The notes under the pieces were generated by a model, which saw only the letters and a program-made list of their open reading frames with translations, did not search any database and had not been told where the DNA came from. The position numbers were made by a program, and so were the translations under genes. From positions 1-64,000 of IMG/VR virus record IMGVR_UViG_3300034418_011250: a DNA stretch of 64,000 bases; one strand, written 5' to 3'. Positions 1 through 64,000 of this stretch are shown one piece after another (positions within the stretch are counted from its first letter, which is position 1; the number at the start of each line of letters is the position of its first letter). Origin of the DNA: a virus.

Positions 1-694
1 TGGTATTTGGTTTGAATTCAACTTCAAATAATGAAGGAACAATCATTGTTCTATTTGTAATTGCTGTATCATCAATATTTGGTGACATGTGATATCTAAA
101 TCTGTTGACTATTTGTTTAATAGCCAATGATTCTGCTTCTGTTCTTGGTATCATTTTAAAATCAAAGGTAAATGATCTTCTATCAATAGAATCAAAAATT
201 AATTCTGTTCTGTTGTTTAAAATTCTTCCAGATTGAATTTCATAAGCTCCGACCAATGATCTTGCTTCTGCTCCGCCTTGTTTTAATCTTTGTTCACCAA
301 TCTGTTTTACGAATTCACCCAATCCGCCAGCCGCACTAGATAGTTCGCCCGTGTCAGTTCTACCGAATGCCTGCATTGCTGCTATAACATTACCCATTTC
401 TACATTACCATATGCAGCATTTTGTACATTGGTTATAGAAGCTGGCATATATAAAGCAATAAAATCTGATGCCTTTTCTTCTACTGGTCTTTTTAATGTA
501 ATAGAACTTAAATTAGGTCCACCAGAACCTAAAATATAATCAAGTTGTGGTAATGTTGATGTTTTTGTTTCGTATATTTTAAATAAAGTATAATAGGAAG
601 ACTTTTCAGATCCAAGATCTAATGGAAACTGTAAATTTATACCTGCTTTAGTTTTACCTTTATTATTCAATCTTTCTAATGCTGTTGTTGCCAC
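1..694 (-). CDS. Baseplate tail-tube cap gp48-like (runs off window start)
   Basis: Manual translation from GTG at 694: MATTALERL...LQFPLDL...IALYMPASIT...NNRTELIFDSIDRRSFTFDFKMIPRTEAES...FRYHMSP; late promoter TATAAATA upstream; divergent from gp4 as in T4-like phages. Confidence 0.8.
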   Translation of the reverse strand, partial: MATTALERLNNKGKTKAGINLQFPLDLGSEKSSYYTLFKIYETKTSTLPQLDYILGSGGPNLSSITLKRPVEEKASDFIALYMPASITNVQNAAYGNVEMGNVIAAMQAFGRTDTGELSSAAGGLGEFVKQIGEQRLKQGGAEARSLVGAYEIQSGRILNNRTELIFDSIDRRSFTFDFKMIPRTEAESLAIKQIVNRFRYHMSPNIDDTAITNRTMIVPSLFEVEFKPNT

Positions 695-728
695 TTAGCT
701 AAATATCCTCATATCAAGAATTTACTAT

Positions 729-736
729 TATTTATA
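729..736 (-). promoter_or_regulatory. T4-type late promoter TATAAATA (gp48)
   Basis: Exact TATAAATA on minus strand about 35 nt before gp48 start. Confidence 0.7.
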
Positions 737-1170
737 TGGCATACAAGGGAAAATATATACCAACAAATAAGAAAAAATATGTTGGAGATCCTTATAAAAT
801 TGTTTATCGTTCTTTGTGGGAAAGAAAATTCATGGTTTATTGTGACATGAATGAATCAATTATATCTTGGGCTTCAGAAGAAATAGTAATTCCATATCGT
901 TCTCCGATTGACAATCGAATACATCGTTATTTTCCAGATTTTTTCATAAAAGTAAAGCAACAAACAGGTGAAATAAAAAACATGATTATTGAAATCAAAC
1001 CAAAAGTTCAATGTTCACCACCAAAAGTGCCAAAAAGAAAAACAACCAAATATTTAAATGAAGTAAAAACATGGGGAATAAATGAAGCAAAATGGAAAGC
1101 TGCAATGGAATGGTGCTCTGATCGTAAAATGGAATTTAAACTTATTACAGAAAATGAATTGAAAATATAG
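736..1170 (+). CDS. Head completion nuclease gp4 (TnsA-like)
   Basis: YRSLWERKFM, IHRYFPDF, IEIKP, NEAKWKAA motifs. Confidence 0.9.
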   Translation: MAYKGKYIPTNKKKYVGDPYKIVYRSLWERKFMVYCDMNESIISWASEEIVIPYRSPIDNRIHRYFPDFFIKVKQQTGEIKNMIIEIKPKVQCSPPKVPKRKTTKYLNEVKTWGINEAKWKAAMEWCSDRKMEFKLITENELKI

Positions 1171-1183
1171 AATAAATAATTGT

Positions 1184-1738
1184 ATGGCAGATAACTATTT
1201 TGACCAAATTCTCAGACAAACTGGTGGACAAGAAAGATCTTATCGTTGGTTTCAACAGAAAGTTAGAGAGTTTGGCGTACCATCACAAAAACAATTATTA
1301 CAAAAAGAGTCAACAAACTATTCATTGAATGTGGGTAGCATGAACTTTTTTGTTTATGATGCGAAATACAAAAAAACATTGCCTTATTATGACAAATTTC
1401 CATTAATAATTCCCATTGATGAAACAAGTAGATATTTTTTAGGAATTAATTTTCATTATGTTTCTATTCCGTATAGAATTTCATTGATGGAAAAATTAAT
1501 GAGATTTGAAAGAACAAGAGAAAATGAAAAAAGAATATTGACAGAGTGGAGAAACATCAAAAACTTCAAAGAAATAAGACCAACCATCAAAAAATACTTA
1601 AAGAATCATGTGCGTTCTCCATTTGTAAAAATAAAACATGAAGAATTTAAATTGGCATTGATGTTACCTGTTCAAGATTTTACCAACGTGACCAGAAATA
1701 AAGTCTATTATGATTCTAGAAGGATGATTAACTCATGA
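1184..1738 (+). CDS. DNA end protector protein gp2
   Basis: YDAKYKKTLPYYDKFPL, FLGINFHY, IKKYLKNHVRS. Confidence 0.88.
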   Translation: MADNYFDQILRQTGGQERSYRWFQQKVREFGVPSQKQLLQKESTNYSLNVGSMNFFVYDAKYKKTLPYYDKFPLIIPIDETSRYFLGINFHYVSIPYRISLMEKLMRFERTRENEKRILTEWRNIKNFKEIRPTIKKYLKNHVRSPFVKIKHEEFKLALMLPVQDFTNVTRNKVYYDSRRMINS

Positions 1739-2274
1739 GCGCAGCATTTAGTAGTAATTCTATTACATTTTTTGAATCAGTTAAAAAGTTTGGAATATCA
1801 AAACCAAATAGATTTGAAGTAAATATTAATTCTCCTGGAGCTACATCTGGAGTTGCTGATGATAATCTAGTATCACTTTGGTGCCAATCAGTCGAACTTC
1901 CTGGAAGAACAATTGAATCGCAAACAAATGATAATATTTATGGTCCAACTCATGAAATAGCTCAAGGATTAATATTAAATGATTCTATTTCAATGACATT
2001 TCTTCTTGATGAAAAATTAGATATTAAAAGATATTTTGATAATTGGCAGAAAACCATTTACAACCCAAATACATATGATATGTATTATTATTCGAATTAT
2101 GTCCGTGACATGACGATTAAACAATTATCCAAAACTGATGAAGTTGTTTTTAGTTGCAAAGTTTATGAAGCATTTCCTAAAACTGTTGAATTGATAACAC
2201 TCAGTGCAGATAGCAGAAGTGAAGCATCAAAACTAAATGTTTCTATGGCATTCAGAGATTGGATTGAAGAATAA
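1735..2274 (+). CDS. Baseplate tail-tube initiator gp54-like (tube-fold protein)
   Basis: SKPNRFEV, CQSVELPGR, YFDNWQ, YEAFPKTV; synteny. Confidence 0.75.
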   Translation: MSAAFSSNSITFFESVKKFGISKPNRFEVNINSPGATSGVADDNLVSLWCQSVELPGRTIESQTNDNIYGPTHEIAQGLILNDSISMTFLLDEKLDIKRYFDNWQKTIYNPNTYDMYYYSNYVRDMTIKQLSKTDEVVFSCKVYEAFPKTVELITLSADSRSEASKLNVSMAFRDWIEE

Positions 2275-2290
2275 CTTATGAAAGGAAATA

Positions 2291-2989
2291 ATGGCGTTAC
2301 CATCATTAGCAGTAAACAAATATGAATTGACTGTACCATCGACAAATGAAGAAATAGAATTTAGACCATTTTTGGTCAAAGAAGAAAAAATGCTTCTCAT
2401 TGCTCAACAAACAGGTGATGAGAAAGATATTATCAAAGCTGTTGAAAATATCATTAATGAATGCACATTTAAAAAGATAGATGCAAAAAAACTTCCGATA
2501 TTCGATCTAGAATATATCTTTATTCAATTAAGAGCAAAGTCAATCGGTGAAGTATCAACTGTAACAGTTACATGTCCAGATGACGGAGAAACAAAGGTTG
2601 AAGTTGATATTAATCTTGAAGATGTTGTTTGCGAGAAATCAGATGAACATACAAACAAAATTGAATTAACAGATACTGTGGGTGTGATTATGAATTACCC
2701 AAGAGTAAACAATGTATCTGGAATGAATATGGAAGATCCAAATGCTGGATTTGAAATCATTAAAAATTGCATTGGTCAAATTTATGATGCTGATGAAGTT
2801 TATGATAAAAATGATATTACAAAAAAAGAACTAGAAGAATTTGTAAATTCTATGAGTCATCAACAATTCATGAAATTACAAAGTTTCTTTGAGGATATGC
2901 CAAAAGTTCGATATAGAACTAAAATTAAAAATCCAAAAACAGGTGTAGAAAGTGATTTAGTAATTGAAGGACTGCAAAATTTTTTCTAG
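2291..2989 (+). CDS. Baseplate hub subunit/chaperone gp26-like
   Basis: MALP, FRPFLVKEEK, FDLEYIFIQLRAKSIGE, C-terminal IEGLQNFF. Confidence 0.88.
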   Translation: MALPSLAVNKYELTVPSTNEEIEFRPFLVKEEKMLLIAQQTGDEKDIIKAVENIINECTFKKIDAKKLPIFDLEYIFIQLRAKSIGEVSTVTVTCPDDGETKVEVDINLEDVVCEKSDEHTNKIELTDTVGVIMNYPRVNNVSGMNMEDPNAGFEIIKNCIGQIYDADEVYDKNDITKKELEEFVNSMSHQQFMKLQSFFEDMPKVRYRTKIKNPKTGVESDLVIEGLQNFF

Positions 2990-3189
2990 TAGGTCTCTCT
3001 CACAATAGTTTGGAAAATTATTATCGTTTGAATTTTTCATTAATGCAACATCACAAATATTCATTGACAGAAATTGAACATATGTTGCCGTGGGAGAGAG
3101 AAGTTTATGTCGGATTATTGTTGCAACACATTGAAGATGAAAAAATGAAACAACGCCATGAGAAGATGAATCAACAATCAAGAGGTTAA
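2980..3189 (+). CDS. gp51-like hub assembly protein (in -1 frame of gp26; first ATG at 3043)
   Basis: Manual translation LSHNSLENYYRLNFSLMQHHKYSLTEIEHMLPWEREVYVGLL; missed by ORF track. Confidence 0.8.
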   Translation, partial: FFLVGLSHNSLENYYRLNFSLMQHHKYSLTEIEHMLPWEREVYVGLLLQHIEDEKMKQRHEKMNQQSRG

Positions 3190-3191
3190 AA

Positions 3192-3506
3192 ATGCCTAAC
3201 AAAAGCATTCAAGAACTTTTTAAAAAGTATGATATAAACGGAAGTGGTGATGTTACGGAAGAAGAAATGAAAAGAGCAACAGAAATACTTGAACTTGAAT
3301 TGAGAGAAGAGAAAGCTGAAGCACAGAAACGTATGTCATGGGTTTCAATTCTTAGCATGGTTGTATTTACTGGAATATTATTTACACCTTTGGTGCCTGA
3401 ATCAAGAGTAGCTGCATTAGGTGATTTGTTGGGATTGTTTTATCTGGGGCAAGCATCAATTGTTGGTTTTTATTTCGGTGCACAAGCATACATGTCAAGG
3501 AAGTAA
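3192..3506 (+). CDS. EF-hand-containing two-TM membrane protein
   Basis: DINGSGDVTEEE canonical EF loop followed by two hydrophobic helices. Confidence 0.6.
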   Translation: MPNKSIQELFKKYDINGSGDVTEEEMKRATEILELELREEKAEAQKRMSWVSILSMVVFTGILFTPLVPESRVAALGDLLGLFYLGQASIVGFYFGAQAYMSRK

Positions 3507-3509
3507 TAA

Positions 3510-6500
3510 ATGGCAATAGCAGACGAAGAAAAACGGTTTAAAAAACTTCTTGGTGAGTTAAGAGAAACTAATCAAGAAATAAGAAAATCAACAACAAAAA
3601 ATGAAGCAGCAACAGCTGTTGTTGATATTATAAGAAATGATTTTGATACACTGGTTGGTGATATTAAAACTCTTGGAAATGATATTGCATCTTCTGTTCC
3701 TGGATTGCGTTCTGTTGTTGGAATAGGAAAATATTTTGGTGGAAAAGCAACTAAAGGATTAGTAGATTTATTTAAATTTGAAAATAAAGAACAAAAAAAA
3801 CTTAGGGAAAGTTTAGGTTTCAATTCTAAAAAAGAATTTGAACTAGCTAAAAAACAAGCAGATAAAAACAAAGCTAAAGAAGATGCAAGCCTAAAACAAC
3901 TTGAATTAATACAAGAAAGTATTAAAATTTTAGAACCTTCATTGACACCAGATGAATTAGCTAAAAAATTAGAAGATTCAGCAAAAAAATATGGGGTTGA
4001 TAAACAATTTATTAATAAATTTTTAGGAAAAAAAGAACCAGTTGAAGCAACTTTAGCAGACAGTGTTGTAAAAGCAATTACACCAAAAGATGATAAAAAA
4101 ACATCCGCAGATCTTGAAGCAAAAAGAGATGAACAAAAACTTGCAGAGAAAAATACTAAAATCTTAGAAACAATCAATGATTCTGTTCTTGGATTAGGCA
4201 AAGGATTAGATAGTTTAAAAGAAAAAAGTGGATTTGGTCTTGGTTTAATTGCTGCCCTGATTGCTGCTCCAGTAATTGCTTTGGTAGAATTCTTCAAAAC
4301 TATAGGAAAAGATTTAAAATTTTTAACAGATTTAAAAATAGGTGATGTATTTAAACCTCTCAAAGGATTGGTTAGTTTTTTTGACAAAATAGTAGATGGT
4401 TTCAAAAAAACTAAATTAGGAGAATATTTTTTCAAAAATTTATCATTAGATTTTTTATTTGATTTGTTTGACAGTGTATCATTAGTTTTTGATGGAATCA
4501 AAAACACATTTAAAAGAATAATTAATCCTATCAAAAGGTTTGGATCTTTTATAGGCAGAATAATCAGAAGTGTGTCTGCAAGTATAAGAAGATTTATAAC
4601 TCCCATCGTAAGAATTTTTGAAAAAATAATTGATATAGCAAAGAGTGCTGCAGGGTTTTTAAATGGATTTAGTTTCATAGGAAATATAGCAAAAACAATT
4701 GGTAGAGTATTAGGAAAATTATTTCTTCCTATTACTGTTATTATGGGTGTATTTGATTTTGTTTCTGGTTTTATGAAAGGATACGAAGAAGGTGGTATAA
4801 TTGAAGGTATTAAACAAGGTGTTATAAATTTTCTAGATGAAGCTATAGGTGGTATATTAAGGATGCTAACAGGTGCAGCTGCTTGGATTCTTGAGTTTCT
4901 AGGATTTGATAAACTTGCTGCATCACTAACAGCTGAAGTAGATAACATATTAGATGCAGTATTTAGTGCTGTTTCTGGAATTGTTGATATTGTTGTTGGA
5001 ATTTTTACATTTGATGCAGGAAAAATACTTGGTGGATTGGGACAAATATGGGATTCAATTACAGGGATATTCCTTTCTGCATTTAATATTCTTGAAGCAT
5101 TTGTAAGTGATATATTCGATTTTCTTGGATTTGATATTAGTTGGAATCCATTAACTATTATCAAGAATTTCTTTAGTGGTGTTTATGATTTCTTCGCAGA
5201 TCTTTTCGGATTTGGTTCTGATAAAGAAGCCGAAGTTGAAGGAGAAGCCTCGACCAGTCCATTTGATGTTGTTAAAACTTTCTTTGGTAATGTGTTTGGT
5301 TATATAGGTGAGAAATTTACTGCATTTAAAGATATGATTTTTGGATTTCTTCCAAGCCTACCTTCAATATCCGAAATTACAGATAGTTTAATTAACTTTG
5401 GAAAAATGATCTACAATCCAGAAACTGGTGAAGTATTTGGATTTACACTACCAGAACTTCCGAGCATTTCCGATATATGGGGAATGGTGACAGGATTTGC
5501 AAGCAAAATATATGATCCTGCTACTGGTGAAGTATTTGGATTCAAGTTGCCTGAATTACCTTCTATTTCTGATATTTTTGATACAGTTGTATCCTTTGGT
5601 AAAAAGATATATGATCCTGCTACTGGTGAAGTGTTTGGATTCACAATGCCTGAATTACCTAGCATTTCTCAAATATGGGATACTGTTACAGGATATGCGA
5701 AGAAAGTGTATAATCCAGAAACTGGTGAAGTATTTGGGTTTAAACTTCCTGAATTGCCTAGTATTTCACAGATATTTACTACAGTAAAAGATTTTGCTAG
5801 CAAAATTTATGATCCAACTGCTGGAACAGTATTTGGTTATTCTCTACCAGAATTACCCTCAATAAGTCAAATTTGGGATAAAATTTCTGGATTTGCCATG
5901 AAAATTTATGATCCAACTGCTGGAACAGTATTTGGTTATACGTTGCCAGAATTACCTAGTATTTCTGACATATTAACCAAAATAACTGATTTTTCTAAAA
6001 AGATTTATGATCCAACTGCTGGAACAGTATTTGGATTCGCACTTCCAGAACTACCATCCATTGCAATGATTGTTGATAAAGCAAAAGAGTTTGCTTACAA
6101 GATATACAATCCTGAGACTGGTCAAGTATTTGGATATGCATTACCAGAATTGCCTTCAATATCTGATATAACAAATAAGATTATTGACTTTTCTAAAAAG
6201 ATTTATGATCCAGAAGCAGGAACAATATTTGGATTCTCGCTTCCAGAACTACCTTCAATTAGTCAAATTACAGACAAAATTGCAGGATTCGGAAAAAATA
6301 TTTACAATTCTGAGACTGGTGAAGTGTTTGGATTCTCAATGCCTGAGTTGCCAAGTATTTCAGATATTACATCAAAAGCTGAAGATTTTGCTAAAAACAT
6401 TTACAATTCTGAAGATGGAACAATATTCGGATTTGCATTACCAGAACTTCCAAGCATTTCTGATATACAAACCAAATTGGAAGGATTTGCAAAGAAAATA

Positions 6501-7811
6501 TATGATTCTGAAACAGGGACAATATTTGGATTTGCGATACCAGAATTGCCATCTATTAATGACATTACAACAAAATTAGAGAATTTCTCTAAAAATATAT
6601 ATGATTCAGAAACTGGCTCAGTATTTGGTTACACATTACCAACATTACCTTCAATATCAGATATTCTAACGAAGGCAACAGAATTTTCTAAGAAAATATA
6701 TGATCCAGCAACAGGTGCTGTATTTGGATTTGTTTTGACAATGCCTGCACTTCCATCAATTGATGACATTAAAAATAGCATCTTGGGTATGATTCAAGAT
6801 GTCTGGAATTACATCAAAGGATTATTCAAATTTGATACGTTCTCAGATGCACTAGCTTCTGCTATCAATATATTCTTTATGCCTTACAATTTAATTCTAG
6901 GAATGGTTGAAAGCGTTTGGAACTACATCAAAGGATTATTTGGATTTGATACTACACAAGTTAAAGAACCAGCAGAATCAACAGCTGTAGGTGGTGTAGG
7001 TGGGCTTGTTGTGAACTTCTTAAATCTGGCAATTGATAAAGTCAAGAATCTGTTCAATTTTGATTCGATATCGAAAACATTAGAAACTCTAAATCCATTA
7101 AAACTTCTTACAGATTTTGGAACTAAAGTAGGCAATTTCTTTGATGGTATATTTAATTTTGACGGGATAAAGAAAACATTAATGGATAATATTCCATTTG
7201 CAGATGTTTTGTTTGGAGATGGAGGAGATAGTCAAGAAGAAGCCAAAAAAGAAGCAGTTCCATCTATCAATATTCAACCAATTGATTCAAAAAGTGTTCT
7301 TTCTAGCATATTTGGTGAAGTAAACATACTACAAGAACTTGGAATCATCTTTGGTAATTTAATTGATAATCTTGTCACATATCTTGATACATTCCTTGGA
7401 GAAGCATTAGGAACACTTTATACATCCAGAAAAGAAAGTTATGAAGATTTACAAAGTGATCTGAAGGATGAGTTGGAAGAATCTAGTCCTGACGAAGATG
7501 ATCTTAAAAAATTAGCATTGAGGGCTAAAGAAATTGGTCTAAGTCGAGACCAATTTATAAGATTGGCAAATAACCCATCTGTTGATCTTGCTACACTCGA
7601 GGCATCTACAAATGGTGTGAACAATAGAACATTGTCAATGGAAGAAGGATCTAAAGAGATGGCTGCAAATCAACAGCCAGTAGTCATTAACAATGTCACA
7701 AATAATAATGTAACACAAGGTGGTGGAGGTGCTGCTGTAATTCCAATGCCTAAACCTGTCACCAATCCTCATTCACAACTACTGGCTGCTGTTGCAGCTA
7801 GTGTTCTTTAA
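3510..7811 (+). CDS. Tape-measure / baseplate hub gp29-like protein
   Basis: 1433 aa, amphipathic G/F/W-spaced helices, internal repeats, C-terminal VVINNVTNNN; position after gp26/gp51. Confidence 0.75.
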   Translation: MAIADEEKRFKKLLGELRETNQEIRKSTTKNEAATAVVDIIRNDFDTLVGDIKTLGNDIASSVPGLRSVVGIGKYFGGKATKGLVDLFKFENKEQKKLRESLGFNSKKEFELAKKQADKNKAKEDASLKQLELIQESIKILEPSLTPDELAKKLEDSAKKYGVDKQFINKFLGKKEPVEATLADSVVKAITPKDDKKTSADLEAKRDEQKLAEKNTKILETINDSVLGLGKGLDSLKEKSGFGLGLIAALIAAPVIALVEFFKTIGKDLKFLTDLKIGDVFKPLKGLVSFFDKIVDGFKKTKLGEYFFKNLSLDFLFDLFDSVSLVFDGIKNTFKRIINPIKRFGSFIGRIIRSVSASIRRFITPIVRIFEKIIDIAKSAAGFLNGFSFIGNIAKTIGRVLGKLFLPITVIMGVFDFVSGFMKGYEEGGIIEGIKQGVINFLDEAIGGILRMLTGAAAWILEFLGFDKLAASLTAEVDNILDAVFSAVSGIVDIVVGIFTFDAGKILGGLGQIWDSITGIFLSAFNILEAFVSDIFDFLGFDISWNPLTIIKNFFSGVYDFFADLFGFGSDKEAEVEGEASTSPFDVVKTFFGNVFGYIGEKFTAFKDMIFGFLPSLPSISEITDSLINFGKMIYNPETGEVFGFTLPELPSISDIWGMVTGFASKIYDPATGEVFGFKLPELPSISDIFDTVVSFGKKIYDPATGEVFGFTMPELPSISQIWDTVTGYAKKVYNPETGEVFGFKLPELPSISQIFTTVKDFASKIYDPTAGTVFGYSLPELPSISQIWDKISGFAMKIYDPTAGTVFGYTLPELPSISDILTKITDFSKKIYDPTAGTVFGFALPELPSIAMIVDKAKEFAYKIYNPETGQVFGYALPELPSISDITNKIIDFSKKIYDPEAGTIFGFSLPELPSISQITDKIAGFGKNIYNSETGEVFGFSMPELPSISDITSKAEDFAKNIYNSEDGTIFGFALPELPSISDIQTKLEGFAKKIYDSETGTIFGFAIPELPSINDITTKLENFSKNIYDSETGSVFGYTLPTLPSISDILTKATEFSKKIYDPATGAVFGFVLTMPALPSIDDIKNSILGMIQDVWNYIKGLFKFDTFSDALASAINIFFMPYNLILGMVESVWNYIKGLFGFDTTQVKEPAESTAVGGVGGLVVNFLNLAIDKVKNLFNFDSISKTLETLNPLKLLTDFGTKVGNFFDGIFNFDGIKKTLMDNIPFADVLFGDGGDSQEEAKKEAVPSINIQPIDSKSVLSSIFGEVNILQELGIIFGNLIDNLVTYLDTFLGEALGTLYTSRKESYEDLQSDLKDELEESSPDEDDLKKLALRAKEIGLSRDQFIRLANNPSVDLATLEASTNGVNNRTLSMEEGSKEMAANQQPVVINNVTNNNVTQGGGGAAVIPMPKPVTNPHSQLLAAVAASVL
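5400..6770 (+). repeat. 14 tandem 99-bp (33-aa) coding repeats
   Basis: Consensus K(K/N)IYDPxxGxVFGFxLPELPSISDIxxxxxxF counted 14 times. Confidence 0.95.
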
Positions 7812-7814
7812 AAC

Positions 7815-8702
7815 TTACTCGTTAGCAAGTTTCTCAAAATAACTCATTGCACTGTCTTCATCATCATCTTCAGTTACCATACTTGGGACTGGAGATGATT
7901 TGTAGGAAGGTGTATATTCTTCCTCATCATCAATCACTTCAGCAATTGGTTTACCAACAGACTGTTTGCCAGTCAAAACAGCATCCAGCCTTTTTCGAAG
8001 CTCATCATAACTCTTGAAGTTTGATTCTCCAAGAAAGTCAGAAAGAGAATGTGTTTTGGAAATCACTTTCTCAATCTTATCATCATCACCAATCTTTGAA
8101 ACTTTGTCAAATTCGCTCTTGTCATAATTCCAGTAACCATCTACCTTGCGAATCTTCAGTTTGAAATTTGCTCCTTCCCATGCATCAAATGGATTGATCG
8201 GTGTTTCATCTTCAAATTCTGGTTGCATTGCTTCCATGATTTTGTCAAAGATTTTCTTGCCATACTTGTAAAGCATGACTTTACCTTCATTATCAGGATT
8301 TGATGAATCAGAAACAACCAACACATTACTGTAGTATTGTAGCTTGCGTTTTTGTTTTCGAGCAATCTCTTTATCAGTCTCAATGCCTGAATTCCAAAGC
8401 CCAGAGTTATGCTCGCAACATGGACATTTTCCGTTAACGGATGTCAAGCAATTCTCAATAAACCACATTCCAGTTGGTCCTTGGAATGCGTGATTCCATA
8501 CACGAACCCATGGAAGTTGATCTCCTTCTGTAGCTGGAAGAAATCTTAGAACAGCAAATCCATTCCCAGATTTATCTACCTGTGGCTTCCAAAGTCGATC
8601 ATCAATGTATGATGCTTTTTCAGTTGGGGATTCTTCTTTTGCTACTTGAGCCAGAAGTTTGTCGAGTGCGTTGTTTTTGCGAAGTGAGCTAATGTTAGAC
8701 AT
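7815..8702 (-). CDS. ssDNA-binding protein gp32
   Basis: DDRLWKP, GNGFAVLRFLP, HAFQGP, ENCLTS, GANFKLKIRKV, acidic tail; start at MSNISS after GGAG. Confidence 0.95.
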   Translation of the reverse strand: MSNISSLRKNNALDKLLAQVAKEESPTEKASYIDDRLWKPQVDKSGNGFAVLRFLPATEGDQLPWVRVWNHAFQGPTGMWFIENCLTSVNGKCPCCEHNSGLWNSGIETDKEIARKQKRKLQYYSNVLVVSDSSNPDNEGKVMLYKYGKKIFDKIMEAMQPEFEDETPINPFDAWEGANFKLKIRKVDGYWNYDKSEFDKVSKIGDDDKIEKVISKTHSLSDFLGESNFKSYDELRKRLDAVLTGKQSVGKPIAEVIDDEEEYTPSYKSSPVPSMVTEDDDEDSAMSYFEKLANE

Positions 8703-8764
8703 GGTATTCTCCGTATGTTGTCGTATGTTTAAGTATTTCACAAATTTCATCATATATCTTATTT

Positions 8765-8793
8765 ATCTTACTACAAGATAATATTATAGTCAA
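8765..8793 (-). promoter_or_regulatory. sigma70-like promoter for gp32
   Basis: TTGACT-N17-TAAGAT, overlapping a GATAAATA late-like box. Confidence 0.6.
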
Positions 8794-9601
8794 GTTTTTT
8801 ATTCAACTTTTCAAAAGTAATATACTTGACATTCTCATATTCAGACCACTCTTCTACCTCATCTCCATCTGGAGTGGCTTGATAAAATTTGGTTTTGGGA
8901 TAATCTTTGAAATTAACAGCATGCTGATTTTTCCAATTGACAGATGGAACCTCATTCGCATCTTGAGGAATGTAGTTTGAAGTCCCTTTATAGACATTGT
9001 TCACCTTTCCTGTATCTGACTTCATGTCAAAACCAATCATGTAAACTTCTTTGGGTTCATAGTCAATCATCATCATTCTGACAGCAATCGATCCAGCACT
9101 CCAACCAGAATATGGTTCTGGAATGAGATATACCTCATCCTCCTCATCTACCCATGTGATCCATTGATGATGATTTCCTAGTTTCTGCCGAATATCATCA
9201 GAATCAAAAGGTTCATTTCGTTTTTCATATTGTTGTTTGATCATATGAAAGAGTCTCATGATCTGATTTGGATCTGTTCCATTCATTACAAAGTTATTAA
9301 AATGTTTCTTTTCATTTTCTGTTTTTAGACTTTCATGCCATCCTTCAAAGAAATTATCTTCAACCAGTGAATCATATGCATATTCTGGAAGTTTAGACCA
9401 GCTTCTAAAATAGCAAACATTGTTATAGATGTATCCGCTTGATGCAATCTCATGCATCATGCCTCCATCAACTGCAATCAATGCATCAGGTGTATAATCA
9501 CGATACAAAGCATTGCAACCATAAACTCCTCCACATCTTCCTAATGCTTTCAAATCTAATTGAAGTCTAGATTCACCATTTCCTAATACGAAGTATTTCA
9601 T
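8771..9601 (-). CDS. DUF115/MptE-like (GT29-like fold) protein
   Basis: FVLGNGESR, YGCNALYRD, SAG...EVYMIGFD. Confidence 0.5.
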   Translation of the reverse strand: MKYFVLGNGESRLQLDLKALGRCGGVYGCNALYRDYTPDALIAVDGGMMHEIASSGYIYNNVCYFRSWSKLPEYAYDSLVEDNFFEGWHESLKTENEKKHFNNFVMNGTDPNQIMRLFHMIKQQYEKRNEPFDSDDIRQKLGNHHQWITWVDEEDEVYLIPEPYSGWSAGSIAVRMMMIDYEPKEVYMIGFDMKSDTGKVNNVYKGTSNYIPQDANEVPSVNWKNQHAVNFKDYPKTKFYQATPDGDEVEEWSEYENVKYITFEKLNKKLDYNIIL

Positions 9602-9804
9602 TTTACATATTCATATGGTGTTTGGTCTGATTCTACTAAATCTATTGTGCCATCAAAAACATATCCAAGACCATGTAAGAACTGTTCAAAATGTTCTAGA
9701 ACATCATTCAATGAATGATCTAATGGTATTCGATGTGTAATTTCAGATTCTTGTCCTTTATGATTGTTTACATATCTAAATTCAATGTATGAATTATACA
9801 GCAT
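9598..9804 (-). CDS. Hypothetical protein
   Basis: Translationally coupled ORF; FEQFLHGLGY motif common in phage small proteins. Confidence 0.6.
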   Translation of the reverse strand: MLYNSYIEFRYVNNHKGQESEITHRIPLDHSLNDVLEHFEQFLHGLGYVFDGTIDLVESDQTPYEYVK

Positions 9805-10475
9805 TATTTCCTCTCAAGCATCATTGGAAAAATAAATCCAAGAATATTTCCACATTGTTTTGCTATCTCAGCATGTTCCTTTTGCGTTCCATTTGAGGAT
9901 CTCAACTCCACATAATGAATCCATGAACGAAGTGTTCCATGCATCATCAATCTGGTTTTTGTCAATCCCTCTGGAAGAACTGCTCTTGCTTGTTCCTTGG
10001 CAATTCCTTGAGCAATAGCCCAATCATAGATTTGTCTTGCCTGTTCAATCAATTCAGACTGCCGTTGATCCCATTGCCAGATGAGTTTCTGATCATCGCA
10101 ATCAATAGAATTTTGTCGATTCTTTATATCCTGAATTCGACATTCTCTTTTGACAAATGTGTTTTCAATCTCATTAGGATTAGCATATCGTTGACTAAAT
10201 TCCTGAAAACTGAAACTGCGATGTCGAACAATCTGATGTGCGATGTCACGTGTTGTTTCAATTTCTAGGCAAGCACTAACCATCTCGAATGGGGACCAAT
10301 GCTTGTGTTTGATAAGGTAGCGTAGGAGCCTTTCGGACGTTTCAGTGTTGTGTTGGTTCGAGGGATTCGATACACGGGCACAATACGCAACGAGATCTTG
10401 GACATTTAAATCCTCCGATATTGATTGCAAAAACTCAGGTGATGCCTGAGTATAGCTTATTAGTTTAACACTCAT
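9804..10475 (-). CDS. thyX: Flavin-dependent thymidylate synthase
   Basis: RHRSFSFQEFSQRY signature, HWSPFE, KEQARAVLP. Confidence 0.97.
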   Translation of the reverse strand: MSVKLISYTQASPEFLQSISEDLNVQDLVAYCARVSNPSNQHNTETSERLLRYLIKHKHWSPFEMVSACLEIETTRDIAHQIVRHRSFSFQEFSQRYANPNEIENTFVKRECRIQDIKNRQNSIDCDDQKLIWQWDQRQSELIEQARQIYDWAIAQGIAKEQARAVLPEGLTKTRLMMHGTLRSWIHYVELRSSNGTQKEHAEIAKQCGNILGFIFPMMLERK

Positions 10476-10693
10476 CTGCGATTAAAATTCCTTCTTGGTG
10501 ATGGATTTTGTTGACGATGTGCAAGCACTTTCTGATAAGAAAGCTCTTTGAGACGTTGATTCAACTCACCATCACGTCTTTGTAATGTTGCACAGTCAAA
10601 CTCAAGCTCACGAACACGTGTCTCAAGTTGTTGTACTTTTAGAGCCAGATGATCACGATCACGAATTACATCTTCAATTGTTTGTTTTGCCAT
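10472..10693 (-). CDS. Hypothetical coiled-coil protein
   Basis: ORF with RBS overlapping thyX start. Confidence 0.6.
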   Translation of the reverse strand: MAKQTIEDVIRDRDHLALKVQQLETRVRELEFDCATLQRRDGELNQRLKELSYQKVLAHRQQNPSPRRNFNRR

Positions 10694-10700
10694 ATTTCCT

Positions 10701-11294
10701 CTACAGCATATTGATAAGATATTGTTTGCATCTTTTTATATCAGTTTCTATAAAAGATGCATATTTAAGAATAAGATTACGTTTCTGTGGCCATACAATG
10801 TTTTCCTTTATATCACGATCAAATTGATCTAGATAACTCAGAATCTGATTGAGTATGACCATTGTTTCGAGGTGAATTTGGCCACCAAGAAATCTCTTTA
10901 ATAATAGCGGATGTTGTCCTAAAACGCAAGTGAAAAGTGTATTGAAGTTGGAAGAATCAATTGATTCTGTTCTGAGAAGTTTTTCCATATCTGTCTGAAA
11001 AACATAACCAATACTCTGTTGAGTCTTTTTCCAATCAATGTAAGTCTGCTCATCATAATCACCAATCCATGCTTTTGGATTCTTGATTATATTAGCGACA
11101 AAATAGTCAAGTGTATTATCACCATACTTACGACCAATCCGATGAAAGAAAAATCTATCGTTTCTTTTAAGAAATGAAGACTTCTTTGCATTTGTTTTGC
11201 CAGAATACTTTTTAAAATCATAATGTTCTTTGGTAAAATGTAGTTTTAAGCCAAGATAGATTTTATAGGCATCCCAACTTTCCATAGCAAACAT
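10701..11294 (-). CDS. Helicase loader gp59
   Basis: YKIYLGLKLHF, YDFKKYSGK, SFLKRNDRFFF, IHLETMVIL; start MFAMES (11294) or MES (11285). Confidence 0.92.
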   Translation of the reverse strand: MFAMESWDAYKIYLGLKLHFTKEHYDFKKYSGKTNAKKSSFLKRNDRFFFHRIGRKYGDNTLDYFVANIIKNPKAWIGDYDEQTYIDWKKTQQSIGYVFQTDMEKLLRTESIDSSNFNTLFTCVLGQHPLLLKRFLGGQIHLETMVILNQILSYLDQFDRDIKENIVWPQKRNLILKYASFIETDIKRCKQYLINML

Positions 11295-11321
11295 TATACT
11301 CCTTCTCAGGAAAAATGTCAA
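11293..11321 (-). promoter_or_regulatory. Consensus sigma70 promoter (gp59)
   Basis: TTGACA-N17-TATAAT. Confidence 0.85.
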
Positions 11322-11327
11322 GTATTT

Positions 11328-11561
11328 TTATACAGGTAACTGAGAAACTTTGGGGATAAGATTGAGTTTCATAGCGTCCACTTCAATCTTTTCTTTAAGA
11401 GGTTTGGTAATAAGTGATGCCACAGTTTCTGGTTCTATTTTGTTTTCAGAACAATATTCCAGAACTGCATCAAGATATGAGATACCAGTTCGATTTACAA
11501 ATTCTTCAATCTCATATGAAAATTTTTTCGCACTCATAATTTTTAATTCTTCAAACATCAT
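11328..11561 (-). CDS. Late transcription coactivator gp33
   Basis: YLDAVLEYC, LITKPLKEKIEVDA...LP. Confidence 0.9.
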   Translation of the reverse strand: MMFEELKIMSAKKFSYEIEEFVNRTGISYLDAVLEYCSENKIEPETVASLITKPLKEKIEVDAMKLNLIPKVSQLPV

Positions 11562-11612
11562 TTAATTTTTCCTTTATGTTGGAGGTTTTTTGGCAGAACC
11601 TCCATAAACTGC

Positions 11613-11879
11613 TTATTTAGATTTTTCTCTGGCTTCAATTTCTAATGGATTATTCCAATATCCATGTTTAATTGTGTACCAAAAATAAAGAATTATAAAA
11701 ACAAACCAACCATGCCTTTCATACTGCATCATATGAACTTCTTCATGTCTCCGAATACTTTCATCATCAAGTGTCTTGAGATCACGATACCATGCAGTAT
11801 TTTTAGAAATGGTTATAGCAGTAAATTTTTTTGGAAAAAATCCTCTCAACCATTTAGGCATTAATTCATGTTTTTTCAT
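11613..11879 (-). CDS. Small HExxH metalloprotease-like protein
   Basis: RHEEVHMMQY ... YWNNPLEIEAR. Confidence 0.6.
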   Translation of the reverse strand: MKKHELMPKWLRGFFPKKFTAITISKNTAWYRDLKTLDDESIRRHEEVHMMQYERHGWFVFIILYFWYTIKHGYWNNPLEIEAREKSK

Positions 11880-12157
11880 TTCTTGTCTTTATTATCCACA
11901 AACTCTTGAAATTGTTTTGCAACTCCTAAAATTTGTTCAACTCCTGGATAATTCTTATAGAATTTTTCAGTGGAATTCATTGCTTCTTGATACAATTTCA
12001 TTCCTTCCTCTGAATTTTTTTTCATCATTTCTTCAGCTAAATAGAACTGGCGGTCAAAATAGGTTTGCTGCAATTCATACATGGATACCATGTATTCTTT
12101 TGCAGTGCTCAATAATTCTTGCCGAATTTGGAATGGATTCTTGTTTACTTCTGCCAT
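11876..12157 (-). CDS. Hypothetical protein
   Basis: NKNPFQIRQELL ... AKQFQEFV; strong AAGGAG RBS. Confidence 0.7.
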   Translation of the reverse strand: MAEVNKNPFQIRQELLSTAKEYMVSMYELQQTYFDRQFYLAEEMMKKNSEEGMKLYQEAMNSTEKFYKNYPGVEQILGVAKQFQEFVDNKDKK

Positions 12158-12160
12158 GTC

Positions 12161-12337
12161 TTATTCTCCTTTGTGTGTGTGAAAAAGTGTTGCCATAATT
12201 GTTTTGAAAATGTTTTTTCTTTTGCTTCTTTTCTCTTCCAGAAAATCAGCATATGCATATTCCCAATCATTTTTGTATTCTGCCTTAAAATATGATTTTA
12301 ATTCAGAATTGTCATGATGTAAGCATGAAAGATCCAT
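12161..12337 (-). CDS. Hypothetical 58-aa protein
   Basis: Manual translation MDLSCLHHDNSELKSYFKAEYKNDWEYAY...; TAAGGA RBS. Confidence 0.55.
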   Translation of the reverse strand: MDLSCLHHDNSELKSYFKAEYKNDWEYAYADFLEEKRSKRKNIFKTIMATLFHTHKGE

Positions 12338-12367
12338 GTTACTTTTCCTTATGTGTGTGATGTGAAT

Positions 12368-12620
12368 GTGGCAATTCTGTTTCTAGGTTTGCCACAAACC
12401 CACCTGCATCAAGCAGCCAAAGCTACTTGCGCAGAAGAATAATCAGAGTTGTTTGCCTCTAATTGAATTAGTGTTGGTCACTACCCTATTTGCTCTCTTT
12501 GCTATTTTCTTTTCTAGTCGAATGCCTTTACACCCCCATGTGTTGAAAAGAATATGGTGGAGGTGGCAGGAATCGAACCTGCGTGCTAAAAAATATCTTC
12601 ACATGTCAACAAGCAAATTC
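12368..12620 (-). ncRNA. ssrA: Circularly permuted (two-piece) tmRNA
   Basis: Acceptor piece ends GCAGG-TTCGATT-CCTGC-CACCTCC-A-CCA at 12555; 17-nt spacer; coding piece starts GGGGGTG at 12537 (G3.U70 Ala pair); tag ANNSDYSSAQVALAA-stop at 12456-12409. Outer ends approximate. Confidence 0.92.
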
Positions 12621-12764
12621 TTTTAGCTGTTCCTTTGCAGATTGTTCTCGTTTCTGAGTATTGATGTTCCATCGACCTTCATTATTACCCAGCCATCGAT
12701 GTGTGGTGCAAATGGTGCAGCGTACTGTCCTTTTTGATGCTTTTCTGCCTTTTCTTTTTTTCAT
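12606..12764 (-). CDS. Small basic CxxC protein
   Basis: MKKRKGRKASKRTVRCTICTTHRWLGN..., ATGA-coupled to upstream ORF. Confidence 0.5.
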   Translation of the reverse strand: MKKRKGRKASKRTVRCTICTTHRWLGNNEGRWNINTQKREQSAKEQLKEFAC

Positions 12765-13147
12765 AATGCCATACTGTTATCTGGATCAATCGGAATACCT
12801 TTAAACGGATCTGTCGAATTATCATTCGGCACCATACCACCATCAGGAGGCATAATTGTTAATTTAGTTCCTATTGCTAAAACACATGCCCAGTTTGTGT
12901 TATATACTTCGATGATTGAATATGTTTTTGTTTGGAAATTGTGAGCAATGATAACCTTTGCAGACATTGTTCCTTGTTGTGCTTGCAAAGTAGTGTCACC
13001 ATACATTACAGGATAATCACCTCTTTGCTCCGCAATTGCTACAACATTCTGTAATGGTGCACAAAAGATTGGCTTGTTTGCCATTTGTTGAGCATAAAGT
13101 GTACTGGTTGCAAATAGTCCACTAAGCAGTAGCAGAAATTTCTTCAT
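12761..13147 (-). CDS. Secreted/periplasmic hypothetical protein
   Basis: Signal peptide MKKFLLLLSGLFATSTLYA; KPIFC ... ACVLAIG. Confidence 0.6.
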   Translation of the reverse strand: MKKFLLLLSGLFATSTLYAQQMANKPIFCAPLQNVVAIAEQRGDYPVMYGDTTLQAQQGTMSAKVIIAHNFQTKTYSIIEVYNTNWACVLAIGTKLTIMPPDGGMVPNDNSTDPFKGIPIDPDNSMAL

Positions 13148-13817
13148 TTTCTTTCTCCCATTGAGTTGTAAATTCATCAATGGTTTCTACAAGAGGTTGA
13201 AGATAAGGTTTCTTTTCTTTCACAAACTCTTGAACAGTTCCATCCTCAGTTGTTGTTAGAATCACAACCTGATTGATTGGTGTTCCAGTCATTTCTTCAT
13301 ACATCTCTGTATAGGCAGAACCTTGAATGTAATAGTCTGTATTATATTCATCGTTTCGTTCTGACTTGGACGTCTTGAAATCAATGACAGAAAGTACACC
13401 TTTCCATTCACCAATACAATCAACACGTCCTGCCACACGGTATTTTTCGCTCCACATTGCCTGTTCTTGTAGATGAATATTATTCAGATTCTCATCCAGA
13501 ACAGGCTTTAGTTGTGTGAACATACACCATGGTAGAAACTTTTGTTTATGATGTTCTATGTCACTATTATTTATATAGTCTTCACAAATCTTATGAAAAG
13601 CTGTTCCTCTTGATGCAGATGTTCTTGAAATATAATTGGCAACATCATAACCAACAGAAGCTCTCCATTCTTTCAACCATTTTTTCTTTCTTTCTGTTGC
13701 TCCTAGGACTGTGGTGATTGAAGGAAATACACCACCAGATTCAGTGAAATAGAATCGTTTTCCATCTACTGTTTTAGCAGTGGCTTCTGGTAATGAAATG
13801 TTCAGATGCTTAAACAT
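13122..13817 (-). CDS. PD-(D/E)xK exonuclease (Cas4-like)
   Basis: PSITTVL, RGTAFH, AGRVDCIG, IDFKTS, YYIQGSAY. Confidence 0.88.
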   Translation of the reverse strand: MFKHLNISLPEATAKTVDGKRFYFTESGGVFPSITTVLGATERKKKWLKEWRASVGYDVANYISRTSASRGTAFHKICEDYINNSDIEHHKQKFLPWCMFTQLKPVLDENLNNIHLQEQAMWSEKYRVAGRVDCIGEWKGVLSVIDFKTSKSERNDEYNTDYYIQGSAYTEMYEEMTGTPINQVVILTTTEDGTVQEFVKEKKPYLQPLVETIDEFTTQWEKENEEISATA

Positions 13818-13990
13818 GATAATTAATAGCCTCTCATTCCGTAGTAATAATGTATGAAATAATCTCTTTGATCAGGTACATCACGAAAGAGACATTGTGT
13901 TTTTCTCCGATCTAGATCTTCTTCAATCGGAGCATATAGTATAGTAGTATTCACAACAAGTGCAATGAGCACAATCATTATTATTTTCAT

Positions 13991-14019
13991 ATTATACTAA
14001 ATGCTAATAAAAATGTCAA
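13991..14019 (-). promoter_or_regulatory. Consensus sigma70 promoter
   Basis: TTGACA-N17-TATAAT. Confidence 0.8.
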
Positions 14020-14022
14020 GGT

Positions 14023-14268
14023 TTATTCTTTGACAAACTTTATCTTCGTTTTAATATTCAGATATTTTTCTTCATCAGTATTCTCTGGCCATTCCTCTCG
14101 AAATTTCCTCATTCCTTCACGTTGAGCAGCAATCATTCCTATTGTTGTATGCTCTTGAATAATTTTTGAATATGTTGTTTTTTGGTTTTCATAAAAGTTT
14201 TTAATTTCGACATCAAATCGGAATGGCATTCTTTCTTTCCCAAAGCCCAAAAGGTTGTTGAGTCCCAA
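14023..14268 (-). CDS. Hypothetical protein
   Basis: ORF only; start uncertain and an alternative overlapping ORF begins at 14315. Confidence 0.4.
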   Translation of the reverse strand: MGLNNLLGFGKERMPFRFDVEIKNFYENQKTTYSKIIQEHTTIGMIAAQREGMRKFREEWPENTDEEKYLNIKTKIKFVKE

Positions 14269-14311
14269 GCATATACTTTAATATTTTTGTTTTGTTCTTC
14301 TATTTCTGCGC

Positions 14312-14764
14312 TCATGACAATTCAAAGTGTGGTGCATCGATGAATGGTCTTTTACCTTGACTTCTTCTTTCATCGATATAGTTATTCATGGCTTCTTCAG
14401 CTGTTCCTTCCCAAAGCGCAAGATCATCAATATTCCAAGCTGCTCCCCAACGAATCTTTACATCAAGCTCATAAGCTGCCTCTTTCATTGCATCAGCAAT
14501 GTCATCATATACGTTTAATTCCCAGCATCCTCTTCCATTGACATATGCCATCAAATCAACAGCATGTCCATGTAAATGCTTAGACTTCATTGTTTGAGAA
14601 GCACCAGCTGCAACTAGCTCTTTTTGTTTTTCTTCAGTTCTTAGTCCTTCAATGACACCAAAGTCAACCTTTGTCAATGTGATTGCCTTCTCAACCACTT
14701 CTACCAACTGAGGTTCAACACCTTCTAATTTGCTTTGTGATCTTCCCGATAATTTGAACATCAA
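14312..14764 (-). CDS. Endolysin, M15 family L-Ala-D-Glu peptidase (T5-like)
   Basis: EGLRT, SKHLHGHAVD, IRWG, FIDAPHFEL. Confidence 0.9.
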   Translation of the reverse strand: MMFKLSGRSQSKLEGVEPQLVEVVEKAITLTKVDFGVIEGLRTEEKQKELVAAGASQTMKSKHLHGHAVDLMAYVNGRGCWELNVYDDIADAMKEAAYELDVKIRWGAAWNIDDLALWEGTAEEAMNNYIDERRSQGKRPFIDAPHFELS

Positions 14765-15471
14765 TCTACTCCTTGTTTAATTTTTGATATTAGATAACTT
14801 CTTACTAATCCTGAACGAACAATATCACCAATAGTATATTCAATCATTTCAAATTCTGACATATTATCCAAGATATTCATGAATACTTGAAGACCTTCTT
14901 TCTCATAATTCTTTTGTAAATCTGTTTGAAAAAAATCTCCACAAAATATAATCTTTGAATCTTGACCAACTCTTGTAATGATTGTATCAAGTTCATGAAA
15001 ATTCAGATTCTGAGATTCATCAACAATGATTATAGCATTGTCAAGAGTAATACCACGAAGAAAGCTGGTTGTCATGAACATCAAAGAACCTTGATTCTTT
15101 AGACGATCATACAACATATTGAATGCTTGTTCATTTGGTTGTTCGAACATAAATTGTACCATGTTTTGATATGGTACTTGAAACAATGCTGTCTTGTCTT
15201 CTTCATCTCCAGGAAGAAATCCGATTTCTCGAGTCGGAACAGCTGAACGAACCAAATAAACACATTCTTGAGTTGTTTCTGGGTTTAGGGCATCTTTTAA
15301 GGCAAGATAAAGAGAAATGAATGTTTTACCAGTTCCTGCTGCACCATAAAGAAATAGATTTTTCTTATCCTTGTAGGCATTGAATGCTGCCTTTTGATTT
15401 TCAGTTACTGGTTTGATTTGTAAAAGATTATGGAATCTTACATCTTTGTTTTTGTTACTCATTATAAACAA
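14761..15471 (-). CDS. phoH: PhoH family ATPase
   Basis: GAAGTGKT, IGFLPGD, FLRGITLD, IVDESQN, DIVRSGLV. Confidence 0.95.
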   Translation of the reverse strand: MFIMSNKNKDVRFHNLLQIKPVTENQKAAFNAYKDKKNLFLYGAAGTGKTFISLYLALKDALNPETTQECVYLVRSAVPTREIGFLPGDEEDKTALFQVPYQNMVQFMFEQPNEQAFNMLYDRLKNQGSLMFMTTSFLRGITLDNAIIIVDESQNLNFHELDTIITRVGQDSKIIFCGDFFQTDLQKNYEKEGLQVFMNILDNMSEFEMIEYTIGDIVRSGLVRSYLISKIKQGVD

Positions 15472-15489
15472 CCATGTTGAGTTTATGAA

Positions 15490-15497
15490 TATTTATA
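15490..15497 (-). promoter_or_regulatory. Late promoter TATAAATA (phoH-endolysin)
   Basis: Exact motif in intergenic gap. Confidence 0.7.
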
Positions 15498-15500
15498 TGA

Positions 15501-15797
15501 CTAAACATTCTTCCATTTTTTCACAGCTTCTGCCACCTTGACTTCTCGAGTCGAACGTCTACCGTACCGTTCGGCAAGAGGAGAATTTGGATTTGCTTCG
15601 GATATACGGGACATGACTTCTCGGAAACCTTGATCATTTTTACTGTCAATAGACCCAACAGAGGAAACAATAGCAAATCCATTAGGAACCTGTTTAATGT
15701 GAGGATTGATTTCAAGCAATCTTTCTTTCTCAACAATTGAAAGAAAGTCTTCAAATGTTTCATGTGTTTCATTATTTAGGAATTTAAATGTGGGCAT
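15501..15797 (-). CDS. FmdB-like conserved phage protein
   Basis: MPTFKFLNNET ... GFREVMSRI; start reassigned. Confidence 0.6.
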   Translation of the reverse strand: MPTFKFLNNETHETFEDFLSIVEKERLLEINPHIKQVPNGFAIVSSVGSIDSKNDQGFREVMSRISEANPNSPLAERYGRRSTREVKVAEAVKKWKNV

Positions 15798-16323
15798 AAT
15801 ACCATTCTGGAATATCTCGTTTTGTCCATTTGGCAAAACTCTTTTCTTTGTTATAATAATTTCTATAAGACTCAACCACATCATCTAATTTGCAATAATC
15901 TGGCATTGCTGGTGGTGGATCACTAAATGGTCCATTCGCAATATTGATTGGAGTCTTTTCTAATAAACTGTATAGCTTTTGTTCTGTTAAATGTATTCTT
16001 TCATATCTAACTGTGTATTCATTGCAGAGACTTCTCCAGAGTTTATATAACCATTCATAGTTGTTACGATTACTCCGAGTCCAAATAGCACTAGGATGAT
16101 TAATATGAGAAGCCTTATATAGAACTGATTCGTATCCATCCCTCTCCATTCTCCATCTTTTGATTCTTCTTCCATTCTGAACCTCAATATATTGTTTACC
16201 GTCTAAAATTCTATGTGCTGTAGACATCAATTGAGCATACTCAATGATCATCTTAACTGTATGCTTATCACAATGCATTTGAGCACATTCAGAAGCATTC
16301 TTAGATAAATAGAAAACATTCAT
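15784..16323 (-). CDS. Pyrimidine-dimer glycosylase (DenV-like) protein
   Basis: MNVFYL, HCDKHTVKMIIEYAQLMSTAH, HINHPSAIW, PAMPD, YRNYY. Confidence 0.8.
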   Translation of the reverse strand: MNVFYLSKNASECAQMHCDKHTVKMIIEYAQLMSTAHRILDGKQYIEVQNGRRIKRWRMERDGYESVLYKASHINHPSAIWTRSNRNNYEWLYKLWRSLCNEYTVRYERIHLTEQKLYSLLEKTPINIANGPFSDPPPAMPDYCKLDDVVESYRNYYNKEKSFAKWTKRDIPEWYYAHI

Positions 16324-16342
16324 ATCAACCCCCAACACAACT

Positions 16343-16370
16343 ATTCTACTTTGTTAATGATAAAAGTCAA
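16343..16370 (-). promoter_or_regulatory. sigma70-like promoter
   Basis: TTGACT-N16-TAGAAT. Confidence 0.55.
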
Positions 16371-16648
16371 GTTTTTTCTTGATACACTATGAATCTAAAT
16401 CTTTCTCCTGCATCTTTGTTATAACAACATTGGCAGGGAAATCTAGAGAAGTCAAGTTCTTTTCCTGCATTATACAATCTTGCAGAATCTCCAAAAATTT
16501 CCATGAGTCGAACCATTCCAGATTGACATTGTTCTGCACGTTGATCTGCCATTTCTGGCTCATATGTTCCATCAAAGTATGTCAAATCACCAGTTTCCAA
16601 TAATTGATGACAATCAATGCATGTAAAAAGTTCATCAATTTTTGTCAT
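16367..16648 (-). CDS. Hypothetical Cys-motif protein
   Basis: CIDC ... FSRFPCQCC. Confidence 0.55.
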   Translation of the reverse strand: MTKIDELFTCIDCHQLLETGDLTYFDGTYEPEMADQRAEQCQSGMVRLMEIFGDSARLYNAGKELDFSRFPCQCCYNKDAGERFRFIVYQEKT

Positions 16649-17082
16649 AAAACTCCTGTCATTTCTAGAAACTTTTTTGCGTATATGAATTCATACTCAT
16701 ATGCTTCTTTTTCCCATGGAAACTTATTATAATTCTCAGGTTCAATTGAATATCTTTCATTTTTCCATAGCACACTCATCTCTTTGTAATCATAGTTTTT
16801 AAGTTCTCTTCTGGCATGTTGTTTGACGTGAATCATCTCATGACAAATGGTTTCAATCATTGCATAAGCATCAATTTTTTTGTCAATCTCAATTAAAAAT
16901 TCACGAGGAGTGAATGCGTTACAGAATCCACAGACTCCGGATTCCAGCATTAGGTCGGAAAGAGAAATTTCGATTTGGAGAGTTCGATGTCGAGGAAGCA
17001 ATTCCTCAACCATAAAATATGTGACAGATTCAGCGAGGAGTCTTTTTTTCTTGGTAGAACCAGATACGGTTATGATATTCAT
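16645..17082 (-). CDS. Zn metallopeptidase-like protein
   Basis: TICHEMIHVKQ ... PWEKEAY. Confidence 0.75.
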   Translation of the reverse strand: MNIITVSGSTKKKRLLAESVTYFMVEELLPRHRTLQIEISLSDLMLESGVCGFCNAFTPREFLIEIDKKIDAYAMIETICHEMIHVKQHARRELKNYDYKEMSVLWKNERYSIEPENYNKFPWEKEAYEYEFIYAKKFLEMTGVL

Positions 17083-17127
17083 ACATTTCCAGATGTAGAT
17101 TTACAGGAATGTCGAAAAATATTTATT

Positions 17128-17155
17128 AGTTTACCGTATCTGGTAAAAATGTCAA
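17128..17155 (-). promoter_or_regulatory. sigma70-like promoter
   Basis: TTGACA-N16-TAAACT followed by AATAAATA. Confidence 0.6.
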
Positions 17156-17173
17156 GGAATTTTTTAAACCCTA

Positions 17174-17626
17174 TTACGATTTGTTAAAGTTGTCATTCCA
17201 GCCGAATGCCTCCTTGACAGCAGCTGCAGACAATCCCTTGTAAACCTGATGGAGCCTTTTATCCTTTGCATTGATCAAAAGTTGAGCCTCTGATTCATGG
17301 AGACCTTCTAGCATTTGAATGAACATGTCTTCACGTTTGAATTGAGCTAGCTTATCATTTCCACCCTTAATAAAATGATAGAGTCTCTTTGCTTCTAATC
17401 TCAAAGTTGTATGTTCAGTACCTTCTGGCGATTCATTCTTTTGATAAGGAACCTCACCTTTTGGAAGCAACCATACAATATTTGGATCAAAAGATGATTT
17501 GAGCACCATTCTTAATGGATCGCAATCATGTTCCTTTAGTATGGCAACTTTCTTTGGTTTTGTATTTGCATTATTAACTTTTGTTAATATTTCAGAAAAT
17601 AATGGTGTGTATGTTTCATTTGACAT
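17174..17626 (-). CDS. Conserved T4-like phage hypothetical protein
   Basis: WLLPKGEVPY, KREDMFIQMLEGLH; typical neighbour of rnh. Confidence 0.75.
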   Translation of the reverse strand: MSNETYTPLFSEILTKVNNANTKPKKVAILKEHDCDPLRMVLKSSFDPNIVWLLPKGEVPYQKNESPEGTEHTTLRLEAKRLYHFIKGGNDKLAQFKREDMFIQMLEGLHESEAQLLINAKDKRLHQVYKGLSAAAVKEAFGWNDNFNKS

Positions 17627-17635
17627 CTTTCTCCT

Positions 17636-18493
17636 TTAAAATTCAGATAATGATTCTGTTAAATTTTTCAATCTATTTTTAATAAAGTAATTTAGCAATC
17701 CTGCTCTATTACCACATTTGACTTCTTTAAACTGTTGAATAATTTTTTCTTGTAGATCGGAAGGAACAAAACTTAAATCAATAAGTTTTTGGTTTCTTTG
17801 ATAGTTACGTAACATCTCTTCATTGCAAAAATCTTTAGGATCTTGTTCAATTAATTTATCAATCTTTTTTGCACCTAGAGGTTTTTGTCTAAAGTTATGA
17901 ACAAAAGTATCATCAGGAGACAAAAAATTAGGTATACCGTCACTACGATCTCCTTTAAGAATATGTACTTTGATATATTCTTTTGGATCTGATCCAGAAA
18001 CAAACTTTTTAAGTATTGGACTATATTGTTTTACAAATGAATGAGATTGTAATTGAAAGAAATCCTTGTCACTGGAAATAATAAGAATACTCTCTGGCAA
18101 AGGATTTTTTGCCATGTCAAATACTATTGAAGCAATAATATCATCTGCTTCAGCATTTTCCATCTCAAGAACTTTATATGGAAATACTTCTTTAATTTCA
18201 TCTTTAATTTTATTTAAAGTCTTAAAGATTATATCCCAATCAAGATCTGATGATTCTCGACTCTTTTTTCTATTCTGTTTGTAATATGGGAATATGTCTC
18301 TTCGCCAATAATTTCTGCCATCATAGCAAATTACTAATTCACCATATTCTTCATAAAATTTTGAACGATAAGAACGAAGCGCATTCAAGACCATGTGTCT
18401 TACCATGTCTTCATTTACTTCATTATCTTTTTGATTGACCACTTGCATCATTAGATTAGAAATGGTCACCTGATTCATATCAACAAGTATCAT
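17636..18493 (-). CDS. rnh: T4-type RNase H (5'-3' exonuclease)
   Basis: ILVDMNQ, WRRDIFPYYK, EADDII, SSDKDF, GDRSDGIPN. Confidence 0.95.
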   Translation of the reverse strand: MILVDMNQVTISNLMMQVVNQKDNEVNEDMVRHMVLNALRSYRSKFYEEYGELVICYDGRNYWRRDIFPYYKQNRKKSRESSDLDWDIIFKTLNKIKDEIKEVFPYKVLEMENAEADDIIASIVFDMAKNPLPESILIISSDKDFFQLQSHSFVKQYSPILKKFVSGSDPKEYIKVHILKGDRSDGIPNFLSPDDTFVHNFRQKPLGAKKIDKLIEQDPKDFCNEEMLRNYQRNQKLIDLSFVPSDLQEKIIQQFKEVKCGNRAGLLNYFIKNRLKNLTESLSEF

Positions 18494-18499
18494 AAAAAC

Positions 18500-19057
18500 T
18501 CAATTTAAAAAATTACGATGCTCCTCATCCATTTCTCTAGTCCAAACTTCACCAATTTCCGGATAAAAAACACCAACAGTTCTTTTTGGAGTTCCATCTG
18601 AATGATATGCTTGTGCCACACAGTGAGTTTTCACAAACTGGTCTTCGTTTTCACCACAAAACACACCATACCAATCCCCTGTTCTCAGAAAGTTCTCCAT
18701 TATACTTATATAATTCTGTATATTAGAAGCAGCAACACTTGCTCCTTTCTCACCCTTTCTTTCTTTTGCTCTTGTTTCTTTTAATTTCTCTCTATTAATT
18801 GCTATCCAATCTTTCACATTTTGTAAATTCAAAGGATCTTTTTCTCCTCTGGTTAATACTGAAGGATGAACATTTTTATATGCTGGTGGGTTTTCTTTTA
18901 ATCTTTTTTCTCTAGCCTTTTTCAGTCTTTCTGCAGCTGCTTTTTTCTGCTCTTCTGTCATAGGCTTTCTTGTTCGTTTTGGCTTTTCTTTTGGTTTCTC
19001 CTCTTGAATTTGGTTTCTAAAAAAGTTTATTAAATCTGACTTTTTCTGCCTTGGCAT
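18500..19057 (-). CDS. Hypothetical basic protein
   Basis: MTEEQKKAAAERLKKAR; AYHSDGTPKRTVG. Confidence 0.65.
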   Translation of the reverse strand: MPRQKKSDLINFFRNQIQEEKPKEKPKRTRKPMTEEQKKAAAERLKKAREKRLKENPPAYKNVHPSVLTRGEKDPLNLQNVKDWIAINREKLKETRAKERKGEKGASVAASNIQNYISIMENFLRTGDWYGVFCGENEDQFVKTHCVAQAYHSDGTPKRTVGVFYPEIGEVWTREMDEEHRNFLN

Positions 19058-19063
19058 AATGTC

Positions 19064-19288
19064 TCACTTATTCATAAGTTTTCTGGTTTCTCTTCTTAAT
19101 CTACGAAGAGTTGCCTCTTTGGCAAGTTTTCTCTTCTGACCTTTCGTCAAATGATATCTTCTTGCTCTTAGTTCTTTAATCAATCCAGACTTCTGAACTT
19201 TCTTTTTAAAAACTTTAATTGCTGTATTTACATCATCACCTCTTACATTAACTGTTAATCCTAATGGTTCTTGTTGATATTTTCTCAT
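19064..19288 (-). CDS. rpsU: Ribosomal protein bS21
   Basis: VNVRGDDVNTAIKVFKKKVQKSGLIKELRARRYH-TKGQKRK fits the bS21 pattern. Confidence 0.88.
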   Translation of the reverse strand: MRKYQQEPLGLTVNVRGDDVNTAIKVFKKKVQKSGLIKELRARRYHLTKGQKRKLAKEATLRRLRRETRKLMNK

Positions 19289-19509
19289 TTAGCCTTTTCT
19301 AGTGTTGTTACCCAATCTGGAATAGAAACCAAATATTTCTCACCATCTTCTCTCTCTTCAACCATAACAAATTGATTGTCTGCAAGAGATTCAATTGTGT
19401 TGATGATTACACCTTCAATGATTTCTTTCTTGGTTAGATACTTCCCCCAAAAATATGAGAAACACATTCCCACAGTGGCAAGGATTGCTTGCCAATATTC
19501 TATTTCCAT
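19285..19509 (-). CDS. Hypothetical membrane-anchored protein
   Basis: N-terminal TM helix; start MEIEYW after AAGGA. Confidence 0.6.
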   Translation of the reverse strand: MEIEYWQAILATVGMCFSYFWGKYLTKKEIIEGVIINTIESLADNQFVMVEEREDGEKYLVSIPDWVTTLEKAK

Positions 19510-19521
19510 TAGTATTCCTTT

Positions 19522-19549
19522 ATTATACCTCATAAATTTAAGTTGTCAA
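19522..19549 (-). promoter_or_regulatory. sigma70-like promoter (rpsU-rnh operon)
   Basis: TTGACA-N16-TATAAT. Confidence 0.7.
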
Positions 19550-19893
19550 GTTTTTTTATGTAGCTTTACAAAATATTCAGCATCAATCACCACTAGTGGC
19601 TTCTTCCCGTTTTTCTTCATAACCACGATGGGTTCATAATCTTTCGAGTTGACTTTTGCTTGATCATATGCATCCCAGACGTTCAACTTCTCTACATTCT
19701 TGCATTCAACCGAATAACTAAATTTCTCTCTGGCAGATCTTGACATGATCAAGTCTTCTCCACCTGCACCCATACTCCGAGACTCGATGTCTTCAGGATG
19801 TATATCCAAATCCTCGATCAAGATATCTCTCATCCACTGCTGGAGTCTTCTTCCTTTTGCTTTCGCTGATTGTGTTTTCATTATGTTCACCAA
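19546..19893 (-). CDS. Holliday-junction-resolvase-like PD-(D/E)xK nuclease
   Basis: SAKAKGRRLQ, MGAGGEDL, SVECKN. Confidence 0.75.
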   Translation of the reverse strand: MVNIMKTQSAKAKGRRLQQWMRDILIEDLDIHPEDIESRSMGAGGEDLIMSRSAREKFSYSVECKNVEKLNVWDAYDQAKVNSKDYEPIVVMKKNGKKPLVVIDAEYFVKLHKKT

Positions 19894-19970
19894 ATATCAA
19901 ATCCCAATTTTCATCAAATTGTTTTTGATTATTTAGTTTACGAAAACAAGATCCCTTTCCACCTTCCCAT

Positions 19971-20135
19971 TCACCATGCATTAATCTTTCTCCGCTCAAG
20001 TTTCATTTTAATTTCATTTCTTTTTTCATCAGTATATTCACGCCATTGTTCAATTTCAAGCAAACTTCTTTTGCAACCAATACAATGTGTTTGCTCCATG
20101 TTCATTTTACAAACGCCAATACAAACAATTACCAT
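19971..20135 (-). CDS. DUF1289-like Cys-rich protein
   Basis: Manual translation CIGVCK...CIGCKRSLLEIEQW (54 aa). Confidence 0.7.
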   Translation of the reverse strand: MVIVCIGVCKMNMEQTHCIGCKRSLLEIEQWREYTDEKRNEIKMKLERRKINAW

Positions 20136-20278
20136 TCCTCTTCGTTTCCATCTTCTTCAATCAATATATCTTCTCCGCAAAATGGACAAAAACTTGGAAT
20201 ATAAGTTTCTTCCATCATATCATGTTTAATAGTGAATTCTGCATTACATGATTCGCATGCAATAACTTTTTGATACAT
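20129..20278 (-). CDS. Zn-ribbon small protein
   Basis: CESC ... FCPFCG, acidic tail; GAGGAG RBS. Confidence 0.7.
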   Translation of the reverse strand: MYQKVIACESCNAEFTIKHDMMEETYIPSFCPFCGEDILIEEDGNEEEW

Positions 20279-20301
20279 AGACTCTCCTCTAAGTTGCCAG
20301 A

Positions 20302-20964
20302 TCATTTCTTTTTTGTTTTAAAATCATAAACCTCTTCAATCTCATAAAAATACCGATCCTGATTTCCTGCACTCCACTTTGGATTTTGCTCAACAGAAAA
20401 ATATTTTGTAGAAACTTTGAAATCAGGATTTTTGGTTTCATGCGCAATCAAACTTTGTTCAAACCATTTAATTCTATTATTTGGTTGCGCAGCAAATTGT
20501 CCGTTGTCAAGTTTTATGATATTAAAAGATTTGTGTTCATTTGGTGTTTCGGATAAAGTTGTATTTAGCATATTTGGATCATCATGACAGCTATCAATTG
20601 TGAACATATATTCGCCATGATAAAACTCTTTATCCTTGGCATACATTGCACATCTCAATCCTTTCAACGTTGCCTTTTCGATCACAGCAATATGATATGA
20701 AAAAGAATCCCATATTTCAAGATAATCTAATGGCAATTCATAACCAAGAGATGTTCTCCAGACATAGGCTGAAAGAGGAAGTTTATCGTATAGTGCACCA
20801 TATTCTGTGAGCAGGGATTCAAAATACAGTGCTCTTCCTCTTATGCTTTTGACTGACACCCAGATGGCAGGTGTGAATTCCCCCTCACCTCTGCCATCTA
20901 GATCATACAAATATTCCTTTCGAACAAAGCATTCAACTGGCGGAAGATTTGCAACAAGAAACAT
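20302..20964 (-). CDS. Conserved phage hypothetical protein
   Basis: ANLPPVECFVRKEYL ... NGQFAAQPNNRI. Confidence 0.7.
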   Translation of the reverse strand: MFLVANLPPVECFVRKEYLYDLDGRGEGEFTPAIWVSVKSIRGRALYFESLLTEYGALYDKLPLSAYVWRTSLGYELPLDYLEIWDSFSYHIAVIEKATLKGLRCAMYAKDKEFYHGEYMFTIDSCHDDPNMLNTTLSETPNEHKSFNIIKLDNGQFAAQPNNRIKWFEQSLIAHETKNPDFKVSTKYFSVEQNPKWSAGNQDRYFYEIEEVYDFKTKKK

Positions 20965-22911
20965 TTATGCCACCAAATCCACAACTTCACATACTCCAGC
21001 GGTGCATGCGAGTTCTTGTGCTCCGGATGTGTAATCTTCAGCCTCATACTCAGAAAGTTTAGACCAATCTACATTTTCAGGCATCTTTGTTAAGAATTCT
21101 TCATACTCTTCTTTTGAACAATCTTGATATGGTGCTTGTCGATAAGTATGTTCGCTGAATGGCAAAAAGCTGATTCCAGAAATGTTATCAAAATTTTCAT
21201 ACACCCATGCTCCAACTTCCATCCATTCATGTTCCTTGACAGAAATCGTCACAGATGGTTTATGTTCGCACCAATGAATTTGATAAATTTTCCAAAGTTC
21301 CATTTGCTCGATTGCTGTCATGTCATAGCGAAATATAGCATCCTCTGGACTTTTCATTGGAAACGAAAAGACTGTTGTATGTTGTGGTTTCATAACATCT
21401 GGCTCATTCGGAAATCCAGCATCGATCATAAATCTACACAATGGATCTTTGTTGTCAGCACGCACAGTTCGAATGTAATATGGATTGTGTCTTGCATGAA
21501 TTCCTGAAGCAGAATCTACAAGCTGAGAAACTGTTCCAGATGGTTTGACACATGTAATGGCAGCGGATTGATTGATTCCCAATGCTTCAGCCCATTGCTT
21601 GTTTGTTTCAACAGCAACCTTCTTCAACTCCTCAAGAGTCGCAGCAAGAACATCTTTCCCTCGAGAACCATTCATAATCGGATTATCCATGATGCCTGTG
21701 AGAGAAACACCCAAAAGTCTTTCTTCTTCACAGTTCATCTTCCATTCCTTCGATAGGTACTTATAATTCGTTAGAGTGCTCTGGAGAGTCCCTAGGATCG
21801 TCGCTACGGTCACTTTCTCTTTAAGAGACTCCAATATATCATCTTTTCTCACTACTACTTCGGATAAATTACAAGTCTCCCGACTTCTCAAAATAATCTC
21901 AGAACAAGGATTGGTTCCGAAATCATCTCGTGGTGCTCTTCTGATTTGATCGCCAACATTTAATTTTTCAACTTGTCTTTTCGCAGATGCTGAATTATAC
22001 ATTCCACGCTCACCTGACTTTGAATCATACAGAGCCAACCATTCACGCATAAATGTTCCTACATCTGGCTTCTCTTTGTAGTTGACAGAATTATTCGCAA
22101 GTGCTCTTTGAGCATTGTTTTCCCACCATTGTCCTGACTTTGCATGTCTCATTTGCTCATCAGTCAGATTGGAAAGAGAAATCAATGCACTCCTTCGGAC
22201 TCCACCGACTACGACTATTTCGGCAATTTTACATACAATATCATGACATTCTACGGATTTCAGTTTTCTGCCCTTTGCATCTTTGAAAATGTCAACACAA
22301 AATCTGAATAGATCCTCTAGAGGTTCTGGACCAGATGCCCTTCCACCGAATGTTTTCAATGGCGCACCAGCAGGTCGAATCTTAGATGTATCCCATGAAG
22401 GAATTAATCCTTGATACAATAGTGAAATCAATTCTCGTAATGATTTTGCCCAGCCAAGTTTAGAATCAGCAACAACAATACATGTATCAGTCGGATAAAA
22501 CTCTTCTGCAATGGTTGGTAATTTGCTTACATAATCACGTTCAACTGAAAATCCGACTCCAGTTCCATTCATGAGTACATAAAGAATTTCGTCAAAACTT
22601 TTTGGTGAATCTACTTTAACATATGAACAGTTGTATCCTGCCATGTTTTCTTTCTTCAATGCTTCACCAGCTGTCATCAAACAACGCATTGAAGGCATAA
22701 CTCTTAATTCTTTTACAGCATTTTCTAGATATTGTTTTGTTTGAGGTTCAAGATCATAATTATTATTTTCTTTTAAATACTCTTCAAAAAAATTGAAATA
22801 TCGTTCTACAGTTTCTTCACAAGTCTCTCTTCTTTGTTTATTGTAATCCCATCTTCCATATCTGCTCAAATGTATAAATTGCTGGTATTCGCTCATTTTA
22901 ATATCTGTCAT
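20965..22911 (-). CDS. nrdJ: Class II B12-dependent ribonucleotide reductase (monomeric type)
   Basis: MPSMR, YNCS, GGVRRSALI, GTNPCSEI, VKPSGTVS, C-terminal CTAGVC. Confidence 0.95.
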   Translation of the reverse strand: MTDIKMSEYQQFIHLSRYGRWDYNKQRRETCEETVERYFNFFEEYLKENNNYDLEPQTKQYLENAVKELRVMPSMRCLMTAGEALKKENMAGYNCSYVKVDSPKSFDEILYVLMNGTGVGFSVERDYVSKLPTIAEEFYPTDTCIVVADSKLGWAKSLRELISLLYQGLIPSWDTSKIRPAGAPLKTFGGRASGPEPLEDLFRFCVDIFKDAKGRKLKSVECHDIVCKIAEIVVVGGVRRSALISLSNLTDEQMRHAKSGQWWENNAQRALANNSVNYKEKPDVGTFMREWLALYDSKSGERGMYNSASAKRQVEKLNVGDQIRRAPRDDFGTNPCSEIILRSRETCNLSEVVVRKDDILESLKEKVTVATILGTLQSTLTNYKYLSKEWKMNCEEERLLGVSLTGIMDNPIMNGSRGKDVLAATLEELKKVAVETNKQWAEALGINQSAAITCVKPSGTVSQLVDSASGIHARHNPYYIRTVRADNKDPLCRFMIDAGFPNEPDVMKPQHTTVFSFPMKSPEDAIFRYDMTAIEQMELWKIYQIHWCEHKPSVTISVKEHEWMEVGAWVYENFDNISGISFLPFSEHTYRQAPYQDCSKEEYEEFLTKMPENVDWSKLSEYEAEDYTSGAQELACTAGVCEVVDLVA

Positions 22912-23639
22912 TTACTTTCCTTTAATAATTTGTTTAATTTCCATTTTGAAAGATTCAATTTTCTCATGGCGTCTGTTTTTGATTCATATATTACACCATC
23001 TATTTCTAAAGATATAGATTTTGGATTGTTGTGAATGAAACAATTATTTTTAGTGCTTTTTTGAAAAGGTAGTCTACCTTTAACCCATTCAATTCCAGGT
23101 GATTCTTTTGACCTTTTATTTTTAACACCATCATTCCACCAAATTGAATCTTTTACTATTCCTTTTGATTCTTGTCTTGTTTTCATTTTTTCAGATAATA
23201 TCTGTTTACATTCTTTTCCTTCTTTAGAATCATAAAATCTTTGTATTCCTTTTTTTATATTTTCAATTTGTTCTATTGTTCTTGTTTTGCCATAATTAGG
23301 ATTTCCTTCTCCAATTCTTTCTTTTTTCCATCGTTCACTAACTCCTGTATCACCGCCAAGACCTCCTACAGCCAAATTTAATAATGAACCTGTCTGATTT
23401 GATTTTCTTCCATATTGTTCAATTAAATCAATTTCTTTATGAAAGGCATCAAATTCATTTTCTGTATAATATACAATTTTAACAATTTCGTCAAGGGAAT
23501 ATTTTTTTAATAAATTATTAAAATATGTTTTATGATGTTGACTTCTGCCATTAACATCATATGCTCTCCTATTTTTTCCCTTTCCTACATAAAAAGGAAT
23601 TCCTGTTTCTGGATTAACATGTAAATAAACATAAAACAT
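22908..23639 (-). mobile_element. Free-standing GIY-YIG homing endonuclease
   Basis: FYVY...FYVGKG...R, EIDLI, LLN..GG, GEGNPNYGK (NUMOD3-like); own TATAAATA at 23670-23677. Confidence 0.85.
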
Positions 23640-23692
23640 CTTTATAACTCCAACAATTGTTTATATGTTTATTTATACAATATCAACCTTTT

Positions 23693-23731
23693 TTATATAA
23701 AAAAACTTTGATATTCCGTAGGTAATGGCAT
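23693..23731 (-). pseudogene. Vestigial nrdJ 5' fragment
   Basis: GGAGA RBS + MPLPTEYQSFFI-stop resembles the start of nrdJ downstream (MSEYQQFIH). Confidence 0.6.
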
Positions 23732-23740
23732 GTGTATCTC

Positions 23741-24736
23741 CTATATTTTCTTCCAAGTTGAAAAGACTGCCAATCCTTCCAATCCTGAATAAGTGTTTGT
23801 ATTTATTATTTGTTGTATTTCATCTGTTGACATTCCAGAAAGAATCATTTGATTGATGTCCTTTGACTCAATCTCCTTTGGCCACAATACGACCTTGTAA
23901 TCTTGTTTAAGGTATTTCTCTATATTCTTACATATTTCTTTATTTCTAGGTTCATTGTCTGGAATAAGAATCGAATTGCTTTTGTATTTTGGTATTCTTA
24001 AATCACCCTGCGCAACAGCAATTCCATTTTGAATGAATAAACTATCTATCGGACCCTCTACAACGTGTAGAGGTTTATTGAAATTGGCACGATTCAATCC
24101 GAAGATTTTCTTAATCTTCTTGTTTAATATGGTAGTTATGTATTTAGGTTGCTCTGCACCGAATGCTCTACCCTGAAAAGCAAACAATTCACCATCTTCA
24201 TCATAAAATGGTATCACCATTCTAGGATGATCATTTATAATTTTTGACACAGTTTGTGTCATTCTTTGACAAAATTTAAAGAACATTGGAGCAAAATATA
24301 ATTCTCTCCAGTGTTCTTTTGGTATCATTCTTTTTTTGAATAAACTTTTTGCTGGATGTTCATCATCCAATTCAGCAAAAGATTTCAGACTAATTGATTT
24401 TTTTGGAAGAATGCTCTTTGGTGTTGGAACGCAAGTCTTTGGCCTAAATCCAGATGCAGTTTCACCTTCTTTGTATTTCTCTAGAAGATATTCTTCATAT
24501 AAATTAGAATCAATATGCTTGAGAAGATTAGAAAATGTTGCACCAAAACTACAATTGTGACACTTATAAAAAAGATCTTGTTTTACCTGATAAATGAATC
24601 CTCTAGCTTTATTCTTATTCTTCTGAGAATCTCCGCAAATAGGGCATCGGAAGTTCCACAACGTGGAACTTTTCCGAGTGAATTTATCAAGTCTAGGTGA
24701 AAGAAGAGAAACAAACTTATGATCAATATAACTCAT
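23741..24736 (-). CDS. DNA primase gp61
   Basis: NFRCPICGDS, YKCHNC, FQGR, VEGPIDSLF, DNEPRN, KDIN. Confidence 0.95.
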   Translation of the reverse strand: MSYIDHKFVSLLSPRLDKFTRKSSTLWNFRCPICGDSQKNKNKARGFIYQVKQDLFYKCHNCSFGATFSNLLKHIDSNLYEEYLLEKYKEGETASGFRPKTCVPTPKSILPKKSISLKSFAELDDEHPAKSLFKKRMIPKEHWRELYFAPMFFKFCQRMTQTVSKIINDHPRMVIPFYDEDGELFAFQGRAFGAEQPKYITTILNKKIKKIFGLNRANFNKPLHVVEGPIDSLFIQNGIAVAQGDLRIPKYKSNSILIPDNEPRNKEICKNIEKYLKQDYKVVLWPKEIESKDINQMILSGMSTDEIQQIINTNTYSGLEGLAVFSTWKKI

Positions 24737-24764
24737 GACAAAAACTCCAGAGAAAAAGACTTTT

Positions 24765-24793
24765 ATTATACTAATTCTGAATCAAAATGTCAA
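24765..24793 (-). promoter_or_regulatory. Consensus sigma70 promoter (primase-nrdJ)
   Basis: TTGACA-N17-TATAAT. Confidence 0.85.
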
Positions 24794-24802
24794 GTAAAAT
24801 TT

Positions 24803-26191
24803 CTAATCAAGATCATCTATGTCATCAAAGAGTCCCTTGAAGCTAATTACATGTTCCTTGGTTGGAACTAGCCTCATCAAAAATCTATCTTTGAATTTCA
24901 TTAAGAATGCTGCGCCACTAAGATCCTGATATGTGAATACATAATCTTTTGAATCATTATCAAGTTTCCAACCATCAGGCACATAAACAATTCCACCTTT
25001 CTGATTTATTTCCAGCATCTTTCGATTACCATCTGTTGTATAAAAATGTATTTTTGATTTAACAGGTGTTTCTGAATGATAATCCTGATAATTAGGATCT
25101 GTCATCATATCTAGTTCTTTGGTATTTTTTAGATATATTGTATTTTCTTTGATTAAACACCGATCAGCCACATTTTTCAACATATTTGCTAATATAACAG
25201 ACTTCATTCCATAGGAACCATGAACTCCAAGATAGTTTGACATGATTTCCATGACTTCTTTACTATTACTTGTTAAAGAATATTCGGATGGAAATTTATC
25301 TGAACCAAATTTTGTTATTTTATAATTTTTATTATATCCACCATCAATCACCTTGATGAATGATGCATTGAAGAATACTGCTTGTGTTGGTTCTGAACGA
25401 TGTATGATTCCTGCATCGTTTTTATCAGCAATACCATGATACCCCAGATCCCTAAAAATTTTATTCCAAAGATTTGTTGGTGAACCTCTCCTGATGTTTT
25501 CATACACTTCAATTCTAATTTTTTTGTCTGAAAAATTAGCACGTTTCTTAGGATCAAGCATTGCTTCTTGAACTTCTTCTTCATATTCTTTCATCAATCT
25601 TGTGCTAATTTGGCCTGTCATTATAAAAAATGTATATCTTGTCATGTTCCAAAATTGACCACCAATGGATCTATTCTTAGAATTCTGTGTTGCTGCTTCT
25701 AGAGTTGCTTTCGCCACTTCCCAACTGAACCATTGATTCATCTTATTCTTCTTCATGAAAAAATTGATAATCATTTTGGCAAGTTTATCATAATCTTTAT
25801 CATAACTAGCAGAACTGTATTTTTTCAGATCAACAATCTTGTCTGTAGCTTTTGGTTTGAAAATATAAACAAATGGTTGTTCACCAGCAAATGGAACATC
25901 CAAAGTTTTATCAACAGGATTTTTGTGTTTCTTCCAGATTTCTTTCAGAGGATATGAATAAATACCATTTGGTGTATTATATTCTGAATTTGGATTTATT
26001 CCAATCTTATAACCTTCTGCACTTTTACTCATTGAACCTACATCAGCAACATATGTAATATAAACATCACTATCATTGGCTAATGGTTCCAATTTGTCAT
26101 AAAGAGGAATTTTGGGATTTAATTCTTTTCCTGTTTTCTTTGAAATAGGATTTCTTCTTGCTTCATCTAAAAAGTTGCGAAATGTTTTCAT
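24803..26191 (-). CDS. Probable internal head protein, unknown function
   Basis: Start MKTFRNFLDEA; GINP..YNTPNGIYSYP; GIIHRSEPTQAVFF. Confidence 0.55.
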   Translation of the reverse strand: MKTFRNFLDEARRNPISKKTGKELNPKIPLYDKLEPLANDSDVYITYVADVGSMSKSAEGYKIGINPNSEYNTPNGIYSYPLKEIWKKHKNPVDKTLDVPFAGEQPFVYIFKPKATDKIVDLKKYSSASYDKDYDKLAKMIINFFMKKNKMNQWFSWEVAKATLEAATQNSKNRSIGGQFWNMTRYTFFIMTGQISTRLMKEYEEEVQEAMLDPKKRANFSDKKIRIEVYENIRRGSPTNLWNKIFRDLGYHGIADKNDAGIIHRSEPTQAVFFNASFIKVIDGGYNKNYKITKFGSDKFPSEYSLTSNSKEVMEIMSNYLGVHGSYGMKSVILANMLKNVADRCLIKENTIYLKNTKELDMMTDPNYQDYHSETPVKSKIHFYTTDGNRKMLEINQKGGIVYVPDGWKLDNDSKDYVFTYQDLSGAAFLMKFKDRFLMRLVPTKEHVISFKGLFDDIDDLD

Positions 26192-26193
26192 CT

Positions 26194-26637
26194 TTACGAT
26201 CCCCAAATAGGTAGTTTTTGTATAATGAATCCTAGAACAATGGAACCTCCAATGATTAGCCATCTCCATTTTTCTAGAATTCCTATGCGATTTGATATTT
26301 CATTATGTAGCTTTTTAAATTCTTCAGTTGTTCGTTTGTTATGTTCATCCATTACTGTGGTCAGTCTTCGTTCTGTTTCAGCAATATGAAGGAATGTTTC
26401 TTTAGAATTGGTTGTAATTCGTGAGTGCAGTTCTTGTATGTTATCGTGCAATTTCTTTTCCTGACTAATAATGTTATCTTCTTGTCTTGTTAGTTTTTCC
26501 TCATGAACTGCCATAATTGTATGCAATGATTGCGATACTTCGGCAATCTTTTCAATTGCGGAATCTAAACGTAAATGAATTTGTTTTAAATCGGCTATAT
26601 CTTTTTTAAGAATAGCAACATCAGTCTCGATTGTCAT
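26194..26637 (-). CDS. Coiled-coil protein with C-terminal TM (holin candidate)
   Basis: Long coiled coil, LEKWRWLIIGG TM; adjacent to spanins. Confidence 0.5.
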   Translation of the reverse strand: MTIETDVAILKKDIADLKQIHLRLDSAIEKIAEVSQSLHTIMAVHEEKLTRQEDNIISQEKKLHDNIQELHSRITTNSKETFLHIAETERRLTTVMDEHNKRTTEEFKKLHNEISNRIGILEKWRWLIIGGSIVLGFIIQKLPIWGS

Positions 26638-27028
26638 TTGGGATGTTTCCTCTAATTGCTTCTTCATAGTACTCTATGATTTCTTTTTGTTGTATTATGT
26701 ATCTGCGAATGTCTGATACATTTAAAGATAAGTTTTCATAATCTTTGGGTGTCAAAGCAAAGAATACAATCACACCATTTTGTTCTTTTTTTAATTCATC
26801 AAAAAAAGAATCAATGGTTTCGTCAGTGACAACATACCATTCAAGACCATTCATCTTCAGTGGTTTAGGTCTTGCCTGAATAGGAATTTTTTTATCAATA
26901 TATTTAGTTTCTACAATAATCTTGGGTGGGAGAGGTTCAGAGGATGAAAAGAATGAACAACTACTAAGGAGTGGTAGGGACAGCAGTAATATCTTCCAGT
27001 TCTTTGAAAATTTTAGTTGTGGCATCAT
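26621..27028 (-). CDS. o-spanin (Rz1-like lipoprotein)
   Basis: Lipobox LSSC, Pro-rich segment, overlaps upstream gene. Confidence 0.7.
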   Translation of the reverse strand: MMPQLKFSKNWKILLLSLPLLSSCSFFSSSEPLPPKIIVETKYIDKKIPIQARPKPLKMNGLEWYVVTDETIDSFFDELKKEQNGVIVFFALTPKDYENLSLNVSDIRRYIIQQKEIIEYYEEAIRGNIPNDNRD

Positions 27029-27353
27029 TCACTCTTTTTTCTATAAGACCTGGTTTTGCTGTTGACAGTTTTGTTAGATTATGTTCATTAAGTTTCTTTT
27101 GAAGGTCATCTTGATATTTTTCAGCTTCTTGTAATTCAGTTTGTAACTTTTCTTGAAGAAGCTGCATTTGTACAGATTCTTCTCTCATTCTGTCAATAGC
27201 TTCATTTGTTACTTTAACAGCATTCTCGTATGCTGTGATGTTCTTTTGTAATTGTATTATGGTTTCTTGTGAATCTTTGAAATAAGAATAACCACCATAC
27301 AATACTGTTCCAAGTATACCTAATACAATCACTGTTGCATAAAGTTTAATCAT
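26964..27353 (-). CDS. i-spanin (Rz-like)
   Basis: N-terminal TM + coiled coil, KPGLIEKRVN. Confidence 0.7.
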   Translation of the reverse strand: MIKLYATVIVLGILGTVLYGGYSYFKDSQETIIQLQKNITAYENAVKVTNEAIDRMREESVQMQLLQEKLQTELQEAEKYQDDLQKKLNEHNLTKLSTAKPGLIEKRVNDATTKIFKELEDITAVPTTP

Positions 27354-27519
27354 ATTTCTTTTTGTGATTCTTTACAATATTCAATACTCTTCTTGGTTGT
27401 GTTTCTTCTATTTCTTTCTTTTTGTTCTTCTTTTGAACAATAACTGTATCTACAGGTTCATCGTCATTTAATGATGCAATTGGTTTATATGTATCTACTG
27501 GGACGTATGATGATGCCAT
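27346..27519 (-). CDS. Hypothetical 57-aa protein
   Basis: Manual ORF MASSYVPVDTYKP..., TAATG-coupled. Confidence 0.45.
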   Translation of the reverse strand: MASSYVPVDTYKPIASLNDDEPVDTVIVQKKNKKKEIEETQPRRVLNIVKNHKKKYD

Positions 27520-28355
27520 TATTCGTTATCCACTAAAATGATGTCAAATGTTGTTGATATTTCTGAACCTGTTGAACATAATGCTCTTGCTTCTATATCT
27601 GTCTTTTCTAAAAATTTAAGAGGAATATTATAATCTCTTGTAAAATGTCCTCCTGGAACACACATTACATCTAGTGTTCTAAAAGCACCACCACCAAAAG
27701 GTTTAAACACTAACCATGCTGTACATTGGTCATTATATGCTCCAACACCAACATTCCATTGTGTCATGTATCCTGTTTTTCCTGCTGGTATGGTATAAAA
27801 TCCAGAGAAAGATTGACCTGTTCCATATACTGTTCCGCCACCCAAAGTATCAATAGTAGTAAGAACTTTTCCTAAACTGGCAGCATCTGATATTGATAGA
27901 GTTCCTACATTCGTACCAGTTGAACCAGATGTAACAACAAATGCACGAAACACTCTTAAAAATTGTACAGCACTTGGTGCACCACCTACAACAATGGTAT
28001 CTTCTACAGCAGTATAATTTGCATCTAATCCTTGAACGGTAACAGTTCTTGCACCAATTGCTGCTGCACCATCGCTTCCACTTGAACTATAACAATAAAC
28101 AATGGAAGGAGAAGAAAGATAAGAATAAACTCCACCACCTCCCCAAATGGTTTCTGGAGCACCACCAATTGAAGGATTTCTTCCAAATTTATGAATAACA
28201 GAATATCCTTCTAAATTTCCAGCTGCAATCACAACATTTGATGCTGCACCAAATGTGTTGATAATGTTTCCATCTTCATCGCTAATCATCACCACTTCAT
28301 GATTTGTGGTTTGTTGCGGAAGATAAGCCTGTGAGTATTTACTCCATTGTGCCAT
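27519..28355 (-). CDS. Probable virion structural protein
   Basis: KFGRNP, ETIW, GARTVTVQGLD, FLRVFR, YTIPAGKTGY, EKTDIE; Gly/Ser-rich beta protein. Confidence 0.6.
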   Translation of the reverse strand: MAQWSKYSQAYLPQQTTNHEVVMISDEDGNIINTFGAASNVVIAAGNLEGYSVIHKFGRNPSIGGAPETIWGGGGVYSYLSSPSIVYCYSSSGSDGAAAIGARTVTVQGLDANYTAVEDTIVVGGAPSAVQFLRVFRAFVVTSGSTGTNVGTLSISDAASLGKVLTTIDTLGGGTVYGTGQSFSGFYTIPAGKTGYMTQWNVGVGAYNDQCTAWLVFKPFGGGAFRTLDVMCVPGGHFTRDYNIPLKFLEKTDIEARALCSTGSEISTTFDIILVDNE

Positions 28356-28356
28356 A

Positions 28357-28590
28357 TTATTCTTTCTTTGATGCTCGCTTCTCTCTTGCAAGCATGATTC
28401 GTTTTACTAACTCTTTTACAATTTTTGTACGACCATCATATGTCATGTCTTTCTTTTTCTTTTTGTCAATCAATGGTCTATCCGGATTAGCAATTGCTGG
28501 ACCAGTTGAGTTGGTTGGTGCCTCTTCATTACGAATTCCTGATTTAGGATCACTGTAATATTTTTGCATTAGTTCTTGAAAAGAAATCAT
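28357..28590 (-). CDS. Hypothetical protein
   Basis: EEAPTNS ... YDGRTK. Confidence 0.6.
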   Translation of the reverse strand: MISFQELMQKYYSDPKSGIRNEEAPTNSTGPAIANPDRPLIDKKKKKDMTYDGRTKIVKELVKRIMLAREKRASKKE

Positions 28591-29165
28591 TTCTTAATCC
28601 TTATGTCATCTACTGAAACATATATTGGCTGATTTGTTCTTTTATGTATTGCTTCATAAATGTCAATTCCCAAAACATTATCAACAGGGCTGGCATCATT
28701 CTCAAAAATAATTCTATCACCAAATTTTGCTAATGTCTCAAAATCCGGAAGCATCATTTCTGATCTCAATTTATACTCACCAGAAGGAATGCTTCCGAAA
28801 TAATCTTCAGATATTTCAGAACTGAGATTATTATCTTTCATTATTTCTTCTAATAACATTTTCTGTATTTGATCAAAATCTTCTATTTGTTCTTTGAATG
28901 TGTCTTTTAAAAGAAATAATGCTGCTGCATATGTTCCAAGTCTTGTCCCCAATCCTGGAACCTTTCCCATCAATCTTTTGATATTAAAAATCAATTTATG
29001 AAGAATAGTGTAAGATGCTTTTTCTTCAGGTGTTTCTATTTCTTTTTCAGTTCTATAACCTTTATCATCAATAATACCATAGGTAAAAGCATCTTGTTTA
29101 TTAAATGGTTTTACTAATAATTTTATGAATCTGTATGTGACAAATAAATCTACTAATCTTCCCAT
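28587..29165 (-). CDS. Conserved T4-like hypothetical protein
   Basis: DLFVTYRFIKLL..PF...AF..GIID..G. Confidence 0.7.
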   Translation of the reverse strand: MGRLVDLFVTYRFIKLLVKPFNKQDAFTYGIIDDKGYRTEKEIETPEEKASYTILHKLIFNIKRLMGKVPGLGTRLGTYAAALFLLKDTFKEQIEDFDQIQKMLLEEIMKDNNLSSEISEDYFGSIPSGEYKLRSEMMLPDFETLAKFGDRIIFENDASPVDNVLGIDIYEAIHKRTNQPIYVSVDDIRIKK

Positions 29166-29528
29166 TTAAATTTTCTCTAATATGCTTTTTATTTTTTGAT
29201 TTATTGGTATTTCTTTTAGTTCGAATTCGTTTAACATGTTTAAATATAAAAGAAATGTTTTTAAATAGGACCAATATTTTTGTTCTATTCTAAAAAACAA
29301 AAGTGTTGTTCCTGCATCTACCCCAAAAAGATTGGTGATAATTATAATATGATTTAAAATCAGTCTTTCTTTTAAAATGCCTGATTCATCATATTTTGAA
29401 AATAATTTTTTGATGTAGGTGAAGCGTTTCATGTCATCATAAAACTCTTCTTCACCTACACACTGAGGATTATCGTAATGTTTTATTGCGAATAAAAGAA
29501 AATTTTCATTCGTTATCTTCTGAAACAT
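29166..29528 (-). CDS. Conserved T4-like hypothetical protein
   Basis: FAIKHYDNPQC, ERLILNHII, LKTFLLYL. Confidence 0.75.
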   Translation of the reverse strand: MFQKITNENFLLFAIKHYDNPQCVGEEEFYDDMKRFTYIKKLFSKYDESGILKERLILNHIIIITNLFGVDAGTTLLFFRIEQKYWSYLKTFLLYLNMLNEFELKEIPINQKIKSILEKI

Positions 29529-29673
29529 TACCTTCTTCTACATCATCGTTTAAAATCTTCACATTTTCTTCTTTTGGTTGCTCAACTGCTGGCTTGGGCG
29601 CTTCATCAACTACTGGTTTGGGCACTTTCTTTTCAACCATTGGCATACCATTTGCTGCATATCTTATTGCCAT
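29506..29673 (-). CDS. Hypothetical 55-aa protein
   Basis: Manual ORF MAIRYAANGMPMVEKK..., TAAGGA RBS. Confidence 0.5.
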   Translation of the reverse strand: MAIRYAANGMPMVEKKVPKPVVDEAPKPAVEQPKEENVKILNDDVEEGNVSEDNE

Positions 29674-29684
29674 GTATTTATTCC

Positions 29685-30143
29685 TTATGGATTAATTGTT
29701 GTTCCATAATTACTAATAACAATCCAATTTGAATTAGTAAATAAAAGAACAATAGTTTGTCCAACAGCAGTAAATGTAAATGAGGTTCCATTAGCAAAAT
29801 TTGTTGGTGTCACTTGCGCATCATCATCATGTCCTGTCATAGTAATAATTTTAATTTGGCCACGAGAGCCATCTGCAAGTGTATGAGTAGATGCAGAACC
29901 AGTCGACAATGAAGATGTATCAATTTCTGTTATAGATGTTATAAGATTAACTGGATCATTTGTTTGTATAATTGGTTGTGGAACCCCATCCAATCCAATC
30001 CATGTTGGAATGTTATTAAAAACATTGGCAACTGTCACTTTTTTGTTTACTGGGCTTCCACCCATGTCAATAACATGCAATAAATCTATACCTTCAATTC
30101 CATCTTGCAAATCTTCTAAAGCAGTAATTTTTTTATCAGCCAT
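29685..30143 (-). CDS. Virion structural (fibre/decoration-like) protein
   Basis: MADKKITAL, LADG..GQIKII. Confidence 0.6.
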   Translation of the reverse strand: MADKKITALEDLQDGIEGIDLLHVIDMGGSPVNKKVTVANVFNNIPTWIGLDGVPQPIIQTNDPVNLITSITEIDTSSLSTGSASTHTLADGSRGQIKIITMTGHDDDAQVTPTNFANGTSFTFTAVGQTIVLLFTNSNWIVISNYGTTINP

Positions 30144-30174
30144 TTATGTTATTCCTTTTAAATTATTTAAACCT

Positions 30175-30417
30175 TCAACTCAGTACTGCACTTACAGCAC
30201 TATTGTCTTGCGAAGGGATGCTACTTGCGGGACTCGCATCAAACATTTCTAAAAACACCTCGCATTGTTGTATTGCTCCAGAAAGAGCATAACTTTTAAT
30301 TGACAATTGAGTTTTTATTTTTTCAACATTTTCTAACTCTTTCTGGAGAGCTTCTTTTCTCTCTTCAATTTGCTCAATTGTCAATCCATTTTCCATAAAT
30401 TTACCATTCTTTTTCAT
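30175..30417 (-). CDS. Hypothetical coiled-coil protein
   Basis: ALSGAIQQCEVFL. Confidence 0.55.
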   Translation of the reverse strand: MKKNGKFMENGLTIEQIEERKEALQKELENVEKIKTQLSIKSYALSGAIQQCEVFLEMFDASPASSIPSQDNSAVSAVLS

Positions 30418-30424
30418 TCATACC

Positions 30425-30976
30425 TTATGCAGAAACTGTCAATGTCGAAGCAGAAGCAGCATGTGTTAGAATAGATGGCAATGTTGTTTGATAATCATAG
30501 ATTGTTCCACTATTCAATGCTACTGCATTTGTTCCAATACTCAATACATCATTTTCTGCTACAGGCAATGTTCCATTTCCACCTGTGGCAGTAAATGTTA
30601 CTCTATTTCTTGTATGTGATGCATAATCAAGAGTAAATGTAGATGTAGCGCCTGTGCTATTGACAGTGACTTGCGGTGTTCCAGTAATATCAACTCTTTC
30701 ATTGAATGTTACAACCACAGATACAGTTCCACCATTTAATTCACTGTAAGCAGAAGCTGCTGAAAATTCAATAGCAGAAATATTTGCTGCACCCAATCCA
30801 GCAGTTGCACTGGTTCCACCAGCCAATCCACCGATTGCTACAATTACTTCTTCCAATCCCTTTCCATTCAATTGTACCCAACCACGATCAGTTGCATACA
30901 CATTTTTCTTTTGCTCATCTGTCAACCATTTAGGCTTTGCCTCGTCGACATTTGCCGTTGTTCCCCATAGTGCCAT
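30425..30976 (-). CDS. Virion structural protein (Ig-like)
   Basis: MALWG start, VTFNERVDITGTP; AATAAATA at 31010-31017. Confidence 0.6.
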   Translation of the reverse strand: MALWGTTANVDEAKPKWLTDEQKKNVYATDRGWVQLNGKGLEEVIVAIGGLAGGTSATAGLGAANISAIEFSAASAYSELNGGTVSVVVTFNERVDITGTPQVTVNSTGATSTFTLDYASHTRNRVTFTATGGNGTLPVAENDVLSIGTNAVALNSGTIYDYQTTLPSILTHAASASTLTVSA

Positions 30977-31012
30977 TTTAATTTCTCCTTAAGAAATATG
31001 CTTTGGTTATAT

Positions 31013-32053
31013 TTATTTGTTTTCAACTCTTATCTGAGACCATGGTTTGCCTGTCATGGTTTTTTGTCCAGATTCTTCCGTTTTGACTCCATACTTTTTC
31101 ATATATTTTTTAACAACTTTTTCCATATCAGGAGTGCCAACACCTCTAAAGGAATCAACATTCTTTCCTTTGTAATAAACATCACCCAAATTACTTTTAT
31201 CATTATATGTAACATACATATCATCACTTACATGATACATAGTCTTTTGGAAACCAGATGCACCAGATGTTGAAGTTTTGACATCCATTCCCATAATCTT
31301 TTTCATTGCTGATTTCATATCACCTTCTTGAATAGATTTATTTTTTGATTCAGCCACCACACCTTTATTTGAGGATTTACATTTCGGACAAAATCCTTTA
31401 TTTTTTTTCCAAGCAGCTTCAGTTGAAACTTCATCACATTCAACACATGCGATTTTTTTAACTGCTTCACTAACCATTTCGTTTTTAGCCTTATAATTGG
31501 CATCAACATAATTGAAAAACTTCTTTCTCAATTCATCAGTTTTCAACTCAGATGGAGAACTAATATTAAATTTTTTCATTGCAGCGTCAAATACTTTTCT
31601 GTATGCAGCAACATTTGTTGATGTATCGGTAGTTTTTGGATTACTGCTTGTTGAATAAGCCTCTTCAACTGATTCTTTTTTTGATTGTTCTGCTTTACGA
31701 ATCATAAGTTTAAGTGATTGTGAAGAAGTTCCACTAGGCGCTTTTTTACCAGTTAATTTTTCATACTTATCTACTAGATCTTGATGTCTTACCTTTTCAT
31801 CAATCATATTCTCTTCTTTTTTCATTGGTAGTCCTTTGTGTTTTGTTTTTGCAAAATCTTCTAAATCCTTTTCACTCATATTCATCATTTCCTTTGCTGG
31901 ACCTTCCAATTTAGAAGGATCAATTTCACCTCGTTTTGCAGCAAGTGCAATCCCAGCAGCTTTCTGTTGTGCAACAGAAACTGATTTTTCTTGAATGTTT
32001 TTTACGATGGAGTCTTCAAGACTGCCTTCTATGATTTCAAAATACCGTGACAT
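31013..32053 (-). CDS. Probable internal head protein with DUF3008-like domain
   Basis: SVSVAQQKAAGIALAAKRGE...SEKDLEDFAKTKHKGLP; multiple (I/V)xE linkers. Confidence 0.6.
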   Translation of the reverse strand: MSRYFEIIEGSLEDSIVKNIQEKSVSVAQQKAAGIALAAKRGEIDPSKLEGPAKEMMNMSEKDLEDFAKTKHKGLPMKKEENMIDEKVRHQDLVDKYEKLTGKKAPSGTSSQSLKLMIRKAEQSKKESVEEAYSTSSNPKTTDTSTNVAAYRKVFDAAMKKFNISSPSELKTDELRKKFFNYVDANYKAKNEMVSEAVKKIACVECDEVSTEAAWKKNKGFCPKCKSSNKGVVAESKNKSIQEGDMKSAMKKIMGMDVKTSTSGASGFQKTMYHVSDDMYVTYNDKSNLGDVYYKGKNVDSFRGVGTPDMEKVVKKYMKKYGVKTEESGQKTMTGKPWSQIRVENK

Positions 32054-32054
32054 T

Positions 32055-32462
32055 TTATGCTCCTTGTTTTCTATCTTGTAAAGTGTCTAAGGTTTGTTGT
32101 AACGCAGCAATTCTTGACTTGACTTGTGCAATTTGTTTGTCTAATTGCACTGCTCTATTATCTGCCTTTGGATCTTCTTGTTCTGTCACAGTTCCTTCTG
32201 ACTCCATATAGTCTCTTACACTATCCAAATAGTCAACACTTTTTGTGATCTTGGATTGAACCCACTCTGGAAGATTGGTATCATCCTTAATAATATTCAT
32301 GAGAGAGTCGATGGCGCTCTGTGCAGTTTTCAGTTGACTGATTGCCATTGAACCTTCTCCATCATACTCGTCTTTTTTAGAAGGGTCAAGTTTTTCTTTG
32401 ATGCTTATTTCGTTTTCATGAACTTGTTTCATGAGTTCGTACATCGATGTATATTTCACCAT
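32055..32462 (-). CDS. Probable internal head protein
   Basis: EYDGEGSMA..QL, LPEWVQSKIT. Confidence 0.6.
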   Translation of the reverse strand: MVKYTSMYELMKQVHENEISIKEKLDPSKKDEYDGEGSMAISQLKTAQSAIDSLMNIIKDDTNLPEWVQSKITKSVDYLDSVRDYMESEGTVTEQEDPKADNRAVQLDKQIAQVKSRIAALQQTLDTLQDRKQGA

Positions 32463-32752
32463 TCTTGTTTTTCCTCTATGTCTAGAATGAGTTCACCTTG
32501 TCCTTTGATGATGCGATGATAATCCATCTTTTTTATAATATAAGTTTTACCTTTGACCAATTCTTCTGGCAATTTATTATCCATCTGCAACTTCCAACCT
32601 TCTCCCTTGACAACAGAAACCACTCTATCTTGTTTATCTCTATGCCATACTAATTCTTCTTCTTTAATATCACCAGAAAATACTCTTAAAAAATGATCTT
32701 GATTAAACCGATCAATGTGTATTTCTGTATATTGATTCATGTTCATAACCAA
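32456..32752 (-). CDS. Cupin-like small protein
   Basis: ELVWHRD ... YHRIIKG. Confidence 0.6.
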   Translation of the reverse strand: MVMNMNQYTEIHIDRFNQDHFLRVFSGDIKEEELVWHRDKQDRVVSVVKGEGWKLQMDNKLPEELVKGKTYIIKKMDYHRIIKGQGELILDIEEKQEW

Positions 32753-33933
32753 TCTTTAACATTAACAAACACATTAGTTTTTCCTTGCGCAGCCTTTCCT
32801 CCAGTATCAGTAAATGTTATGGTCGCCTTTAATAATGTCTCACCATTAATTGCTGTAAACATAATATTACCATTATTTGTATTTCCATTTCTTTCAATAT
32901 TAATAACAAATCCTTTATTCAATTCATTTATTATTTTTTTAAATTCTGCGCTTCTCCTTGAGGATAATAATTTTTGATTTTTTCCCTTTCCAATTGAAGC
33001 GTAAAAATCATCAGAACTATCTAAACCAAGAAGAAATAACATTCTTTTATTCAATCTTTCTTTATTTTTTGAATAATGTTGTTTAAATATTTTTGACATT
33101 AATTCAATAACATCACCATGAGTGGCCTTTGCTTCTTTTCTAGCTGCAGCTTTATCCATTCCAGATTGCATTTTATTGCCAATAATATTTTGAAAATCAA
33201 GTATTTTATCAATATCAGATTTAGATCCAAAATCTTTTACAAATTTTTCAACAAACTCAGAAGTGCTTGTTGGCAATGATTTTGGGTCTTCATAAAATAA
33301 TGTTTTAAATAATGAAATATATGTACTATTAGCTAAATTAATATTAGTAGATTGATATGCTTTAAGAGAAGCAACAATCGAATCAACTACATTTTTTGGA
33401 CTTTCTTTATATACATGAAGAATTAAATCTGCCTTTGTTGTACCCTTTCCAGAGTCTCCCGTCATTTCAATATCAAATGTGAGAAACATTGGATCTTCAC
33501 CATTAAAACTTATATCACCAACAATTCCCTTTGCAAGAGTTTGTCCCGCAAAATCCATTCTTTCCAACTCCTTTGTTGGTGCACCTAATCGGTTTAACTC
33601 ATTTCTCATTTTATCATATACAGCTGTTGTAACTGATGATTTAGAACGATTAGTTAAATTGTATCCATTTCCTTCCATCAAATCAGACATATATTTGGCA
33701 GTAGAATATTCTGACAAATATCCTAATCTGGATTTCAAATCAATCGTTTCATTAGCAGCTTCAAAAACTTTTTTGGGAATTTGTTTACTAATATTAATGC
33801 TAATCTTTTTTCCAAATTTTAATTTTGAAAATGCACGTTTAATTAAATTACTAACTGCTCTTCCAATTTTTTTAAAAAAATCAAAAAAACCTTCATCTAT
33901 TTGATTTTGATTATATTGCTTGAATGTTAACAT
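32743..33933 (-). CDS. Probable internal head protein, possible PD-(D/E)xK fold
   Basis: MLTFKQY...IDEG; KADL...SLK motif. Confidence 0.45.
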   Translation of the reverse strand: MLTFKQYNQNQIDEGFFDFFKKIGRAVSNLIKRAFSKLKFGKKISINISKQIPKKVFEAANETIDLKSRLGYLSEYSTAKYMSDLMEGNGYNLTNRSKSSVTTAVYDKMRNELNRLGAPTKELERMDFAGQTLAKGIVGDISFNGEDPMFLTFDIEMTGDSGKGTTKADLILHVYKESPKNVVDSIVASLKAYQSTNINLANSTYISLFKTLFYEDPKSLPTSTSEFVEKFVKDFGSKSDIDKILDFQNIIGNKMQSGMDKAAARKEAKATHGDVIELMSKIFKQHYSKNKERLNKRMLFLLGLDSSDDFYASIGKGKNQKLLSSRRSAEFKKIINELNKGFVINIERNGNTNNGNIMFTAINGETLLKATITFTDTGGKAAQGKTNVFVNVKDWL

Positions 33934-33939
33934 ATATTT

Positions 33940-34461
33940 TTACCAGAAAAAATTTCCGCCTCCTGAAAGTCCTAGTTGTTTAGCATATCGAGGAAGATTG
34001 CATGCCCAATAAGCAGCTGTTGTTCTATCTTTTTGTTGATCACATTTATGCCTTGCAGCAAAACTCTTTCTTGCTTCTGGATCATCAATTTTTACTTTTA
34101 ATCCAGTCGTGTCACCCCACGTGACTTTTTTCACATTTCCAGTTTTTGGATCCTTAACATATACATAATATTTTTTTGGACCACCTTTTTTGGGTTTATT
34201 CAATTCAACATCCTTTTCTTCCTCAATCATTGGACAATCTAATGGAACATGATTACCTTCATAAACTGCAAATTTACCAATATCTGTTTCTAAAATTTGT
34301 TTATCAATACTAGATACATCATGTAACATATTATTTTCATACAATTTTCTATATGCATTAAATACTTCAAAATATTTTTCAGATCCTACACGGTAAATAT
34401 TTGATTCTATAATTGATGATTGGAACTCATCATTTTCTATGAATTCTTTGAATTCAAACAT
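33940..34461 (-). CDS. Conserved hypothetical (probable internal head) protein
   Basis: LNKP...KKYYVYVK...WGD...RKSFAARHKC...YWAC. Confidence 0.65.
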   Translation of the reverse strand: MFEFKEFIENDEFQSSIIESNIYRVGSEKYFEVFNAYRKLYENNMLHDVSSIDKQILETDIGKFAVYEGNHVPLDCPMIEEEKDVELNKPKKGGPKKYYVYVKDPKTGNVKKVTWGDTTGLKVKIDDPEARKSFAARHKCDQQKDRTTAAYWACNLPRYAKQLGLSGGGNFFW

Positions 34462-34463
34462 TT

Positions 34464-35744
34464 TTATCCTTTATGTTGTTTCCAAAGATCAGCATCAGCT
34501 GTTGTTCTTGTTTTTCCACCTGTAATAAAACTATTTACACGAGCATGTCCCCATTGTTCGGGAGTTGTTCCTGGACGATGCCCTGTTCTCCATGCGGCAA
34601 CACCACGTTTAAATACTTTTGTAAGAATTCCAACAGCAATCCCAGATGCCTTTGCTTTCTTTTCTAATGATGAATCTGCAGATTCATCATATAGTTCTGG
34701 ATACTTTTTCTTGACTGCTTGAGTATATTTGGATGGTTTCGTTTCCGCAGTCTTATCTCCAGGAGCAGGTTTATAAGCAGATGGATCATTGTCATCTTTT
34801 TCTGCACCTTTCTCAAAATGTCTGGCTCTTGCTGCCTTTGTTGACTTAGACATCTCATCACCATCAGCATCTTTTGCATAATATTTTGCTGGTTGAGATC
34901 CTTCTCGATCCTTAATATCAGAATCTTGTTTTACTTCTCTTAATTCAAACAACCAATTCTTATGAATGGTTCCATCAGCTTCAGCAAATACCAAATAATT
35001 TGTGCCTCTTCTTACAACTTTACCATATGCTCCAGTATTAATATCTTCAACAATATCTCCGATATTAAAAATCTTTCCATTCACATATGCATCTCTTAGT
35101 TTATGATCATCAGTTGTTTCTGCTACTCTGTTAATAAATGATTCTTTTACTCCCATTGCCATTCTTACATCATCAAACAATTTCTTTCCATCACCAAATC
35201 CTTTTGGCAATCCTTTAGAAAAAGAATTAAAGTCGTTTGATGCTGCAGCTGCTCGCATCTTAGATGCTGACATTCCTGTTACACCTTCAGAATCAGGATC
35301 TCTTTCACCAGCTGAAACGATTTCTAGTTTATTGAATTTGTAATAACCATGTCTTGCTTCAACGCCATTGTATTTAGACAAAAGTTCTGTGAATTGTTTA
35401 ACACGATCACCACCAACTACCATGATGCAACTGGTGTAACCTTTTTTATGTAAGGATACAGCAACATCAATTGGTGTTTTATCAGTGGCAGAAGCTATAA
35501 TGTTAGAAGAGTATTTTGGAAACATCTTCTTCATATATGCTATCTTCTTAGCATATGGTAGTGGATCTTTTGTTGGCGATTCAGAGTGGGAAGCGTAGAT
35601 GAAAAAGTCAGCATTGTTTTTACTTGCAACAGATGCTACTTTTTTTAATAACTTTTCATGCCCGATAGTCGGTGGGTTAAATCTGCCAAAAGTGAAGAGT
35701 GCTGTCTTCTCACTTGCTTCCATGAAATCAAAAAACTTTTGCAT
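34464..35744 (-). CDS. Cytidylyltransferase-like (HxGH nucleotidyltransferase) multidomain protein
   Basis: FGRFNPPTIGHEKL, VVGGDRV, SAGERDPD, MSASKMR. Confidence 0.85.
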   Translation of the reverse strand: MQKFFDFMEASEKTALFTFGRFNPPTIGHEKLLKKVASVASKNNADFFIYASHSESPTKDPLPYAKKIAYMKKMFPKYSSNIIASATDKTPIDVAVSLHKKGYTSCIMVVGGDRVKQFTELLSKYNGVEARHGYYKFNKLEIVSAGERDPDSEGVTGMSASKMRAAAASNDFNSFSKGLPKGFGDGKKLFDDVRMAMGVKESFINRVAETTDDHKLRDAYVNGKIFNIGDIVEDINTGAYGKVVRRGTNYLVFAEADGTIHKNWLFELREVKQDSDIKDREGSQPAKYYAKDADGDEMSKSTKAARARHFEKGAEKDDNDPSAYKPAPGDKTAETKPSKYTQAVKKKYPELYDESADSSLEKKAKASGIAVGILTKVFKRGVAAWRTGHRPGTTPEQWGHARVNSFITGGKTRTTADADLWKQHKG

Positions 35745-35747
35745 GTT

Positions 35748-36143
35748 TTATTCCTTGCTGGATTTCTTTTGACTAATTCTTTCCATTTCTTGTTTTTTCA
35801 AAACAGGAATCATTTTCAATGCCATCTTTTTAATAGCAGCAGATTTACTTTCAATTTTTTTGTCAATTGCTACCTTTTCTTGTGGTGATTTTGCCAAGTA
35901 ATCAGATTTACTTAATCCTGTTAATTTTTCAATAACTTTTATCTTAGCTATTTTCATGGCACGTTTCAACAAATCTTCTTTTGAAGATATTTTTGCCATC
36001 TTCTTTTCTCTTTTCTTTTGAAAAGCTGATGTTTTAGCCATTTTAGCCATTCGTATTGCTGCTTTTTTCCTCTGAGCAACACTCATGGTTTTCTTTTCAT
36101 TAAGTTCTTCTAATAATTCTTTAAATTTTTTCATTTGTCCCAA
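35748..36143 (-). CDS. Highly basic probable internal head protein
   Basis: MKKFKELLEELNE; Lys/Arg rich. Confidence 0.6.
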   Translation of the reverse strand: MGQMKKFKELLEELNEKKTMSVAQRKKAAIRMAKMAKTSAFQKKREKKMAKISSKEDLLKRAMKIAKIKVIEKLTGLSKSDYLAKSPQEKVAIDKKIESKSAAIKKMALKMIPVLKKQEMERISQKKSSKE

Positions 36144-37375
36144 CTTTTTATAGCAGTAAAGTTATTAAAGGAAAATTCCATTCTATCTACAATCTTAACT
36201 GCTTCACCAGTAATTCTATCAATAGCTACATATCCCTCTGGAGTAGTAACTTTAAATCCATTAGCAGTCTTTATAAATGTGTCAGTCAACTGTTTAATAC
36301 TATTTAGTTTTTTGAGAATTTCTAGTTTTGCAAACACCAAATAATTCTGAAAAGTAATCAACTGTTCTATGTTATTAATATGTTTTTTCAACTCACGAAT
36401 CGTTTCGTCTTTTTTATTTTGTAGAACTTGTTTATTTTTTTCTGTTTTTAATTTGTCAATGTTTTTCTGAAACGCATTATCTACCCATTCCAAATATCCT
36501 TGAGCATGTGCTCTAGGATTCGAGATTGTCTCTCCTGCTCTTACCTTTGAATTATTATAAGTCTTCAATGATGCTCCGACCATATTTCCTGTAAATGAAT
36601 TCTGCATGTCCAGAAAACTTCTAAACAATGGAGCATTTATTTTATGAAAAGTTTTTCCAGCATTCGAAACATGTCCTGTCAATACATCAGTTTCTGCTTT
36701 TGTCATTACAGCTGAACCAGAAACATCTTTATATGTTGCATCATCCATCCAAACTGATGATATTTTATTTAGTTTCGAAATATTTGCGCCAAAACTGGCA
36801 GACATATCTTGTAATGCATTTCCTGTGTAAGTTGTATGCCATACAACTCCAATTTTGGAAATGGCAATTTTCTTTCCTAACTCAGAATTAATCGGAACCG
36901 CATATACAATAGTATTAGGCTGAAAAGTATAATACTTGACACCATCAATAGTTTCTCGTTTGATGTCGTCAGTAAACATCAAGTCTCCCTGAAGAACACC
37001 TTTGATTCCAAGTTTTGGAAATTCCTCAAGTGCAACTTTAAATTTTTTGTTCAGAGAACCTTTTATATCATCATCAATTTCTTGATTTGTTTTATAAAGT
37101 TTTGGAGTTGCATTGAAAACAGATTTCTTGGCTACAAAAAATTTGCCATCAGAAGGATCGATGCCTGCAAAAATAGCAGGAGCACCATCCCATTTGACAG
37201 TCATATTAATAGAAGATCTTGATCCACCTGCAAGCATATCACGCAGTGATCTTAAGAAATTAATTGCAGCACGACCACCATCAATACCAAAATTGATTAT
37301 TTGATCTTCGATGTGTTCCAAATGCAGATTTTTATTTTCTTTTCCTTCAGCCAGAAAATCATTAAAATTTATCAA
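36131..37375 (-). CDS. Ligase-like nucleotidyltransferase (DUF6267-like)
   Basis: KNLHLEHIED, TVKWDG (motif I-like), QGDLMF, PEGYV, KIVDR; TTG start after GGAG. Confidence 0.65.
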   Translation of the reverse strand: MINFNDFLAEGKENKNLHLEHIEDQIINFGIDGGRAAINFLRSLRDMLAGGSRSSINMTVKWDGAPAIFAGIDPSDGKFFVAKKSVFNATPKLYKTNQEIDDDIKGSLNKKFKVALEEFPKLGIKGVLQGDLMFTDDIKRETIDGVKYYTFQPNTIVYAVPINSELGKKIAISKIGVVWHTTYTGNALQDMSASFGANISKLNKISSVWMDDATYKDVSGSAVMTKAETDVLTGHVSNAGKTFHKINAPLFRSFLDMQNSFTGNMVGASLKTYNNSKVRAGETISNPRAHAQGYLEWVDNAFQKNIDKLKTEKNKQVLQNKKDETIRELKKHINNIEQLITFQNYLVFAKLEILKKLNSIKQLTDTFIKTANGFKVTTPEGYVAIDRITGEAVKIVDRMEFSFNNFTAIKSWDK

Positions 37376-37404
37376 ATCTATCTCCAAATTCTCTTATATC
37401 AAAA

Positions 37405-37412
37405 TATTTATA
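37405..37412 (-). promoter_or_regulatory. Late promoter TATAAATA heading the late gene block
   Basis: Exact motif in gap after gp41. Confidence 0.75.
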
Positions 37413-37416
37413 ATGA

Positions 37417-38796
37417 TTACATTTTAAAGTCTGAGAACTTTTCATAATTAGATTGAATTCCAATATCCAAATCAACTCCTGAATCTTGTATATCATTTTG
37501 GGCATTCTGTTCACAATCATACAACTTCATTCTACTACGATCAACGCCAATCACAAATCTTTTATTAATTGCTGGATCATTATATCGATTCTTCAATTGC
37601 TTGACCATAATCTGATTTAATTTTTCAAGTTCTTCTGTTACAATCAGAGCAATCATTAAATCTGCAGTTGCAGGAAGTCCAAATGATTCTGAAGTATCTG
37701 TCAAATCAACATCTGAGTTTGAATATCCTCCTCTGGTTGTTTGAGTTGCACTGACAATGGGAACATCATTCTCTACAGCCAATCCTCTTAATTCCTCAGC
37801 AATTGCCTTTACATACATGTATGATCCAACATTTGCATTTGTTTTGAATCTAGAGGAAGCACAAATGTTCAAATAATCAATAAAGATTATATCTGGTTTG
37901 AAAGATTTCTTCAATGCCAATTCATTGATCAACGCACGAAAATGCCCAGAATGTGCTGCAGCAGTCGGATACTCTTTTATTATAAGTTTACCCTGTGTTT
38001 TTTTCTGAATCTTATCTAGTCTGTCTGTAAACATCTTTTTGGAAATTGTTTCCAAATCTGTAATAGGAATATTCATCAAATTAGCATCGATTCTTTCTGC
38101 AATCTTTTCCTCAGCCATCTCGAGAGTAATATACAAAACATTTCTATTCTGAGAAAGACAGCTGGCAGCATAATGACACATGAACAATGATTTACCAACA
38201 CCAGTTCCAGCAAGTGCAATGTTCAATGTTTTGGGTGATAATCCACCTTTTGTAATTTTGTTTAAAAACTCAAGATCGAATTCAATTTTTTCTTCTTTAC
38301 GATGATAAAACTCAAATCTAGATTCACCATCCTCAATATAGTCATGTCCAACATGATTATCAAATCCAACAGAAAGTGCTTCAGTTAGAATATTAGGAAG
38401 TGCTTCAGGAGAAAGTTTTTTATCTTTTCCTTGAATAATTCCAATGCCTTTAAGAATTGCATTATAGACAGCTTTGTCTTTACAAAATTTTTCTGTAGTT
38501 TGTACTAACCATTCTTGATCTACATCAGTTTTGTCAAGATTTTTTATTTCTGACAGAATAGTTTTATATTCTTCATCGGAGAGATCTCTTCTATTGTCAA
38601 GATCAATTTCTAGAGATTGTTTGGAAGGAAGATTTTTGTATTTAAGAATAAATTTTTGAATTTCTTCAAATAATGTTTTATCCTTTCTTTCGTGAAAATA
38701 TTCTGATTTTAAAAATGGAAGTATTTTTCTGGCATACGGCTCATTGTAAATTAACTGAGATAGTATCGTCTTCTCTATCGTTATTTGTTCCGACAT
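37417..38796 (-). CDS. Replicative helicase gp41
   Basis: AGTGVGKS, TLEMAEE, IDYLNI, ATQTTR, SESFGLPATAD, KNRY. Confidence 0.96.
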   Translation of the reverse strand: MSEQITIEKTILSQLIYNEPYARKILPFLKSEYFHERKDKTLFEEIQKFILKYKNLPSKQSLEIDLDNRRDLSDEEYKTILSEIKNLDKTDVDQEWLVQTTEKFCKDKAVYNAILKGIGIIQGKDKKLSPEALPNILTEALSVGFDNHVGHDYIEDGESRFEFYHRKEEKIEFDLEFLNKITKGGLSPKTLNIALAGTGVGKSLFMCHYAASCLSQNRNVLYITLEMAEEKIAERIDANLMNIPITDLETISKKMFTDRLDKIQKKTQGKLIIKEYPTAAAHSGHFRALINELALKKSFKPDIIFIDYLNICASSRFKTNANVGSYMYVKAIAEELRGLAVENDVPIVSATQTTRGGYSNSDVDLTDTSESFGLPATADLMIALIVTEELEKLNQIMVKQLKNRYNDPAINKRFVIGVDRSRMKLYDCEQNAQNDIQDSGVDLDIGIQSNYEKFSDFKM

Positions 38797-39091
38797 GAAA
38801 TCCTTCTTTTTTATTTAATGCTAGTTCTAATAATTCTTCAATAATCACGCATATAATATCTGCCAATTCCTCTTTGTTTAGTTCATTTTCTGGAATATCA
38901 TTATATTTCAATATATCCCAATCAAATGATAATGTATAAGTTCCATCATCATTTTCTTTATTAGCAAATTTTATTTGTCCATAACGATATACAATTCCTG
39001 CATATTTTCCTGCATCTTCTAACAATTCTATCGACGCTAATTGATTTAAATTGTTGTCCATTTCCAATATTTTATACAATTTCTTTTTCAT
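38741..39091 (-). CDS. Hypothetical protein
   Basis: GKYAGIVYRYG; start MKKKLY. Confidence 0.6.
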   Translation of the reverse strand: MKKKLYKILEMDNNLNQLASIELLEDAGKYAGIVYRYGQIKFANKENDDGTYTLSFDWDILKYNDIPENELNKEELADIICVIIEELLELALNKKEGFHVGTNNDREDDTISVNLQ

Positions 39092-39101
39092 TCCTTTTCC
39101 T

Positions 39102-39647
39102 TTAAATGTAGTGCAAATAGCTTCCAACTATATATTTTGGTTTTTTGATAGGTTTTAATCCAGCATGATAATGAGTCCATAATGGTGGAAACATTAACAC
39201 CTTTCCAATCTTCGGTTTTATTTTTATATTAAAGTCTGGGAATACGGTATCACCACCTTTATTATTATTTAAATATATGAAAAAAACCAAAAATCTTTTT
39301 GCTGATGCATAATCTGTAACATCTACATGAGTTCTAAATTGATCTCCATTATCTGGTAAATATCTCTTCATTCTAAAAATTTCAAATCCATATTTTTCTG
39401 GAAATCTATGTAATTCTATCTTTAAATCACTAACATATCTGTATACTAAATTTTTTAAAACATTTTCTAAAATGTCAGAAAAATATTCCCATTCTTTATG
39501 TAATTGCAATTTAACTTGAGTAAATGAATAAAAACTATCTATACATTCTCTTTCATGATGCTCTGTTTTCTTTTCAAAGAAATCTATAATTTCTTTACAA
39601 AAATCTTCAGAAACAACGTTGTTATAACATTTAATATAATTATCCAT
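39102..39647 (-). CDS. 2OG-Fe(II) oxygenase (prolyl-hydroxylase-like)
   Basis: [21 protein letters not shown]. Confidence 0.85.
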
Positions 39648-40698
39648 TCAATAACTCAATTTCTGTAGATTCTTCAGTCTCCTCTATTTTCTGCTGTCCA
39701 TATTTAAATTCTTTTTTGGCAAAATCATCAAGTTGTTTCATAATTTCTTCTGTAAAGAATTTCTCAGGATCATTGTTAATTGTTTTTCCAAATGTTTTTG
39801 ATCCATCTGGCAATTCAATTCTTGTTGATACTGCTTTGAATATTCCATGCTTCAATGCAAGTTCCAGCAATCCATAATAGCGATCCAATCCACTGTCATA
39901 CATCAATCTAACATCAACTTGTTTATTCTCAACAGTCAATCTAGATTTAGCATTTTTACAATGAATTATATTTCCTACAACTTCAGTCCCATCCTTTTCT
40001 TTCTTCTTTGAAAGATACACAATAGAACTAGCAGCATATTTTAATCCTGAACCACCACCCATTTCTTTGGCAGGAAACATCGAACCAACAACATCATAGG
40101 TATGATTTGTGACTACCATAGGTATTTTAGCACGTCCAAGTTTAAGTGTCAAGACTCTAAATGCAGCTTTGATCACCTGAGCTCGAGTCATATCTCTTGT
40201 TTCTTTACCATCAGATGTATCTTCGACTTCTTTGGTTGTTGAAAGCATGCCAAGAGAATCCAGACAAATCATCATTGGTTTTTTATTATCAGATTCAATA
40301 TATTTGTCAAGAACTTTTATTGCTTGCGTTCTAAATTCCTGAACTGTGGTGACTGGAAGTATCACCATGCGACTCGGATCAATTCCTCTGTCAATAATCA
40401 TCTGCTTTGTAATAGCAGATTCTGATTCAAAATACAAAACTCCTGCCTCTGGATTAGAATCTAGAAAACTCTTAACCATTCCCAAAACAAAAAATGTTTT
40501 GCCTGTTGCCGACTCACCTGCAATGGCAGTAATCTTATTTGATGGTAATCCTCCGAAAATAGAGCCAGAAAGAAGTGCATTGAATATATATGATCCAGTA
40601 TCAATGAATGAATCAACATCTCCTGCCTCAACACCATCCGATACCAATGCAGCGTATTCATTTCCAGCAATCTTTGCTATTTCTTGAAAAAAATCCAT
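39640..40698 (-). CDS. uvsX: RecA-like recombinase
   Basis: [30 protein letters not shown]. Confidence 0.95.
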
Positions 40699-41102
40699 TA
40701 TACATCCTTCTGCGCTCTTTTCTCAGAGCGAATCTTTTCAAATCCATTAGGATATCGTTGTTCTAACTTTTTAATATTTGCTTGTAATATGTCCTCAATA
40801 GTAACACCCAATGACATGCAGCCTTGTGCCACATACCACATGACATCACCAAGTTCTTTCACCATATGCTCTTTGACTTCAGCATTCAAATCTTTTCCTT
40901 GAAACAAACATTTTTTGACTAGATCACCAAATTCACCTGCTTCAGCTGATAATCCAAGTGCAGCTGTGATCAATCTTTGAGGTGGAACTGCATGCTGGTT
41001 TTCCATTTTTGAAAGTGATGCGTCAAACGGAAACTTTAGTCTTGACTCCTCACTTGTCACACTATTCACAAATGCAACATAATCTTCTGTAAATTTACTC
41101 AT
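40698..41102 (-). CDS. mazG: MazG-like nucleotide pyrophosphohydrolase
   Basis: [29 protein letters not shown]. Confidence 0.9.
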
Positions 41103-41679
41103 CTATAGATTCTCCATTCATTTTTAGTTGATTCATACACCATCTGATGTGCTCTTTCATCTGAGAAACTGTAAGAGCCTTGGCATGCTCTCGTATCATG
41201 ACTTCTGGACCTTGTCTTCCATCAACAGGAGGTAATGATCCATAAACACTTTTATATTCAGAAATCAATTCTGATTCTTTTCCATGAGCTTTCAGTTTAA
41301 TCTCTGGACCATATCCCATTGGAAAGTATGCTACATACAAATGTCTTTTGTTTTCTTCTCCGTAGATTGCTCGGAAATACATTCCGTTCTCGTATGGATT
41401 CTTTTGACTCAATCCACGAATGACTGTTCCTGAGAAATCTAATGTTCTTGAGCAGATTCCTCTTGCAGTCGAGCTACCAGCTGTTCCAATATAAATCACA
41501 CGCTCATCTAAATGATCAGGTGTTTCATTTACAATCTCACCTGTTGGATCGTATGCATAAAGATAACAACCACCCATGTTAAATCCACGATCATCTTTTT
41601 TCGCAAAACCAACATAATCGTTGTCAAACTTGGCTCGTTGATCATTGGGGAAGATTGACAACCACTTTGTAGCTTTCAT
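41095..41679 (-). CDS. GIY-YIG-like protein
   Basis: GCYLY...IYIGTAG...R; E..LI..Y...YG.LP. Confidence 0.5.
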   Translation of the reverse strand: MKATKWLSIFPNDQRAKFDNDYVGFAKKDDRGFNMGGCYLYAYDPTGEIVNETPDHLDERVIYIGTAGSSTARGICSRTLDFSGTVIRGLSQKNPYENGMYFRAIYGEENKRHLYVAYFPMGYGPEIKLKAHGKESELISEYKSVYGSLPPVDGRQGPEVMIREHAKALTVSQMKEHIRWCMNQLKMNGESIDE

Positions 41680-41723
41680 AACAAATCCTGCATTAAATTA
41701 ACATTCACTAACAATCTGGATTT

Positions 41724-41752
41724 ATTATCTTCTTTCCCTTAGGAAATGTCAA
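41724..41752 (-). promoter_or_regulatory. sigma70-like promoter
   Basis: TTGACA-N17-GATAAT. Confidence 0.65.
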
Positions 41753-42305
41753 GCATTTTTTTCATGAATTCTACAATTTTTTCTGTATCATCTGGAGTCT
41801 CGTGAACAAACGTCTTCACGCAGCCTTCTTCCTCTCCGAAAAGAGTAGCTCGTGGTCCAAAATGCTCAAGAATATTTTGAACCTTTGTCTTGGTAGTCTG
41901 AATGAATTTTTCAGATTGATCAGATCCTCTTTCTTTGTATCTTCGTTGTCTTTCTTCATCTGAAACTGTCAAGTGAATAATTGTCAACGAATCACCACAT
42001 GATTCAAAAAACTTCTTGTTGTTGAGACGATCTCCTTCGCCCACAATCATCTCATTTGTTCTCAAAACATTTGAAATCCAATCAATTGCTTTCGGAGCCA
42101 CTGCCATCGAAAGTCGATCTGTTCCTCCAAAAACTTCTTCATCATTATATTTTCCAAGCACTCTCAATTTTTTTTCTTTAATATATTGAGTATCAAGTAA
42201 ATCAGCTGGACGATCATCCTTCCAACCTTCAAATCCACTCATAAAGTTTCGCATCACAGTGGTCTTTCCAGTTCCTGGAATACCAATCAAATAAACTATC
42301 TTCAT
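41739..42305 (-). CDS. P-loop kinase (5hmU-DNA kinase-like)
   Basis: GIPGTGKTT, GTDRLS, GEGDRL. Confidence 0.75.
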   Translation of the reverse strand: MKIVYLIGIPGTGKTTVMRNFMSGFEGWKDDRPADLLDTQYIKEKKLRVLGKYNDEEVFGGTDRLSMAVAPKAIDWISNVLRTNEMIVGEGDRLNNKKFFESCGDSLTIIHLTVSDEERQRRYKERGSDQSEKFIQTTKTKVQNILEHFGPRATLFGEEEGCVKTFVHETPDDTEKIVEFMKKMLDIS

Positions 42306-43726
42306 TGAAAAAATCCTTCTAATGTAGGTTTTTGAGCATATGCTTCTGGATGATATTCTTGCACCATATCCCTTCCACCTTTGTCCTCTAGAAAATCATA
42401 CCATTCTTTCTCATTGAACATATTCGGTGAAACACCATTCCAATATTGTTTCCAAAGTCTATGACCTTTATTCAATCTCCTTGTGTCAACAAAGTTTTTA
42501 CGAATAGCTTCATATTCCCATGATCCAAGATTATCCATATCTTCACGGAAATAGAATACTAATGACATTCTCATCATGTTTTCTTCACCAGAATCTGGAG
42601 CAGTAATCGGTGTATTCCCATGAATAACACGCATGTTGTCAATTAGCAAAAGATCTCCAGGTCTGACATTGACAGCCATCCGAACTTCTGGAACAACCAA
42701 ATATCCACCTTTCCAGTCTTTGTTATCCTTTGTGATTACTGTTAGATTGCTATATCCAGCATTCAAAGAACCTGCATCTCGATGACATGCCATTCTGGCA
42801 TTTCTTTCCTTTGTTGTTGTATTGACAGTAATCGTGGTGAATGTAGTATCTTCGCCAATGAGAAATTTATTGTCGAGTCTATCAGCAAATTCTTGTTGTG
42901 CCAAATGTCGATTTGGCATTAGTCTTTTGAATTCTTTCTCCAGTTTTCTAGCAAACGGATAACATTTTGCAAACTGCTCAAGATTATTATCAGTATATGC
43001 TGTTGCTCTTCCATATGGAATTCTTGGATATCTTCCATAGTAACCAGCAATACCTGACCAAAGACCAGCAGCATATGCTGTATTTGAAATCCATTTTTCT
43101 CTTACAAGTTTTGAAAACTTTGTTGCCTCTTCAATTGGCATTGCTTTTATTCTACTCACCAGCTTAGGAAAAAATCCATCATATTCAGGATAATCTTGTT
43201 CTACAACATCTCGCAACCAACAGAATCCTCTGGTATTCTTGACATATTTTCCAAGATGTTCTTCCATAATAGTCTGTAATGGATCTGTTCCATCAAGACT
43301 TTTTGGTTGTCCTGCCATAAAATACTCAAGCACATCATATTGATATGGTGTTACCCATTCTCTTCCTGCTAGCTTTTCTGTTTTTGGACCAGCTGCGAGT
43401 CCTCGATTATGAGATTCAGCTGCAGCATCAAACAATCCTTCAAATGCACCTTGTTGTTCCTCAGCAGTAAAAACATTTTTTCTAAATTTAAAAGCAATTT
43501 TGCTTTCATCCGCAAGATCTGTATGATACTCTTTTTTATCATAATTGTATTCAGGTGGAAAGTATAAATCTGTATCACTATCAATCAGAATATCATATGA
43601 TTCATCATTAACATATGTTCCCAAAACTTTTTCTTCATCAAGAACCTGCATGGCAACATAAACATCTTGTCCTTCATCCCCTTTATATTTCTGCCACTTA
43701 TTTCCATTTATTTCTAAAATTTCCAT
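42302..43726 (-). CDS. TET/JBP-family 2OG-Fe(II) dioxygenase
   Basis: FTTITVN, ACHRDAG (HxD), GDLLL..HGNT, RMSLVFYFRE. Confidence 0.8.
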   Translation of the reverse strand: MEILEINGNKWQKYKGDEGQDVYVAMQVLDEEKVLGTYVNDESYDILIDSDTDLYFPPEYNYDKKEYHTDLADESKIAFKFRKNVFTAEEQQGAFEGLFDAAAESHNRGLAAGPKTEKLAGREWVTPYQYDVLEYFMAGQPKSLDGTDPLQTIMEEHLGKYVKNTRGFCWLRDVVEQDYPEYDGFFPKLVSRIKAMPIEEATKFSKLVREKWISNTAYAAGLWSGIAGYYGRYPRIPYGRATAYTDNNLEQFAKCYPFARKLEKEFKRLMPNRHLAQQEFADRLDNKFLIGEDTTFTTITVNTTTKERNARMACHRDAGSLNAGYSNLTVITKDNKDWKGGYLVVPEVRMAVNVRPGDLLLIDNMRVIHGNTPITAPDSGEENMMRMSLVFYFREDMDNLGSWEYEAIRKNFVDTRRLNKGHRLWKQYWNGVSPNMFNEKEWYDFLEDKGGRDMVQEYHPEAYAQKPTLEGFFQ

Positions 43727-44727
43727 CAGAATGCCTCCAGTCCCATTAATTGTTTTGTAAATGTATTGTTGTAATCTATAACACCTGTATTTAGAAAAAT
43801 TTCCATCTTTGTTTTGTTTATTTTGTTTATCAAGTATTCTCTTCGTATTGACTCATCTCTACATTGCCATAATGGTGTCCAGTCAATTCCATCCCAACCA
43901 TCACGCTCTACTTGTTTAATTTCTTCAGCTTGTCGATCTAGATAATAACCAAGATATCTGCCATTTCTTTTACGGAATAGTTTTTTGAATGAACAAAGAC
44001 ATGTTTCCATTGCAAAATAATCAGCCTTGTTTGCTTGTTCTGGAAACAATGCTTTAACCTCTTTAAGAATCTCAGATCCTTGACTTTCCATCCAATCAAT
44101 TTGATCTTGATCTAGAACCTTGTCAACCCAATCATCTTTTCCAAGAGCAAAGCATAATCCATTTCGATGTGATCTAGATCCTGAATAATCTTTCAACCAA
44201 AGATTATCAATATCAATATTTAATCCGCATGTTTGTTTTAAAGTTTGAATATAGAACCATGACATGTATCTTCCATACTTGTGCCATGTGTTTACTTCTT
44301 TCCAAAGATTATAAAAATTGGTAAATGGATCTTCTGTGAACAAACTTTGGAATGCTTCAAGTTGACTTCTGCCACCTACCCATTCTTTGTATGAAAGAAA
44401 TTGAGCAGGAAGATGTCCTTTATTCCATTTTGTGTCTGTTTGGTATCTGAGTCTTTTGTAATTTTCAGTATTCCATTGCTCAAGTCGATCGACTCCAACA
44501 AGTTCCATGTCAGGAAATTCATTCCAGATTACGTATGCAGTCGGAAAATGATAAGTTGTGCCATATATCCATGTGATCCAAAGTCTTTGTTCGATATTGA
44601 ATTCAAATCTGTCATAAAAATAATTCAACATGTAAAGAGCAGGATCGCAATCATCTATAATCAGCGACCATCCAAACCAATCAATGAATGCTCTTTTTCT
44701 ATTTTCCAGCAAACGATAATCCATCAA
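43726..44727 (-). CDS. aGPT-PPlase / amino-acid:DNA transferase family protein
   Basis: DCDP, YGRYMSWF, ETCLCSFKK, RYLGYY. Confidence 0.75.
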   Translation of the reverse strand: MMDYRLLENRKRAFIDWFGWSLIIDDCDPALYMLNYFYDRFEFNIEQRLWITWIYGTTYHFPTAYVIWNEFPDMELVGVDRLEQWNTENYKRLRYQTDTKWNKGHLPAQFLSYKEWVGGRSQLEAFQSLFTEDPFTNFYNLWKEVNTWHKYGRYMSWFYIQTLKQTCGLNIDIDNLWLKDYSGSRSHRNGLCFALGKDDWVDKVLDQDQIDWMESQGSEILKEVKALFPEQANKADYFAMETCLCSFKKLFRKRNGRYLGYYLDRQAEEIKQVERDGWDGIDWTPLWQCRDESIRREYLINKINKTKMEIFLNTGVIDYNNTFTKQLMGLEAF

Positions 44728-45368
44728 AACTTCTCTAATGAAGGTACATCAAAAAGATAATTTCTTAGCCAATATTTTCCGACCTTTGTTATGGAGTCCT
44801 CAACTTTTTGTCGCTTCACCTTTCCGAACTTATGATAATCTATACTCTCTTTTCTCAAAAGATCAAGAACTTTTTTGTCTGTAGGAATCGCAATAGAGGG
44901 ATTATTTATAGCTTCTTCTCGAAAGCTCAATTGTTCTTCTTTCGTGGAAAACAATGGTTGATCTGATCTCAGAGATCCGGATGAGTCAACAGCCCAGAAT
45001 ACCAATCCATTTCGAATATGCCAGCTAATAGAAGTTGGTGTGCAAGATATTTTCAATCTTCTCATTTGATTTTTATATGCATCATTCATCACATATTCCC
45101 AGATTAAAGAGGCATATCCTTTTCCTTCATATCCTTGGAAAGTCACAATCTCGTAAAGATTGATATAAGAAGTTCTTTTACTATATGTAGCGAATACAGC
45201 AGAGACTGGTTGATCATTGTCATACATTACTATTGGAGGATTTTTGTCATAGTTTTTAAAACGAATCCACAAACTATGAGCAGAATTTAAAAACTTGGTA
45301 TTGGTGCCATTTTCTGAATTCTCAATAATGTTATTAATATTTTCATGGTTGTTGGTCTTGAATATCAT
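44724..45368 (-). CDS. GNAT acetyltransferase
   Basis: Motif A-like YEGKGYAS; WHIRNGL. Confidence 0.7.
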   Translation of the reverse strand: MIFKTNNHENINNIIENSENGTNTKFLNSAHSLWIRFKNYDKNPPIVMYDNDQPVSAVFATYSKRTSYINLYEIVTFQGYEGKGYASLIWEYVMNDAYKNQMRRLKISCTPTSISWHIRNGLVFWAVDSSGSLRSDQPLFSTKEEQLSFREEAINNPSIAIPTDKKVLDLLRKESIDYHKFGKVKRQKVEDSITKVGKYWLRNYLFDVPSLEKF

Positions 45369-46005
45369 GAGGGTTCTTTACTTTTCTTTCTCCTTGATTT
45401 GTGTATTTTACATACATCTCACATCTTTGTGGATTTTGCAATCCACTTCGAATGGCAATATCTTTTGTTGATGTGAATATAATTCCTCTTTGCAATTTTG
45501 TATACCATAATGGTCTTGATTCATTTCTAAATCCTGTAATACCATTATCAACATCTAACATCACGACTGCCATGCTAGATGGAACAAAGTCTGTCAATGG
45601 ATTTTTATTATTCTCAAGTGATTGTAGAATCAATTCACTATCATTTGCAGTCTCCGTTTCGTACTTCCATGTACTTTGATCTTCCTGAGAAATCACCCCA
45701 TTATGAACAATGCTATATTTATCTGAAGAAAATGGTTGAGGATATCTTAGATCAGATGTTGAATAACGAATATGTCCCAGCAAACAGATCGAACCATCTT
45801 CATCGATACATCTTTCAAAATTTATTTTTTCAAGAAATTTGTCTGCTGGAATATTTTCTTTTTTGGTTAGTATTTCAGAATGCTTTCGATATGAAATACC
45901 AGTAGCATGTTTTCCTCGAATCATTGTCTGTTTGAATATTTTTCTTATCAAAGAAATATCTTGATCATTGACATCCGTTAATTCGATTCCTATAACTCCA
46001 CACAT
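45343..46005 (-). CDS. Class II glutamine amidotransferase
   Basis: N-terminal MCGVIG, RGKHATG, GHIRYST, HNG, NDSE. Confidence 0.88.
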   Translation of the reverse strand: MCGVIGIELTDVNDQDISLIRKIFKQTMIRGKHATGISYRKHSEILTKKENIPADKFLEKINFERCIDEDGSICLLGHIRYSTSDLRYPQPFSSDKYSIVHNGVISQEDQSTWKYETETANDSELILQSLENNKNPLTDFVPSSMAVVMLDVDNGITGFRNESRPLWYTKLQRGIIFTSTKDIAIRSGLQNPQRCEMYVKYTNQGERKVKNPHDIQDQQP

Positions 46006-46214
46006 TATGCTACCAGCCAGAATTGTTTATTTAAAATGGATTCTAATCGTACTGAAGTAATTACTCCATATCCTTTTTCTTTCTCAGGAAGAACTACTGG
46101 ACTACCATTTTTCCAATGTATGTAGACCATACTACCTTTAGGAAGAGCATTTGTCAAGTTCTTTGCTTGTTTAAATATTAATTTCTGTGCATCAATTCTA
46201 GTCATACTATTCAC
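46005..46214 (-). CDS. Hypothetical protein
   Basis: Coupled ORF between gp43 and GATase. Confidence 0.5.
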   Translation of the reverse strand: MNSMTRIDAQKLIFKQAKNLTNALPKGSMVYIHWKNGSPVVLPEKEKGYGVITSVRLESILNKQFWLVA

Positions 46215-48727
46215 CCAAAGAAATTGTCAAGTGTTGGCTGTGTTCCATATGTACGATCAATATCCCAGCCGATTTGGCGAACAATGAACATCAATGGTTC
46301 CACAAAAGCCTTTTCGAATTGAACTTCATAATCAACATATGAAGCCACATCTAGTTCTTTTGGCAGTTTACTAATAAAAGAAATTACATTTGACTGTAAT
46401 GGATTGGGCTTTCTTAGATTGAGAAATTTGATCTTTTCACCTTCTTGAATCAAAGGAAATTTAGAGATCAATTTATTACGTTTGAGAAGATAATTATAAA
46501 TCAATGCTCCTTTGCAATGCATTGGAGTTGATTTACGGTAAATAGAGGATGAATCACTCCACTTGTCAAGTCCATTGACGGATCTTGGAAATGCGATATC
46601 CTCTGCAGGAAGTTTCATGAATTCATTTCTAAAGTTCTGAATGAATTTATTAATCTGTGTTTCATCACCAGACATGATAACCTTGAGAGCCTCCTTAATC
46701 TTTTCTCTGCAAGGATATGGAGTTGATGATTTGACAGCCTCAATGCCCATAATTTTCAATTGAGGATCAGCATATCTGACACCTTCGATATCCCACGCAT
46801 TCAGAATATATCTTTTCTTTGCAACCCAGATGCCTTTGTCAGCAATCACCTCTCGTTTCATCTGCATCTTCTGAGAAAATGCATTCATGTATTGTTTGAG
46901 TTCTTCATAGCATTCATCGATGTATGGTTCTACCTTCTCTTTGGCAACTGTATCAAGAAAAGAAACTACTTTCTCAATAGAAAGATCTTCACCGAATACT
47001 TTGTCAATAAGTTTATCAAAACAAATATAAACTGAATCTGTATCAGATGCAATCACATAATCTTCATTTTTAGTTTTAAGAAGATTGTTGAGATATTCAT
47101 TTAGCTTTCGTTCAATCCAGCGAATCGAAAGCTGACCAGCAGTGGTTACACCTTCAGCAATCGCAAGATCAAAGTATCGGAACCATTCATTACCAATAGC
47201 ACCATAGGCTGAGTTCAATGAGATCTTTCTTGCCATCTGAATGTTATTATAACGTGACACATCATTCAGATATTGAGGATTCTTAGTATTCTCATATTGT
47301 TGTTTCGCATGAAGCATCTTTTTCTTGTATGTTGTTCGATCATCATACAGCTGCTGCATCATGGCAGGAAGAAATCCTTGTTTGGAAATTCTGAATTTGG
47401 TTCCATTTGGTGTCATCGTCAAATTCTTTTCCTTCAGGAATTCTGTATCATACTCCTTGGATACAAACTCACCAATCTTAGTATCACCAAAGTTTACACC
47501 ATCATCAGCCAGAGTTTCTGGAGAGATATTGTATTGAATTATCAAGTGTGGATACAATGAATTCAAGTCAAACGAAAGAACCCATTTATGTTGTCCAACT
47601 GCTGGATCCTTGACATATGCTCCGGAGAATTGTCCAGACTTCGAGGATGAGCTCTTTTGTGGAATCACAATGTTTTGTGTTCGCAGATGATTGTAAATTA
47701 GCACATCCCAATATTTTACTGAAGTAAATGCATCTTGGAAGTTGACTTTTGCTTCATATGCCATAGTCATCAACAAATCCATTAGCTTCATTTTAGCATC
47801 TAGACGTTCTACCAGAAGAACATCTTGAATATTGTAATCAATGAAACTTTGATAATCTGATGTGTACCATTCCTTAAATGTTTCATAAGGATTCTCATCT
47901 TTCCTTTCTCCTAGTTCTACAAATGCAATATGGTCAAGTTTATATGATTCCTGATTTGTATAGGTAAACTTTTGATACAATTGTTGATAATCAAGATTAG
48001 AAATGCCTAGAATCTCATAAACAGTATTGGTCTTTCCGAATTTACCATTTATCTTTTTCTCATTGACAATCTTCCAAGGAGAAAGTCTTTTCAGTGCATC
48101 ATTACCAAATATACGTTTGATTCGATTGCAGATGTAAGGAATATCAAAGAATTCAGTATTCCAGCCTGTGATTGCATCTGGATGAATTGATTCCCACCAG
48201 TCAATGAATCTGTTTAGAAGTTCGACTTCATTCTGGCACTGATTGTATTGAACAAATTCATTATCTGTTTTGTATTCACCAATACCCCAAACAATGATGT
48301 CATCAAATCCATATCTTTTGACAGTGATTGAAAGAAGTTCTTCAGCAGCAATTTCTTGATTGGGAAATCCATTTTCGCATTGAACTTCGATGTCAATCGT
48401 ATAGACTTGCATCAAAGATCGATCGAATCGAATATCTTGATAATTGTCCGCAATATAAGTATAGACAAATTGATTCAATCCATAAACCAATTCAGGTTGA
48501 TTCTCATAATGAGAAACAAATTCTTTGGCTTCTTTGATTGTTTCGAATTTTATGGGTGAGACTGAGGAACCTTCCAAAGTTTTGAATTTGGAAGGTTTCT
48601 GAGAAGGAACATAGAGAGTAGGCTTGTATCGAATAGCCTTGTTGAATCTTTCACCATTCTTTACACCACGCAGGAAAATATTGTTTCCCCACTGAGCCAC
48701 GTGCGTATAGAAATTCATAGCAAACAC
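46211..48727 (-). CDS. Family B DNA polymerase gp43
   Basis: DIEV, GWNTEFFD, FDLNSLYP, KISLNSAYG, SDTDS, KKRY. Confidence 0.98.
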   Translation of the reverse strand: MFAMNFYTHVAQWGNNIFLRGVKNGERFNKAIRYKPTLYVPSQKPSKFKTLEGSSVSPIKFETIKEAKEFVSHYENQPELVYGLNQFVYTYIADNYQDIRFDRSLMQVYTIDIEVQCENGFPNQEIAAEELLSITVKRYGFDDIIVWGIGEYKTDNEFVQYNQCQNEVELLNRFIDWWESIHPDAITGWNTEFFDIPYICNRIKRIFGNDALKRLSPWKIVNEKKINGKFGKTNTVYEILGISNLDYQQLYQKFTYTNQESYKLDHIAFVELGERKDENPYETFKEWYTSDYQSFIDYNIQDVLLVERLDAKMKLMDLLMTMAYEAKVNFQDAFTSVKYWDVLIYNHLRTQNIVIPQKSSSSKSGQFSGAYVKDPAVGQHKWVLSFDLNSLYPHLIIQYNISPETLADDGVNFGDTKIGEFVSKEYDTEFLKEKNLTMTPNGTKFRISKQGFLPAMMQQLYDDRTTYKKKMLHAKQQYENTKNPQYLNDVSRYNNIQMARKISLNSAYGAIGNEWFRYFDLAIAEGVTTAGQLSIRWIERKLNEYLNNLLKTKNEDYVIASDTDSVYICFDKLIDKVFGEDLSIEKVVSFLDTVAKEKVEPYIDECYEELKQYMNAFSQKMQMKREVIADKGIWVAKKRYILNAWDIEGVRYADPQLKIMGIEAVKSSTPYPCREKIKEALKVIMSGDETQINKFIQNFRNEFMKLPAEDIAFPRSVNGLDKWSDSSSIYRKSTPMHCKGALIYNYLLKRNKLISKFPLIQEGEKIKFLNLRKPNPLQSNVISFISKLPKELDVASYVDYEVQFEKAFVEPLMFIVRQIGWDIDRTYGTQPTLDNFFG

Positions 48728-48748
48728 CTGTTAGCATTATAAAAGAAC

Positions 48749-48777
48749 AGTATACCATATTGAATAAAAAATGTCAA
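48749..48777 (-). promoter_or_regulatory. sigma70 promoter (gp43 and modification cluster)
   Basis: TTGACA-N17-TATACT with TGn extension. Confidence 0.8.
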
Positions 48778-49169
48778 GCTATTTGTTCCTGCCTCTTTTT
48801 TCCAATATTGTATTTTGTCTCAAGAACCCATTCATCCTTCTCCTTGAATCCGATGATCTTGATTTGTGAGAGAGGAGCCTTTGGCTCTGCCTCCCCATGA
48901 ACTGTGACAAGATCCCAGTCCTGAAGAAGCCCAGCAATGGTATTCCTTCGAGAAATATCATTTTCATTTATGTTGGTTTCTTTTCCATCAAGAGCAAATA
49001 ATTCCTTGAAATGAACAATATAATATTTGCCTTGTTTGTGAAGAATATGGCAGGATTGAAATAGTTTCTTTTCTTTACGAGATGCAACACCTATTCTAGA
49101 AAGTGTTTCACGAACCTTAAGAAAATCATCAGGTTCTTTGATTGTTACTTCTAACATGTTATTAATCAT
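48774..49169 (-). CDS. regA: Translational repressor RegA
   Basis: DDFLKVRETLSRIG, QSCHILHKQGKYYIVHFKELF. Confidence 0.97.
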   Translation of the reverse strand: MINNMLEVTIKEPDDFLKVRETLSRIGVASRKEKKLFQSCHILHKQGKYYIVHFKELFALDGKETNINENDISRRNTIAGLLQDWDLVTVHGEAEPKAPLSQIKIIGFKEKDEWVLETKYNIGKKRQEQIA

Positions 49170-49555
49170 TTTCTTCCACCTTTGTTCAAGCTATCTTTGA
49201 TAGTAGTAATTTGTTCATCAGATAGTAGTTCAAGAGCAGCTTTAGCTTTATCATTACTATAACCATAATACTCTTTCACATACTCCAGATCCTTAATCTT
49301 ATTTGCTTTCAACCATGGTGCAAATCTTTTCTTGGGTCTAATTGTATTTATAAAAAAGTCAAATTTGAGTTTATTATCAATTTGATGATGAACATTCATC
49401 TCATTTGCAAACATTATGGTGTCTTGAAATGAAGATAAGATATGATTGACAACATATGCTGGATACTTCTTTTCCCACATTGGATCATCAGAATCCATCA
49501 AGTTTTCTTTTGTGAAGTTTATTGCATTCAAATACTCCTTTAGTTCATAACTCAT
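49166..49555 (-). CDS. Clamp loader small subunit gp62
   Basis: YLNAIN, KKRFAPW, VKEYYGYS. Confidence 0.93.
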   Translation of the reverse strand: MSYELKEYLNAINFTKENLMDSDDPMWEKKYPAYVVNHILSSFQDTIMFANEMNVHHQIDNKLKFDFFINTIRPKKRFAPWLKANKIKDLEYVKEYYGYSNDKAKAALELLSDEQITTIKDSLNKGGRK

Positions 49556-50487
49556 TTAAACCTCACATTTGACATGATTTCTGTCATACAAGCTAACAGA
49601 TTGATCTCTTGGTCACTGACAAATGCAGACTTATATTGGTAATCTGCAATAATTAAAACCAACTGTGGAACACTAGCAGGTTCCAATCGTTCATATAGAG
49701 TATCGTAAATTTTACGATAGATTCTAGTAGGATCATTATCAAGATTATTTGCAACCCATTTCCTCAAATTACCAAATTCTTTTTCTTTAAGAAAACTTGT
49801 CATTTCTTTCAAGTTCTCGTCTGAAATATTTACAAGAATACCAGCATCGATTTCACCTGATGCTGAATATCTTTGTAACTCATTTAAACACCTTCTCCAA
49901 TCAGGAAAAAATTTCTCAATTATCCCTGCAACAGCCTTTGGATTAAACTTGACATTTTCTTCTTCTAATATCTCAGTGATACGTTTAAAGAATTGTGCTG
50001 CAAGTTTGGGTTTCTCTTCATTTGGTATTCTAAATTCAACGACAGAACATCGTGAATGTAGTGGTTCAATGATGCGATTCTTAAAATTACAAGTTAAAAT
50101 GAATCCGCAATTTTTATGAAACTCCTCAATGAATCCACGAAGAGCAGGTTGAGTTGATTGGGGATTTAGATAATCTGCCTCATCAAGAATTACAAACTTT
50201 CTGTTTGTATCAAATGAAACAGTAGATGCAAAGTTTTTAATCTTGTTTCTGAGAACATCAATACCTGATTCCTCAGAACCATTGATCATCATGTATGTGG
50301 CATCAATTTGTTGCAACATAGCCTTTGCAACAGTAGTTTTACCTACTCCTGGACCGCCTGAAAGCAAAAGATTAGGAATATGTTCATCATCTACAAATTG
50401 TTGAAATGTATTCTTCAATTGTACTGGAAGAATACAATTCTCAATAGAGTCTGGGCGATATTTTTCTACCCACAAATAATTTTTCAT
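49552..50487 (-). CDS. Clamp loader large subunit gp44
   Basis: WVEKYRP, GGPGVGKTT, DEAD, SRC. Confidence 0.97.
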   Translation of the reverse strand: MKNYLWVEKYRPDSIENCILPVQLKNTFQQFVDDEHIPNLLLSGGPGVGKTTVAKAMLQQIDATYMMINGSEESGIDVLRNKIKNFASTVSFDTNRKFVILDEADYLNPQSTQPALRGFIEEFHKNCGFILTCNFKNRIIEPLHSRCSVVEFRIPNEEKPKLAAQFFKRITEILEEENVKFNPKAVAGIIEKFFPDWRRCLNELQRYSASGEIDAGILVNISDENLKEMTSFLKEKEFGNLRKWVANNLDNDPTRIYRKIYDTLYERLEPASVPQLVLIIADYQYKSAFVSDQEINLLACMTEIMSNVRFK

Positions 50488-50511
50488 AACAAAAACTCCA
50501 AAAGGATATTA

Positions 50512-51183
50512 TCAATTAGACTCAAGCGCAACATAATACTCTAGATCTTGCCCTTTCTTTTTAAAATGCGAAATACCAACACTAGCAATTCCTACCTCAT
50601 AATCTCCAGGAAGAACTTTTAGATTTTCAGTCTTAAAACATGATGTAAGATTGGTTGTTGAAGAATCACCAACTACAAGTGAAAATGTATTTGATGTATC
50701 ATTCTTTCGATCAGTAACAGTCATTTGAACTTCACCTGATTCATATGAATTCACAACAAGATCTGGTGTTCCAAGAATTGCAGCTGATCTTTGAATTTGA
50801 GAAAACTCTTCTTGAGTCAATGTAAATTGAACATCAATAACTGGCATTTGAATGTCTGTTTTTGGTTCCTTCACCATGTCAGTAGGTGTGTAAAAATATT
50901 TACTAGAAGTTTTGCTTCCTTCTTCCTGAATAAGAATATATTTTTCTTCAAAATTCAAGATTGGTGTTTTGAACAGAGAAAGTGTTGAAAGAAATTCGTT
51001 CAAATCATAAATAGCACACTCCTGCTCAAAGTCTTCTGTAATATTTGCGATTGCTACAATGTTTTTCATTGCACTCATTGTCGCAACTTTATTTCCTGGT
51101 TTGATTAACAAGTTTGAATTGATTGTTGAAAAGTTCTTCAAAATTTCACGAGTTTCATTACTCAGTTTCATTAGTTTCTCCAT
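50512..51183 (-). CDS. Sliding clamp gp45
   Basis: MKLSNET..ILKNFSTIN, IYDLNEFL, YYVALE. Confidence 0.95.
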   Translation of the reverse strand: MEKLMKLSNETREILKNFSTINSNLLIKPGNKVATMSAMKNIVAIANITEDFEQECAIYDLNEFLSTLSLFKTPILNFEEKYILIQEEGSKTSSKYFYTPTDMVKEPKTDIQMPVIDVQFTLTQEEFSQIQRSAAILGTPDLVVNSYESGEVQMTVTDRKNDTSNTFSLVVGDSSTTNLTSCFKTENLKVLPGDYEVGIASVGISHFKKKGQDLEYYVALESN

Positions 51184-51448
51184 AGTTTAAATCATGAACA
51201 TGTAGTGCCATTATGGCATAGTGAACAACCTTCAGTAGATCCTTTCGGTTGTAACCATCTTTCTTACCGTATCTCTGCGCATACTTCAAGATATTTCCAA
51301 TACAAAATCCTTCACCATGTCCAGAGTCTATAATGAATTCTGTTGCTTGAAAATTGTTTTGTGAATAATGCTGAGCGTAGGTCTTGTTAATATAATCGAC
51401 AATCTCAAGAATAAGATTATCTTCATTATATTTGTATTGAATACTCAC
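51158..51448 (-). CDS. DUF3310-like conserved protein
   Basis: HYS...GFCIGNILKYAQRYGKK..DLLK. Confidence 0.75.
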   Translation of the reverse strand: MSIQYKYNEDNLILEIVDYINKTYAQHYSQNNFQATEFIIDSGHGEGFCIGNILKYAQRYGKKDGYNRKDLLKVVHYAIMALHVHDLNYGETNETE

Positions 51449-51469
51449 AAGTACATCCTAAAAGTCTGT

Positions 51470-51487
51470 GGCACTCCGAAGAGTGCC
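51470..51487 (-). terminator. cUUCGg hairpin after hsp20
   Basis: GGCACTC-TTCG-GAGTGCC followed by ACAGACTTTT. Confidence 0.6.
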
Positions 51488-51498
51488 GTCATGTTATA

Positions 51499-51939
51499 TT
51501 AGTTGATATTGATCACTCTTGGACGTTTCTCATCCGGAATGATTCTTTCCAACTCGATTTTCAATAGACCATCTACCATGGTAGCATCCTTGACGAATAC
51601 ATCTGATGACAAGGTAAATACTCTGTTGAATTGTCGCTTCGAAATGCCTCTGTGATAATACACAGGAGCATTTTCAGCTTCCTCTACAGTTTTAGCATAA
51701 TTTGATCGAATAGTCAACTTATTTTCTTTGGTTTCCACCTCGATGTCTTCTTTTTTGAATCCTGCGACTGCAAGCTCAATAGTGAAGTGCTCATCGTCAT
51801 GCTTGAGAATATTGTATGGTGGATAATTAGAAGTTGTTGAAACATTATCAAAAAAGTGATCAAAGATGTTATCAAATCCGACACTGAATGTTCGAAGTTG
51901 ATGTGGATCAAATGTAGAGAGTGCGGTTGTGCTTGTCAT
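51499..51939 (-). CDS. Small heat shock protein Hsp20 (IbpA-like)
   Basis: NYPPYNI, IELAVAGF, HRGISKRQF, DGLLKI. Confidence 0.95.
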   Translation of the reverse strand: MTSTTALSTFDPHQLRTFSVGFDNIFDHFFDNVSTTSNYPPYNILKHDDEHFTIELAVAGFKKEDIEVETKENKLTIRSNYAKTVEEAENAPVYYHRGISKRQFNRVFTLSSDVFVKDATMVDGLLKIELERIIPDEKRPRVININ

Positions 51940-51943
51940 ATCT

Positions 51944-51964
51944 ATCTCCTTGAATAAGCAAGAT
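51944..51964 (-). promoter_or_regulatory. ROSE-like RNA thermometer hairpin
   Basis: AUCUUGCUU-AUUC-AAGGAGAU: UUGCU pairs with the SD with a bulged G. Confidence 0.65.
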
Positions 51965-52019
51965 TATTTGTTAATATTAGAATGTTGAAGAGAACCCGAA
52001 GCATTCTCTTCAACAATTC

Positions 52020-52027
52020 TATTTATA
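52020..52027 (-). promoter_or_regulatory. Late promoter TATAAATA (hsp20)
   Basis: Exact motif, followed by a long UUCG-capped hairpin at about 51984-52015. Confidence 0.7.
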
Positions 52028-52053
52028 CAAAAGTCAACAAAAATTTGAAAAAA

Positions 52054-53019
52054 TTATGCTGCTTCTGCATATTCTAGTGCCATGTCAAGTGCATTCAACT
52101 TGACTTTACGATTCTTCCCATACCATGCAGATTCCAACCGACCATCAGCTGATCTGCCCTGTACATGGTCAGACATGTAGGTAACAGCATTAAATGCTTG
52201 CCACCATGAACCTTCAGCATACTCTGCTCCAGGTTGTGTATGAACAAGCTCAAGTGCCTTTGTTGACAATCTTGAATTTGCCTGCTCAGCTTCGTATTCC
52301 TTTTCAGTAGATTCATTTCCGAAGACTTTGTTCATATATGCAACCAAATCCTTCTTTGTGTATCTTTTCTTTCCAAGGAATTCTGCCATACTCTTGTACT
52401 GATCCATTTTCATTCTTGCAATTCCTAACTGCTCCTTGACAGAATCTGGATCCCATTCCTTTCGATGATTCAATGTGACCATATGTTCACTATTAGTGCT
52501 CAAAGAAAGTGTCAAGGTATTTTGGCAAACAACACGAATTGGTGTCATCCGAATATTAATTGTTCGCCCATACTGATGAGGATTAGTGAATAAGAAATAA
52601 TTTTCTGTCACATCACCACTGAACAATTCGAAGGACTCATTGGTTTTAGCCAAAGCCCAAACCAATTCTCCTCCACGCAATGATCCAGCAGTGTGCATTT
52701 CCATATCACCTGCCTTCACATATTCATCAAAAAGTTCAAATGCTTGATGGTTTTGAACTGGATTCCAGCCTTTACCGATATTGGTCAAAACTTTCCCATC
52801 AAGATCCCGAACCAATGCTTGTTTGCCTGTTGGGATTTTTCTTCCATTGAATTCTACAAATCCATCCAACTTAAGAACTTTCCAGTCCAATCCTGCCATC
52901 ACCATAAATTCTTGTGGTGATAAATCTGGCTGAACCTGAAATCCAAGACCATGCCATGGCACTTCTCCAACGTAGGCCATCTGCGCTTCACCATTGATCA
53001 CTTCTATTGCATGACTCAT
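52054..53019 (-). CDS. DUF932 family protein
   Basis: PWHGLG, AGLDW, PVQN, AGSLRGG, TPIRVVCQNTL, WQAFNAVT. Confidence 0.88.
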   Translation of the reverse strand: MSHAIEVINGEAQMAYVGEVPWHGLGFQVQPDLSPQEFMVMAGLDWKVLKLDGFVEFNGRKIPTGKQALVRDLDGKVLTNIGKGWNPVQNHQAFELFDEYVKAGDMEMHTAGSLRGGELVWALAKTNESFELFSGDVTENYFLFTNPHQYGRTINIRMTPIRVVCQNTLTLSLSTNSEHMVTLNHRKEWDPDSVKEQLGIARMKMDQYKSMAEFLGKKRYTKKDLVAYMNKVFGNESTEKEYEAEQANSRLSTKALELVHTQPGAEYAEGSWWQAFNAVTYMSDHVQGRSADGRLESAWYGKNRKVKLNALDMALEYAEAA

Positions 53020-53078
53020 GCTATTCTCCTAAAAAAGTTATCAAAACAGATCGAGAGATTCGATCATTACTATATATT

Positions 53079-53107
53079 ATTTTATAATAACTTTTAGAAA
53101 AAGTCAA
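53079..53107 (-). promoter_or_regulatory. sigma70-like promoter
   Basis: TTGACT-N17-TAAAAT. Confidence 0.65.
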
Positions 53108-53124
53108 GCACTTTTTTTAAAAAA

Positions 53125-53469
53125 TTATGAAAAAATTTCAGGTGGGTGATAAAGATCTCGAATATGTCGATGGACAGCCTCAACCAGAAGTTCCTCGTTA
53201 TATATCTTTTTGCTCTGAATGCCCATCGCCATGGAGATAGCATCAGCAGGTTTATCAATCCATGAAGAATGCCAATACATCTTTCCACTCTCACCCTTTC
53301 TATAATTTAAATGAATAACTCCAACAAAAACTTTGTCGTTGGCATATGATTGAAAAAGATGTTTTATTCCCATACTTGGCATATATTTAAATGCTACATC
53401 TTTATATAAAGAATGTCTAAAATTCATTTCACACATGTATCGAACTTGTTCTAATTCTTTTTTGTCCAT
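53125..53469 (-). CDS. Hypothetical protein
   Basis: ORF overlapping def end. Confidence 0.6.
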   Translation of the reverse strand: MDKKELEQVRYMCEMNFRHSLYKDVAFKYMPSMGIKHLFQSYANDKVFVGVIHLNYRKGESGKMYWHSSWIDKPADAISMAMGIQSKKIYNEELLVEAVHRHIRDLYHPPEIFS

Positions 53470-53987
53470 TTTTGTTTCTTGATCATTTTTGCTGCTTTTC
53501 TTTTAGCTATGTCAAGTTTTAATGGTGAAACCAACTGTGTGAAATTTTTTCCTTCCATATGATCATATTCATGTTGAAAAACTCTTGATGTTATTCCTCT
53601 GAATTTTCCAGTCTTTTCCTCACCTTTTACATTCTGATATGTAAATTCAACAATGTCAGGACGTTTAATGCTTAAAAACAAATACGGATATGTCAAACAT
53701 CCTTCATCATAAAATTCTGTTTCTTCAGACTCCCAAATAATTCTAGGATTAAAATAAATCTCATGTTCCTTTTTATCCCAATCAGTGTACATCACAAAGG
53801 CACGAATCATCAATCCGCATTGATTTGCAGATAAACCAATACCTCCATGTTTTTGCATTGATTCTAATAAGTTGTCGTATAATTCTTGTGGAGTTAGATG
53901 AAACATTTCTTCAAAATTATCAAAAGAAATGTCAGACAATGGAACTTTTAAAATTGGACTTTCTGGGTGAATTAATTCATATATCAT
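53451..53987 (-). CDS. def: Peptide deformylase
   Basis: GIGLSANQCG, EGCLT, QHEYDHMEG. Confidence 0.95.
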   Translation of the reverse strand: MIYELIHPESPILKVPLSDISFDNFEEMFHLTPQELYDNLLESMQKHGGIGLSANQCGLMIRAFVMYTDWDKKEHEIYFNPRIIWESEETEFYDEGCLTYPYLFLSIKRPDIVEFTYQNVKGEEKTGKFRGITSRVFQHEYDHMEGKNFTQLVSPLKLDIAKRKAAKMIKKQKWTKKN

Positions 53988-55693
53988 GCGGCAATCCTGC
54001 TAAAGTTTTTCTCTTTTTTAAATTGAATGACTGATCTAAATTTGTCAAACAATATATCTTGTTTGTGGCTAATTACAAACACATTTTGATTTGTAAATGT
54101 ATTTAGAATTTTTAGGAAATCGTCAGTTCCTGCACCATCTAATGAAGAATCAAATATTTCATCAAGAATCAAAAGATTTGTATTTGTAGAATTTTTTATT
54201 TTGGCAATTGCTCTCCATGTAAAAAGAAGAGCCAGATCTATTCTCATTTTTTCACCTTCTGAAAAAGAAGGATATTTGAAATCATCTCGGTGTCTGGAAA
54301 GTATTGTTTCATTAAATGAAGAATCTAGATTAAAAGAAACATAAAAATCCATTTGTGACAAATAAGCATTGATCAGCTTATTCATAATCGGCAAATACTT
54401 TTTAATAATCTTTGTTTTGATACCTGCATCTTGAAGAAGATTCTTTGCAACATCAAGGTATGTTCTTTCTTCATTTAATCTTAACTTGTTATTATTGTAT
54501 ATCTCTAATTGAGTTTCTAATTTTATTAATTCTTCTTTGTCTTGATCATTAACCTCATTGTTTGTTATCTGTTCAATTTCTTTTATGCTCTTTTTAATAA
54601 TATCTTCAAGCATTTTGATTGAAGAATCAATTGTTGCGACTTTAATTGAAATATTCGAAATCTCCTCCTCTAGTATTTCAAACTCTTTCAATCTATCTTC
54701 TTCAATGTTTTCTAAACTTTTTAATTCATTTAGAGCATCACCAATCTCATGAACCTTTTCATGCTTTTCTTTTATTTTTGTTTTTCGAATATCTTCATCA
54801 ATATCCTGCGTGCATGTAGGACAAACTTTGTTGTCATCAAAGAAAGCAAGAATCTTATTTTCCTCTCTCCATTTGTTCTCGAGAGCAGCATGAGTCTTTC
54901 TGAGTTTTGTAAGTTTCTTGGTAGCTTCTTTTTTGCTTTCCAATGCTTCTCTGAGCTCTTCTAGCTTCCGTAGTAAGGTCTTTTTACTTTCTGCCTTGTT
55001 TTGTATTATCTCTTTATTGTCTTGTATCTTTTGTTGACGTTCATCAATAATGTTTTCTTTGTTCTCGAGAACTGACTTGATATATTTCTTTTGCATTTGA
55101 ATCTTCTCTTCAGCAAGCTGTATCTGATATTCATTTTCTTGAATATTATCAAGAAGAGATTTGTTTTTACCTTTCAGAATAGCATTCATCAACGTGAATA
55201 TCCGAATATCAAGAATATCCTCAACAACTTCTCTACGATCTCTTGCAGAAAGCTGCATGAATGGAACAAAAGTAGATGATCCTAAAATTACAACCTGAGT
55301 AAACGAACGATAGTTTAATTTGAGAATCTGTTGTTCTAGGAATTGTTGATAATCTTTCAGCGCAGCATCTTGTGTCACTAATTTATTTTGAACATAAATC
55401 TCAAATTTGTTTGGCTTGATTCCTCTACAGACTTTGACATGTTTTCCAGAAACAGCAAATTCAACCTCAACTTCTAATTCACGTTGATTCACACTATTAA
55501 TCAGTTGTGGTTTATTAATGCTTCTGAATGGTTTGCCATAAAGTCCAAAGCAAAGTGCATCAAGAATTGTTGATTTACCAGAACCATTCTCACCAATAAT
55601 TAGAGTTGAAGATTCATTATCAAGTTTAATTTCTGTAAATGAATTTCCTGTAGAAAGGAAATTCTTCCATTTTACTGTTTTGAATATAATCAT
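53984..55693 (-). CDS. Recombination endonuclease subunit gp46 (Rad50-like)
   Basis: GENGSGKST, CPTC hook, FSEGEK, LDEIFD. Confidence 0.96.
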   Translation of the reverse strand: MIIFKTVKWKNFLSTGNSFTEIKLDNESSTLIIGENGSGKSTILDALCFGLYGKPFRSINKPQLINSVNQRELEVEVEFAVSGKHVKVCRGIKPNKFEIYVQNKLVTQDAALKDYQQFLEQQILKLNYRSFTQVVILGSSTFVPFMQLSARDRREVVEDILDIRIFTLMNAILKGKNKSLLDNIQENEYQIQLAEEKIQMQKKYIKSVLENKENIIDERQQKIQDNKEIIQNKAESKKTLLRKLEELREALESKKEATKKLTKLRKTHAALENKWREENKILAFFDDNKVCPTCTQDIDEDIRKTKIKEKHEKVHEIGDALNELKSLENIEEDRLKEFEILEEEISNISIKVATIDSSIKMLEDIIKKSIKEIEQITNNEVNDQDKEELIKLETQLEIYNNNKLRLNEERTYLDVAKNLLQDAGIKTKIIKKYLPIMNKLINAYLSQMDFYVSFNLDSSFNETILSRHRDDFKYPSFSEGEKMRIDLALLFTWRAIAKIKNSTNTNLLILDEIFDSSLDGAGTDDFLKILNTFTNQNVFVISHKQDILFDKFRSVIQFKKEKNFSRIAA

Positions 55694-55962
55694 TTGGTTA
55701 TTTCTATTGTAATTCCTGCTCTGCCTTTTGAAATTTCATAACCATTTTTTCTGTTATCAAATTTCATACCATATTTTTTAAAATCAAAAACAACACGCAT
55801 TTCATCTTCAACAACTCCTTCTAGCAAATTTGTTGCATAATCTAATCCAAGATTGTATAATCCCTCAACTAAAGTTGGATTATCTTTAAAGTTCGATTCT
55901 AAATCTGAAATAGGTATATGTATAATCATATTTTCCTTTAATAACTTTGATTTAAACGCCAA
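55690..55962 (-). CDS. Hypothetical protein
   Basis: ORF; probable start MIIHIP. Confidence 0.5.
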   Translation of the reverse strand: MAFKSKLLKENMIIHIPISDLESNFKDNPTLVEGLYNLGLDYATNLLEGVVEDEMRVVFDFKKYGMKFDNRKNGYEISKGRAGITIEITK

Positions 55963-56777
55963 ACGAGATATTCTTTTGCTCCAATGGTATCATATTTTTG
56001 TTCACCTATCAGACTATCAACCTTAACATCATCTCTTGGATGAACAAAATATGGAAAACTGAAACGACTGATATTCAGATGCTCATTTACGACACGATGC
56101 GGAGTTGAGACATAAATATCATTAGTCCAGCGTTGAAGCAAATCTCCAACATTTACAATACAAGTATTTGTAATGTAAGGAGCATCAATCCATTCATCTG
56201 TTCCTCTTGGCTTTATTTGTAATCCAGGATTTTCATCCGTGAATAAAATTGTAATTGTTCCATAATCCGTATGTTCTCCTCCACGCATTTGATTTTCTTG
56301 TATTCTACCATTCCAAGCAGGATAATGTAGCATTCTTGCTGTAGTAGATGAAGATTCTCTATGTTTATCAATCAAAAATAATTCTGGCAAATCTAATGCT
56401 TTTTCAATCAACCATAAAATACGTTTACTAATAAGATCTAATACAAGATTCCATTCTAGACATATATCTTCAAATCCTCTATCTGGCCATTTATTGTCAT
56501 CACCATACTTACACCAATTGAATGCCTCTTTTAAATCAGGAGGTGTTCCTGGAGTCAAACTTTCTATCATCCCTTGATATCCAGTGTTTGATTCTGTTGA
56601 TGTGTACTTGTATTTGTTTTTTTCATCAATTGGTAAAGCAAAAAATTTCTTAGCATGATTCAATATTTTTGGCCATGTTGTTTGCGTTTCAAAATAAGCA
56701 AACCCGATGGTCTTGAATGCTTCATCTAATTTAATATGAGCATCATCATCTAAATGATTTATAATTGGTATTTTCAT
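55938..56777 (-). CDS. IPNS/DIOX-family 2OG-Fe(II) oxygenase
   Basis: GFAY, DLKEAF, LHYP, HTDYGTITILF, NVGDLLQRWTND..STPHRV, RFS. Confidence 0.9.
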   Translation of the reverse strand: MKIPIINHLDDDAHIKLDEAFKTIGFAYFETQTTWPKILNHAKKFFALPIDEKNKYKYTSTESNTGYQGMIESLTPGTPPDLKEAFNWCKYGDDNKWPDRGFEDICLEWNLVLDLISKRILWLIEKALDLPELFLIDKHRESSSTTARMLHYPAWNGRIQENQMRGGEHTDYGTITILFTDENPGLQIKPRGTDEWIDAPYITNTCIVNVGDLLQRWTNDIYVSTPHRVVNEHLNISRFSFPYFVHPRDDVKVDSLIGEQKYDTIGAKEYLVWRLNQSY

Positions 56778-56787
56778 AAGAATATAT

Positions 56788-56804
56788 GGGGGATTTACTC
56801 CCCC
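56788..56804 (-). terminator. GC hairpin after BMP gene
   Basis: GGGGGA-GTAAA-TCCCCC stem-loop. Confidence 0.45.
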
Positions 56805-56812
56805 AATAAATG

Positions 56813-57871
56813 TTATTGCATCTGAGTAGTTACACCATCAACATAATGATCCATTGAATCAATTTCTGATCTTCCTGATCCTGGAGGAACAATTCTTCCA
56901 TCCTGTCTCATATATCCTCTTGAAAAAGGAAATGAAGCATCATATTCTCCTGACACAAATTTAGCTTTCTCAACTTCTACAAAAGACTTGACACTTTCTG
57001 GAACATTTGGACCCCATGGGCTAAGATCAACACATCCCCTTTCCATACCCCAGAATGGTGTGTCTACTTCCCATGTTCCATCTTCAACTGTTTTCATCAC
57101 ATGCTTGTAATAGACATCCCAGTTGAACATTGGACCAGTTGCGTATCGATCAGGACCAAATGAATTCATTGGTGCATCATTACCCATTCCCCAAAGTGGA
57201 TTTTCAGGTGTTGACTTTTTCTGAGCTAGCATAACAACCGATGGTGAATCAGTAGTTGTGAAGAAAACATCTACTCCACTTGTATGAAGCGCATCTGCTG
57301 CAGCTGCATCTTTACTTGGATCAAACCATGAATTAATCCAAACAATTGAAACTTCAACATCTGGATTTACTGATTTTGCTCCAAGAGTTGCTGCATTGAT
57401 GTTTGAAATAATTTCTGGAATTGGATGTGAACCAACAAATCCAATCTTGTTTGTTTTTGTAAGCAATCCTGCAGCAACACCAGCTAGGTATCGTGCTTGG
57501 AATAATCTACAATTGTAGTTATTCATGTTTTCTGCAGTTTTGAATCCTGTAGCATGCATGAACTTGACATCTGGAAATTTCTTGGCGACATTAAGCATGG
57601 ATTCCATATATCCAAATGATGTGCCAAAAACTACATCATGCTTTCTTGCCAAATTTCGAAATACTCTTTCTGATTCTGTTTCTGCCACTGCTTCAACTAC
57701 ATCAAATTCATATCCTGATTCTTTCATCCCTTGATAATGCCTCATACTCCAACCACCATCACTTTTCGGACCAACTAAAACTAATCCTGCAGTCGGTTTC
57801 TCTGCAGCAAATACAATGGTTGTAAATGCTACAAACGTAATCATCATCAATACACTAAAGAATTTTTTCAT
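56813..57871 (-). CDS. BMP-family (purine/nucleoside) ABC substrate-binding protein
   Basis: Signal peptide, GPKSDGGW..H, FGTSFGYM, HATG, YLAGVAAG, WINSWFDP, TDSP. Confidence 0.9.
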   Translation of the reverse strand: MKKFFSVLMMITFVAFTTIVFAAEKPTAGLVLVGPKSDGGWSMRHYQGMKESGYEFDVVEAVAETESERVFRNLARKHDVVFGTSFGYMESMLNVAKKFPDVKFMHATGFKTAENMNNYNCRLFQARYLAGVAAGLLTKTNKIGFVGSHPIPEIISNINAATLGAKSVNPDVEVSIVWINSWFDPSKDAAAADALHTSGVDVFFTTTDSPSVVMLAQKKSTPENPLWGMGNDAPMNSFGPDRYATGPMFNWDVYYKHVMKTVEDGTWEVDTPFWGMERGCVDLSPWGPNVPESVKSFVEVEKAKFVSGEYDASFPFSRGYMRQDGRIVPPGSGRSEIDSMDHYVDGVTTQMQ

Positions 57872-57928
57872 TGTTCTCCTTTGAGATTAAGTTTAAAACA
57901 TAACAAAATCGGTGCGTACATGCACCAT

Positions 57929-57950
57929 ATTAATGCGAATTCGCATTAAT
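57929..57950. repeat. Perfect 22-bp palindrome upstream of BMP gene
   Basis: ATTAATGCGAATTCGCATTAAT. Confidence 0.9.
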
Positions 57951-57954
57951 TTCT

Positions 57955-58284
57955 TTATTGTCGATATCTCATTAATCTGGTGATTTTTCCATTATCATCA
58001 TAATTAATGACATAAACTTGATTATATCCTTTTTGATTATCCATCATTACAGTTAATTGAGCAAACACGACATTTCCATTTGTTGCCATATTATCAATAT
58101 GGTTCACAAGCATAACTGATGACGAAAAATAATTTGTGTAATGCTCATAAATCTTAGGTTTTGTTGTAATAATGTTATTCCAATCATAAAAAACACATAT
58201 GTCACTAAAGCATTCTAAAACACATGTGGAATCTTTTTTATTCAAACATTGAAAGAAAGTTGCAGCTTGTTTTATAAAATTCAT
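57955..58284 (-). CDS. NTF2/SnoaL-like protein
   Basis: FF..LN.KD...F.D....D; DDNGKIT at C-terminus. Confidence 0.65.
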   Translation of the reverse strand: MNFIKQAATFFQCLNKKDSTCVLECFSDICVFYDWNNIITTKPKIYEHYTNYFSSSVMLVNHIDNMATNGNVVFAQLTVMMDNQKGYNQVYVINYDDNGKITRLMRYRQ

Positions 58285-59255
58285 TATGCCTTGAATTGTT
58301 TTTCAAATTCACGAAGTCTTTTGTATACACTCATAAGTTCTACAATTTGCAACCAACTACGAATAATAAATTGCAAACTTTCTGCAACTTTACCGAATGC
58401 TCTTGTTGTTTGACTCACGATTCCTAATGTGATTCCACCAGCAATGATGCTTGGTCCAAGCGCAACATAAGGAACAATCACCATACCTTGCAAATAACTC
58501 CATTTTGCAATATTGAAATAAAAGTAATGCAAATAAGAATGAAAATGAATTGCTTTTACATTATCGAATAATTCTTCTACAGTTGACAACTTTGCTCTTG
58601 TTTTTTTATCTTCGCCATGAACCAATTCTTTTCTGTAAGCAGCTTCTTCTTTTTGAATATCGTATTCAATTCCTGGAAGTTTAGAACCAATTGCGCTTAA
58701 AACAGCTGTTCCACCCAATGCTGTAACAATCACAGCCCAAACAAGTCCATGATCTACTTGCCCAAAAATAGGAAATTCTGTAACTGCTTTACTCAGTCCA
58801 TATAGAATAGGAACAAATGCAATCAACATCAAAACTGATTCAAGTAATCCAACACCAAGATTCTCAGTTAATCTAGCAAATTTTAATGTGTCTTCTTGAA
58901 CACGTTGACTTGCACCTTCAATGTGTCTAACCTTTTGCCAGTTCTCATGATAATAATCTGCCATACTTTGTCGCCATCGAAATGTCCAATGATTAACTAA
59001 GAATCCATTGAAGATCACATTCACTATAATGTAAATACCTGCAATGCTGAAAAAATCAAACATGTATCCATAATATTCATCATAACTTACAGATCCAGGT
59101 TCAGACAATGCCTTCTGAAGTGCATCGTAAAATCTTCCAAACCATTCATTAATTTGAACATCTAATTGAACACTATACCAAATTGCTGCAATAATGGTTA
59201 ATGTTCCAAGTCTACTCCATAGTCTCCATCTTTTATCAGTAAAAAATCTAAACAT
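58284..59255 (-). CDS. SbmA/BacA-family peptide transporter
   Basis: VQINEWFGRFYD, FRWRQSM..YY, RHIEGASQRVQEDT, EAAYRKELV. Confidence 0.92.
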   Translation of the reverse strand: MFRFFTDKRWRLWSRLGTLTIIAAIWYSVQLDVQINEWFGRFYDALQKALSEPGSVSYDEYYGYMFDFFSIAGIYIIVNVIFNGFLVNHWTFRWRQSMADYYHENWQKVRHIEGASQRVQEDTLKFARLTENLGVGLLESVLMLIAFVPILYGLSKAVTEFPIFGQVDHGLVWAVIVTALGGTAVLSAIGSKLPGIEYDIQKEEAAYRKELVHGEDKKTRAKLSTVEELFDNVKAIHFHSYLHYFYFNIAKWSYLQGMVIVPYVALGPSIIAGGITLGIVSQTTRAFGKVAESLQFIIRSWLQIVELMSVYKRLREFEKQFKA

Positions 59256-59273
59256 ATATTCCTTTATAAATTA

Positions 59274-60335
59274 TTAAATTTCCAATTCACTTGCTTCTAA
59301 ATATAATGACTTCATCATTCCAGACAATCTTTGCTTGTCAAGAGATATTTCAAGTTCATCAATATAATTTTCTAATAACGAAACAGTATCTTCAGATTTC
59401 TCAACAATATCATCTGAAACATTATCAGCATCTAAATCTGAAAAATCCTCAATAATCTTTACTTCATGTGCTGTGCTTTTTAGAAGTTTATCAATGAACA
59501 AATCAAATCCATAAAGATCTGTTTTGTTTACAACTACAACCTTGGTGTATTTCTCATGTACAGTATTAAAATCAAAATTAGAATAATCATAATTTCTATC
59601 GTCATAATATAACTTGTAGAAGATGGTGTGAGGATTAACGATTCTTTCTAATTCACGAGTCTTGACATCAAACACATGAAATCCTCTTGGGCATTTATAA
59701 TCAGCCCATGTTATTTCATATGTATTTCCAAGATAATATATTTGTCCATCATCTGACTTCTTATGAAAATGACCAGAAAATACTAAATCAAATTTATTAA
59801 ACAAATCTTTATCATAACCTCCTTGAGCATAATTACCTGAATGCATTTCAAATCCATTGATTTCCAAATGCCCCATGGCAATCTGAGCTTTTGTTGCTTT
59901 AATCTTTTCCATGGTGTCAGCATAGTTTTCACTATTGATCCATGGAATCATTAAAATAGGAGTATGATTAAATTTAATCTCAGAGCATTCTTGATAAATG
60001 TGAACATTTGGAAATTTGCCTGTAATCAATTCTGTCAATGAATTTACTTCATTGGTGTTTCGATAAAATATATCATGATTACCCACCAACATATGAAGCT
60101 CTATCTTCATATCAAAGAAAGGTTGTAAAAATCTTTCACGAAAATCTTTGGCAATTCTATATGAAACAAATTTTCTTCGATCCATAACATCACCAAGATG
60201 AAGAACATGCTTTATATTGTTCTCTTTCAAATATGGAAAAAATGTTTCTTCCCAAAATTTGTAAAAGAAATCATTAAAAATGATACTGTCCGACCTAGCT
60301 CCGAAGTGACTGTCGGTAATTAATGCTACTTTCAT
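59274..60335 (-). CDS. Recombination endonuclease subunit gp47 (Mre11-like)
   Basis: DSHFG, LGD, GNHD, GHLE, SGHFH. Confidence 0.96.
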   Translation of the reverse strand: MKVALITDSHFGARSDSIIFNDFFYKFWEETFFPYLKENNIKHVLHLGDVMDRRKFVSYRIAKDFRERFLQPFFDMKIELHMLVGNHDIFYRNTNEVNSLTELITGKFPNVHIYQECSEIKFNHTPILMIPWINSENYADTMEKIKATKAQIAMGHLEINGFEMHSGNYAQGGYDKDLFNKFDLVFSGHFHKKSDDGQIYYLGNTYEITWADYKCPRGFHVFDVKTRELERIVNPHTIFYKLYYDDRNYDYSNFDFNTVHEKYTKVVVVNKTDLYGFDLFIDKLLKSTAHEVKIIEDFSDLDADNVSDDIVEKSEDTVSLLENYIDELEISLDKQRLSGMMKSLYLEASELEI

Positions 60336-60859
60336 GCTTTACAAAATTTCTCAAGTCCTTTTGGTTTGTCAACTTTTTTCTTTTTAGTTTTATAAACTTC
60401 TTCATCTGGCAGGTAATTCTTTTGAAGATAATCAGTATAATAATTGGTTAGATCTTCATTGTCTTCTATTCCAATAATGGATGGATCAAAATTAATGTTT
60501 TCAATTATTTTGTGTTTGATATGTTGTTGTTTCTTTTCCTTTTGAATTCTTCGCACAAAAGCATAGAATACTATTTGTGTGAAATAACCGAATGGATTGT
60601 TGTATTTTTCGTGATCAAAATTGTGGGCATATTGTATACAATTCTCGATTCCATCAAGAATCATTTCATCTTTGTAAGTATAGTTGATGAAGTTTGGGCG
60701 ATAAGAAAGGTGAGTTGCAATCTTTAAAAAACACTCTCCAAGATATTCTGGAATTGGTGGTGTTTCTTCTCCTAAATCCTCAGCTTCAATATAACTTTCC
60801 CTCCACTTTTTAATAGCTTCATAAAATTCATCATTATTGATGTAATGTTTTTTCTTCAT
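60332..60859 (-). CDS. Late sigma factor gp55
   Basis: HYINN, LSYRPNFINYTY, DGIENC, NPFGYFTQ, RRIQKEK. Confidence 0.96.
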   Translation of the reverse strand: MKKKHYINNDEFYEAIKKWRESYIEAEDLGEETPPIPEYLGECFLKIATHLSYRPNFINYTYKDEMILDGIENCIQYAHNFDHEKYNNPFGYFTQIVFYAFVRRIQKEKKQQHIKHKIIENINFDPSIIGIEDNEDLTNYYTDYLQKNYLPDEEVYKTKKKKVDKPKGLEKFCKA

Positions 60860-60883
60860 AATACTCCATGAAAAATAAAAACC

Positions 60884-60912
60884 ATTATACCTCAGAAAAA
60901 AATAATTGTCAA
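60884..60912 (-). promoter_or_regulatory. Consensus sigma70 promoter (gp55-gp47 operon)
   Basis: TTGACA-N17-TATAAT. Confidence 0.85.
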
Positions 60913-60926
60913 GCAAAAAAAATAAC

Positions 60927-60955
60927 TTGACATTTGCTCTCAGAAAATGTAGAGT
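60927..60955 (+). promoter_or_regulatory. Divergent sigma70-like promoter pointing antisense into uvsW
   Basis: TTGACA-N17-TAGAGT. Confidence 0.5.
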
Positions 60956-60973
60956 AGATGTGTTGGCTGGTGA

Positions 60974-62449
60974 TCAGGAGATTCGAATCCTATGAATCTC
61001 ATAATTAAACTGTTCGCTGTTATAAATATTGATTCTCTCTTGAAAATGATTTAAAGTGTAATTACTCTTCTTTCCAGATGAAAGATCATCCGCAATATCA
61101 AATAGTGTAGCATATGTTTTTTGTTCGTTCGTTCTTAATCCTCTTCCTATTGATTGTAATGTTCGAATTCTTGACTTACTTGGGCTCGCAAATATAATGT
61201 TATGTAGATTTTTAATGTTGATTCCTGTTGAGAAGGTTCCATAAGAAGCAACAATAATACAATCATTTTTTTCTTCAGATAGTTTTCTTATATCTTCTCT
61301 GACTTCAGTATCTGTAGCTCCATAAACATAATAAACTGGTCTTTCTGTTGATGATTTTATTTGATCATACAGAATAGCTCCATGTTTTTCTACATATTGA
61401 AATAAAAGTAATGTGTTGTTTTTTAATCTAAGTGCAAGATCGCAGATGAACTGATTTCTTTTTGAATGAGAAGTGATAAAATCCATTTCTTGAGGATATG
61501 ACATTTTCTTGACGAGTTTACATTCTTCATCACTATAGGTAAGAACTAATGCTTGGATGTTTAGCGTTGCAAGTGTCTTCTTTTCCATTAGTTCTTTGGT
61601 CGAGACTACTTTTTTTACTGGACCAAACAATCCTTCTAAAACAAGTCGATGTGTTTGCGTTCCATCAAGCGTACCAGTCAAACCAAATCTATATTTAGTC
61701 ATATGCAGCTTATGCATGATATTTGAAAGTGATTTTGCTTTAAATAAATGGCATTCATCACCAATCACTGCACCAAATGTTTCAAAATATTTTGTTGGAA
61801 ATTTATAAATAGATTGCCATGTAGAAATAACAACAGGATGTGTTACATTTCTATCATGTCCAGAATATATTTTTTGAATGTTTGATTCCTGCCAACCATA
61901 ATCAACAAAATCAGAAGCAAGTTGTTCAACAAGAGATGTGGTTGGAACAAGAATCAAAATATTCTGTTGATCTGTTTCTTCTAAAATGTTTAGATAGAAT
62001 CGAACCAAACAGTAGATAATAAGAGATTTGCCTGAAGCAGTAGGACTGATAAGTAATGTCCGATTGTTTCGAATTGCGTGTGCCAAGGCATCAATTTGAT
62101 AGTCACGTGGTTTGACATTTTTTCCAGCTGATTTTAGCTTGAGATATTTTGTGAATGATTCAACATCTTTTGTTGAAATAGAAACAGCATCATTTAACAA
62201 CTCCTCAGAAAGTGTATAATTTATTTCTTGTTGTTGCAGATACTCAGCAAGGTAAGAAAGTAGACCAATATATAATTCTCCTGTCATTACATTAAACAGT
62301 CGAATTTTTCCATCCCAAATTCTGTTCCTTACAGCAGGCATAAATTTTGCCCCTGGAACTTCAAATGTAAAATATGATGAAATTTGTCGTGCTTCGGATG
62401 GTTCGCAATCTATTTTAAGATAAACTTCATTTTTCTTTTTAATTTCCAT
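60974..62449 (-). CDS. uvsW: DNA helicase UvsW
   Basis: WDGKIRLF, SPTASGKS, DECH, GLTGT, QSIGRGLR. Confidence 0.96.
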   Translation of the reverse strand: MEIKKKNEVYLKIDCEPSEARQISSYFTFEVPGAKFMPAVRNRIWDGKIRLFNVMTGELYIGLLSYLAEYLQQQEINYTLSEELLNDAVSISTKDVESFTKYLKLKSAGKNVKPRDYQIDALAHAIRNNRTLLISPTASGKSLIIYCLVRFYLNILEETDQQNILILVPTTSLVEQLASDFVDYGWQESNIQKIYSGHDRNVTHPVVISTWQSIYKFPTKYFETFGAVIGDECHLFKAKSLSNIMHKLHMTKYRFGLTGTLDGTQTHRLVLEGLFGPVKKVVSTKELMEKKTLATLNIQALVLTYSDEECKLVKKMSYPQEMDFITSHSKRNQFICDLALRLKNNTLLLFQYVEKHGAILYDQIKSSTERPVYYVYGATDTEVREDIRKLSEEKNDCIIVASYGTFSTGINIKNLHNIIFASPSKSRIRTLQSIGRGLRTNEQKTYATLFDIADDLSSGKKSNYTLNHFQERINIYNSEQFNYEIHRIRIS

Positions 62450-62918
62450 CTTTGTCTGGCAGATAGTGTGGCACATCTAATTCATGAAATATTAAATCAG
62501 ACCCATCATTGTTATTTCTTTCTTTTTTCTTTTCTTCGCTTTGGTCTTCACCATCTTTAAACTCACCTTCGAATTCTGCACCTTCATTCATCTGCTGAGA
62601 CATGTTCTGTAACTTTTTATGCATGTCAGGGCTGTAAGGCAAAAAGATTGCTTTTGGTTGTTCTTCGTTTTCTAAAAGAATCCAGAAATATATCTTTTTT
62701 TGTTCCTCATTAACATCAAATGCAATTAATCTAAATTTAGTTTCATCAGTTTTCGGAACAGGATAGCCAAACAATTTATCAAGATAAAAGTATGATCCTG
62801 ATACAAAAAATAAAGAAAGAGGAATCACATAGATTAAATGTATGCTTTTTTTAAGTTCTATCAATAAATAAAGAAAAATACTGAGAAGAACTAATCCTGT
62901 TAAAATTATATATATCAT
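62439..62918 (-). CDS. Two-TM membrane protein (third gene of motor-like module)
   Basis: Two N-terminal TM helices, GYP, IYFW, acidic tail. Confidence 0.6.
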   Translation of the reverse strand: MIYIILTGLVLLSIFLYLLIELKKSIHLIYVIPLSLFFVSGSYFYLDKLFGYPVPKTDETKFRLIAFDVNEEQKKIYFWILLENEEQPKAIFLPYSPDMHKKLQNMSQQMNEGAEFEGEFKDGEDQSEEKKKERNNNDGSDLIFHELDVPHYLPDKDGN

Positions 62919-63544
62919 GGTCCTCTGTTTATTATTTCAGGATTTTCTGTTGAAATTATTCTTTGGCTTTTAACTATTTCACGCCTTAATTGATTTATAT
63001 TTTCAACAGTTCCATCTGATTTCATTGTAAATCTGACAAATGTTTCTTCTTGTCCTCTCCGCTCAAACCTTTTTGTTCCTTGATATATTTGCTTATATGG
63101 ATTAAGTTTGACAACCTCAACACTTACATGTGTTGTCAAATCGTCATCTGAATTCTGATAATAAAAAGCATTTACAATATATTCTCCAGGAACAATACCT
63201 CGAATATTTACAACTTCACGATTTATGTGGACAACTTTTCTTACATTATTCTCAAAATAAGAATCATTTCTATGTCCAAGATCATCACGATCTAGAAACA
63301 TATTTCCTTGTTCAAGAGAAGTAAATCCAACTTTACCAGTTGGACCTTCCATCCATAAATCTATGTCTTTATTATGATCCGCATCCCAATTCATAATAAC
63401 CATAAATTCTGCTTTTGTTTCTATTCCTTCTTTTTTTGTGGGTTCATTGATTAGAATAAAACTAACAATGAAAAGAAAAACAAATCCAAGAATCAGATTA
63501 AAAAGTAAATCAATAAATGCAAGATTACTATTATAAGATTTCAT
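62915..63544 (-). CDS. ExbD/MotB-like TM helix fused to YfaP-like periplasmic domain
   Basis: AFIDLLF (TM Asp), W...DIDLW..GP, LDRDDLG, NREVV..RG..PGEY. Confidence 0.6.
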   Translation of the reverse strand: MKSYNSNLAFIDLLFNLILGFVFLFIVSFILINEPTKKEGIETKAEFMVIMNWDADHNKDIDLWMEGPTGKVGFTSLEQGNMFLDRDDLGHRNDSYFENNVRKVVHINREVVNIRGIVPGEYIVNAFYYQNSDDDLTTHVSVEVVKLNPYKQIYQGTKRFERRGQEETFVRFTMKSDGTVENINQLRREIVKSQRIISTENPEIINRGP

Positions 63545-63968
63545 CTTTTGCTATGATTAGTTGCCACTTTATGAGAACACTAGACACTAGACCTACTAAT
63601 GTAGTTAAAAGTGCTGTTCCCATTCCTTGTGCCATCATCATCATACTCTGCTGAAGTTTTATTGTATCTGCTATATTTAATTCTGCAAATGCAGAATAAA
63701 GCATAAAGATAAATCCTACAACTGTTCCGATCATTCCAAGACTAATGACTGTCTCAGATGTAAACCATTCCATTTCAAAATCATAATTTTCTTTGTAATA
63801 CTTGTACCCAATGTTTAGTGTTGTAAAAGCAAAAATAGCAAGTATTACAAAACTTAGTCTTGTGAAATCATTATAGTATAAAAATTCTACAAATGAAAAA
63901 TACCAGCTTATTGAAGATGCTATGATTATTAGAACAAATAATAACCACCATTTTAAAAATATTGACAT
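63531..63968 (-). CDS. MotA/TolQ/ExbB proton-channel family protein
   Basis: SLGMIGTVVGF and GMGTALLTTLVGL helices. Confidence 0.85.
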   Translation of the reverse strand: MSIFLKWWLLFVLIIIASSISWYFSFVEFLYYNDFTRLSFVILAIFAFTTLNIGYKYYKENYDFEMEWFTSETVISLGMIGTVVGFIFMLYSAFAELNIADTIKLQQSMMMMAQGMGTALLTTLVGLVSSVLIKWQLIIAKDEIL

Positions 63969-64000
63969 GTTAATTTAATCCTTCACTAAATTTTTTCCAA

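What the first reader, a model, noticed from the sequence alone, without database searches (positions are those of the whole stretch)
12368..12620. Phage-encoded circularly permuted two-piece tmRNA with its own degron tag
Seen: the T-arm + acceptor 3' half with encoded CCA comes before the GGGGGTG 5' half, separated by 17 nt. The halves form a 7-bp acceptor stem with G3.U70. Also present: a compact pseudoknot (GGT-AGTG-ACC-AA-CACT), UAGAG before the resume codon, tag ANNSDYSSAQVALAA, a 3' pseudoknot (TGGGTTT/AAACCTA, GTGGC/GCCAC) and inter-piece pairing GAGCAAAT/ATTTGCTT. Known: permuted tmRNAs occur in alphaproteobacteria, some marine cyanobacteria and some betaproteobacteria, and C-terminal LAA is a ClpXP degron. 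No smpB lies in this window. Inference: the phage supplies ribosome rescue, possibly against mRNA-cleaving defences, and the gene form points to the host group.
Basis: partly seen in the sequence, partly recalled or inferred. Interest (0 to 1): 0.85.

Follow-up and report, generated by a model that had tools for sequence, protein, structure and literature searches.

The report
Two-piece tmRNA gene in lake phage
This uncultured T4-like freshwater phage carries a complete, well-conserved "two-piece" gene for tmRNA, the RNA that frees stalled ribosomes and tags their unfinished proteins for destruction. Such genes were already described in its closest cultured relatives in 2022, so it is a solid but ordinary new example.

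Summary
On the minus strand, 12620-12368 is a circularly permuted tmRNA gene. ARAGORN gives the tag ANNSDYSSAQVALAA, and Rfam tmRNA_permuted scores 86.4 bits against a cut-off of 47.

Of 400 pair-by-sequence cells, 99% are paired, and 14 pairs show compensatory changes against 0-3 in shifted controls. The tag frame has 8-9 synonymous codon changes and one replacement, so the peptide is under selection.

The record is a T4-like phage fragment. Its DNA polymerase is 66% identical to that of Methylophilales phage Melnitz. The gene sits at the same place (PD-(D/E)XK nuclease ... ssrA ... gp33-gp59-thyX) as the published two-piece ssrA of Melnitz and Pelagibacter phage HTVC008M. No SmpB or integrase is encoded.

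The kind is therefore known (PMC9004378). A pattern scan also found 112 IMG/VR contigs with a permuted tmRNA core, and this scan has reported the same thing on other DNA.

Local particulars:
- The spacer is 17 nt and there is no glutamine riboswitch.
- The T-loop is canonical, yet the 3' pseudoknot is of the alphaproteobacterial type.
- None of the three lineage models (alpha, beta, cyano) reaches its cut-off.
- A conserved upstream 52-codon gene overlaps the first helix by 13 nt.

The host-group inference and the anti-defence role are not established.

The parts
12555..12620 (-). Acceptor piece of the tmRNA. It holds the 5' strand of the inter-piece helix (12618-12611), second helix strands (12604-12601 and 12593-12586), the T arm (12582-12566, loop TTCGATT), the acceptor 3' strand (12565-12559), the discriminator A (12558) and the encoded CCA (12557-12555).
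   Evidence: Covariation: the T stem shows A-U to C-G, and the helix at 12593-12586 has 4 compensatory pairs.
12538..12554 (-). 17-nt intervening spacer, presumably removed on maturation. RNase P would cut 5' of G12537. The spacer is too short to hold a gene. Its 3' part TTTCAAYAYAT is conserved in the family.
   Evidence: Removal is inferred from two-piece tmRNA biology as summarised in PMC11915505 and PMC9004378.
12368..12537 (-). Coding piece. It holds the acceptor 5' strand GGGGGTG (12537-12531), helix partners (12517-12510, 12502-12499, 12495-12488), PK1 (12485-12470), the tag reading frame (12456-12409) and the 3' pseudoknot (12402-12368).
12470..12485 (-). Compact pseudoknot PK1. Stem 1 is GGT/ACC (invariant) and stem 2 is AGTG/CACT.
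   Evidence: stem 2 has 2 of 4 pairs with compensatory change (AGTG/CACT in the window, GATG/CATC in sister lineages). Stem 1 never varies, so comparison neither supports nor contradicts it.
12409..12456 (-). Tag reading frame: GCA resume codon, 15 codons encoding ANNSDYSSAQVALAA, then a TGA stop.
   Evidence: 8-9 synonymous codon differences against 1 replacement (S8P) between lineages, including a TCT to AGC serine switch.
12368..12402 (-). 3' pseudoknot. The stem 1 core is TGGGT/ACCTA. Stem 2 is GTGGCA/TGCCAC. Loop 3 carries the invariant AACAGAA.
   Evidence: 1 compensatory pair in stem 1 and 4 of 6 in stem 2. The same design follows the tag region in Melnitz, HTVC008M and Rhodobacterales tmRNAs.
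12606..12764 (-). Conserved 52-codon upstream gene encoding a basic protein with a CxxC motif. Its last four codons and stop (GAA TTT GCT TGT TGA) overlap the first 13 nt of the tmRNA's 5' helix region.
   Evidence: 17 synonymous against 8 non-synonymous codon differences versus L087, and the other two frames are closed. No Pfam or PHROG match.
12161..12337 (-). 58-codon downstream gene. It starts 31 nt after the 3' pseudoknot, behind an AAGGAA ribosome-binding site.
   Evidence: 93-97% identical in L087, L088 and L031. No terminator-like site lies between it and the tmRNA on this strand.
13989..14019 (-). Nearest upstream consensus sigma-70-type promoter-like site on the gene's strand (TTGACA-17-TATAAT). 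It is a candidate start of the transcript that carries the tmRNA.
   Evidence: One search found no promoter-like site just upstream of the tmRNA and no minus-strand terminator in 11200-14000. This is a pattern match only.
9804..11561 (-). Syntenic downstream block: gp33 late-transcription coactivator (11328-11561), gp59 helicase loader (10701-11321), a small ORF, and thyX (9804-10475).
   Evidence: The order is the same downstream of ssrA in Melnitz. In HTVC008M only the gp33 homologue is seen downstream, and a peroxiredoxin gene follows it.
13122..13817 (-). PD-(D/E)XK exonuclease gene upstream of the tmRNA, as in Melnitz and HTVC008M.

Best explanation
This is a functional two-piece (circularly permuted) tmRNA gene, ssrA, of an uncultured freshwater T4-like myophage related to Methylophilales phage Melnitz.

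Shown:
- The gene has every sequence and structure element of a two-piece tmRNA.
- Its helices co-vary across related phage contigs.
- Its tag peptide is under purifying selection.
- It lies at the same genomic position as the ssrA of Melnitz and HTVC008M.
- It has no promoter or terminator of its own that a consensus scan can see.
- The record encodes no SmpB, and neither do the complete genomes of Melnitz and HTVC008M.

Inferred:
- It is probably transcribed as part of a multi-gene early-type transcript.
- Host RNase P cuts before G12537, other host RNases trim the ends and remove the 17-nt spacer, and the two pieces stay together through the 8-bp and neighbouring helices.
- Host AlaRS charges it through G3.U70.
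- Host SmpB and EF-Tu deliver it to ribosomes stalled on broken mRNAs.
- Translation then resumes on GCA and adds ANNSDYSSAQVALAA, whose ...ALAA end sends the product to host ClpXP-type proteases.

The likely benefit is to keep ribosome rescue going in a small, ribosome-poor host. After host DNA and mRNA breakdown, host ssrA expression stops and non-stop mRNAs multiply.
For: - Detectors: ARAGORN calls a permuted tmRNA. RF04321 scores 86.4 bits against a cut-off of 47.
- Covariation: 50 pairs, 99% of cells paired, 14 pairs with double changes against 0-3 in slid controls.
- Tag selection: 8-9 synonymous codon changes against 1 replacement.
- Phage identity: gp43, gp41, gp46, gp32, gp33, gp59, UvsW-like helicase, RNR and thyX are present. 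DNA polymerase is 66% identical to Melnitz. The record is an IMG/VR virus record.
- Synteny with the published ssrA of Melnitz and HTVC008M.
- No SmpB in the record or in those two complete genomes. No integrase.
- Contigs from RNA libraries of a roughly 95%-identical strain span the spacer and continue into the downstream gene. This is weak evidence: depth is about 4 and DNA carry-over is not excluded.
- Literature: PMC9004378.
Against: - There is no direct evidence of processing, charging, SmpB binding or tagging.
- PK1 is unusually small (3 + 4 bp with no loop nucleotides on two sides). Its first stem never varies, so comparison does not test it.
- The window's gene falls below the cut-offs of all three lineage-specific Rfam models.
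- Compatibility with the unknown host's SmpB is assumed.
- The record is only about 49% complete, so a phage SmpB elsewhere cannot be excluded for this phage itself.
Confidence: 0.85

Rival explanations
1. Counter-defence. The phage tmRNA is kept mainly to rescue ribosomes stalled by host mRNA- or tRNA-cleaving abortive-infection toxins. General upkeep of translation after host shut-off would then be secondary.
For: It is mechanistically plausible, because cleaved mRNAs are the natural tmRNA substrate. The gene lies in an early-type gene block behind a sigma-70-like promoter-like site.
Against: No defence or anti-defence gene was linked to it here. The same family occurs in quite different phage contexts. 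The published discussion favours upkeep of the hijacked translation machinery or amino-acid recycling.
Confidence: 0.15
2. Decoy. The RNA competes with host tmRNA for SmpB or AlaRS and so blocks host trans-translation. This was shown in E. coli for the tag-less tmRNA-like RNA of mycobacteriophage DS6A (cited in PMC11915505).
For: The tRNA-like domain is intact and no phage SmpB is present. The D-loop-side variant GGNATTCGA combined with this acceptor was found in none of 185,579 bacterial species genomes.
Against: The tag frame is intact and under strong purifying selection at the peptide level. PK1 and the resume context are conserved. A decoy would not need any of these.
Confidence: 0.05
3. 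Dead cargo or attachment-site remnant. On this reading it is a host ssrA copy or fragment picked up by imprecise excision, or used as an integration target, with no function in the phage.
For: tmRNA genes are common integration sites, and prophages can carry fragments of them (PMC9004378). One sister contig is classed as a provirus by IMG/VR.
Against: The gene is complete. It keeps compensatory changes and synonymous-only drift across three lineages. It sits in the replication block of a T4-like lytic-type genome with no integrase in the 88.9-kb record. It is not closely similar to any bacterial tmRNA found.
Confidence: 0.02

Closest known systems
Two-piece ssrA of Methylophilales phage Melnitz (gene 86; Buchholz et al. 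2022, PMC9004378)
   Same: It is a permuted tmRNA in a T4-like aquatic myophage at the same genomic position: PD-(D/E)XK nuclease, small ORFs, ssrA, small ORFs, gp33, gp59, thyX. The 5' helix motif TTTGCTTG, the GCAAAC start of the tag, the ...ALAA end and the 3' pseudoknot with the AACAGAA loop are shared. Neither phage encodes SmpB. DNA polymerases are 66% identical.
   Different: Identity is only 46-49% over the two pieces. Melnitz has the alpha-type T-loop (GGGGCAGTACCC), a 142-nt spacer, a TATAAATA motif just upstream, and a glutamine riboswitch right after the gene (52.8 bits). The window has a canonical TTCGATT T-loop and a 17-nt spacer. It has no riboswitch and no promoter of its own. 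An upstream gene overlaps its 5' end. Melnitz scores 106.7 bits on alpha_tmRNA and the window 28.1.
ssrA of Pelagibacter phage HTVC008M (unannotated in KC465899; found here at 145161-145370)
   Same: It is a permuted tmRNA between the exonuclease gene and the gp33 homologue. It has the same 3' pseudoknot design, no riboswitch and no SmpB.
   Different: Its tag is ANFNEYALAA, its spacer is 49 nt, and it has the alpha-type T-loop. Identity is 44-46%.
Cellular two-piece tmRNAs of Alphaproteobacteria (Rfam RF01849; e.g. Rhodobacterales, Caulobacter)
   Same: The gene order is permuted and G3.U70 is present. The pseudoknot after the tag region (GGGTTT...ACCT...AACAGAA...) was recovered in 16 Rhodobacterales genomes among 18 hits of a pattern scan. 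Sister phage sequences L085 and L062 pass the alpha model at 70.3 and 68 bits.
   Different: The window scores 28.1 bits, below the cut-off of 50. Its T-loop is canonical rather than the GGCGGTACC type. The Rhodobacterales genes have a longer region after the tag. Identity is about 45%.
Two-piece tmRNAs of the betaproteobacterial and cyanobacterial lineages (Rfam RF01850, RF01851)
   Same: Both have the permuted order and a canonical T-loop. For the window itself these two models outscore the alpha model, at 55.7 and 43.8 bits.
   Different: Both scores are below the cut-offs of 84 and 70. The pseudoknot after the tag is of the alpha type.

Membership tests
Two-piece (circularly permuted) tmRNA, Rfam RF04321 | Permuted gene order: the T arm, acceptor 3' strand and CCA lie upstream of the acceptor 5' strand | tested here: met
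   Sequence reading; ARAGORN 'tmRNA*'
Two-piece (circularly permuted) tmRNA, Rfam RF04321 | Covariance-model score at or above the curated gathering score | tested here: met
   86.4 bits against 47, E = 3.5e-15, full model length 1-213
Two-piece (circularly permuted) tmRNA, Rfam RF04321 | 7-bp acceptor stem with the G3.U70 alanine identity pair and discriminator A | tested here: met
   GGGGGTG pairs with CACCTCC, followed by A and CCA. The stem is invariant in all 8 distinct family sequences.
Two-piece (circularly permuted) tmRNA, Rfam RF04321 | Helices that hold the two pieces together | tested here: met
   Three helices (8, 4 and 8 bp) are 87.5-100% paired and have 6 pairs with compensatory change
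Two-piece (circularly permuted) tmRNA, Rfam RF04321 | Tag reading frame that starts at an alanine resume codon and ends in a hydrophobic ...LAA-type degron before a stop | tested here: met
   GCA...ALAA-TGA; purifying selection on the peptide
Two-piece (circularly permuted) tmRNA, Rfam RF04321 | Pseudoknot PK1 just upstream of the resume codon | tested here: met
   A compact 3+4-bp pseudoknot. Stem 2 has 2 compensatory pairs and stem 1 is invariant. Steric feasibility was not tested.
Two-piece (circularly permuted) tmRNA, Rfam RF04321 | Maturation into two RNAs, alanylation, SmpB binding, and tagging activity | not testable with these tools
   Only assembled contigs from RNA libraries were available, and these cannot show RNA ends
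alpha_tmRNA, Rfam RF01849 | Score at or above the gathering score (50 bits) | tested here: not met
   The window scores 28.1 bits. Sister lineages L085 (70.3) and L062 (68), Melnitz (106.7) and HTVC008M (83.8) pass.
alpha_tmRNA, Rfam RF01849 | Alpha-type pseudoknot after the tag region (GGGT...ACCT...AACAGAA loop) | tested here: met
   Shared with 16 Rhodobacterales tmRNA genes recovered by pattern, and with Melnitz and HTVC008M
beta_tmRNA, Rfam RF01850 | Score at or above the gathering score (84 bits) | tested here: not met
   55.7 bits
cyano_tmRNA, Rfam RF01851 | Score at or above the gathering score (70 bits) | tested here: not met
   43.8 bits
Melnitz-type phage ssrA with glutamine riboswitch (PMC9004378) | Position between the PD-(D/E)XK nuclease gene and the gp33-gp59-thyX block of a T4-like aquatic myophage | tested here: met
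Melnitz-type phage ssrA with glutamine riboswitch (PMC9004378) | glnA-type glutamine riboswitch directly 3' of the tmRNA | tested here: not met
   No match at the gathering score in the window, nor at E up to 10 in 10500-14500. Positive control: Melnitz scores 52.8 bits.

The most novel reading that the evidence does not exclude
In this sub-lineage the tmRNA has no promoter of its own and is carved out of a messenger. The conserved 52-codon gene upstream ends 13 nt inside the tmRNA's first helix. If the 5' end of the acceptor piece is made by cleavage at about 12620, that cut removes the gene's stop codon. The upstream message then becomes a built-in non-stop substrate of the very tmRNA released from it, a self-coupled control of that small protein. 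More modestly, the family may be a phage-only two-piece lineage. It combines a canonical T-loop, an alpha-type pseudoknot and a D-loop-side variant seen in no bacterial species genome, and it appears to be exchanged between unrelated phages.
Probability: 0.1. Interest if true: 0.5.

Novelty: new member of a known kind. Interest (0 to 1): 0.22.

Why it matters
It adds a freshwater, riboswitch-free, short-spacer example to the phage two-piece tmRNAs already known from Melnitz-like and SAR11 myophages. It also supplies comparative evidence that such phage genes are used for tagging and are not mere remnants: co-varying helices and a tag under peptide-level selection. The gene fits none of the three lineage models, and the same family sits in unrelated phage contexts. 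Both facts caution against reading a phage's host from the form of its tmRNA gene. None of this changes how trans-translation or phage takeover is understood.

Tried and rejected
1. blastn of the gene against 50,697 phage records found no match. The family is too diverged for DNA search, so I used a covariance model and patterns instead.
3. A genome-contig scan for this acceptor plus the GGNATTCGA variant found 0 bacterial hits.
4. A class-wide pattern search in 401 alphaproteobacterial genomes returned mostly tRNA 3' ends followed by chance G-runs. About five looked like canonical-T-loop permuted tmRNAs. One genome in that sample, G248, is unpublished.
5. BLAST of the gene against five bacterial genomes with the shared pseudoknot gave nothing useful.
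6. RNA-library contigs have low depth, come from a roughly 95% relative, and are contigs only. They bridge the spacer and the downstream gene but cannot show RNA ends or rule out DNA carry-over. Stretches without cover are not interpreted.
7. The minimum-free-energy fold (z = -3.7) recovers the acceptor stem and the stem 2 hairpin but not the full tmRNA fold. This is expected for a pseudoknotted two-piece RNA.
8. Looked for and not found: a glutamine riboswitch, an integrase, tRNA genes anywhere in the record, and a late-promoter TATAAATA or sigma-70 site just upstream.
9. Host assignment is left open. The polymerase is closest to an OM43 phage, the habitat is freshwater, and the tmRNA has mixed features.

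Full report
**Observation.**
- A T arm (GCAGG / TTCGATT / CCTGC), the acceptor 3' strand CACCTCC, a discriminator A and an encoded CCA ending at 12555.
- A 17-nt spacer.
- GGGGGTG starting at 12537, which closes a 7-bp acceptor stem with G3.U70.
- The small pseudoknot GGT-AGTG-ACC-AA-CACT.
- TAGAG, then a GCA resume codon and a 15-codon frame for ANNSDYSSAQVALAA ending in TGA.
- A 3' pseudoknot.
- An 8-bp helix between ATTTGCTT and GAGCAAAT that would tie the two pieces together.

ARAGORN calls a permuted tmRNA with exactly this tag. The Rfam model tmRNA_permuted matches over its full length at 86.4 bits (gathering score 47, E = 3.5e-15). It is the only Rfam family to reach its cut-off in the 64-kb window.

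**Comparative test.** A pattern for a permuted tRNA-like core found 112 IMG/VR viral contigs. ARAGORN finds permuted tmRNAs with many different tags in most of them. Eight contigs carry the same tag family (ANNSDYS[S/P]AQVALAA) at 75-92% nucleotide identity, in three lineages.

Of 400 cells, 99% are paired. Fourteen of 50 pairs show changes on both sides, against 0-3 when the partners are slid by 1-3 columns.

Compensatory changes support these elements:
- The inter-piece helix (A-U to U-A).
- The neighbouring 8-bp helix (4 pairs).
- The T stem.
- Stem 2 of PK1 (AGTG/CACT against GATG/CATC).
- Stem 2 of the 3' pseudoknot (4 of 6 pairs).
- The outermost pair of its stem 1.

Stem 1 of PK1 and the acceptor stem never vary, so comparison does not test them. 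The changes fall on few branches (three lineages), so they represent a handful of events, not dozens.

The tag frame differs between lineages at 8-9 codons synonymously, including a TCT to AGC serine switch, and at one codon by replacement. That pattern is expected if the peptide itself matters. It argues against a decoy or a remnant.

**Context.** The record is an IMG/VR virus record of 88.9 kb, about 49% complete. The window carries a T4-type replication and transcription set: gp43 polymerase, gp41 helicase, gp46-like nuclease subunit, gp32, gp59, gp33, a UvsW-like helicase, ribonucleotide reductase and thyX. The polymerase is 66% identical to that of Methylophilales phage Melnitz, with cyanomyophages next at about 52%. 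The tape measure protein weakly matches HTVC008M and Melnitz.

The local gene order is endolysin, small ORFs, PD-(D/E)XK nuclease, a hypothetical gene, a small ORF, tmRNA, three small ORFs, gp33, gp59, a small ORF, thyX. This is the order around the annotated ssrA of Melnitz. HTVC008M shares the nuclease-ssrA-gp33 part, around an unannotated permuted tmRNA that I located at 145161-145370.

There is no SmpB in the record, and none in the complete genomes of Melnitz and HTVC008M. No integrase is present, and there are no tRNA genes anywhere in the record. DNA nearly identical to the stretch is held by many runs labelled freshwater metagenome, which may belong to one campaign. A roughly 95% relative is held by salt-marsh metatranscriptome assemblies.

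**What is already known.** Buchholz et al. 2022 (PMC9004378) describe the two-piece ssrA of Melnitz. They count 53 two-piece genes among 133 unique phage tmRNA structures from 402 tmRNA-carrying phages, almost all from aquatic phages. They find permuted tmRNAs in 17 of 47 Melnitz-like contigs, and they discuss upkeep of the hijacked translation machinery or selective tagging as roles. The 2025 tmRNA database paper lists 79 phage sequences and introduces the model that hits here (PMC11915505). This scan's own notes report the same kind of gene many times on other DNA, including a lake T4-like phage judged 'ordinary new member'. The kind is therefore known, and this is a new member.

**What is particular here.**
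1. The spacer is only 17 nt, against 142 nt in Melnitz and 49 nt in HTVC008M. It cannot hold a gene, unlike the spacers noted elsewhere in this scan.
2. There is no glutamine riboswitch. The Melnitz control gives 52.8 bits directly after its tmRNA.
3. The window's gene passes none of the lineage-specific models: alpha 28.1 against a cut-off of 50, beta 55.7 against 84, cyano 43.8 against 70. Its sisters L085 and L062 pass the alpha model at 70.3 and 68 bits.
4. Its parts look mixed. The pseudoknot after the tag, with an invariant AACAGAA loop, is the one found after the tag region of Rhodobacterales tmRNAs (16 of 18 hits of a pattern scan over 185,579 species genomes) and in Melnitz and HTVC008M. 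The T-loop, however, is canonical TTCGATT, not the GGCGGTACC-like loop of those alpha-type genes. The D-loop-side variant GGNATTCGA combined with this acceptor occurs in no bacterial species genome scanned.
5. Overall identity to Melnitz and HTVC008M (44-49%) is no higher than to a Rhodobacterales tmRNA (45%), despite the shared position.
6. The same tmRNA family sits in contigs with quite different neighbours, including RNR subunits, an endolysin and unknowns. The gene therefore seems to move between phages or to be replaced in place.
7. In the window's sub-lineage a 52-codon gene ends 13 nt inside the tmRNA's first helix. It shows 17 synonymous against 8 non-synonymous codon differences versus L087, and the other frames are closed.
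8. The sister lineages and Melnitz have AT-rich promoter-like sequence at that spot (TATAAT or TATAAATA). In the window, the nearest consensus promoter-like site on that strand is about 1.4 kb upstream (14019-13989). No terminator-like site separates the tmRNA from its neighbours, and the next gene starts 31 nt after the pseudoknot. The RNA is thus probably cut out of a polycistronic transcript, as T4 cuts its tRNAs. This is inference.

**Mechanism.** The shown and inferred steps are separated under the best explanation. In short, the phage supplies the RNA half of trans-translation and borrows SmpB, AlaRS, EF-Tu, RNase P and the ClpXP-type protease from the host. I take the likeliest benefit to be keeping ribosome rescue going once the host genome and host messages are being destroyed. 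A decoy role and a dead remnant are made unlikely by the selection on the tag and on the helices.

**Host.** The published Melnitz case already pairs an alpha-type ssrA with a non-alphaproteobacterial host. The present gene fits no lineage model, and I could not obtain named SAR11/LD12 or Methylophilaceae tmRNAs for a direct comparison. The polymerase kinship with an OM43 phage and the freshwater source suggest a small freshwater heterotroph as host. That is a guess.

**Verdict.** The novelty claim and the host and defence inferences are overstated. This is a new member of a known kind, of low to moderate interest.

Noticed in passing
window 12606-12764 (-): A conserved 52-codon basic protein gene (CxxC motif, no family match) overlaps the tmRNA's first helix by 13 nt. 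Cleavage at the tmRNA 5' end would remove its stop codon.
   Followed up: partly
L085:8047-8375, L062:7887-8214 (and L103, L017, L108): The same tmRNA family (same tag) sits in viral contigs whose neighbours are unrelated to the window's: an RNR small subunit, an endolysin and unknown genes. One of these contigs is classed as a provirus by IMG/VR. This suggests exchange of the gene between different phages.
   Followed up: partly
L116:1565-1706 (Melnitz ssrA spacer): The 142-nt spacer of the Melnitz two-piece tmRNA contains a GGAG-type ribosome-binding site followed by an ATG and an open frame. This fits the spacer-borne small genes noted elsewhere in this scan.
   Followed up: no
L117:1460-1801 (KC465899 145161-145370): Pelagibacter phage HTVC008M has a permuted tmRNA (tag ANFNEYALAA; 90.6 bits on RF04321, 83.8 on alpha_tmRNA). 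It is not annotated in the GenBank record stretch shown.
   Followed up: yes
L139:1421-1742; L132: A standard one-piece tmRNA in a Caldisericales MAG (tag ANNIDYNRNVAFAA) has the same pseudoknot after the tag (GGGTTT...ACCT...AACAGAA). A Gracilibacteria MAG contig also matched the pattern, but ARAGORN called no tmRNA there.
   Followed up: no
window 14019-13989 (-) and 11321-11293 (-): Two perfect sigma-70 consensus sites (TTGACA-17-TATAAT) lie on the gene strand. One is ahead of the nuclease-tmRNA block. The other is at the gp59 start.
   Followed up: no
window 42302-43726 (-): A 474-aa protein in phrog_24024 has a weaker match to queuine tRNA-ribosyltransferase. It may be a DpdA-like 7-deazaguanine DNA-modification enzyme.
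   Followed up: no
window 12100-12900: Near-identical DNA is held by many runs labelled freshwater metagenome (2017-2018, possibly one campaign). A roughly 95% relative is held by salt-marsh metatranscriptome assemblies.
   Followed up: partly

Follow-up and report, generated by a model that had tools for sequence, protein, structure and literature searches.

Gene neighbourhoods that join a TET/JBP dioxygenase with a glutamine amidotransferase (GATase), a kinase and an amino-acid:DNA transferase (AADT) have been described before (Lee 2022, PMC8989533; O'Toole 2026, PMC13229309), and an earlier note on this DNA mentioned computational predictions of similar neighbourhoods. Its further statement that the route had no biochemical demonstration is partly outdated, since phage T-dioxygenases were demonstrated biochemically in 2026 (PMC13229309) and phage PaMx11 is known to have the bases 5-NmdU and 5-AcNmdU, which it makes by another route. 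Phage 5-methylpyrimidine dioxygenases (5mYOXs) of methyltransferase (MT)-less clades were shown to oxidise T, with links to a GATase, a kinase and an AADT (O'Toole 2026, PMC13229309). Also established are a 5-PmdU intermediate, an AADT mechanism that depends on a Cys, and the acetylation of 5-NmdU by a GNAT (Lee 2022, PMC8989533; PMC11472151), and the exocyclic-methylene mechanism takes any amine nucleophile (PMC11472151). The cassette described here belongs to this neighbourhood type already in the literature; what we add is the co-occurrence of the GATase with one AADT clade, the replacement in place of the GNAT, and clamp-type tails on three of the enzymes.

The window, a stretch of 64,000 nt (positions 1 to 64,000 of IMG/VR record IMGVR_UViG_3300034418_011250), comes from a marine T4-like phage whose nearest cultured relative by polymerase is the OM43 phage Melnitz; the record is 88.9 kb long and only about 49% complete. 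Between gp43 (with a 69-aa ORF) and MazG/UvsX lies a minus-strand block of five translationally coupled genes, encoding a GATase, a divergent GNAT, an AADT (PF18724), a TET/JBP dioxygenase (5mYOX) and a 5-hmdU-DNA-kinase-type P-loop kinase (Table 1). The earlier note described the five as overlapping or abutting, which the coordinates bear out, with overlaps of 1–26 nt between neighbours, all on the minus strand. It also placed them directly downstream of the polymerase; the cassette does follow gp43, but the 69-aa ORF intervenes. This ORF gave no match in Pfam and PHROG searches and is seen in close relatives only (identity 79–94%). The five-gene arrangement is not a chance one, since more than 20 distinct IMG/VR contigs carry the same genes at protein identities of 47–70%. 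The related record G001 has the same set in a different order.

Table 1. Features of the cassette and its setting (positions in the window)
Feature	Position	Strand	Description
ThyX flavin-dependent thymidylate synthase	9825-10406	minus	PF02511 1.7e-45
Kinase	41739-42305	minus	P-loop kinase, 5-HMUDK type, 188 aa, without clamp-type tail
5mYOX	42302-43726	minus	TET/JBP-family 5-methylpyrimidine dioxygenase, 474 aa, C-terminal ..KPTLEGFFQ
Putative clamp-binding tail of 5mYOX	42302-42325	minus	PTLEGFFQ
AADT	43726-44727	minus	amino-acid:DNA transferase (formerly aGPT-Pplase2), about 332 aa, C-terminal ..GLEAF
Putative clamp-binding tail of AADT	43726-43746	minus	..MGLEAF
GNAT-like	44724-45368	minus	divergent GNAT-fold acyltransferase, 214 aa, C-terminal ..VPSLEKF
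Putative clamp-binding tail of GNAT-like protein	44724-44744	minus	..PSLEKF
GATase	45343-46005	minus	stand-alone class II (Ntn) glutamine amidotransferase, 220 aa
ORF of unknown function, 69 aa	46005-46214	minus	between polymerase and GATase, translationally coupled to both
gp43 family B DNA polymerase	46211-48727	minus	PHROG 262, 1088 bits; C-terminal ..QPTLDNFFG
Clamp loader gp62	49166-49555		adjoins gp45; PHROG 225 4.8e-43
Clamp loader gp44	49552-50487		adjoins gp45; PHROG 168 3e-123
gp45 sliding clamp	50512-51183	minus	PHROG 223 1e-70
gp55-type late sigma factor	60332-60916	minus	PHROG 234 1.8e-60; C-terminal ..KGLEKFCKA

The family assignments hold in HMM searches, in which Tet_JBP, ADDT, Ploopntkinase3 and GATase_6 all scored above the Pfam gathering score, and the catalytic motifs reported as intact are indeed invariant across homologues: C2/R80/N102-G103/D122 in the GATase, H315-x-D317/H369/R386 in 5mYOX, E241/C245 in the AADT and the Walker A sequence GIPGTGKT in the kinase. 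5mYOX (Tet_JBP 2.5e-14, 53 bits against a cut-off of 34.9) has about 2100 metagenomic homologues. In profile comparisons it lies much nearer the ParB-linked enzyme of HTVC112P (gp18; hhalign probability 99.8, E 4e-29, 282 columns) than the C5-MT-linked TET of Melnitz (E 5e-10), and it also matches the P12024L dioxygenase (E 6e-22). Relative to gp18 it carries a ~100-aa larger insertion (about residues 120–215) and a 63-aa C-terminal extension, which bears the tail discussed below; the gp18 gene adjoins a ParB gene, whereas ParB was not found in the 88.9 kb record. Against solved structures the 5mYOX profile matches clavaminate-synthase-type enzymes, not TET2 or NgTet1; the AF2 model has a pLDDT of 50.6, and the probable fold is assigned from sequence.

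By analogy with characterised relatives, 5mYOX may convert thymine to 5-hydroxymethyluracil in DNA. The presence of thyX and the absence of dUMP hydroxymethylase and DNA methyltransferase, noted earlier for the window, extend to the whole 88.9 kb, in which neither a ThyA-like enzyme nor a DNA methyltransferase (C5, D12, N6/N4) was found. As ThyX makes ordinary dTMP, thymine enters the phage DNA unmodified. Neither a C5-MT nor a ThyA-like enzyme is present in five related T4-like records, among them two complete genomes and the 85%-complete G001. These absences, the contrast with Melnitz, where a different TET at this locus has a C5-MT as its direct neighbour, the closeness to the HTVC112P enzyme and the T oxidation by phage 5mYOXs of MT-less clades (O'Toole 2026, PMC13229309) argue for thymine, not 5mC, as the substrate. 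With only about half of the genome in the record, the missing part could hold a methyltransferase or ParB.

The kinase (Ploopntkinase3 6e-15) shares 23% identity (E 3e-4) with PaMx11 gp49, which is located where the 5-HMUDK of that phage would be, beside the characterised gp46–48, and in related loci it is always accompanied by an AADT. The AADT itself (ADDT PF18724 2.9e-22; PHROG 3271 7.5e-63) aligns along 95% of its length, at about 28% identity, with the AADTs of ViI-like Ackermannviridae (E down to 7e-34). Its E241 and C245, in 'METCLC', align with the catalytic E243 and C247 of PaMx11 gp46, in 'VETILC' (residue roles from PMC11472151), in a motif-level alignment only (hhalign E 0.096). 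We suggest that it may displace the phosphate from 5-phosphomethyl-dU, adding a nitrogen nucleophile.

The GATase, which starts MCGVIG, matches GATase_6 (1.4e-8), a GlmS-type PHROG (5e-21) and the AsnB, PurF and GlmS N-terminal domains of NCBIfam (about 1e-8). Invariant in 19 homologues are C2, R30-G31, H78/R80, H101-N102-G103, N121-D122 and D217/Q219 of a conserved C-terminal D-x-Q. A class II GATase domain usually shares one protein with its acceptor domain, and relatives that stand alone may be simple amidohydrolases. Every one of the 30-plus untruncated loci that carry the close AADT clade has the gene, and none of the ten with the divergent clade does, a strict pairing that would fit an ammonia-channelling pair; the GATase may thus be the ammonia donor for base amination. 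At a variant B locus, L012, the set is joined by an amidoligase-like gene and a 438-aa gene of unknown function, so the GATase can belong to more complex pathways.

The GNAT-like protein matches Acetyltransf_1 weakly (E 1.8e-3, below the cut-off), but in the predicted structure the GNAT fold is confirmed. The AF2 model has a pLDDT of 93.3 and a pTM of 0.85, the last ~9 residues being disordered with low pLDDT, and Foldseek found 255 PDB matches at E<=1e-3, of which the top matches listed are almost all GNAT acetyltransferases; the N-acetyltransferases SpeG, EctA and PaiA are among the matches (E ~1e-5). In the ESM Atlas the clusters closest to it are viral GNATs, and the CoA-loop E81-G82-x-G84-Y85-A86 is invariant across homologues. 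No homologue was found among 50,697 cultured phage genomes. At one related locus (L036) a canonical Acetyltransf_10 GNAT fills the position of the divergent one, and a related version of the cassette (L086) is without a GNAT. We propose that the protein may N-acetylate an aminomethyl group on DNA.

5mYOX, the AADT and the GNAT, but not the GATase or the kinase, share a short C-terminal tail, acidic and hydrophobic, of the form [ST]L[DE]xF(F). In 5mYOX, L469, E470, F472 and F473 are invariant, follow a variable linker and belong to a motif kept in 48 of 50 dereplicated homologues; L[DE]x[FWY] ends 23 of 33 AADT homologues, most of the others having close variants, and the GNAT tail is found in 15 of 18. 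Across related loci the motif ends six of seven polymerases, 0/29 GATases, 0/25 kinases and 23 of 705 other genes, most of these 23 being TAGT or GT1 glycosyltransferases or GNATs adjoining 5mYOX. A genome-wide scan of the present phage (G000) gave just five tailed genes of about 121, namely gp43, gp55 and the three cassette enzymes (Fisher p 3e-4); in G001 five of about 211 carried the tail, four being the polymerase, AADT, GNAT and 5mYOX. The 5mYOX tail follows the polymerase tail of the same phage in C48C1, DLP_6 and Cr30 (in Cr30 both end in ..LF), and 5mYOXs of phages other than T4-like lack it. In T4 the gp43 tail reads ..ASLDFLFG and the gp55 tail ..PSLDFLYEAND; both are known gp45-binding epitopes, and the tails of gp43, gp55 and gp33, which T4-like phages conserve, can replace one another as ligands of gp45 (PMC2988020). 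T4 alpha-glucosyltransferase also binds gp45 (PMC13216743). The likeness to gp43 and gp55 suggests that 5mYOX, AADT and GNAT may dock on gp45 via these putative clamp-binding motifs, a tethering to the clamp in place of ParB. Neither the tails nor the absence of ParB featured in the earlier note.

On balance we lean towards reading the cassette as a post-replicative thymine hypermodification pathway, likely ending in 5-acetamidomethyl-dU, with clamp-docked enzymes. 5mYOX would hydroxylate DNA thymine to 5-hydroxymethyluracil, the 5-HMUDK-type kinase would phosphorylate it, and Cys245 of the AADT would attack C6 so that the phosphate is expelled and an exocyclic methylene is left. Ammonia freed from glutamine by the GATase would add to give 5-aminomethyl-dU, whose amine the GNAT would acetylate to 5-acetamidomethyl-dU. 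5mYOX, AADT and GNAT, which must find their bases in duplex DNA, would dock on gp45 left on newly made DNA, the clamp taking the part played by ParB for ParB-dependent phage T-dioxygenases. The first three steps are taken from homologues; the ammonia nucleophile, the final acetylation and the clamp binding we infer. Of the pathway proposed earlier, the general route from T through 5hmU and its phosphorylated form to displacement by nitrogen via the AADT has good support from the protein families, from their gene context and from the published biochemistry of homologues (PMC13229309, PMC8989533, PMC11472151). Ammonia amination and N-acetylation gain indirect support from the strict pairing of GATase and AADT clade, the canonical GNAT in the same slot, and the lack of FAD-, PLP- and radical-SAM tailoring enzymes in family searches of the cassette and its immediate neighbours.

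The AADT could instead transfer a free amino acid (glycine, serine, glutamine or glutamate) onto 5-PmdU formed via 5hmU, the GNAT acylating the adduct to leave an acylated amino-acid-thymine, and the Ntn 'GATase' being an amidohydrolase on the adduct or an ammonia feeder elsewhere. EgtC-like stand-alone class II GATase-fold proteins are amidohydrolases, variant B carries its amidoligase-like and 438-aa genes, and the cassette AADT is a full-length homologue of ViI-type enzymes. Every AADT characterised so far uses amino acids (PMC8989533, PMC11472151), and the 'glutaminotransferase' of such clusters has no assigned role in Lee 2022 (PMC8989533). We nevertheless find this reading somewhat doubtful, as the tailoring enzymes named above are absent from the cassette, the full glutaminase residue set is kept, the GATase is strictly paired with one AADT clade, and any amine nucleophile fits the exocyclic-methylene mechanism (PMC11472151). 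That the dioxygenase acts on 5-methylcytosine, made by a host MT or one in the missing genome half, to give a hypermodified cytosine seems to us quite improbable. Clade A and B phage TETs do oxidise 5mC, some clusters adding P-loop kinases (PMC8256090), Melnitz has at the same locus a cassette of kinase, C5-MT and, directly beside it, a different TET, and the record is incomplete; but in known 5mC systems the MT adjoins the TET, and here a C5-MT is neither adjacent nor elsewhere in the record or its five relatives, 5mYOX is closer to the MT-less, ParB-linked enzymes, and the characterised AADT and 5-HMUDK partners all act on 5hmU.

The tails might bind another partner (gp32, RNA polymerase), assemble a modification complex or serve as a degradation or localisation signal. 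Their register differs from that of T4 (SLDFL[FY]), the kinase lacks one although it too acts on DNA, and in DLP_6 and Cr30 the end of the gp55 homologue is less similar. This is nonetheless unlikely in our view, since in two independent genomes the only non-cassette carriers are gp43, gp55 and one gp33-sized ORF, since the tails of gp43, gp55 and gp33 are interchangeable as gp45 ligands (PMC2988020), and since the tails track the polymerase tail between phages and are missing from homologues outside the T4-like phages. We give hardly any credence to the idea that the cassette leaves DNA unmodified and has tRNA, free nucleotides or some small metabolite as its substrate. The 2OG-oxygenase core is weakly and locally similar to clavaminate-synthase/TauD-type small-molecule oxygenases, but Tet_JBP, AADT and Ploopntkinase3 are DNA-acting families, all above Pfam cut-offs, the cassette is located in the replisome gene block, three of its enzymes have polymerase-like tails, and the alternative partners in relatives are TAGT-family DNA glycosyltransferases.

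The favoured product of the thymine pathway, 5-acetamidomethyl-dU, is a base known from Pseudomonas phage PaMx11. Unlike the route of that phage, the one proposed here would proceed without dUMP hydroxymethylase, glycine or an FAD lyase, and its chemistry would ride on the replication clamp if the tails dock as proposed.

The five genes form a genuine, conserved cassette for thymine hypermodification, and cassettes of this kind have already been described computationally. The type of neighbourhood is known because Lee et al. (2022, PMC8989533) reported contigs carrying TET_JBP together with thymidine-hypermodification genes, in which the role of the 'glutaminotransferase' was given as unknown, and because a ParB-dependent subclass of 5mYOX (TET/JBP dioxygenases) was found to be 'consistently linked' with GATases, P-loop kinases and AADTs (O'Toole 2026, PMC13229309). 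The earlier note had known of no demonstrated route and of predicted neighbourhoods only; the latter still describes the literature, whereas the first step of the pathway now has the support, by analogy, of biochemistry published for related enzymes. If they are borne out, two aspects would be new: a GATase-coupled AADT clade with a predicted direct route to (acetyl)aminomethyl-uracil, and clamp-type tails on the DNA-acting enzymes of the cassette.

Seven tightly packed minus-strand ORFs lie between gp43 and MazG/UvsX, with overlaps of 1-26 nt at every junction from the gp43 stop through the kinase. We consider the phage to be T4-like because its replisome block runs gp45, gp44, gp62 (these three within 49166-51183), regA, gp43; by polymerase, its nearest cultured relatives are OM43 (Methylophilales) phages, with Melnitz at 66% identity, followed by cyanomyoviruses at ~52%. 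A megablast search of the cassette against cultured phages gave no match. The full record, an 88.9 kb IMG/VR contig that is ~49% complete, encodes ThyX, and no ThyA-like enzyme, no C5, D12 or N6/N4 DNA methyltransferase and no ParB was found in it, so that the earlier claim of thyX without a dUMP hydroxymethylase or DNA methyltransferase extends to the whole record at this completeness.

Genes of the cassette and its surroundings (positions in the window)
Feature	Position	Strand or placement
gp45 sliding clamp	50512-51183	
gp43 DNA polymerase	46211-48727	minus
69-aa ORF, no assigned product	46005-46214	minus
GATase, class II glutamine amidotransferase	45343-46005	minus
GNAT-like protein	44724-45368	minus
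AADT, amino-acid:DNA transferase	43726-44727	minus
5mYOX, TET/JBP dioxygenase, 474 aa	42302-43726	minus
P-loop kinase	41739-42305	minus
194-aa ORF (orf194), unrelated, 59-nt gap after kinase	41095-41679	minus
MazG	40698-41102	far flank of minus-strand block
UvsX	39640-40698	far flank of minus-strand block

A scan for promoters and terminators returned no more sites than shuffled sequence, and the sigma-70-like sites at 48777-48749 and 41752-41724 are possible transcription-unit boundaries only. The second of them accompanies orf194, a neighbour that close relatives also keep beside the cassette; neither Pfam nor PHROG matches it, and it contains a GIY-YIG-like 'VIYIGTAGS...R' stretch.

That these are five packed genes with intact catalytic motifs near the polymerase, as first noticed from the sequence, is borne out by layout, Pfam, PHROGs and invariant residues alike. 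The HMM check proposed at that stage was run: four of the five proteins score above the Pfam gathering score, with GATase_6, ADDT (PF18724), Tet_JBP and Ploopntkinase3, and the PHROGs are concordant. The 5mYOX matches PF12851 with 53.3 bits (cut-off 34.9, E 2.5e-14), and its Fe(II) triad (H315-x-D317, H369) and 2OG-binding R386 are invariant in 21 sequences. Its N-terminal half is ordinary 5mYOX sequence with a large insertion; the AF2 model from the 21-sequence alignment did not fold the core (pLDDT 50.6), and the sequence profile found only TauD/CAS-type C-terminal matches in the PDB. The AADT (80 bits against PF18724, cut-off 26.2) is ~28% identical over 95% of its length to the ViI-type AADTs of Ackermannviridae. 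Its invariant E241 and C245 lie in 'METCLC', which aligns with 'VETILC' around the catalytic E243/C247 of PaMx11 gp46, an alignment at motif level only (hhalign E 0.096); neither sequence nor profile searches of the PDB with the AADT recovered the gp46 structure. The kinase matches PF18751 (Ploopntkinase3) with 55.7 bits (cut-off 27), has the Walker A motif GIPGTGKT, and is 23% identical (E 3e-4) to PaMx11 gp49, a kinase-like gene adjoining the characterised gp46-48. It co-occurs with the AADT, and the adjacency to an AADT that marks a 5-hmdU DNA kinase is present.

The glutamine-site residues of the GATase (C2, R80, N102-G103, D122) are invariant in an alignment of 19 homologues. At 220 aa the protein is a glutaminase domain alone, with no fused acceptor (synthase) domain, and its partner must act in trans. 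The family has an invariant C-terminal D-L-Q of its own (D-Q-Q in the window, 45343-45360) after a linker of 0-30 residues, an end that may be a docking peptide for the acceptor enzyme. The fifth protein falls below the Pfam gathering score (Acetyltransf_1, 19.0 bits, cut-off 20.7), and tblastn against cultured phages gave no match; despite the weak Pfam match, structural modelling confirmed a GNAT fold. The AF2 model from 17 aligned sequences has a pLDDT of 93.3, Foldseek returned 255 PDB matches at E<=1e-3, including the GNAT N-acetyltransferases SpeG, EctA and PaiA and many GNATs at probability 1.00, and the nearest ESM Atlas clusters are viral GNATs. The beta4-alpha3 pyrophosphate loop, E81-G-K-G84-Y-A86, is invariant and aligns with that of 1y9k, with Glu replacing the Q/R of Q/R-x-x-G-x-G/A.

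Would the dioxygenase act on thymine or on 5-methylcytosine? Four indirect lines point to thymine. First, no C5-methyltransferase was found in the record, and none in five related records of T4-like phages, which include the complete C48C1 and DLP_6 and the 85%-complete G001, where the window's gene set stands in another order. Second, a ThyA-like hydroxymethylase or methylase was likewise not found in any of these records. Third, Melnitz provides a natural control for the alternative, in that a 5mC substrate goes with a methyltransferase adjoining the TET: between polymerase and MazG, as in the window, it has an HhaI-like C5-methyltransferase immediately next to a Tet_JBP protein of 328 aa and a kinase. 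Fourth, the 5mYOX aligns end to end with gp18 of Pelagibacter phage HTVC112P (probability 99.8, E 4e-29), whose upstream neighbour is a ParB-like protein, and far more poorly with the Melnitz TET (E 5e-10). O'Toole et al. (PNAS 2026, PMC13229309) established, in vitro as well as in vivo, that phage 5mYOXs of methyltransferase-less clades are thymine dioxygenases. As for the Melnitz cassette itself (L099:4010-8386, MZ577097.1), it comprises the C5-methyltransferase, the Tet_JBP protein ending ..NLNDFLGE, a 427-aa protein without assigned function and a Ploopntkinase3-like kinase, and the polymerase-to-MazG locus looks like a hot spot for the exchange of DNA-modification cassettes.

With 5-hydroxymethyluracil as the predicted first product, the question becomes which amine the AADT would use. 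In PaMx11 gp46, cysteine adds to C6, the phosphate leaves, and the amine attacks the exocyclic methylene (PMC11472151); such an intermediate is indifferent to which amine arrives. The cassette contains no FAD lyase, PLP decarboxylase or radical-SAM enzyme, and what it has in addition is just a complete glutaminase and the GNAT. Since the intermediate takes any amine and these are the only extra genes, the simplest reading is that the GATase would release ammonia from glutamine for the AADT to form 5-aminomethyl-dU (5-NmdU), which the GNAT would acetylate to 5-acetamidomethyl-dU (5-AcNmdU). However, every AADT characterised to date works with amino acids, and an Ntn 'GATase' that stands alone can be a hydrolase; for these reasons we infer this route, amination and acetylation together, only with caution and put its chances just short of even. 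A literature search (5mYOX, amidotransferase, 5-NmdU, aminomethyl) found no demonstration of a glutamine-dependent route.

To place the cassette among its relatives we retrieved 80 IMG/VR loci and screened them with the window's proteins; statements on gene context rest on these loci, while the 5mYOX has ~2100 metagenomic homologues overall. The dioxygenase is the constant element and its partner genes are modular; in the cultured C48C1, DLP_6 and Cr30 it keeps company with partners other than the GATase cassette. The window's own set of GATase, divergent GNAT, AADT and kinase occurs on >20 contigs in two gene orders; one locus (L036) has a canonical Acetyltransf_10 GNAT in the same slot, and another (L086) has the set without a GNAT. 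In L012 the dioxygenase is accompanied by GATase, an amidoligase-like protein, a canonical GNAT, a 438-aa protein without assigned function, AADT and kinase, and in L071 by a divergent AADT-like protein, a 349-aa protein without assigned function, kinase and a second 2OG oxygenase, with no GATase. Five further loci (L016, L028, L043, L050, L064) have DNA glycosyltransferases (TAGT PF20691 or GT1) or sugar-nucleotide enzymes including UDP-galactopyranose mutase. Wherever a locus with the close AADT clade (>=51% identity) is untruncated, it has a GATase, against 0/10 loci with the divergent clade. This pairing of GATase and AADT, the non-orthologous replacement of the GNAT and the GNAT-less variant all fit the reading of amination by ammonia followed by acetylation.

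Other gene sets at these loci deserve mention. In L016 (9437-13812), and also in C48C1 (L001:7416-9448), the dioxygenase is followed by an NAD epimerase, a 349-aa protein without assigned function, UDP-galactopyranose mutase and a 462-aa protein likewise unassigned, which may be a route to galactofuranosylated hydroxymethyluracil. A peptide deformylase gene adjoins the dioxygenase in distant T4-like phages, upstream of it in L012 (7478-8005) and L016 (7469-7969) and downstream in DLP_6 (L002:7305-7862). In the amidoligase variant, the 425-438 aa protein at L023:5723-7000, which ends ..VLDAFEN, has weak PHROG ParB-like partition matches (E ~4e-4), and may be a ParB-related component within a T4-like cassette.

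Three of the cassette enzymes end like the phage's own polymerase: 5mYOX ..KPTLEGFFQ, AADT ..MGLEAF and GNAT ..PSLEKF, beside gp43 ..QPTLDNFFG. When all ~121 genes of the record were scanned for L[DE]x[FWY] in the seven C-terminal residues, five were found, namely these four and the 194-aa gp55 late sigma factor (PHROGs) (Fisher p 3e-4). The cassette enzymes thus have in common with gp43 and gp55 an acidic-hydrophobic motif at the extreme C-terminus, a putative gp45 epitope. In T4, the classical set of gp45 clamp ligands consists of gp33, gp43 and gp55 (PMC2988020), and the tails of the last two read ..ASLDFLFG and ..PSLDFLYEAND in its genome. In G001, an independent 153-kb genome with a polymerase 43% identical, the tail is on 5 of ~211 genes: the polymerase, AADT, GNAT, 5mYOX and a 96-aa ORF. 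Among dereplicated homologues the tail is present in 48/50 5mYOXs, 23/33 AADTs, 15/18 GNAT-like proteins and 6/7 DNA polymerases, in 0/29 GATases and 0/25 kinases, and in 23/705 of all other genes. The kinase has no tail, though it acts on DNA. Some 20 of the 23 tailed 'other' genes lie a few kb or less from the dioxygenase, mostly directly downstream, and where a function could be assigned, they are glycosyltransferases of the TAGT or GT1 type, canonical GNATs, and nucleases of HNH or endonuclease VII-like type; the sugar-nucleotide enzymes of dioxygenase cassettes are without the tail.

The tail of the 5mYOX tracks that of the same phage's polymerase: TLEDFFG (polymerase) and SLEEFFV (5mYOX) in C48C1, TLDSFFA and TLGDFFV in DLP_6, and DLSSLFD and ..GATLF in Cr30, where a 308-aa protein near the 5mYOX ends ..DLSKLF. 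It is absent from the 5mYOXs of the non-T4-like phages HTVC112P, P12024L and S-CBWM1. A variable linker precedes it in the 5mYOX alignment, and in the GNAT model it is the sole low-confidence segment. T4 alpha-glucosyltransferase binds gp45, according to Sommer 2004 as cited in PMC13216743. Given the tail scans, the counts, the co-variation with the polymerase, the absence outside T4-like phages and this precedent, we think that 5mYOX, AADT and GNAT probably dock on the gp45 sliding clamp.

Several individual ends may be recorded here. The GT1/TAGT (PF20691) glycosyltransferases directly downstream of the dioxygenase at L028:4843-6192, L043:2301-3101, L050:6168-6995 and L064:8062-8877 carry polymerase-like ends such as ..TLDSFFG and ..TLEEFFG, and small endonuclease VII-like and HNH ORFs beside the dioxygenase (L039:4824-5174, L042:8887-9375) also have a clamp-type tail. 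The 96-aa ORF of G001 (144569-144859, minus; L107:11569-11859) ends ..NSLEGFM and has no family match; by size and tail it would be compatible with a late co-activator of the gp33 type. In the small Nonlabens siphovirus P12024L (L095:3746-6011) a neighbour of the 5mYOX ends ..NQLEIF and a DNA methyltransferase ends ..QQTLF, endings that recall the bacterial beta-clamp motif QLxLF and might represent a host-clamp version of tethering.

ParB is itself a DNA clamp in other systems. No ParB_N was found in the ~49% complete record or in the five related T4-like records; a fused or adjacent ParB was likewise rejected, as Pfam at E<=10 matched nothing in orf194, the 69-aa ORF or the N-terminal half of the 5mYOX, and hhalign against the HTVC112P ParB was negative. 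The 5mYOX has the C-terminal extension that characterises the O'Toole subclass (63 aa relative to HTVC112P gp18), without the neighbouring ParB that also characterises it. In HTVC112P, a cultured podovirus, a ParB-like gene is followed by the 5mYOX and an FkbM-type methyltransferase (L094:3081-5303), making it a candidate ParB-dependent T-dioxygenase system in an isolate. ParB-dependent 5mYOXs need ParB only on duplex DNA, and clade C1 enzymes lacking a ParB showed no activity in E. coli, in a study that mentions neither gp45 nor T4-like phages (O'Toole 2026, PMC13229309); the absence of the phage clamp and its loader would be a ready explanation for this inactivity. Taking both proposals together, we tentatively suggest, at somewhat less than an even chance, that in T4-like phages gp45 is the toolbelt of the hypermodification pathway, holding through polymerase-like tails the dioxygenase, the transferase and the acetyltransferase, and in sister cassettes the DNA glycosyltransferases, and standing in for the ParB activator on which small phages depend, while the GATase would deliver ammonia to the AADT and so open a new, direct way to 5-aminomethyl-dU.

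Thymine hypermodifications protect the DNA of phages against CRISPR and restriction nucleases, and they also provide enzymes for modifying DNA. Because the dioxygenase family is so common in marine T4-like phages, its products may be widespread in ocean viral DNA, where they could bias sequencing and restriction-based methods. If an AADT does aminate phosphomethyl-uracil at the expense of glutamine, this would add a new reaction to those of its enzyme family. Clamp tethering, if true, would give a simple physical reason for modification following replication, would parallel the binding of DNMT1 to PCNA in eukaryotes, and would account for the clade C1 enzymes that, according to reports of 2021 and 2026, are ParB-independent yet inactive.

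Among known systems, the PaMx11 pathway to 5-AcNmdU, with gp46 (AADT/PUGT), gp47 (FAD lyase), gp48 (GNAT), gp49 (kinase) and gp51 (dUMP hydroxymethylase) (Lee et al. 2022; PMC11472151), likewise has a P-loop kinase, an AADT with the E...C motif and a GNAT in one cluster, and the predicted intermediates 5-PmdU (phosphomethyl-dU) and 5-NmdU and the predicted end product are the same. However, PaMx11 incorporates hmdUTP, whereas the window's 5hmU is predicted to arise from T in DNA through the dioxygenase; a GATase stands where PaMx11 has its glycine/FAD-lyase step; and the window's GNAT and AADT resemble their PaMx11 counterparts only distantly and bear clamp-type tails. With the clade C1 5mYOXs (PMC13229309) the window's enzyme shares a TET/JBP domain without a neighbouring C5-methyltransferase, a C-terminal extension past the catalytic core, linkage to GATase, P-loop kinase and AADT, and full-length homology to the HTVC112P enzyme. 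It differs from the ParB-dependent members in that the window and the five related T4-like genomes lack ParB, that its 'vi' insertion is larger and its C-terminal extension ends like gp43, and that the proposed DNA-loading partner is the gp45 ring instead of the ParB CTPase clamp. ViI and M6, which use 5-HMUDK and AADT on 5hmdU DNA (Lee et al. 2018, 2022), have a homologous AADT (~28%) and a kinase of the same family and also modify after replication, but they rely on dUMP hydroxymethylase, amino-acid donors and PLP or radical-SAM tailoring, with neither dioxygenase nor GATase.

Like gp43, gp55 and gp33 of T4 (PMC2988020), the tailed enzymes have a short acidic-hydrophobic C-terminal tail following a variable linker, and T4 alpha-glucosyltransferase, on the second-hand account of Sommer 2004 in PMC13216743, is a precedent for a clamp-bound DNA-modifying enzyme. 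The register is L[DE]xFF in the window and LDFL[FY] in T4, and a whole multi-enzyme modification pathway appears tailed here, whereas the T4 alpha-glucosyltransferase lacks such a tail. Gat-QueC and ArcS-type glutamine amidotransferases supply nitrogen in phage 7-deazaguanine DNA modification, and thus also place a glutamine amidotransferase within a phage base-modification pathway; there, however, the base is G, the acceptor chemistry is another and the GATase is fused, whereas that of the window stands alone.

Follow-up and report, generated by a model that had tools for sequence, protein, structure and literature searches.

Ion-driven motors built on a 5:2 plan fall into a few known classes, namely Mot, Ton, Tol, Gld/Agl and Zorya, each of which opened a field. 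A precedent also exists for a trans-pore helix that carries an Asp, is fused to a domain other than that of ExbD and works with a TolQ-like pentamer: TPH-vWA (PMC12204202). The mBio 2025 stator survey (PMC12505986) makes no mention of the gene trio that we describe here, and we found no description of it in the literature on stator-family, TerD/DUF2135 and phage proteins.

The trio lies in a window of 64,000 nucleotides (the whole stretch of DNA analysed, positions 1 to 64,000 of the IMG/VR record IMGVR_UViG_3300034418_011250) and consists of three small genes that we call A, B and C. We propose, with a probability of roughly 60%, that their products form one inner-membrane ion-driven complex of the 5:2 type (A5B2 plus C) with a periplasmic output, and that the phage carries it as a host-like cassette that is read late. 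A stator-type complex had already been suggested in the first-pass annotation of this DNA, and it is still the most economical reading in view of the family membership of A and the transmembrane (TM) Asp of B. The trio is compact in the phage (145 + 209 + 159 aa) and very widespread, and two of its three subunits have neither a name nor a family model in the libraries searched.

Gene organisation of the phage locus

The genes had been described as phage-encoded. Indeed, profile searches of the contig detected gp23, gp3, uvsY, uvsW, gp55 and gp47, and the carrier of the trio is a marine or estuarine T4-like phage. Three overlapping genes had been reported at 62439-63968, and the ORFs lie exactly there, all three on the minus strand. 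The features are the following:

Gene A, 63531-63968, minus strand: 145 aa, channel subunit of the MotA/TolQ/ExbB family with four TM helices (Pfam PF01618 above cut-off)
Gene B, 62915-63544, minus strand: 209 aa, one TM helix with an invariant Asp followed by a beta-sandwich (alignment, AlphaFold model)
Gene C, 62439-62918, minus strand: 159 aa, two-TM hairpin and small domain (AlphaFold model)
uvsW helicase (flank, outside the module), 60974-62476, minus strand (Pfam UvsW_N, ResIII and Helicase_C)

The overlap is 14 nt between genes A and B and 4 nt (ATGA) between B and C; as read from these overlaps, A, B and C are translationally coupled in that order. The uvsW gene is directly downstream of C. 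Its start is likely the second ATG, at 62449, which gives an 11-nt overlap with C, the alternative being 62476; since uvsW overlaps the end of C, it would be translationally coupled to it as well. On the other side, uvsY is located 1 nt upstream of A. The suggestion that the operon might extend beyond the window is thus not borne out, as it is uvsY that occupies this position and as conservation among the 80 viral loci does not reach any fourth gene. Methylophilales phage Melnitz, the closest cultured relative, has uvsY and uvsW side by side with no trio between them, and the trio is therefore an inserted cassette. The host group of Melnitz is the OM43 methylotrophs.

Upstream of uvsY, we found TATAAATA, a match to the T4-type late promoter consensus. 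Judging from this match, the late promoter probably drives the trio. A single metatranscriptome run yields the RNA trace of the locus, one contig of 173 nt that is identical to 63379-63551 and does not by itself establish transcription; the uncovered parts of the stretch in that run carry no meaning. As a side observation, the same phage also encodes SbmA/BacA and a periplasmic binding-protein island.

The three subunits

Gene A scores 28.0 bits against Pfam PF01618 (MotA_ExbB) for a gathering cut-off of 22.9, 27.5 bits are obtained in the six-frame search of the contig, and a bacterial A homologue (L116) reaches 36.2 bits. By its sequence, A is a minimal MotA/TolQ/ExbB-family protein, as the first-pass annotation had it. 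It has four hydrophobic segments and the chain stops about 10 residues past TM4, almost without a cytoplasmic domain. Among natural subunits of the MotA type, the phage form may be the smallest, and this would make it attractive for structural and mechanistic work. Bacterial homologues have an insert of about 70 aa between TM2 and TM3, from which the phage and SAR11-type forms are free. In a profile search of the PDB, the top matches of A are exclusively TolQ, PomA and MotA (E 0.1-0.4). Alignment by hhalign with E. coli ExbB and TolQ gives E 3-4e-4 and pairs T82 with ExbB T148 and T123 with ExbB T181, the two channel-lining Thr residues of ExbB. In 125/125 sequences, eleven residues do not vary: W68, G78, G81, G85, F86, G115, A119, L120, T122, T123 and G126. 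Position 82 is Thr in 89/125 and Lys in 36/125, the latter being Burkholderiales homologues. This replacement of T82 by Lys counts against the stator reading, and so does the weak likeness of A to solved stators (E about 0.1), which is limited to the last two helices.

The N-terminus of B, MKSYNSNLAFIDLLF, forms a single TM helix (helix 3-32 in the AlphaFold model, pLDDT 79). Its D12, within the motif AFIDLLFN, is invariant in 134/134 distinct viral and bacterial relatives, and the TM Asp noticed at first sight is thus conserved throughout; N16 is kept in 133/134, and D60, D62, P68, L84, D87, D88, E110 and G120 in 134/134. As in ExbD, TolR and MotB, D12 sits at the cytoplasmic end of the lone TM helix, and there is a local likeness between FID-LLF in B and FID-VML in ExbD. 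The description of B as ExbD-like stands as far as the single TM helix with its conserved Asp is concerned and falls where homology is meant. PF02472 (ExbD/TolR) has no match in B nor anywhere in the contig, and comparison of the B profile with E. coli ExbD and TolR by hhalign returns probabilities of 0.1-0.2% with nothing aligned in the TM helix. B is ExbD-like in function and topology only, not by homology, and its lack of detectable sequence homology to ExbD, TolR and MotB is a further point against the stator reading.

In the AlphaFold model, the TM helix of B is followed by a linker of about 12 residues and then by an all-beta domain, with no helix after the TM helix. The first-pass annotation had held this domain to be neither OmpA nor ExbD in type, which agrees with a predicted sandwich whose best structural matches are TerD proteins. 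The best Foldseek match is TerD 2qz7 (E 1.9e-4), and VIA gives Z 9.7 for 2qz7 and 8.7 for the Ca-binding TerD 2kxt, the next best being 6.6. The YfaP likeness claimed for the same domain has weak but real support: residues 44-138 match residues 140-221 of E. coli YfaP in BLASTP (E 5e-4), hhalign aligns B with YfaP DUF2135 (E 2.6e-4, 42% probability), and a neighbouring cluster in the ESM Atlas is labelled “YfaP (DUF2135)”. The TerD (PF02342) and DUF2135 (PF09906) HMMs do not match B at E <= 0.1, the sole match being a sub-threshold one to DUF2141, and the B profile has no match in the PDB. Neither B nor C belongs to a family in the Pfam, NCBIfam, PHROGs and PADLOC searches. The invariant acidic cluster of D60, D62, D87, D88 and E110 and the Ca-binding TerD 2kxt together suggest that the sandwich probably binds Ca2+ or another metal. 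An OmpA-type peptidoglycan-binding domain (Pfam) and a plug helix (model) are both absent from B; that no plug helix, peptidoglycan-binding domain, or periplasmic or outer-membrane target was identified for the trio also counts against a stator.

Gene C had been described as a two-TM protein, and its AlphaFold model (pLDDT 84) does place helices at residues 2-22 and 25-50. After this hairpin with its Lys-rich loop, the chain continues with a conserved LGYP motif and a small alpha/beta domain; an acidic low-complexity linker then leads to a C-terminal strand, also conserved, that has an LPxK tail. Because the Lys-rich loop joins the two TM helices, the C-terminal part should be periplasmic. Conservation is highest at G51 (134/134), P88 (133/134), G113 (131/134) and W79 (128/134). 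Fold searches with the whole model return only generic helical hairpins or weak OB-like matches, and the soluble part is without a known fold match. Among proteins of 357-2000 aa, no longer form of C fused to another domain came to light. TonB_C has no match in C nor in the contig, hhalign with TolA gives a probability of 1.3%, and the His of the C loop is kept in close relatives only, not family-wide.

Distribution in phages and bacteria

Genes A, B and C occur in the same order in 77-80/80 viral loci from IMG/VR, all sampled contexts being T4-like, and they are the sole gene set conserved across these loci. In 80 bacterial loci from Alpha-, Beta- and Gammaproteobacteria, they are the top three clusters and the trio is found in 78-80/80, annotated “hypothetical” and in cellular contexts. 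C follows B in 77-78/80 viral and 77/80 bacterial loci. The neighbourhood survey proposed at the outset thus shows a recurrence far above chance. The idea of three unrelated small membrane proteins whose stator likeness is fortuitous could draw on the fact that a database family exists for A only and for neither B nor C. Nonetheless, we consider it highly improbable: coupled co-occurrence in the same order across about 160 independent loci, drawn from phages and from three classes of proteobacteria, together with invariant polar residues inside TM helices, already contradicts it by conservation.

The B family numbers 2121 representatives at 50% identity, and its matches extend to at least 372 viral contigs and to the genomes of at least 526 bacterial species. 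The trio is not phage-specific: as a chromosomal gene set its spread among bacteria is wide but patchy, with about 2% of a sampled order carrying it. Its bacterial neighbours include genes for Liv-type ABC transporters, trehalose-phosphate synthase and PQQ dehydrogenase. That the bacterial copies might be prophage genes was considered and rejected, as their neighbours are cellular. Two MAG contigs (L084 and L141) depart from this pattern and appear to be phage DNA that was misbinned.

This chromosomal spread weakens two readings, a poisoning of host Ton, Tol or Zorya motors, which had been offered earlier, and a phage-specific device. A broader form of the first, in which the trio serves conflict through superinfection exclusion or through mixed or competing complexes that hamper host Ton, Tol and Zorya-type motors, seems very unlikely to us. 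The best defence-library matches of A are the PADLOC ZorA models (E 1e-6 to 1e-4), the cassette behaves like a mobile insert with variable positions across phage genomes, and a patchy bacterial spread is typical of accessory and defence genes. However, the ZorA matches are weak and span the TM region only (60-100 residues of 420-700-residue models), and the 145-aa A has no long ZorA tail. ZorC, ZorD and ZorE-like neighbours are missing from the 80 viral and 80 bacterial loci, and the bacterial neighbours are metabolic rather than those of defence islands. Moreover, the Asp and Thr are strictly kept in the phage copies, which argues for an active channel over a poison subunit.

In the tree, the viral B sequences form nearly one clade, apart from the bacterial clades, which suggests that phages have long kept the gene under selection. 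The trio is also found in unrelated rhizobial phages. In rhizobial siphophages, lysozyme and endopeptidase genes precede it by 3-4 kb, and it shares translational coupling with the gene for a periplasmic trypsin-like peptidase. Other phages have it among the late structural genes, gp15 and the neck protein for example, or next to them. These contexts, the likely late promoter and the loss of the cytoplasmic domain from the phage A would suit a gated ion channel rather than a motor, that is, a late device that senses or dissipates the membrane potential in order to time holin triggering, lysis inhibition or the release of periplasmic enzymes. We regard such a device as quite unlikely, since a chromosomal trio beside cellular genes in hundreds of bacterial species does not fit lysis. 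In addition, no holin, endolysin or spanin gene adjoins the trio in the window, and no Trypsin_2 gene is found within 89 kb of contig.

The metabolic neighbourhoods bear on another reading, an energised uptake of nutrients or metals, in which the trio would act as a Ton-like energiser or in periplasmic Ca or lanthanide handling and sustain import in an oligotrophic host. SbmA/BacA and the binding-protein island of the same phage point that way, and in 11 viral loci SbmA/BacA is again found close to the trio. In Burkholderiales, genes for a PQQ-dependent dehydrogenase and cytochrome c/SBP come after the trio; the resemblance of the B domain to a Ca-binding TerD and the methylotrophic OM43 hosts of the closest cultured phage are also in line with it. 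Uptake as the function of the trio nevertheless appears unlikely: the trio comes without a linked TonB_C domain, TonB box partner or gene for an outer-membrane receptor, the PQQ-dehydrogenase neighbourhood is limited to one lineage (11-21/80 loci), and C has neither a single-TM SHLS motif nor a TonB-type C-terminal domain.

Proposed complex and comparison with known motors

In the 5:2-type complex that we favour, five A subunits, with the topology of MotA/PomA cut down to four TM helices, would surround a B dimer. The N-terminal helix of B would bring its ion-binding Asp opposite a ring of conserved A Thr residues (T82 and T123), and the flow of H+ (or Na+) would turn A around B or drive a conformational cycle. 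By analogy with known stators, both the stoichiometry and the rotation of A5B2 are plausible. The phage A is devoid of a cytoplasmic domain, and a periplasmic location is predicted for the soluble parts of both B and C; the work would therefore be done in the periplasm. It might pass through the acid-rich beta-sandwich of B, held just above the channel on its very short linker, and C, which its TM hairpin would anchor on the A ring, could play an accessory role comparable to that of TonB or TolA. The cassette between uvsY and uvsW would then be a host-like auxiliary envelope module that, read from the late promoter upstream of uvsY, supplies late in infection the function of the proteobacterial chromosomal trio. 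Its output could lie in the maintenance of the envelope, in the handling of metals or proteins in the periplasm, or in energised uptake.

Selection maintains the trio in rhizobial phages and in T4-like phages whose hosts are abundant, streamlined marine bacteria, and therefore a PMF-dependent periplasmic process appears to matter for infection. More tentatively, and with rather less confidence than we place in the complex itself, the trio might represent a further functional class of 5:2 motors beside Mot, Ton/Tol, Gld/Agl and Zorya. Its axle would carry a metal-binding TerD-like sandwich above the pore and its two-TM subunit would couple ion flow to a periplasmic task; a miniaturised version would have been captured by phages of at least three unrelated types and be expressed late, as a control over the condition of the host envelope or over the moment at which it breaks down.

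Among described systems, ExbB-ExbD-TonB and TolQ-TolR-TolA share with the trio the plan of a three-gene inner-membrane module composed of a channel subunit, a single-pass partner with a TM Asp and a third protein reaching into the periplasm. The last two A helices align with TM2-TM3 of ExbB/TolQ, both pore Thr residues included, and a periplasmic output would be common to both. The trio differs from Ton and Tol by the four TM helices of A, whose phage form lacks a cytoplasmic domain, and by B, which has neither the domain nor the sequence homology of ExbD/TolR and bears instead a TerD/DUF2135-like sandwich on its short linker. Unlike TonB and TolA, C has two TM helices and is without a family-wide SHLS/His motif, TonB_C or TolA domain III. 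Moreover, genes for Pal, TolB and TonB-dependent receptors are not linked to the trio. MotAB and PomAB resemble it by the 4-TM topology of A, with both termini predicted to be cytoplasmic, and by the N-terminal position of the B Asp helix. They differ by the torque-generating cytoplasmic domain that A lacks, and by the plug helix and OmpA-type peptidoglycan-binding domain that B lacks; the trio also has a third subunit and no flagellar genes nearby.

ZorA-ZorB of Zorya belongs with A to the MotA/ExbB superfamily, and the ZorA HMMs are the best PADLOC matches for A. However, the trio lacks the long tail of ZorA, the peptidoglycan-binding domain of ZorB and the effector genes for ZorC, ZorD and ZorE; it is phage-borne, and its bacterial neighbourhoods are metabolic. 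With TerD and YfaP (DUF2135), B shares a TerD-type sandwich over residues 44-190 and, with the DUF2135 region of YfaP, the motif W-D-x-D-x-x-D-hydrophobic-D-L. TerD and YfaP are soluble proteins (YfaP being exported), and to our knowledge neither pairs with MotA-type channels; B stays below threshold on all Pfam models. Finally, the TPH-vWA/TolQ-like motors (Williams-Jones et al. 2025, PMC12204202) follow the same plan as the one proposed here, with a TolQ-like pentamer and a partner whose trans-pore helix has a conserved Asp and whose periplasmic domain is unrelated to that of ExbD or TolR. From these motors, the trio is set apart by its TerD/DUF2135-like sandwich in place of vWA, its one B gene in place of a heterologous pair, its two-TM third subunit and its occurrence in phages.

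Gene layout and expression signals of the cassette

The first-pass annotation proposed three open reading frames (A, B and C) at 62439-63968, and they were found at exactly those coordinates, between uvsY and uvsW:

Genes of the cassette in the window
63531-63968, minus strand, A, 145 aa
62915-63544, minus strand, B, 209 aa
62439-62918, minus strand, C, 159 aa

The uvsY stop codon lies 1 nt from the start of A, while A and B overlap by 14 nt and B and C by 4 nt. The start of uvsW is ambiguous, as its longest reading frame opens at 62476 and overlaps C by 38 nt, whereas the second ATG at 62449 (MEIKKK) leaves an 11-nt overlap; the latter is the likely start and better fits the UvsW_N domain. 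The region is of T4 type: the minus strand encodes the gp47 nuclease, the gp55 late sigma factor and the UvsW helicase at 58-64 kb, and the full IMG/VR contig (88.9 kb, of which the window covers the first 64 kb) continues with UvsY, a gp3-like tail completion protein and the end of gp23. The G+C content of the trio is 29.8%, against 33.2% for the window. An SbmA/BacA-family transporter gene (57955-59255, Pfam E 1e-132), coupled to a SnoaL-like reading frame, lies downstream of gp47.

The nearest cultured relative of this phage is the Methylophilales (OM43) phage Melnitz (UvsW identity 67.8%), which has otherwise the same order, gp23, gp3-like, uvsY, uvsW, gp55, gp47 and gp46. In Melnitz, uvsY directly adjoins uvsW without the trio (MZ577097.1, locus L171, 3067-4973); from this gene order, the trio of the window is an inserted cassette.

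The T4-type late promoter consensus TATAAATA is found about 25 nt upstream of uvsY, just outside the window (contig positions 64408-64415, minus strand; positions 3470-3477 of locus L001). A second TATAAATA copy precedes the gp3-like gene (L001 4050-4057), and L001 holds four matches to the consensus where 0.67 are expected. We infer that the trio is expressed late. Several runs labelled freshwater metagenome contain DNA nearly identical to the window, and marine and seawater runs, among them a marine run of 2024 (X14), contain fragments identical to it. In one metatranscriptome run (X23), a single 173-nt contig matches 63379-63551 without mismatches, which gives only a hint that the A/B junction is transcribed.

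Features of the three proteins

Protein A belongs to the MotA/TolQ/ExbB family, with four hydrophobic segments and a score above the Pfam gathering threshold for MotA_ExbB (28 bits against 22.9; 27.5 bits in a second search). A search of solved structures with a profile of 28 homologues returned TolQ, PomA and MotA as the only matches, all weak (E 0.1-0.4), and hhalign aligned the last two helices with E. coli ExbB and TolQ (E 3-4e-4), pairing T82 with ExbB T148 and T123 with ExbB T181. W68, G78, G81, G85, F86, G115, A119, L120, T122, T123 and G126 are unchanged in all of 125 distinct homologues from viruses and bacteria, while position 82 is Thr in 89 and Lys in 36. Bacterial homologues reach about 225-260 aa owing to an insert of about 70 residues between TM2 and TM3, which is absent from the phage and SAR11-type forms.

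Protein B matches no family in Pfam, NCBIfam, PHROGs or PADLOC. Its N-terminus, MKSYNSNLAFIDLLFNLILGF, forms a single TM helix (helix 3-32 in the predicted model). The conserved Asp attributed to this partner protein was borne out, D12 being kept in all 134 distinct sequences and N16 in 133 of them. The description of B as ExbD-like holds for the Asp helix; homology to ExbD/TolR went undetected by any profile method used. B stands outside the ExbD/TolR and MotB families, and its likeness to them is limited to working like them through this helix.

A linker of about 12 residues leads to an all-beta domain (model pLDDT 79), for which the annotation had proposed a YfaP-like identity. Some weak support was obtained, from BLASTP (E 5e-4) and hhalign (E 2.6e-4, probability 42%) against the DUF2135 region of E. 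coli YfaP and from a neighbouring ESM Atlas cluster named YfaP/DUF2135. By structure, the domain matches TerD proteins best (2qz7 at Foldseek E 1.9e-4), with VIA Z scores of 9.7 for 2qz7 and 8.7 for 2kxt, the calcium-binding TerD of Klebsiella, the next match being at 6.6. The predicted domain has the TerD/DUF2135 fold. As its acidic cluster (D60, D62, D87, D88 and E110) is invariant, we read it as a probable metal site, and B may bind metal.

Protein C carries the two TM segments anticipated for the third protein, as a hairpin with a Lys-rich loop, so that the positive-inside rule would place its C-terminal part in the periplasm. The hairpin is followed by an LGYP motif with an invariant G51 and by a small alpha/beta domain, from which an acidic linker of low complexity leads to a conserved final strand with an LPxK tail. 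No family was found for C, and fold searches with the whole model matched the TM helical hairpin only. C is not a TonB or a TolA.

Distribution in phages and bacteria

The neighbourhood survey suggested as a check found the trio conserved in both phages and bacteria, among the best 80 loci of each. The B profile matched at least 372 IMG/VR contigs, and the order A>B>C is kept in essentially all of the best 80 viral loci. A, B and C are the only clusters common to more than 12 of these 80, therefore no fourth component is apparent there; since uvsY lies beyond the window, the idea that the operon might extend past its end was not upheld. The sampled viral contexts are all T4-like, and the flanks vary by lineage (uvsY/uvsW, gp55/gp47, gp15, neck protein, gp41, gp43, IMPDH/GMP reductase, SbmA/BacA), and a further 11 viral loci have SbmA/BacA homologues less than 5 kb from the trio. 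Unrelated genes sometimes interrupt the cassette. In the viral locus L042 (5608-6683), two unrelated reading frames of 226 and 132 aa separate B from C, the second with a PRPP-binding-type motif, and a gap of similar size is seen in locus L044.

Among cultured phages, B was found only in those of Rhizobium and Sinorhizobium. The T4-like ones carry the trio just upstream of gp55, and the other rhizobial carriers, unrelated to these, are temperate or 60-70 kb in size. Several rhizobial siphophages have a mini MotA_ExbB gene of 141 aa whose start is overlapped by a Trypsin_2 peptidase gene, and homing endonucleases lie inside the trio (Seg-like between A and B, HNH between B and C).

Trypsin_2/mini-MotA/trio regions of rhizobial siphophages
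L169, 3021-6163
L170, 3481-6406
L003, 2178-5066

In bacteria, the B profile matched at least 526 species genomes, with A>B>C in 78-80 of the best 80 loci, and the B family comprises 2121 representatives at 50% identity. The trio sits among cellular genes on large chromosomal contigs of Alphaproteobacteria, Burkholderiales and Gammaproteobacteria; alphaproteobacterial carriers include Pelagibacteraceae-type genomes of 28% G+C, with Liv-type ABC transporter genes beside the trio. B is annotated there as 'hypothetical protein', with no Pfam domain. The distribution is patchy: in a sample of 301 genomes from one carrier's order, about 6 have a strong B match. In 32 of the 80 loci, C is followed by a fourth gene, of about 240 aa and with a sub-threshold DUF3108-like match; in Burkholderiales, this gene precedes a PQQ-dependent dehydrogenase and a cytochrome c/SBP_bac_3 fusion. 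Phage trios have none of these.

Downstream genes at bacterial loci
L138, 7087-7809
L150, 7079-7780
L154, 8005-9684
L118, 9941-11101

In an unrooted B tree, bacterial sequences group by class and viral sequences form essentially one clade, suggesting an old capture that phages have kept rather than repeated recent pick-up; we claim no direction of transfer. Two 'bacterial' rows fall inside the viral clade, from contigs of Legionellales (L084, 6.8 kb) and Flavobacteriales (L141, 14.7 kb) MAGs. Their neighbouring genes are all small and on the same strand, B of L084 is nearly identical to that of the viral locus L034, and both are probably phage contigs binned into MAGs.

The chromosomal homologues of bacteria bear on the possible roles, among which we rank first an auxiliary function of host type in the envelope or periplasm, and second energised uptake or metal handling. 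Lysis or PMF timing comes third, and keeping other phages out or interfering with the motors of the host fourth; the bacterial copies speak against a lysis or poison role that is purely phage-specific.

Proposed mechanism and comparison with known motors

The most economical reading of the trio is a 5:2-type unit, whose stoichiometry, rotation and topology we infer. Two B helices would sit inside a pentamer of A, the B Asp facing a Thr ring of A, and H+ or Na+ would drive the complex. Phage A lacks a cytoplasmic domain, and every soluble part is predicted to lie in the periplasm, so any work would have to be done there, by the B sandwich and C. That phage copies strictly retain Asp and Thr speaks for an active channel.

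Among known systems, MotA and PomA, rather than ExbB and TolQ, share the four-helix layout of A with its variable TM2-TM3 loop. The F-I-D-L-L-F of B is locally akin to F-I-D-V-M-L in ExbD and L-L-D-V-L-L in TolR. Zorya was excluded by architecture. We class the trio among the 5:2 motors, as a variant for which we found no description in the searchable literature; the TPH-vWA family, in which a trans-pore Asp helix is joined to a domain other than ExbD, is a published precedent (PMC12204202).
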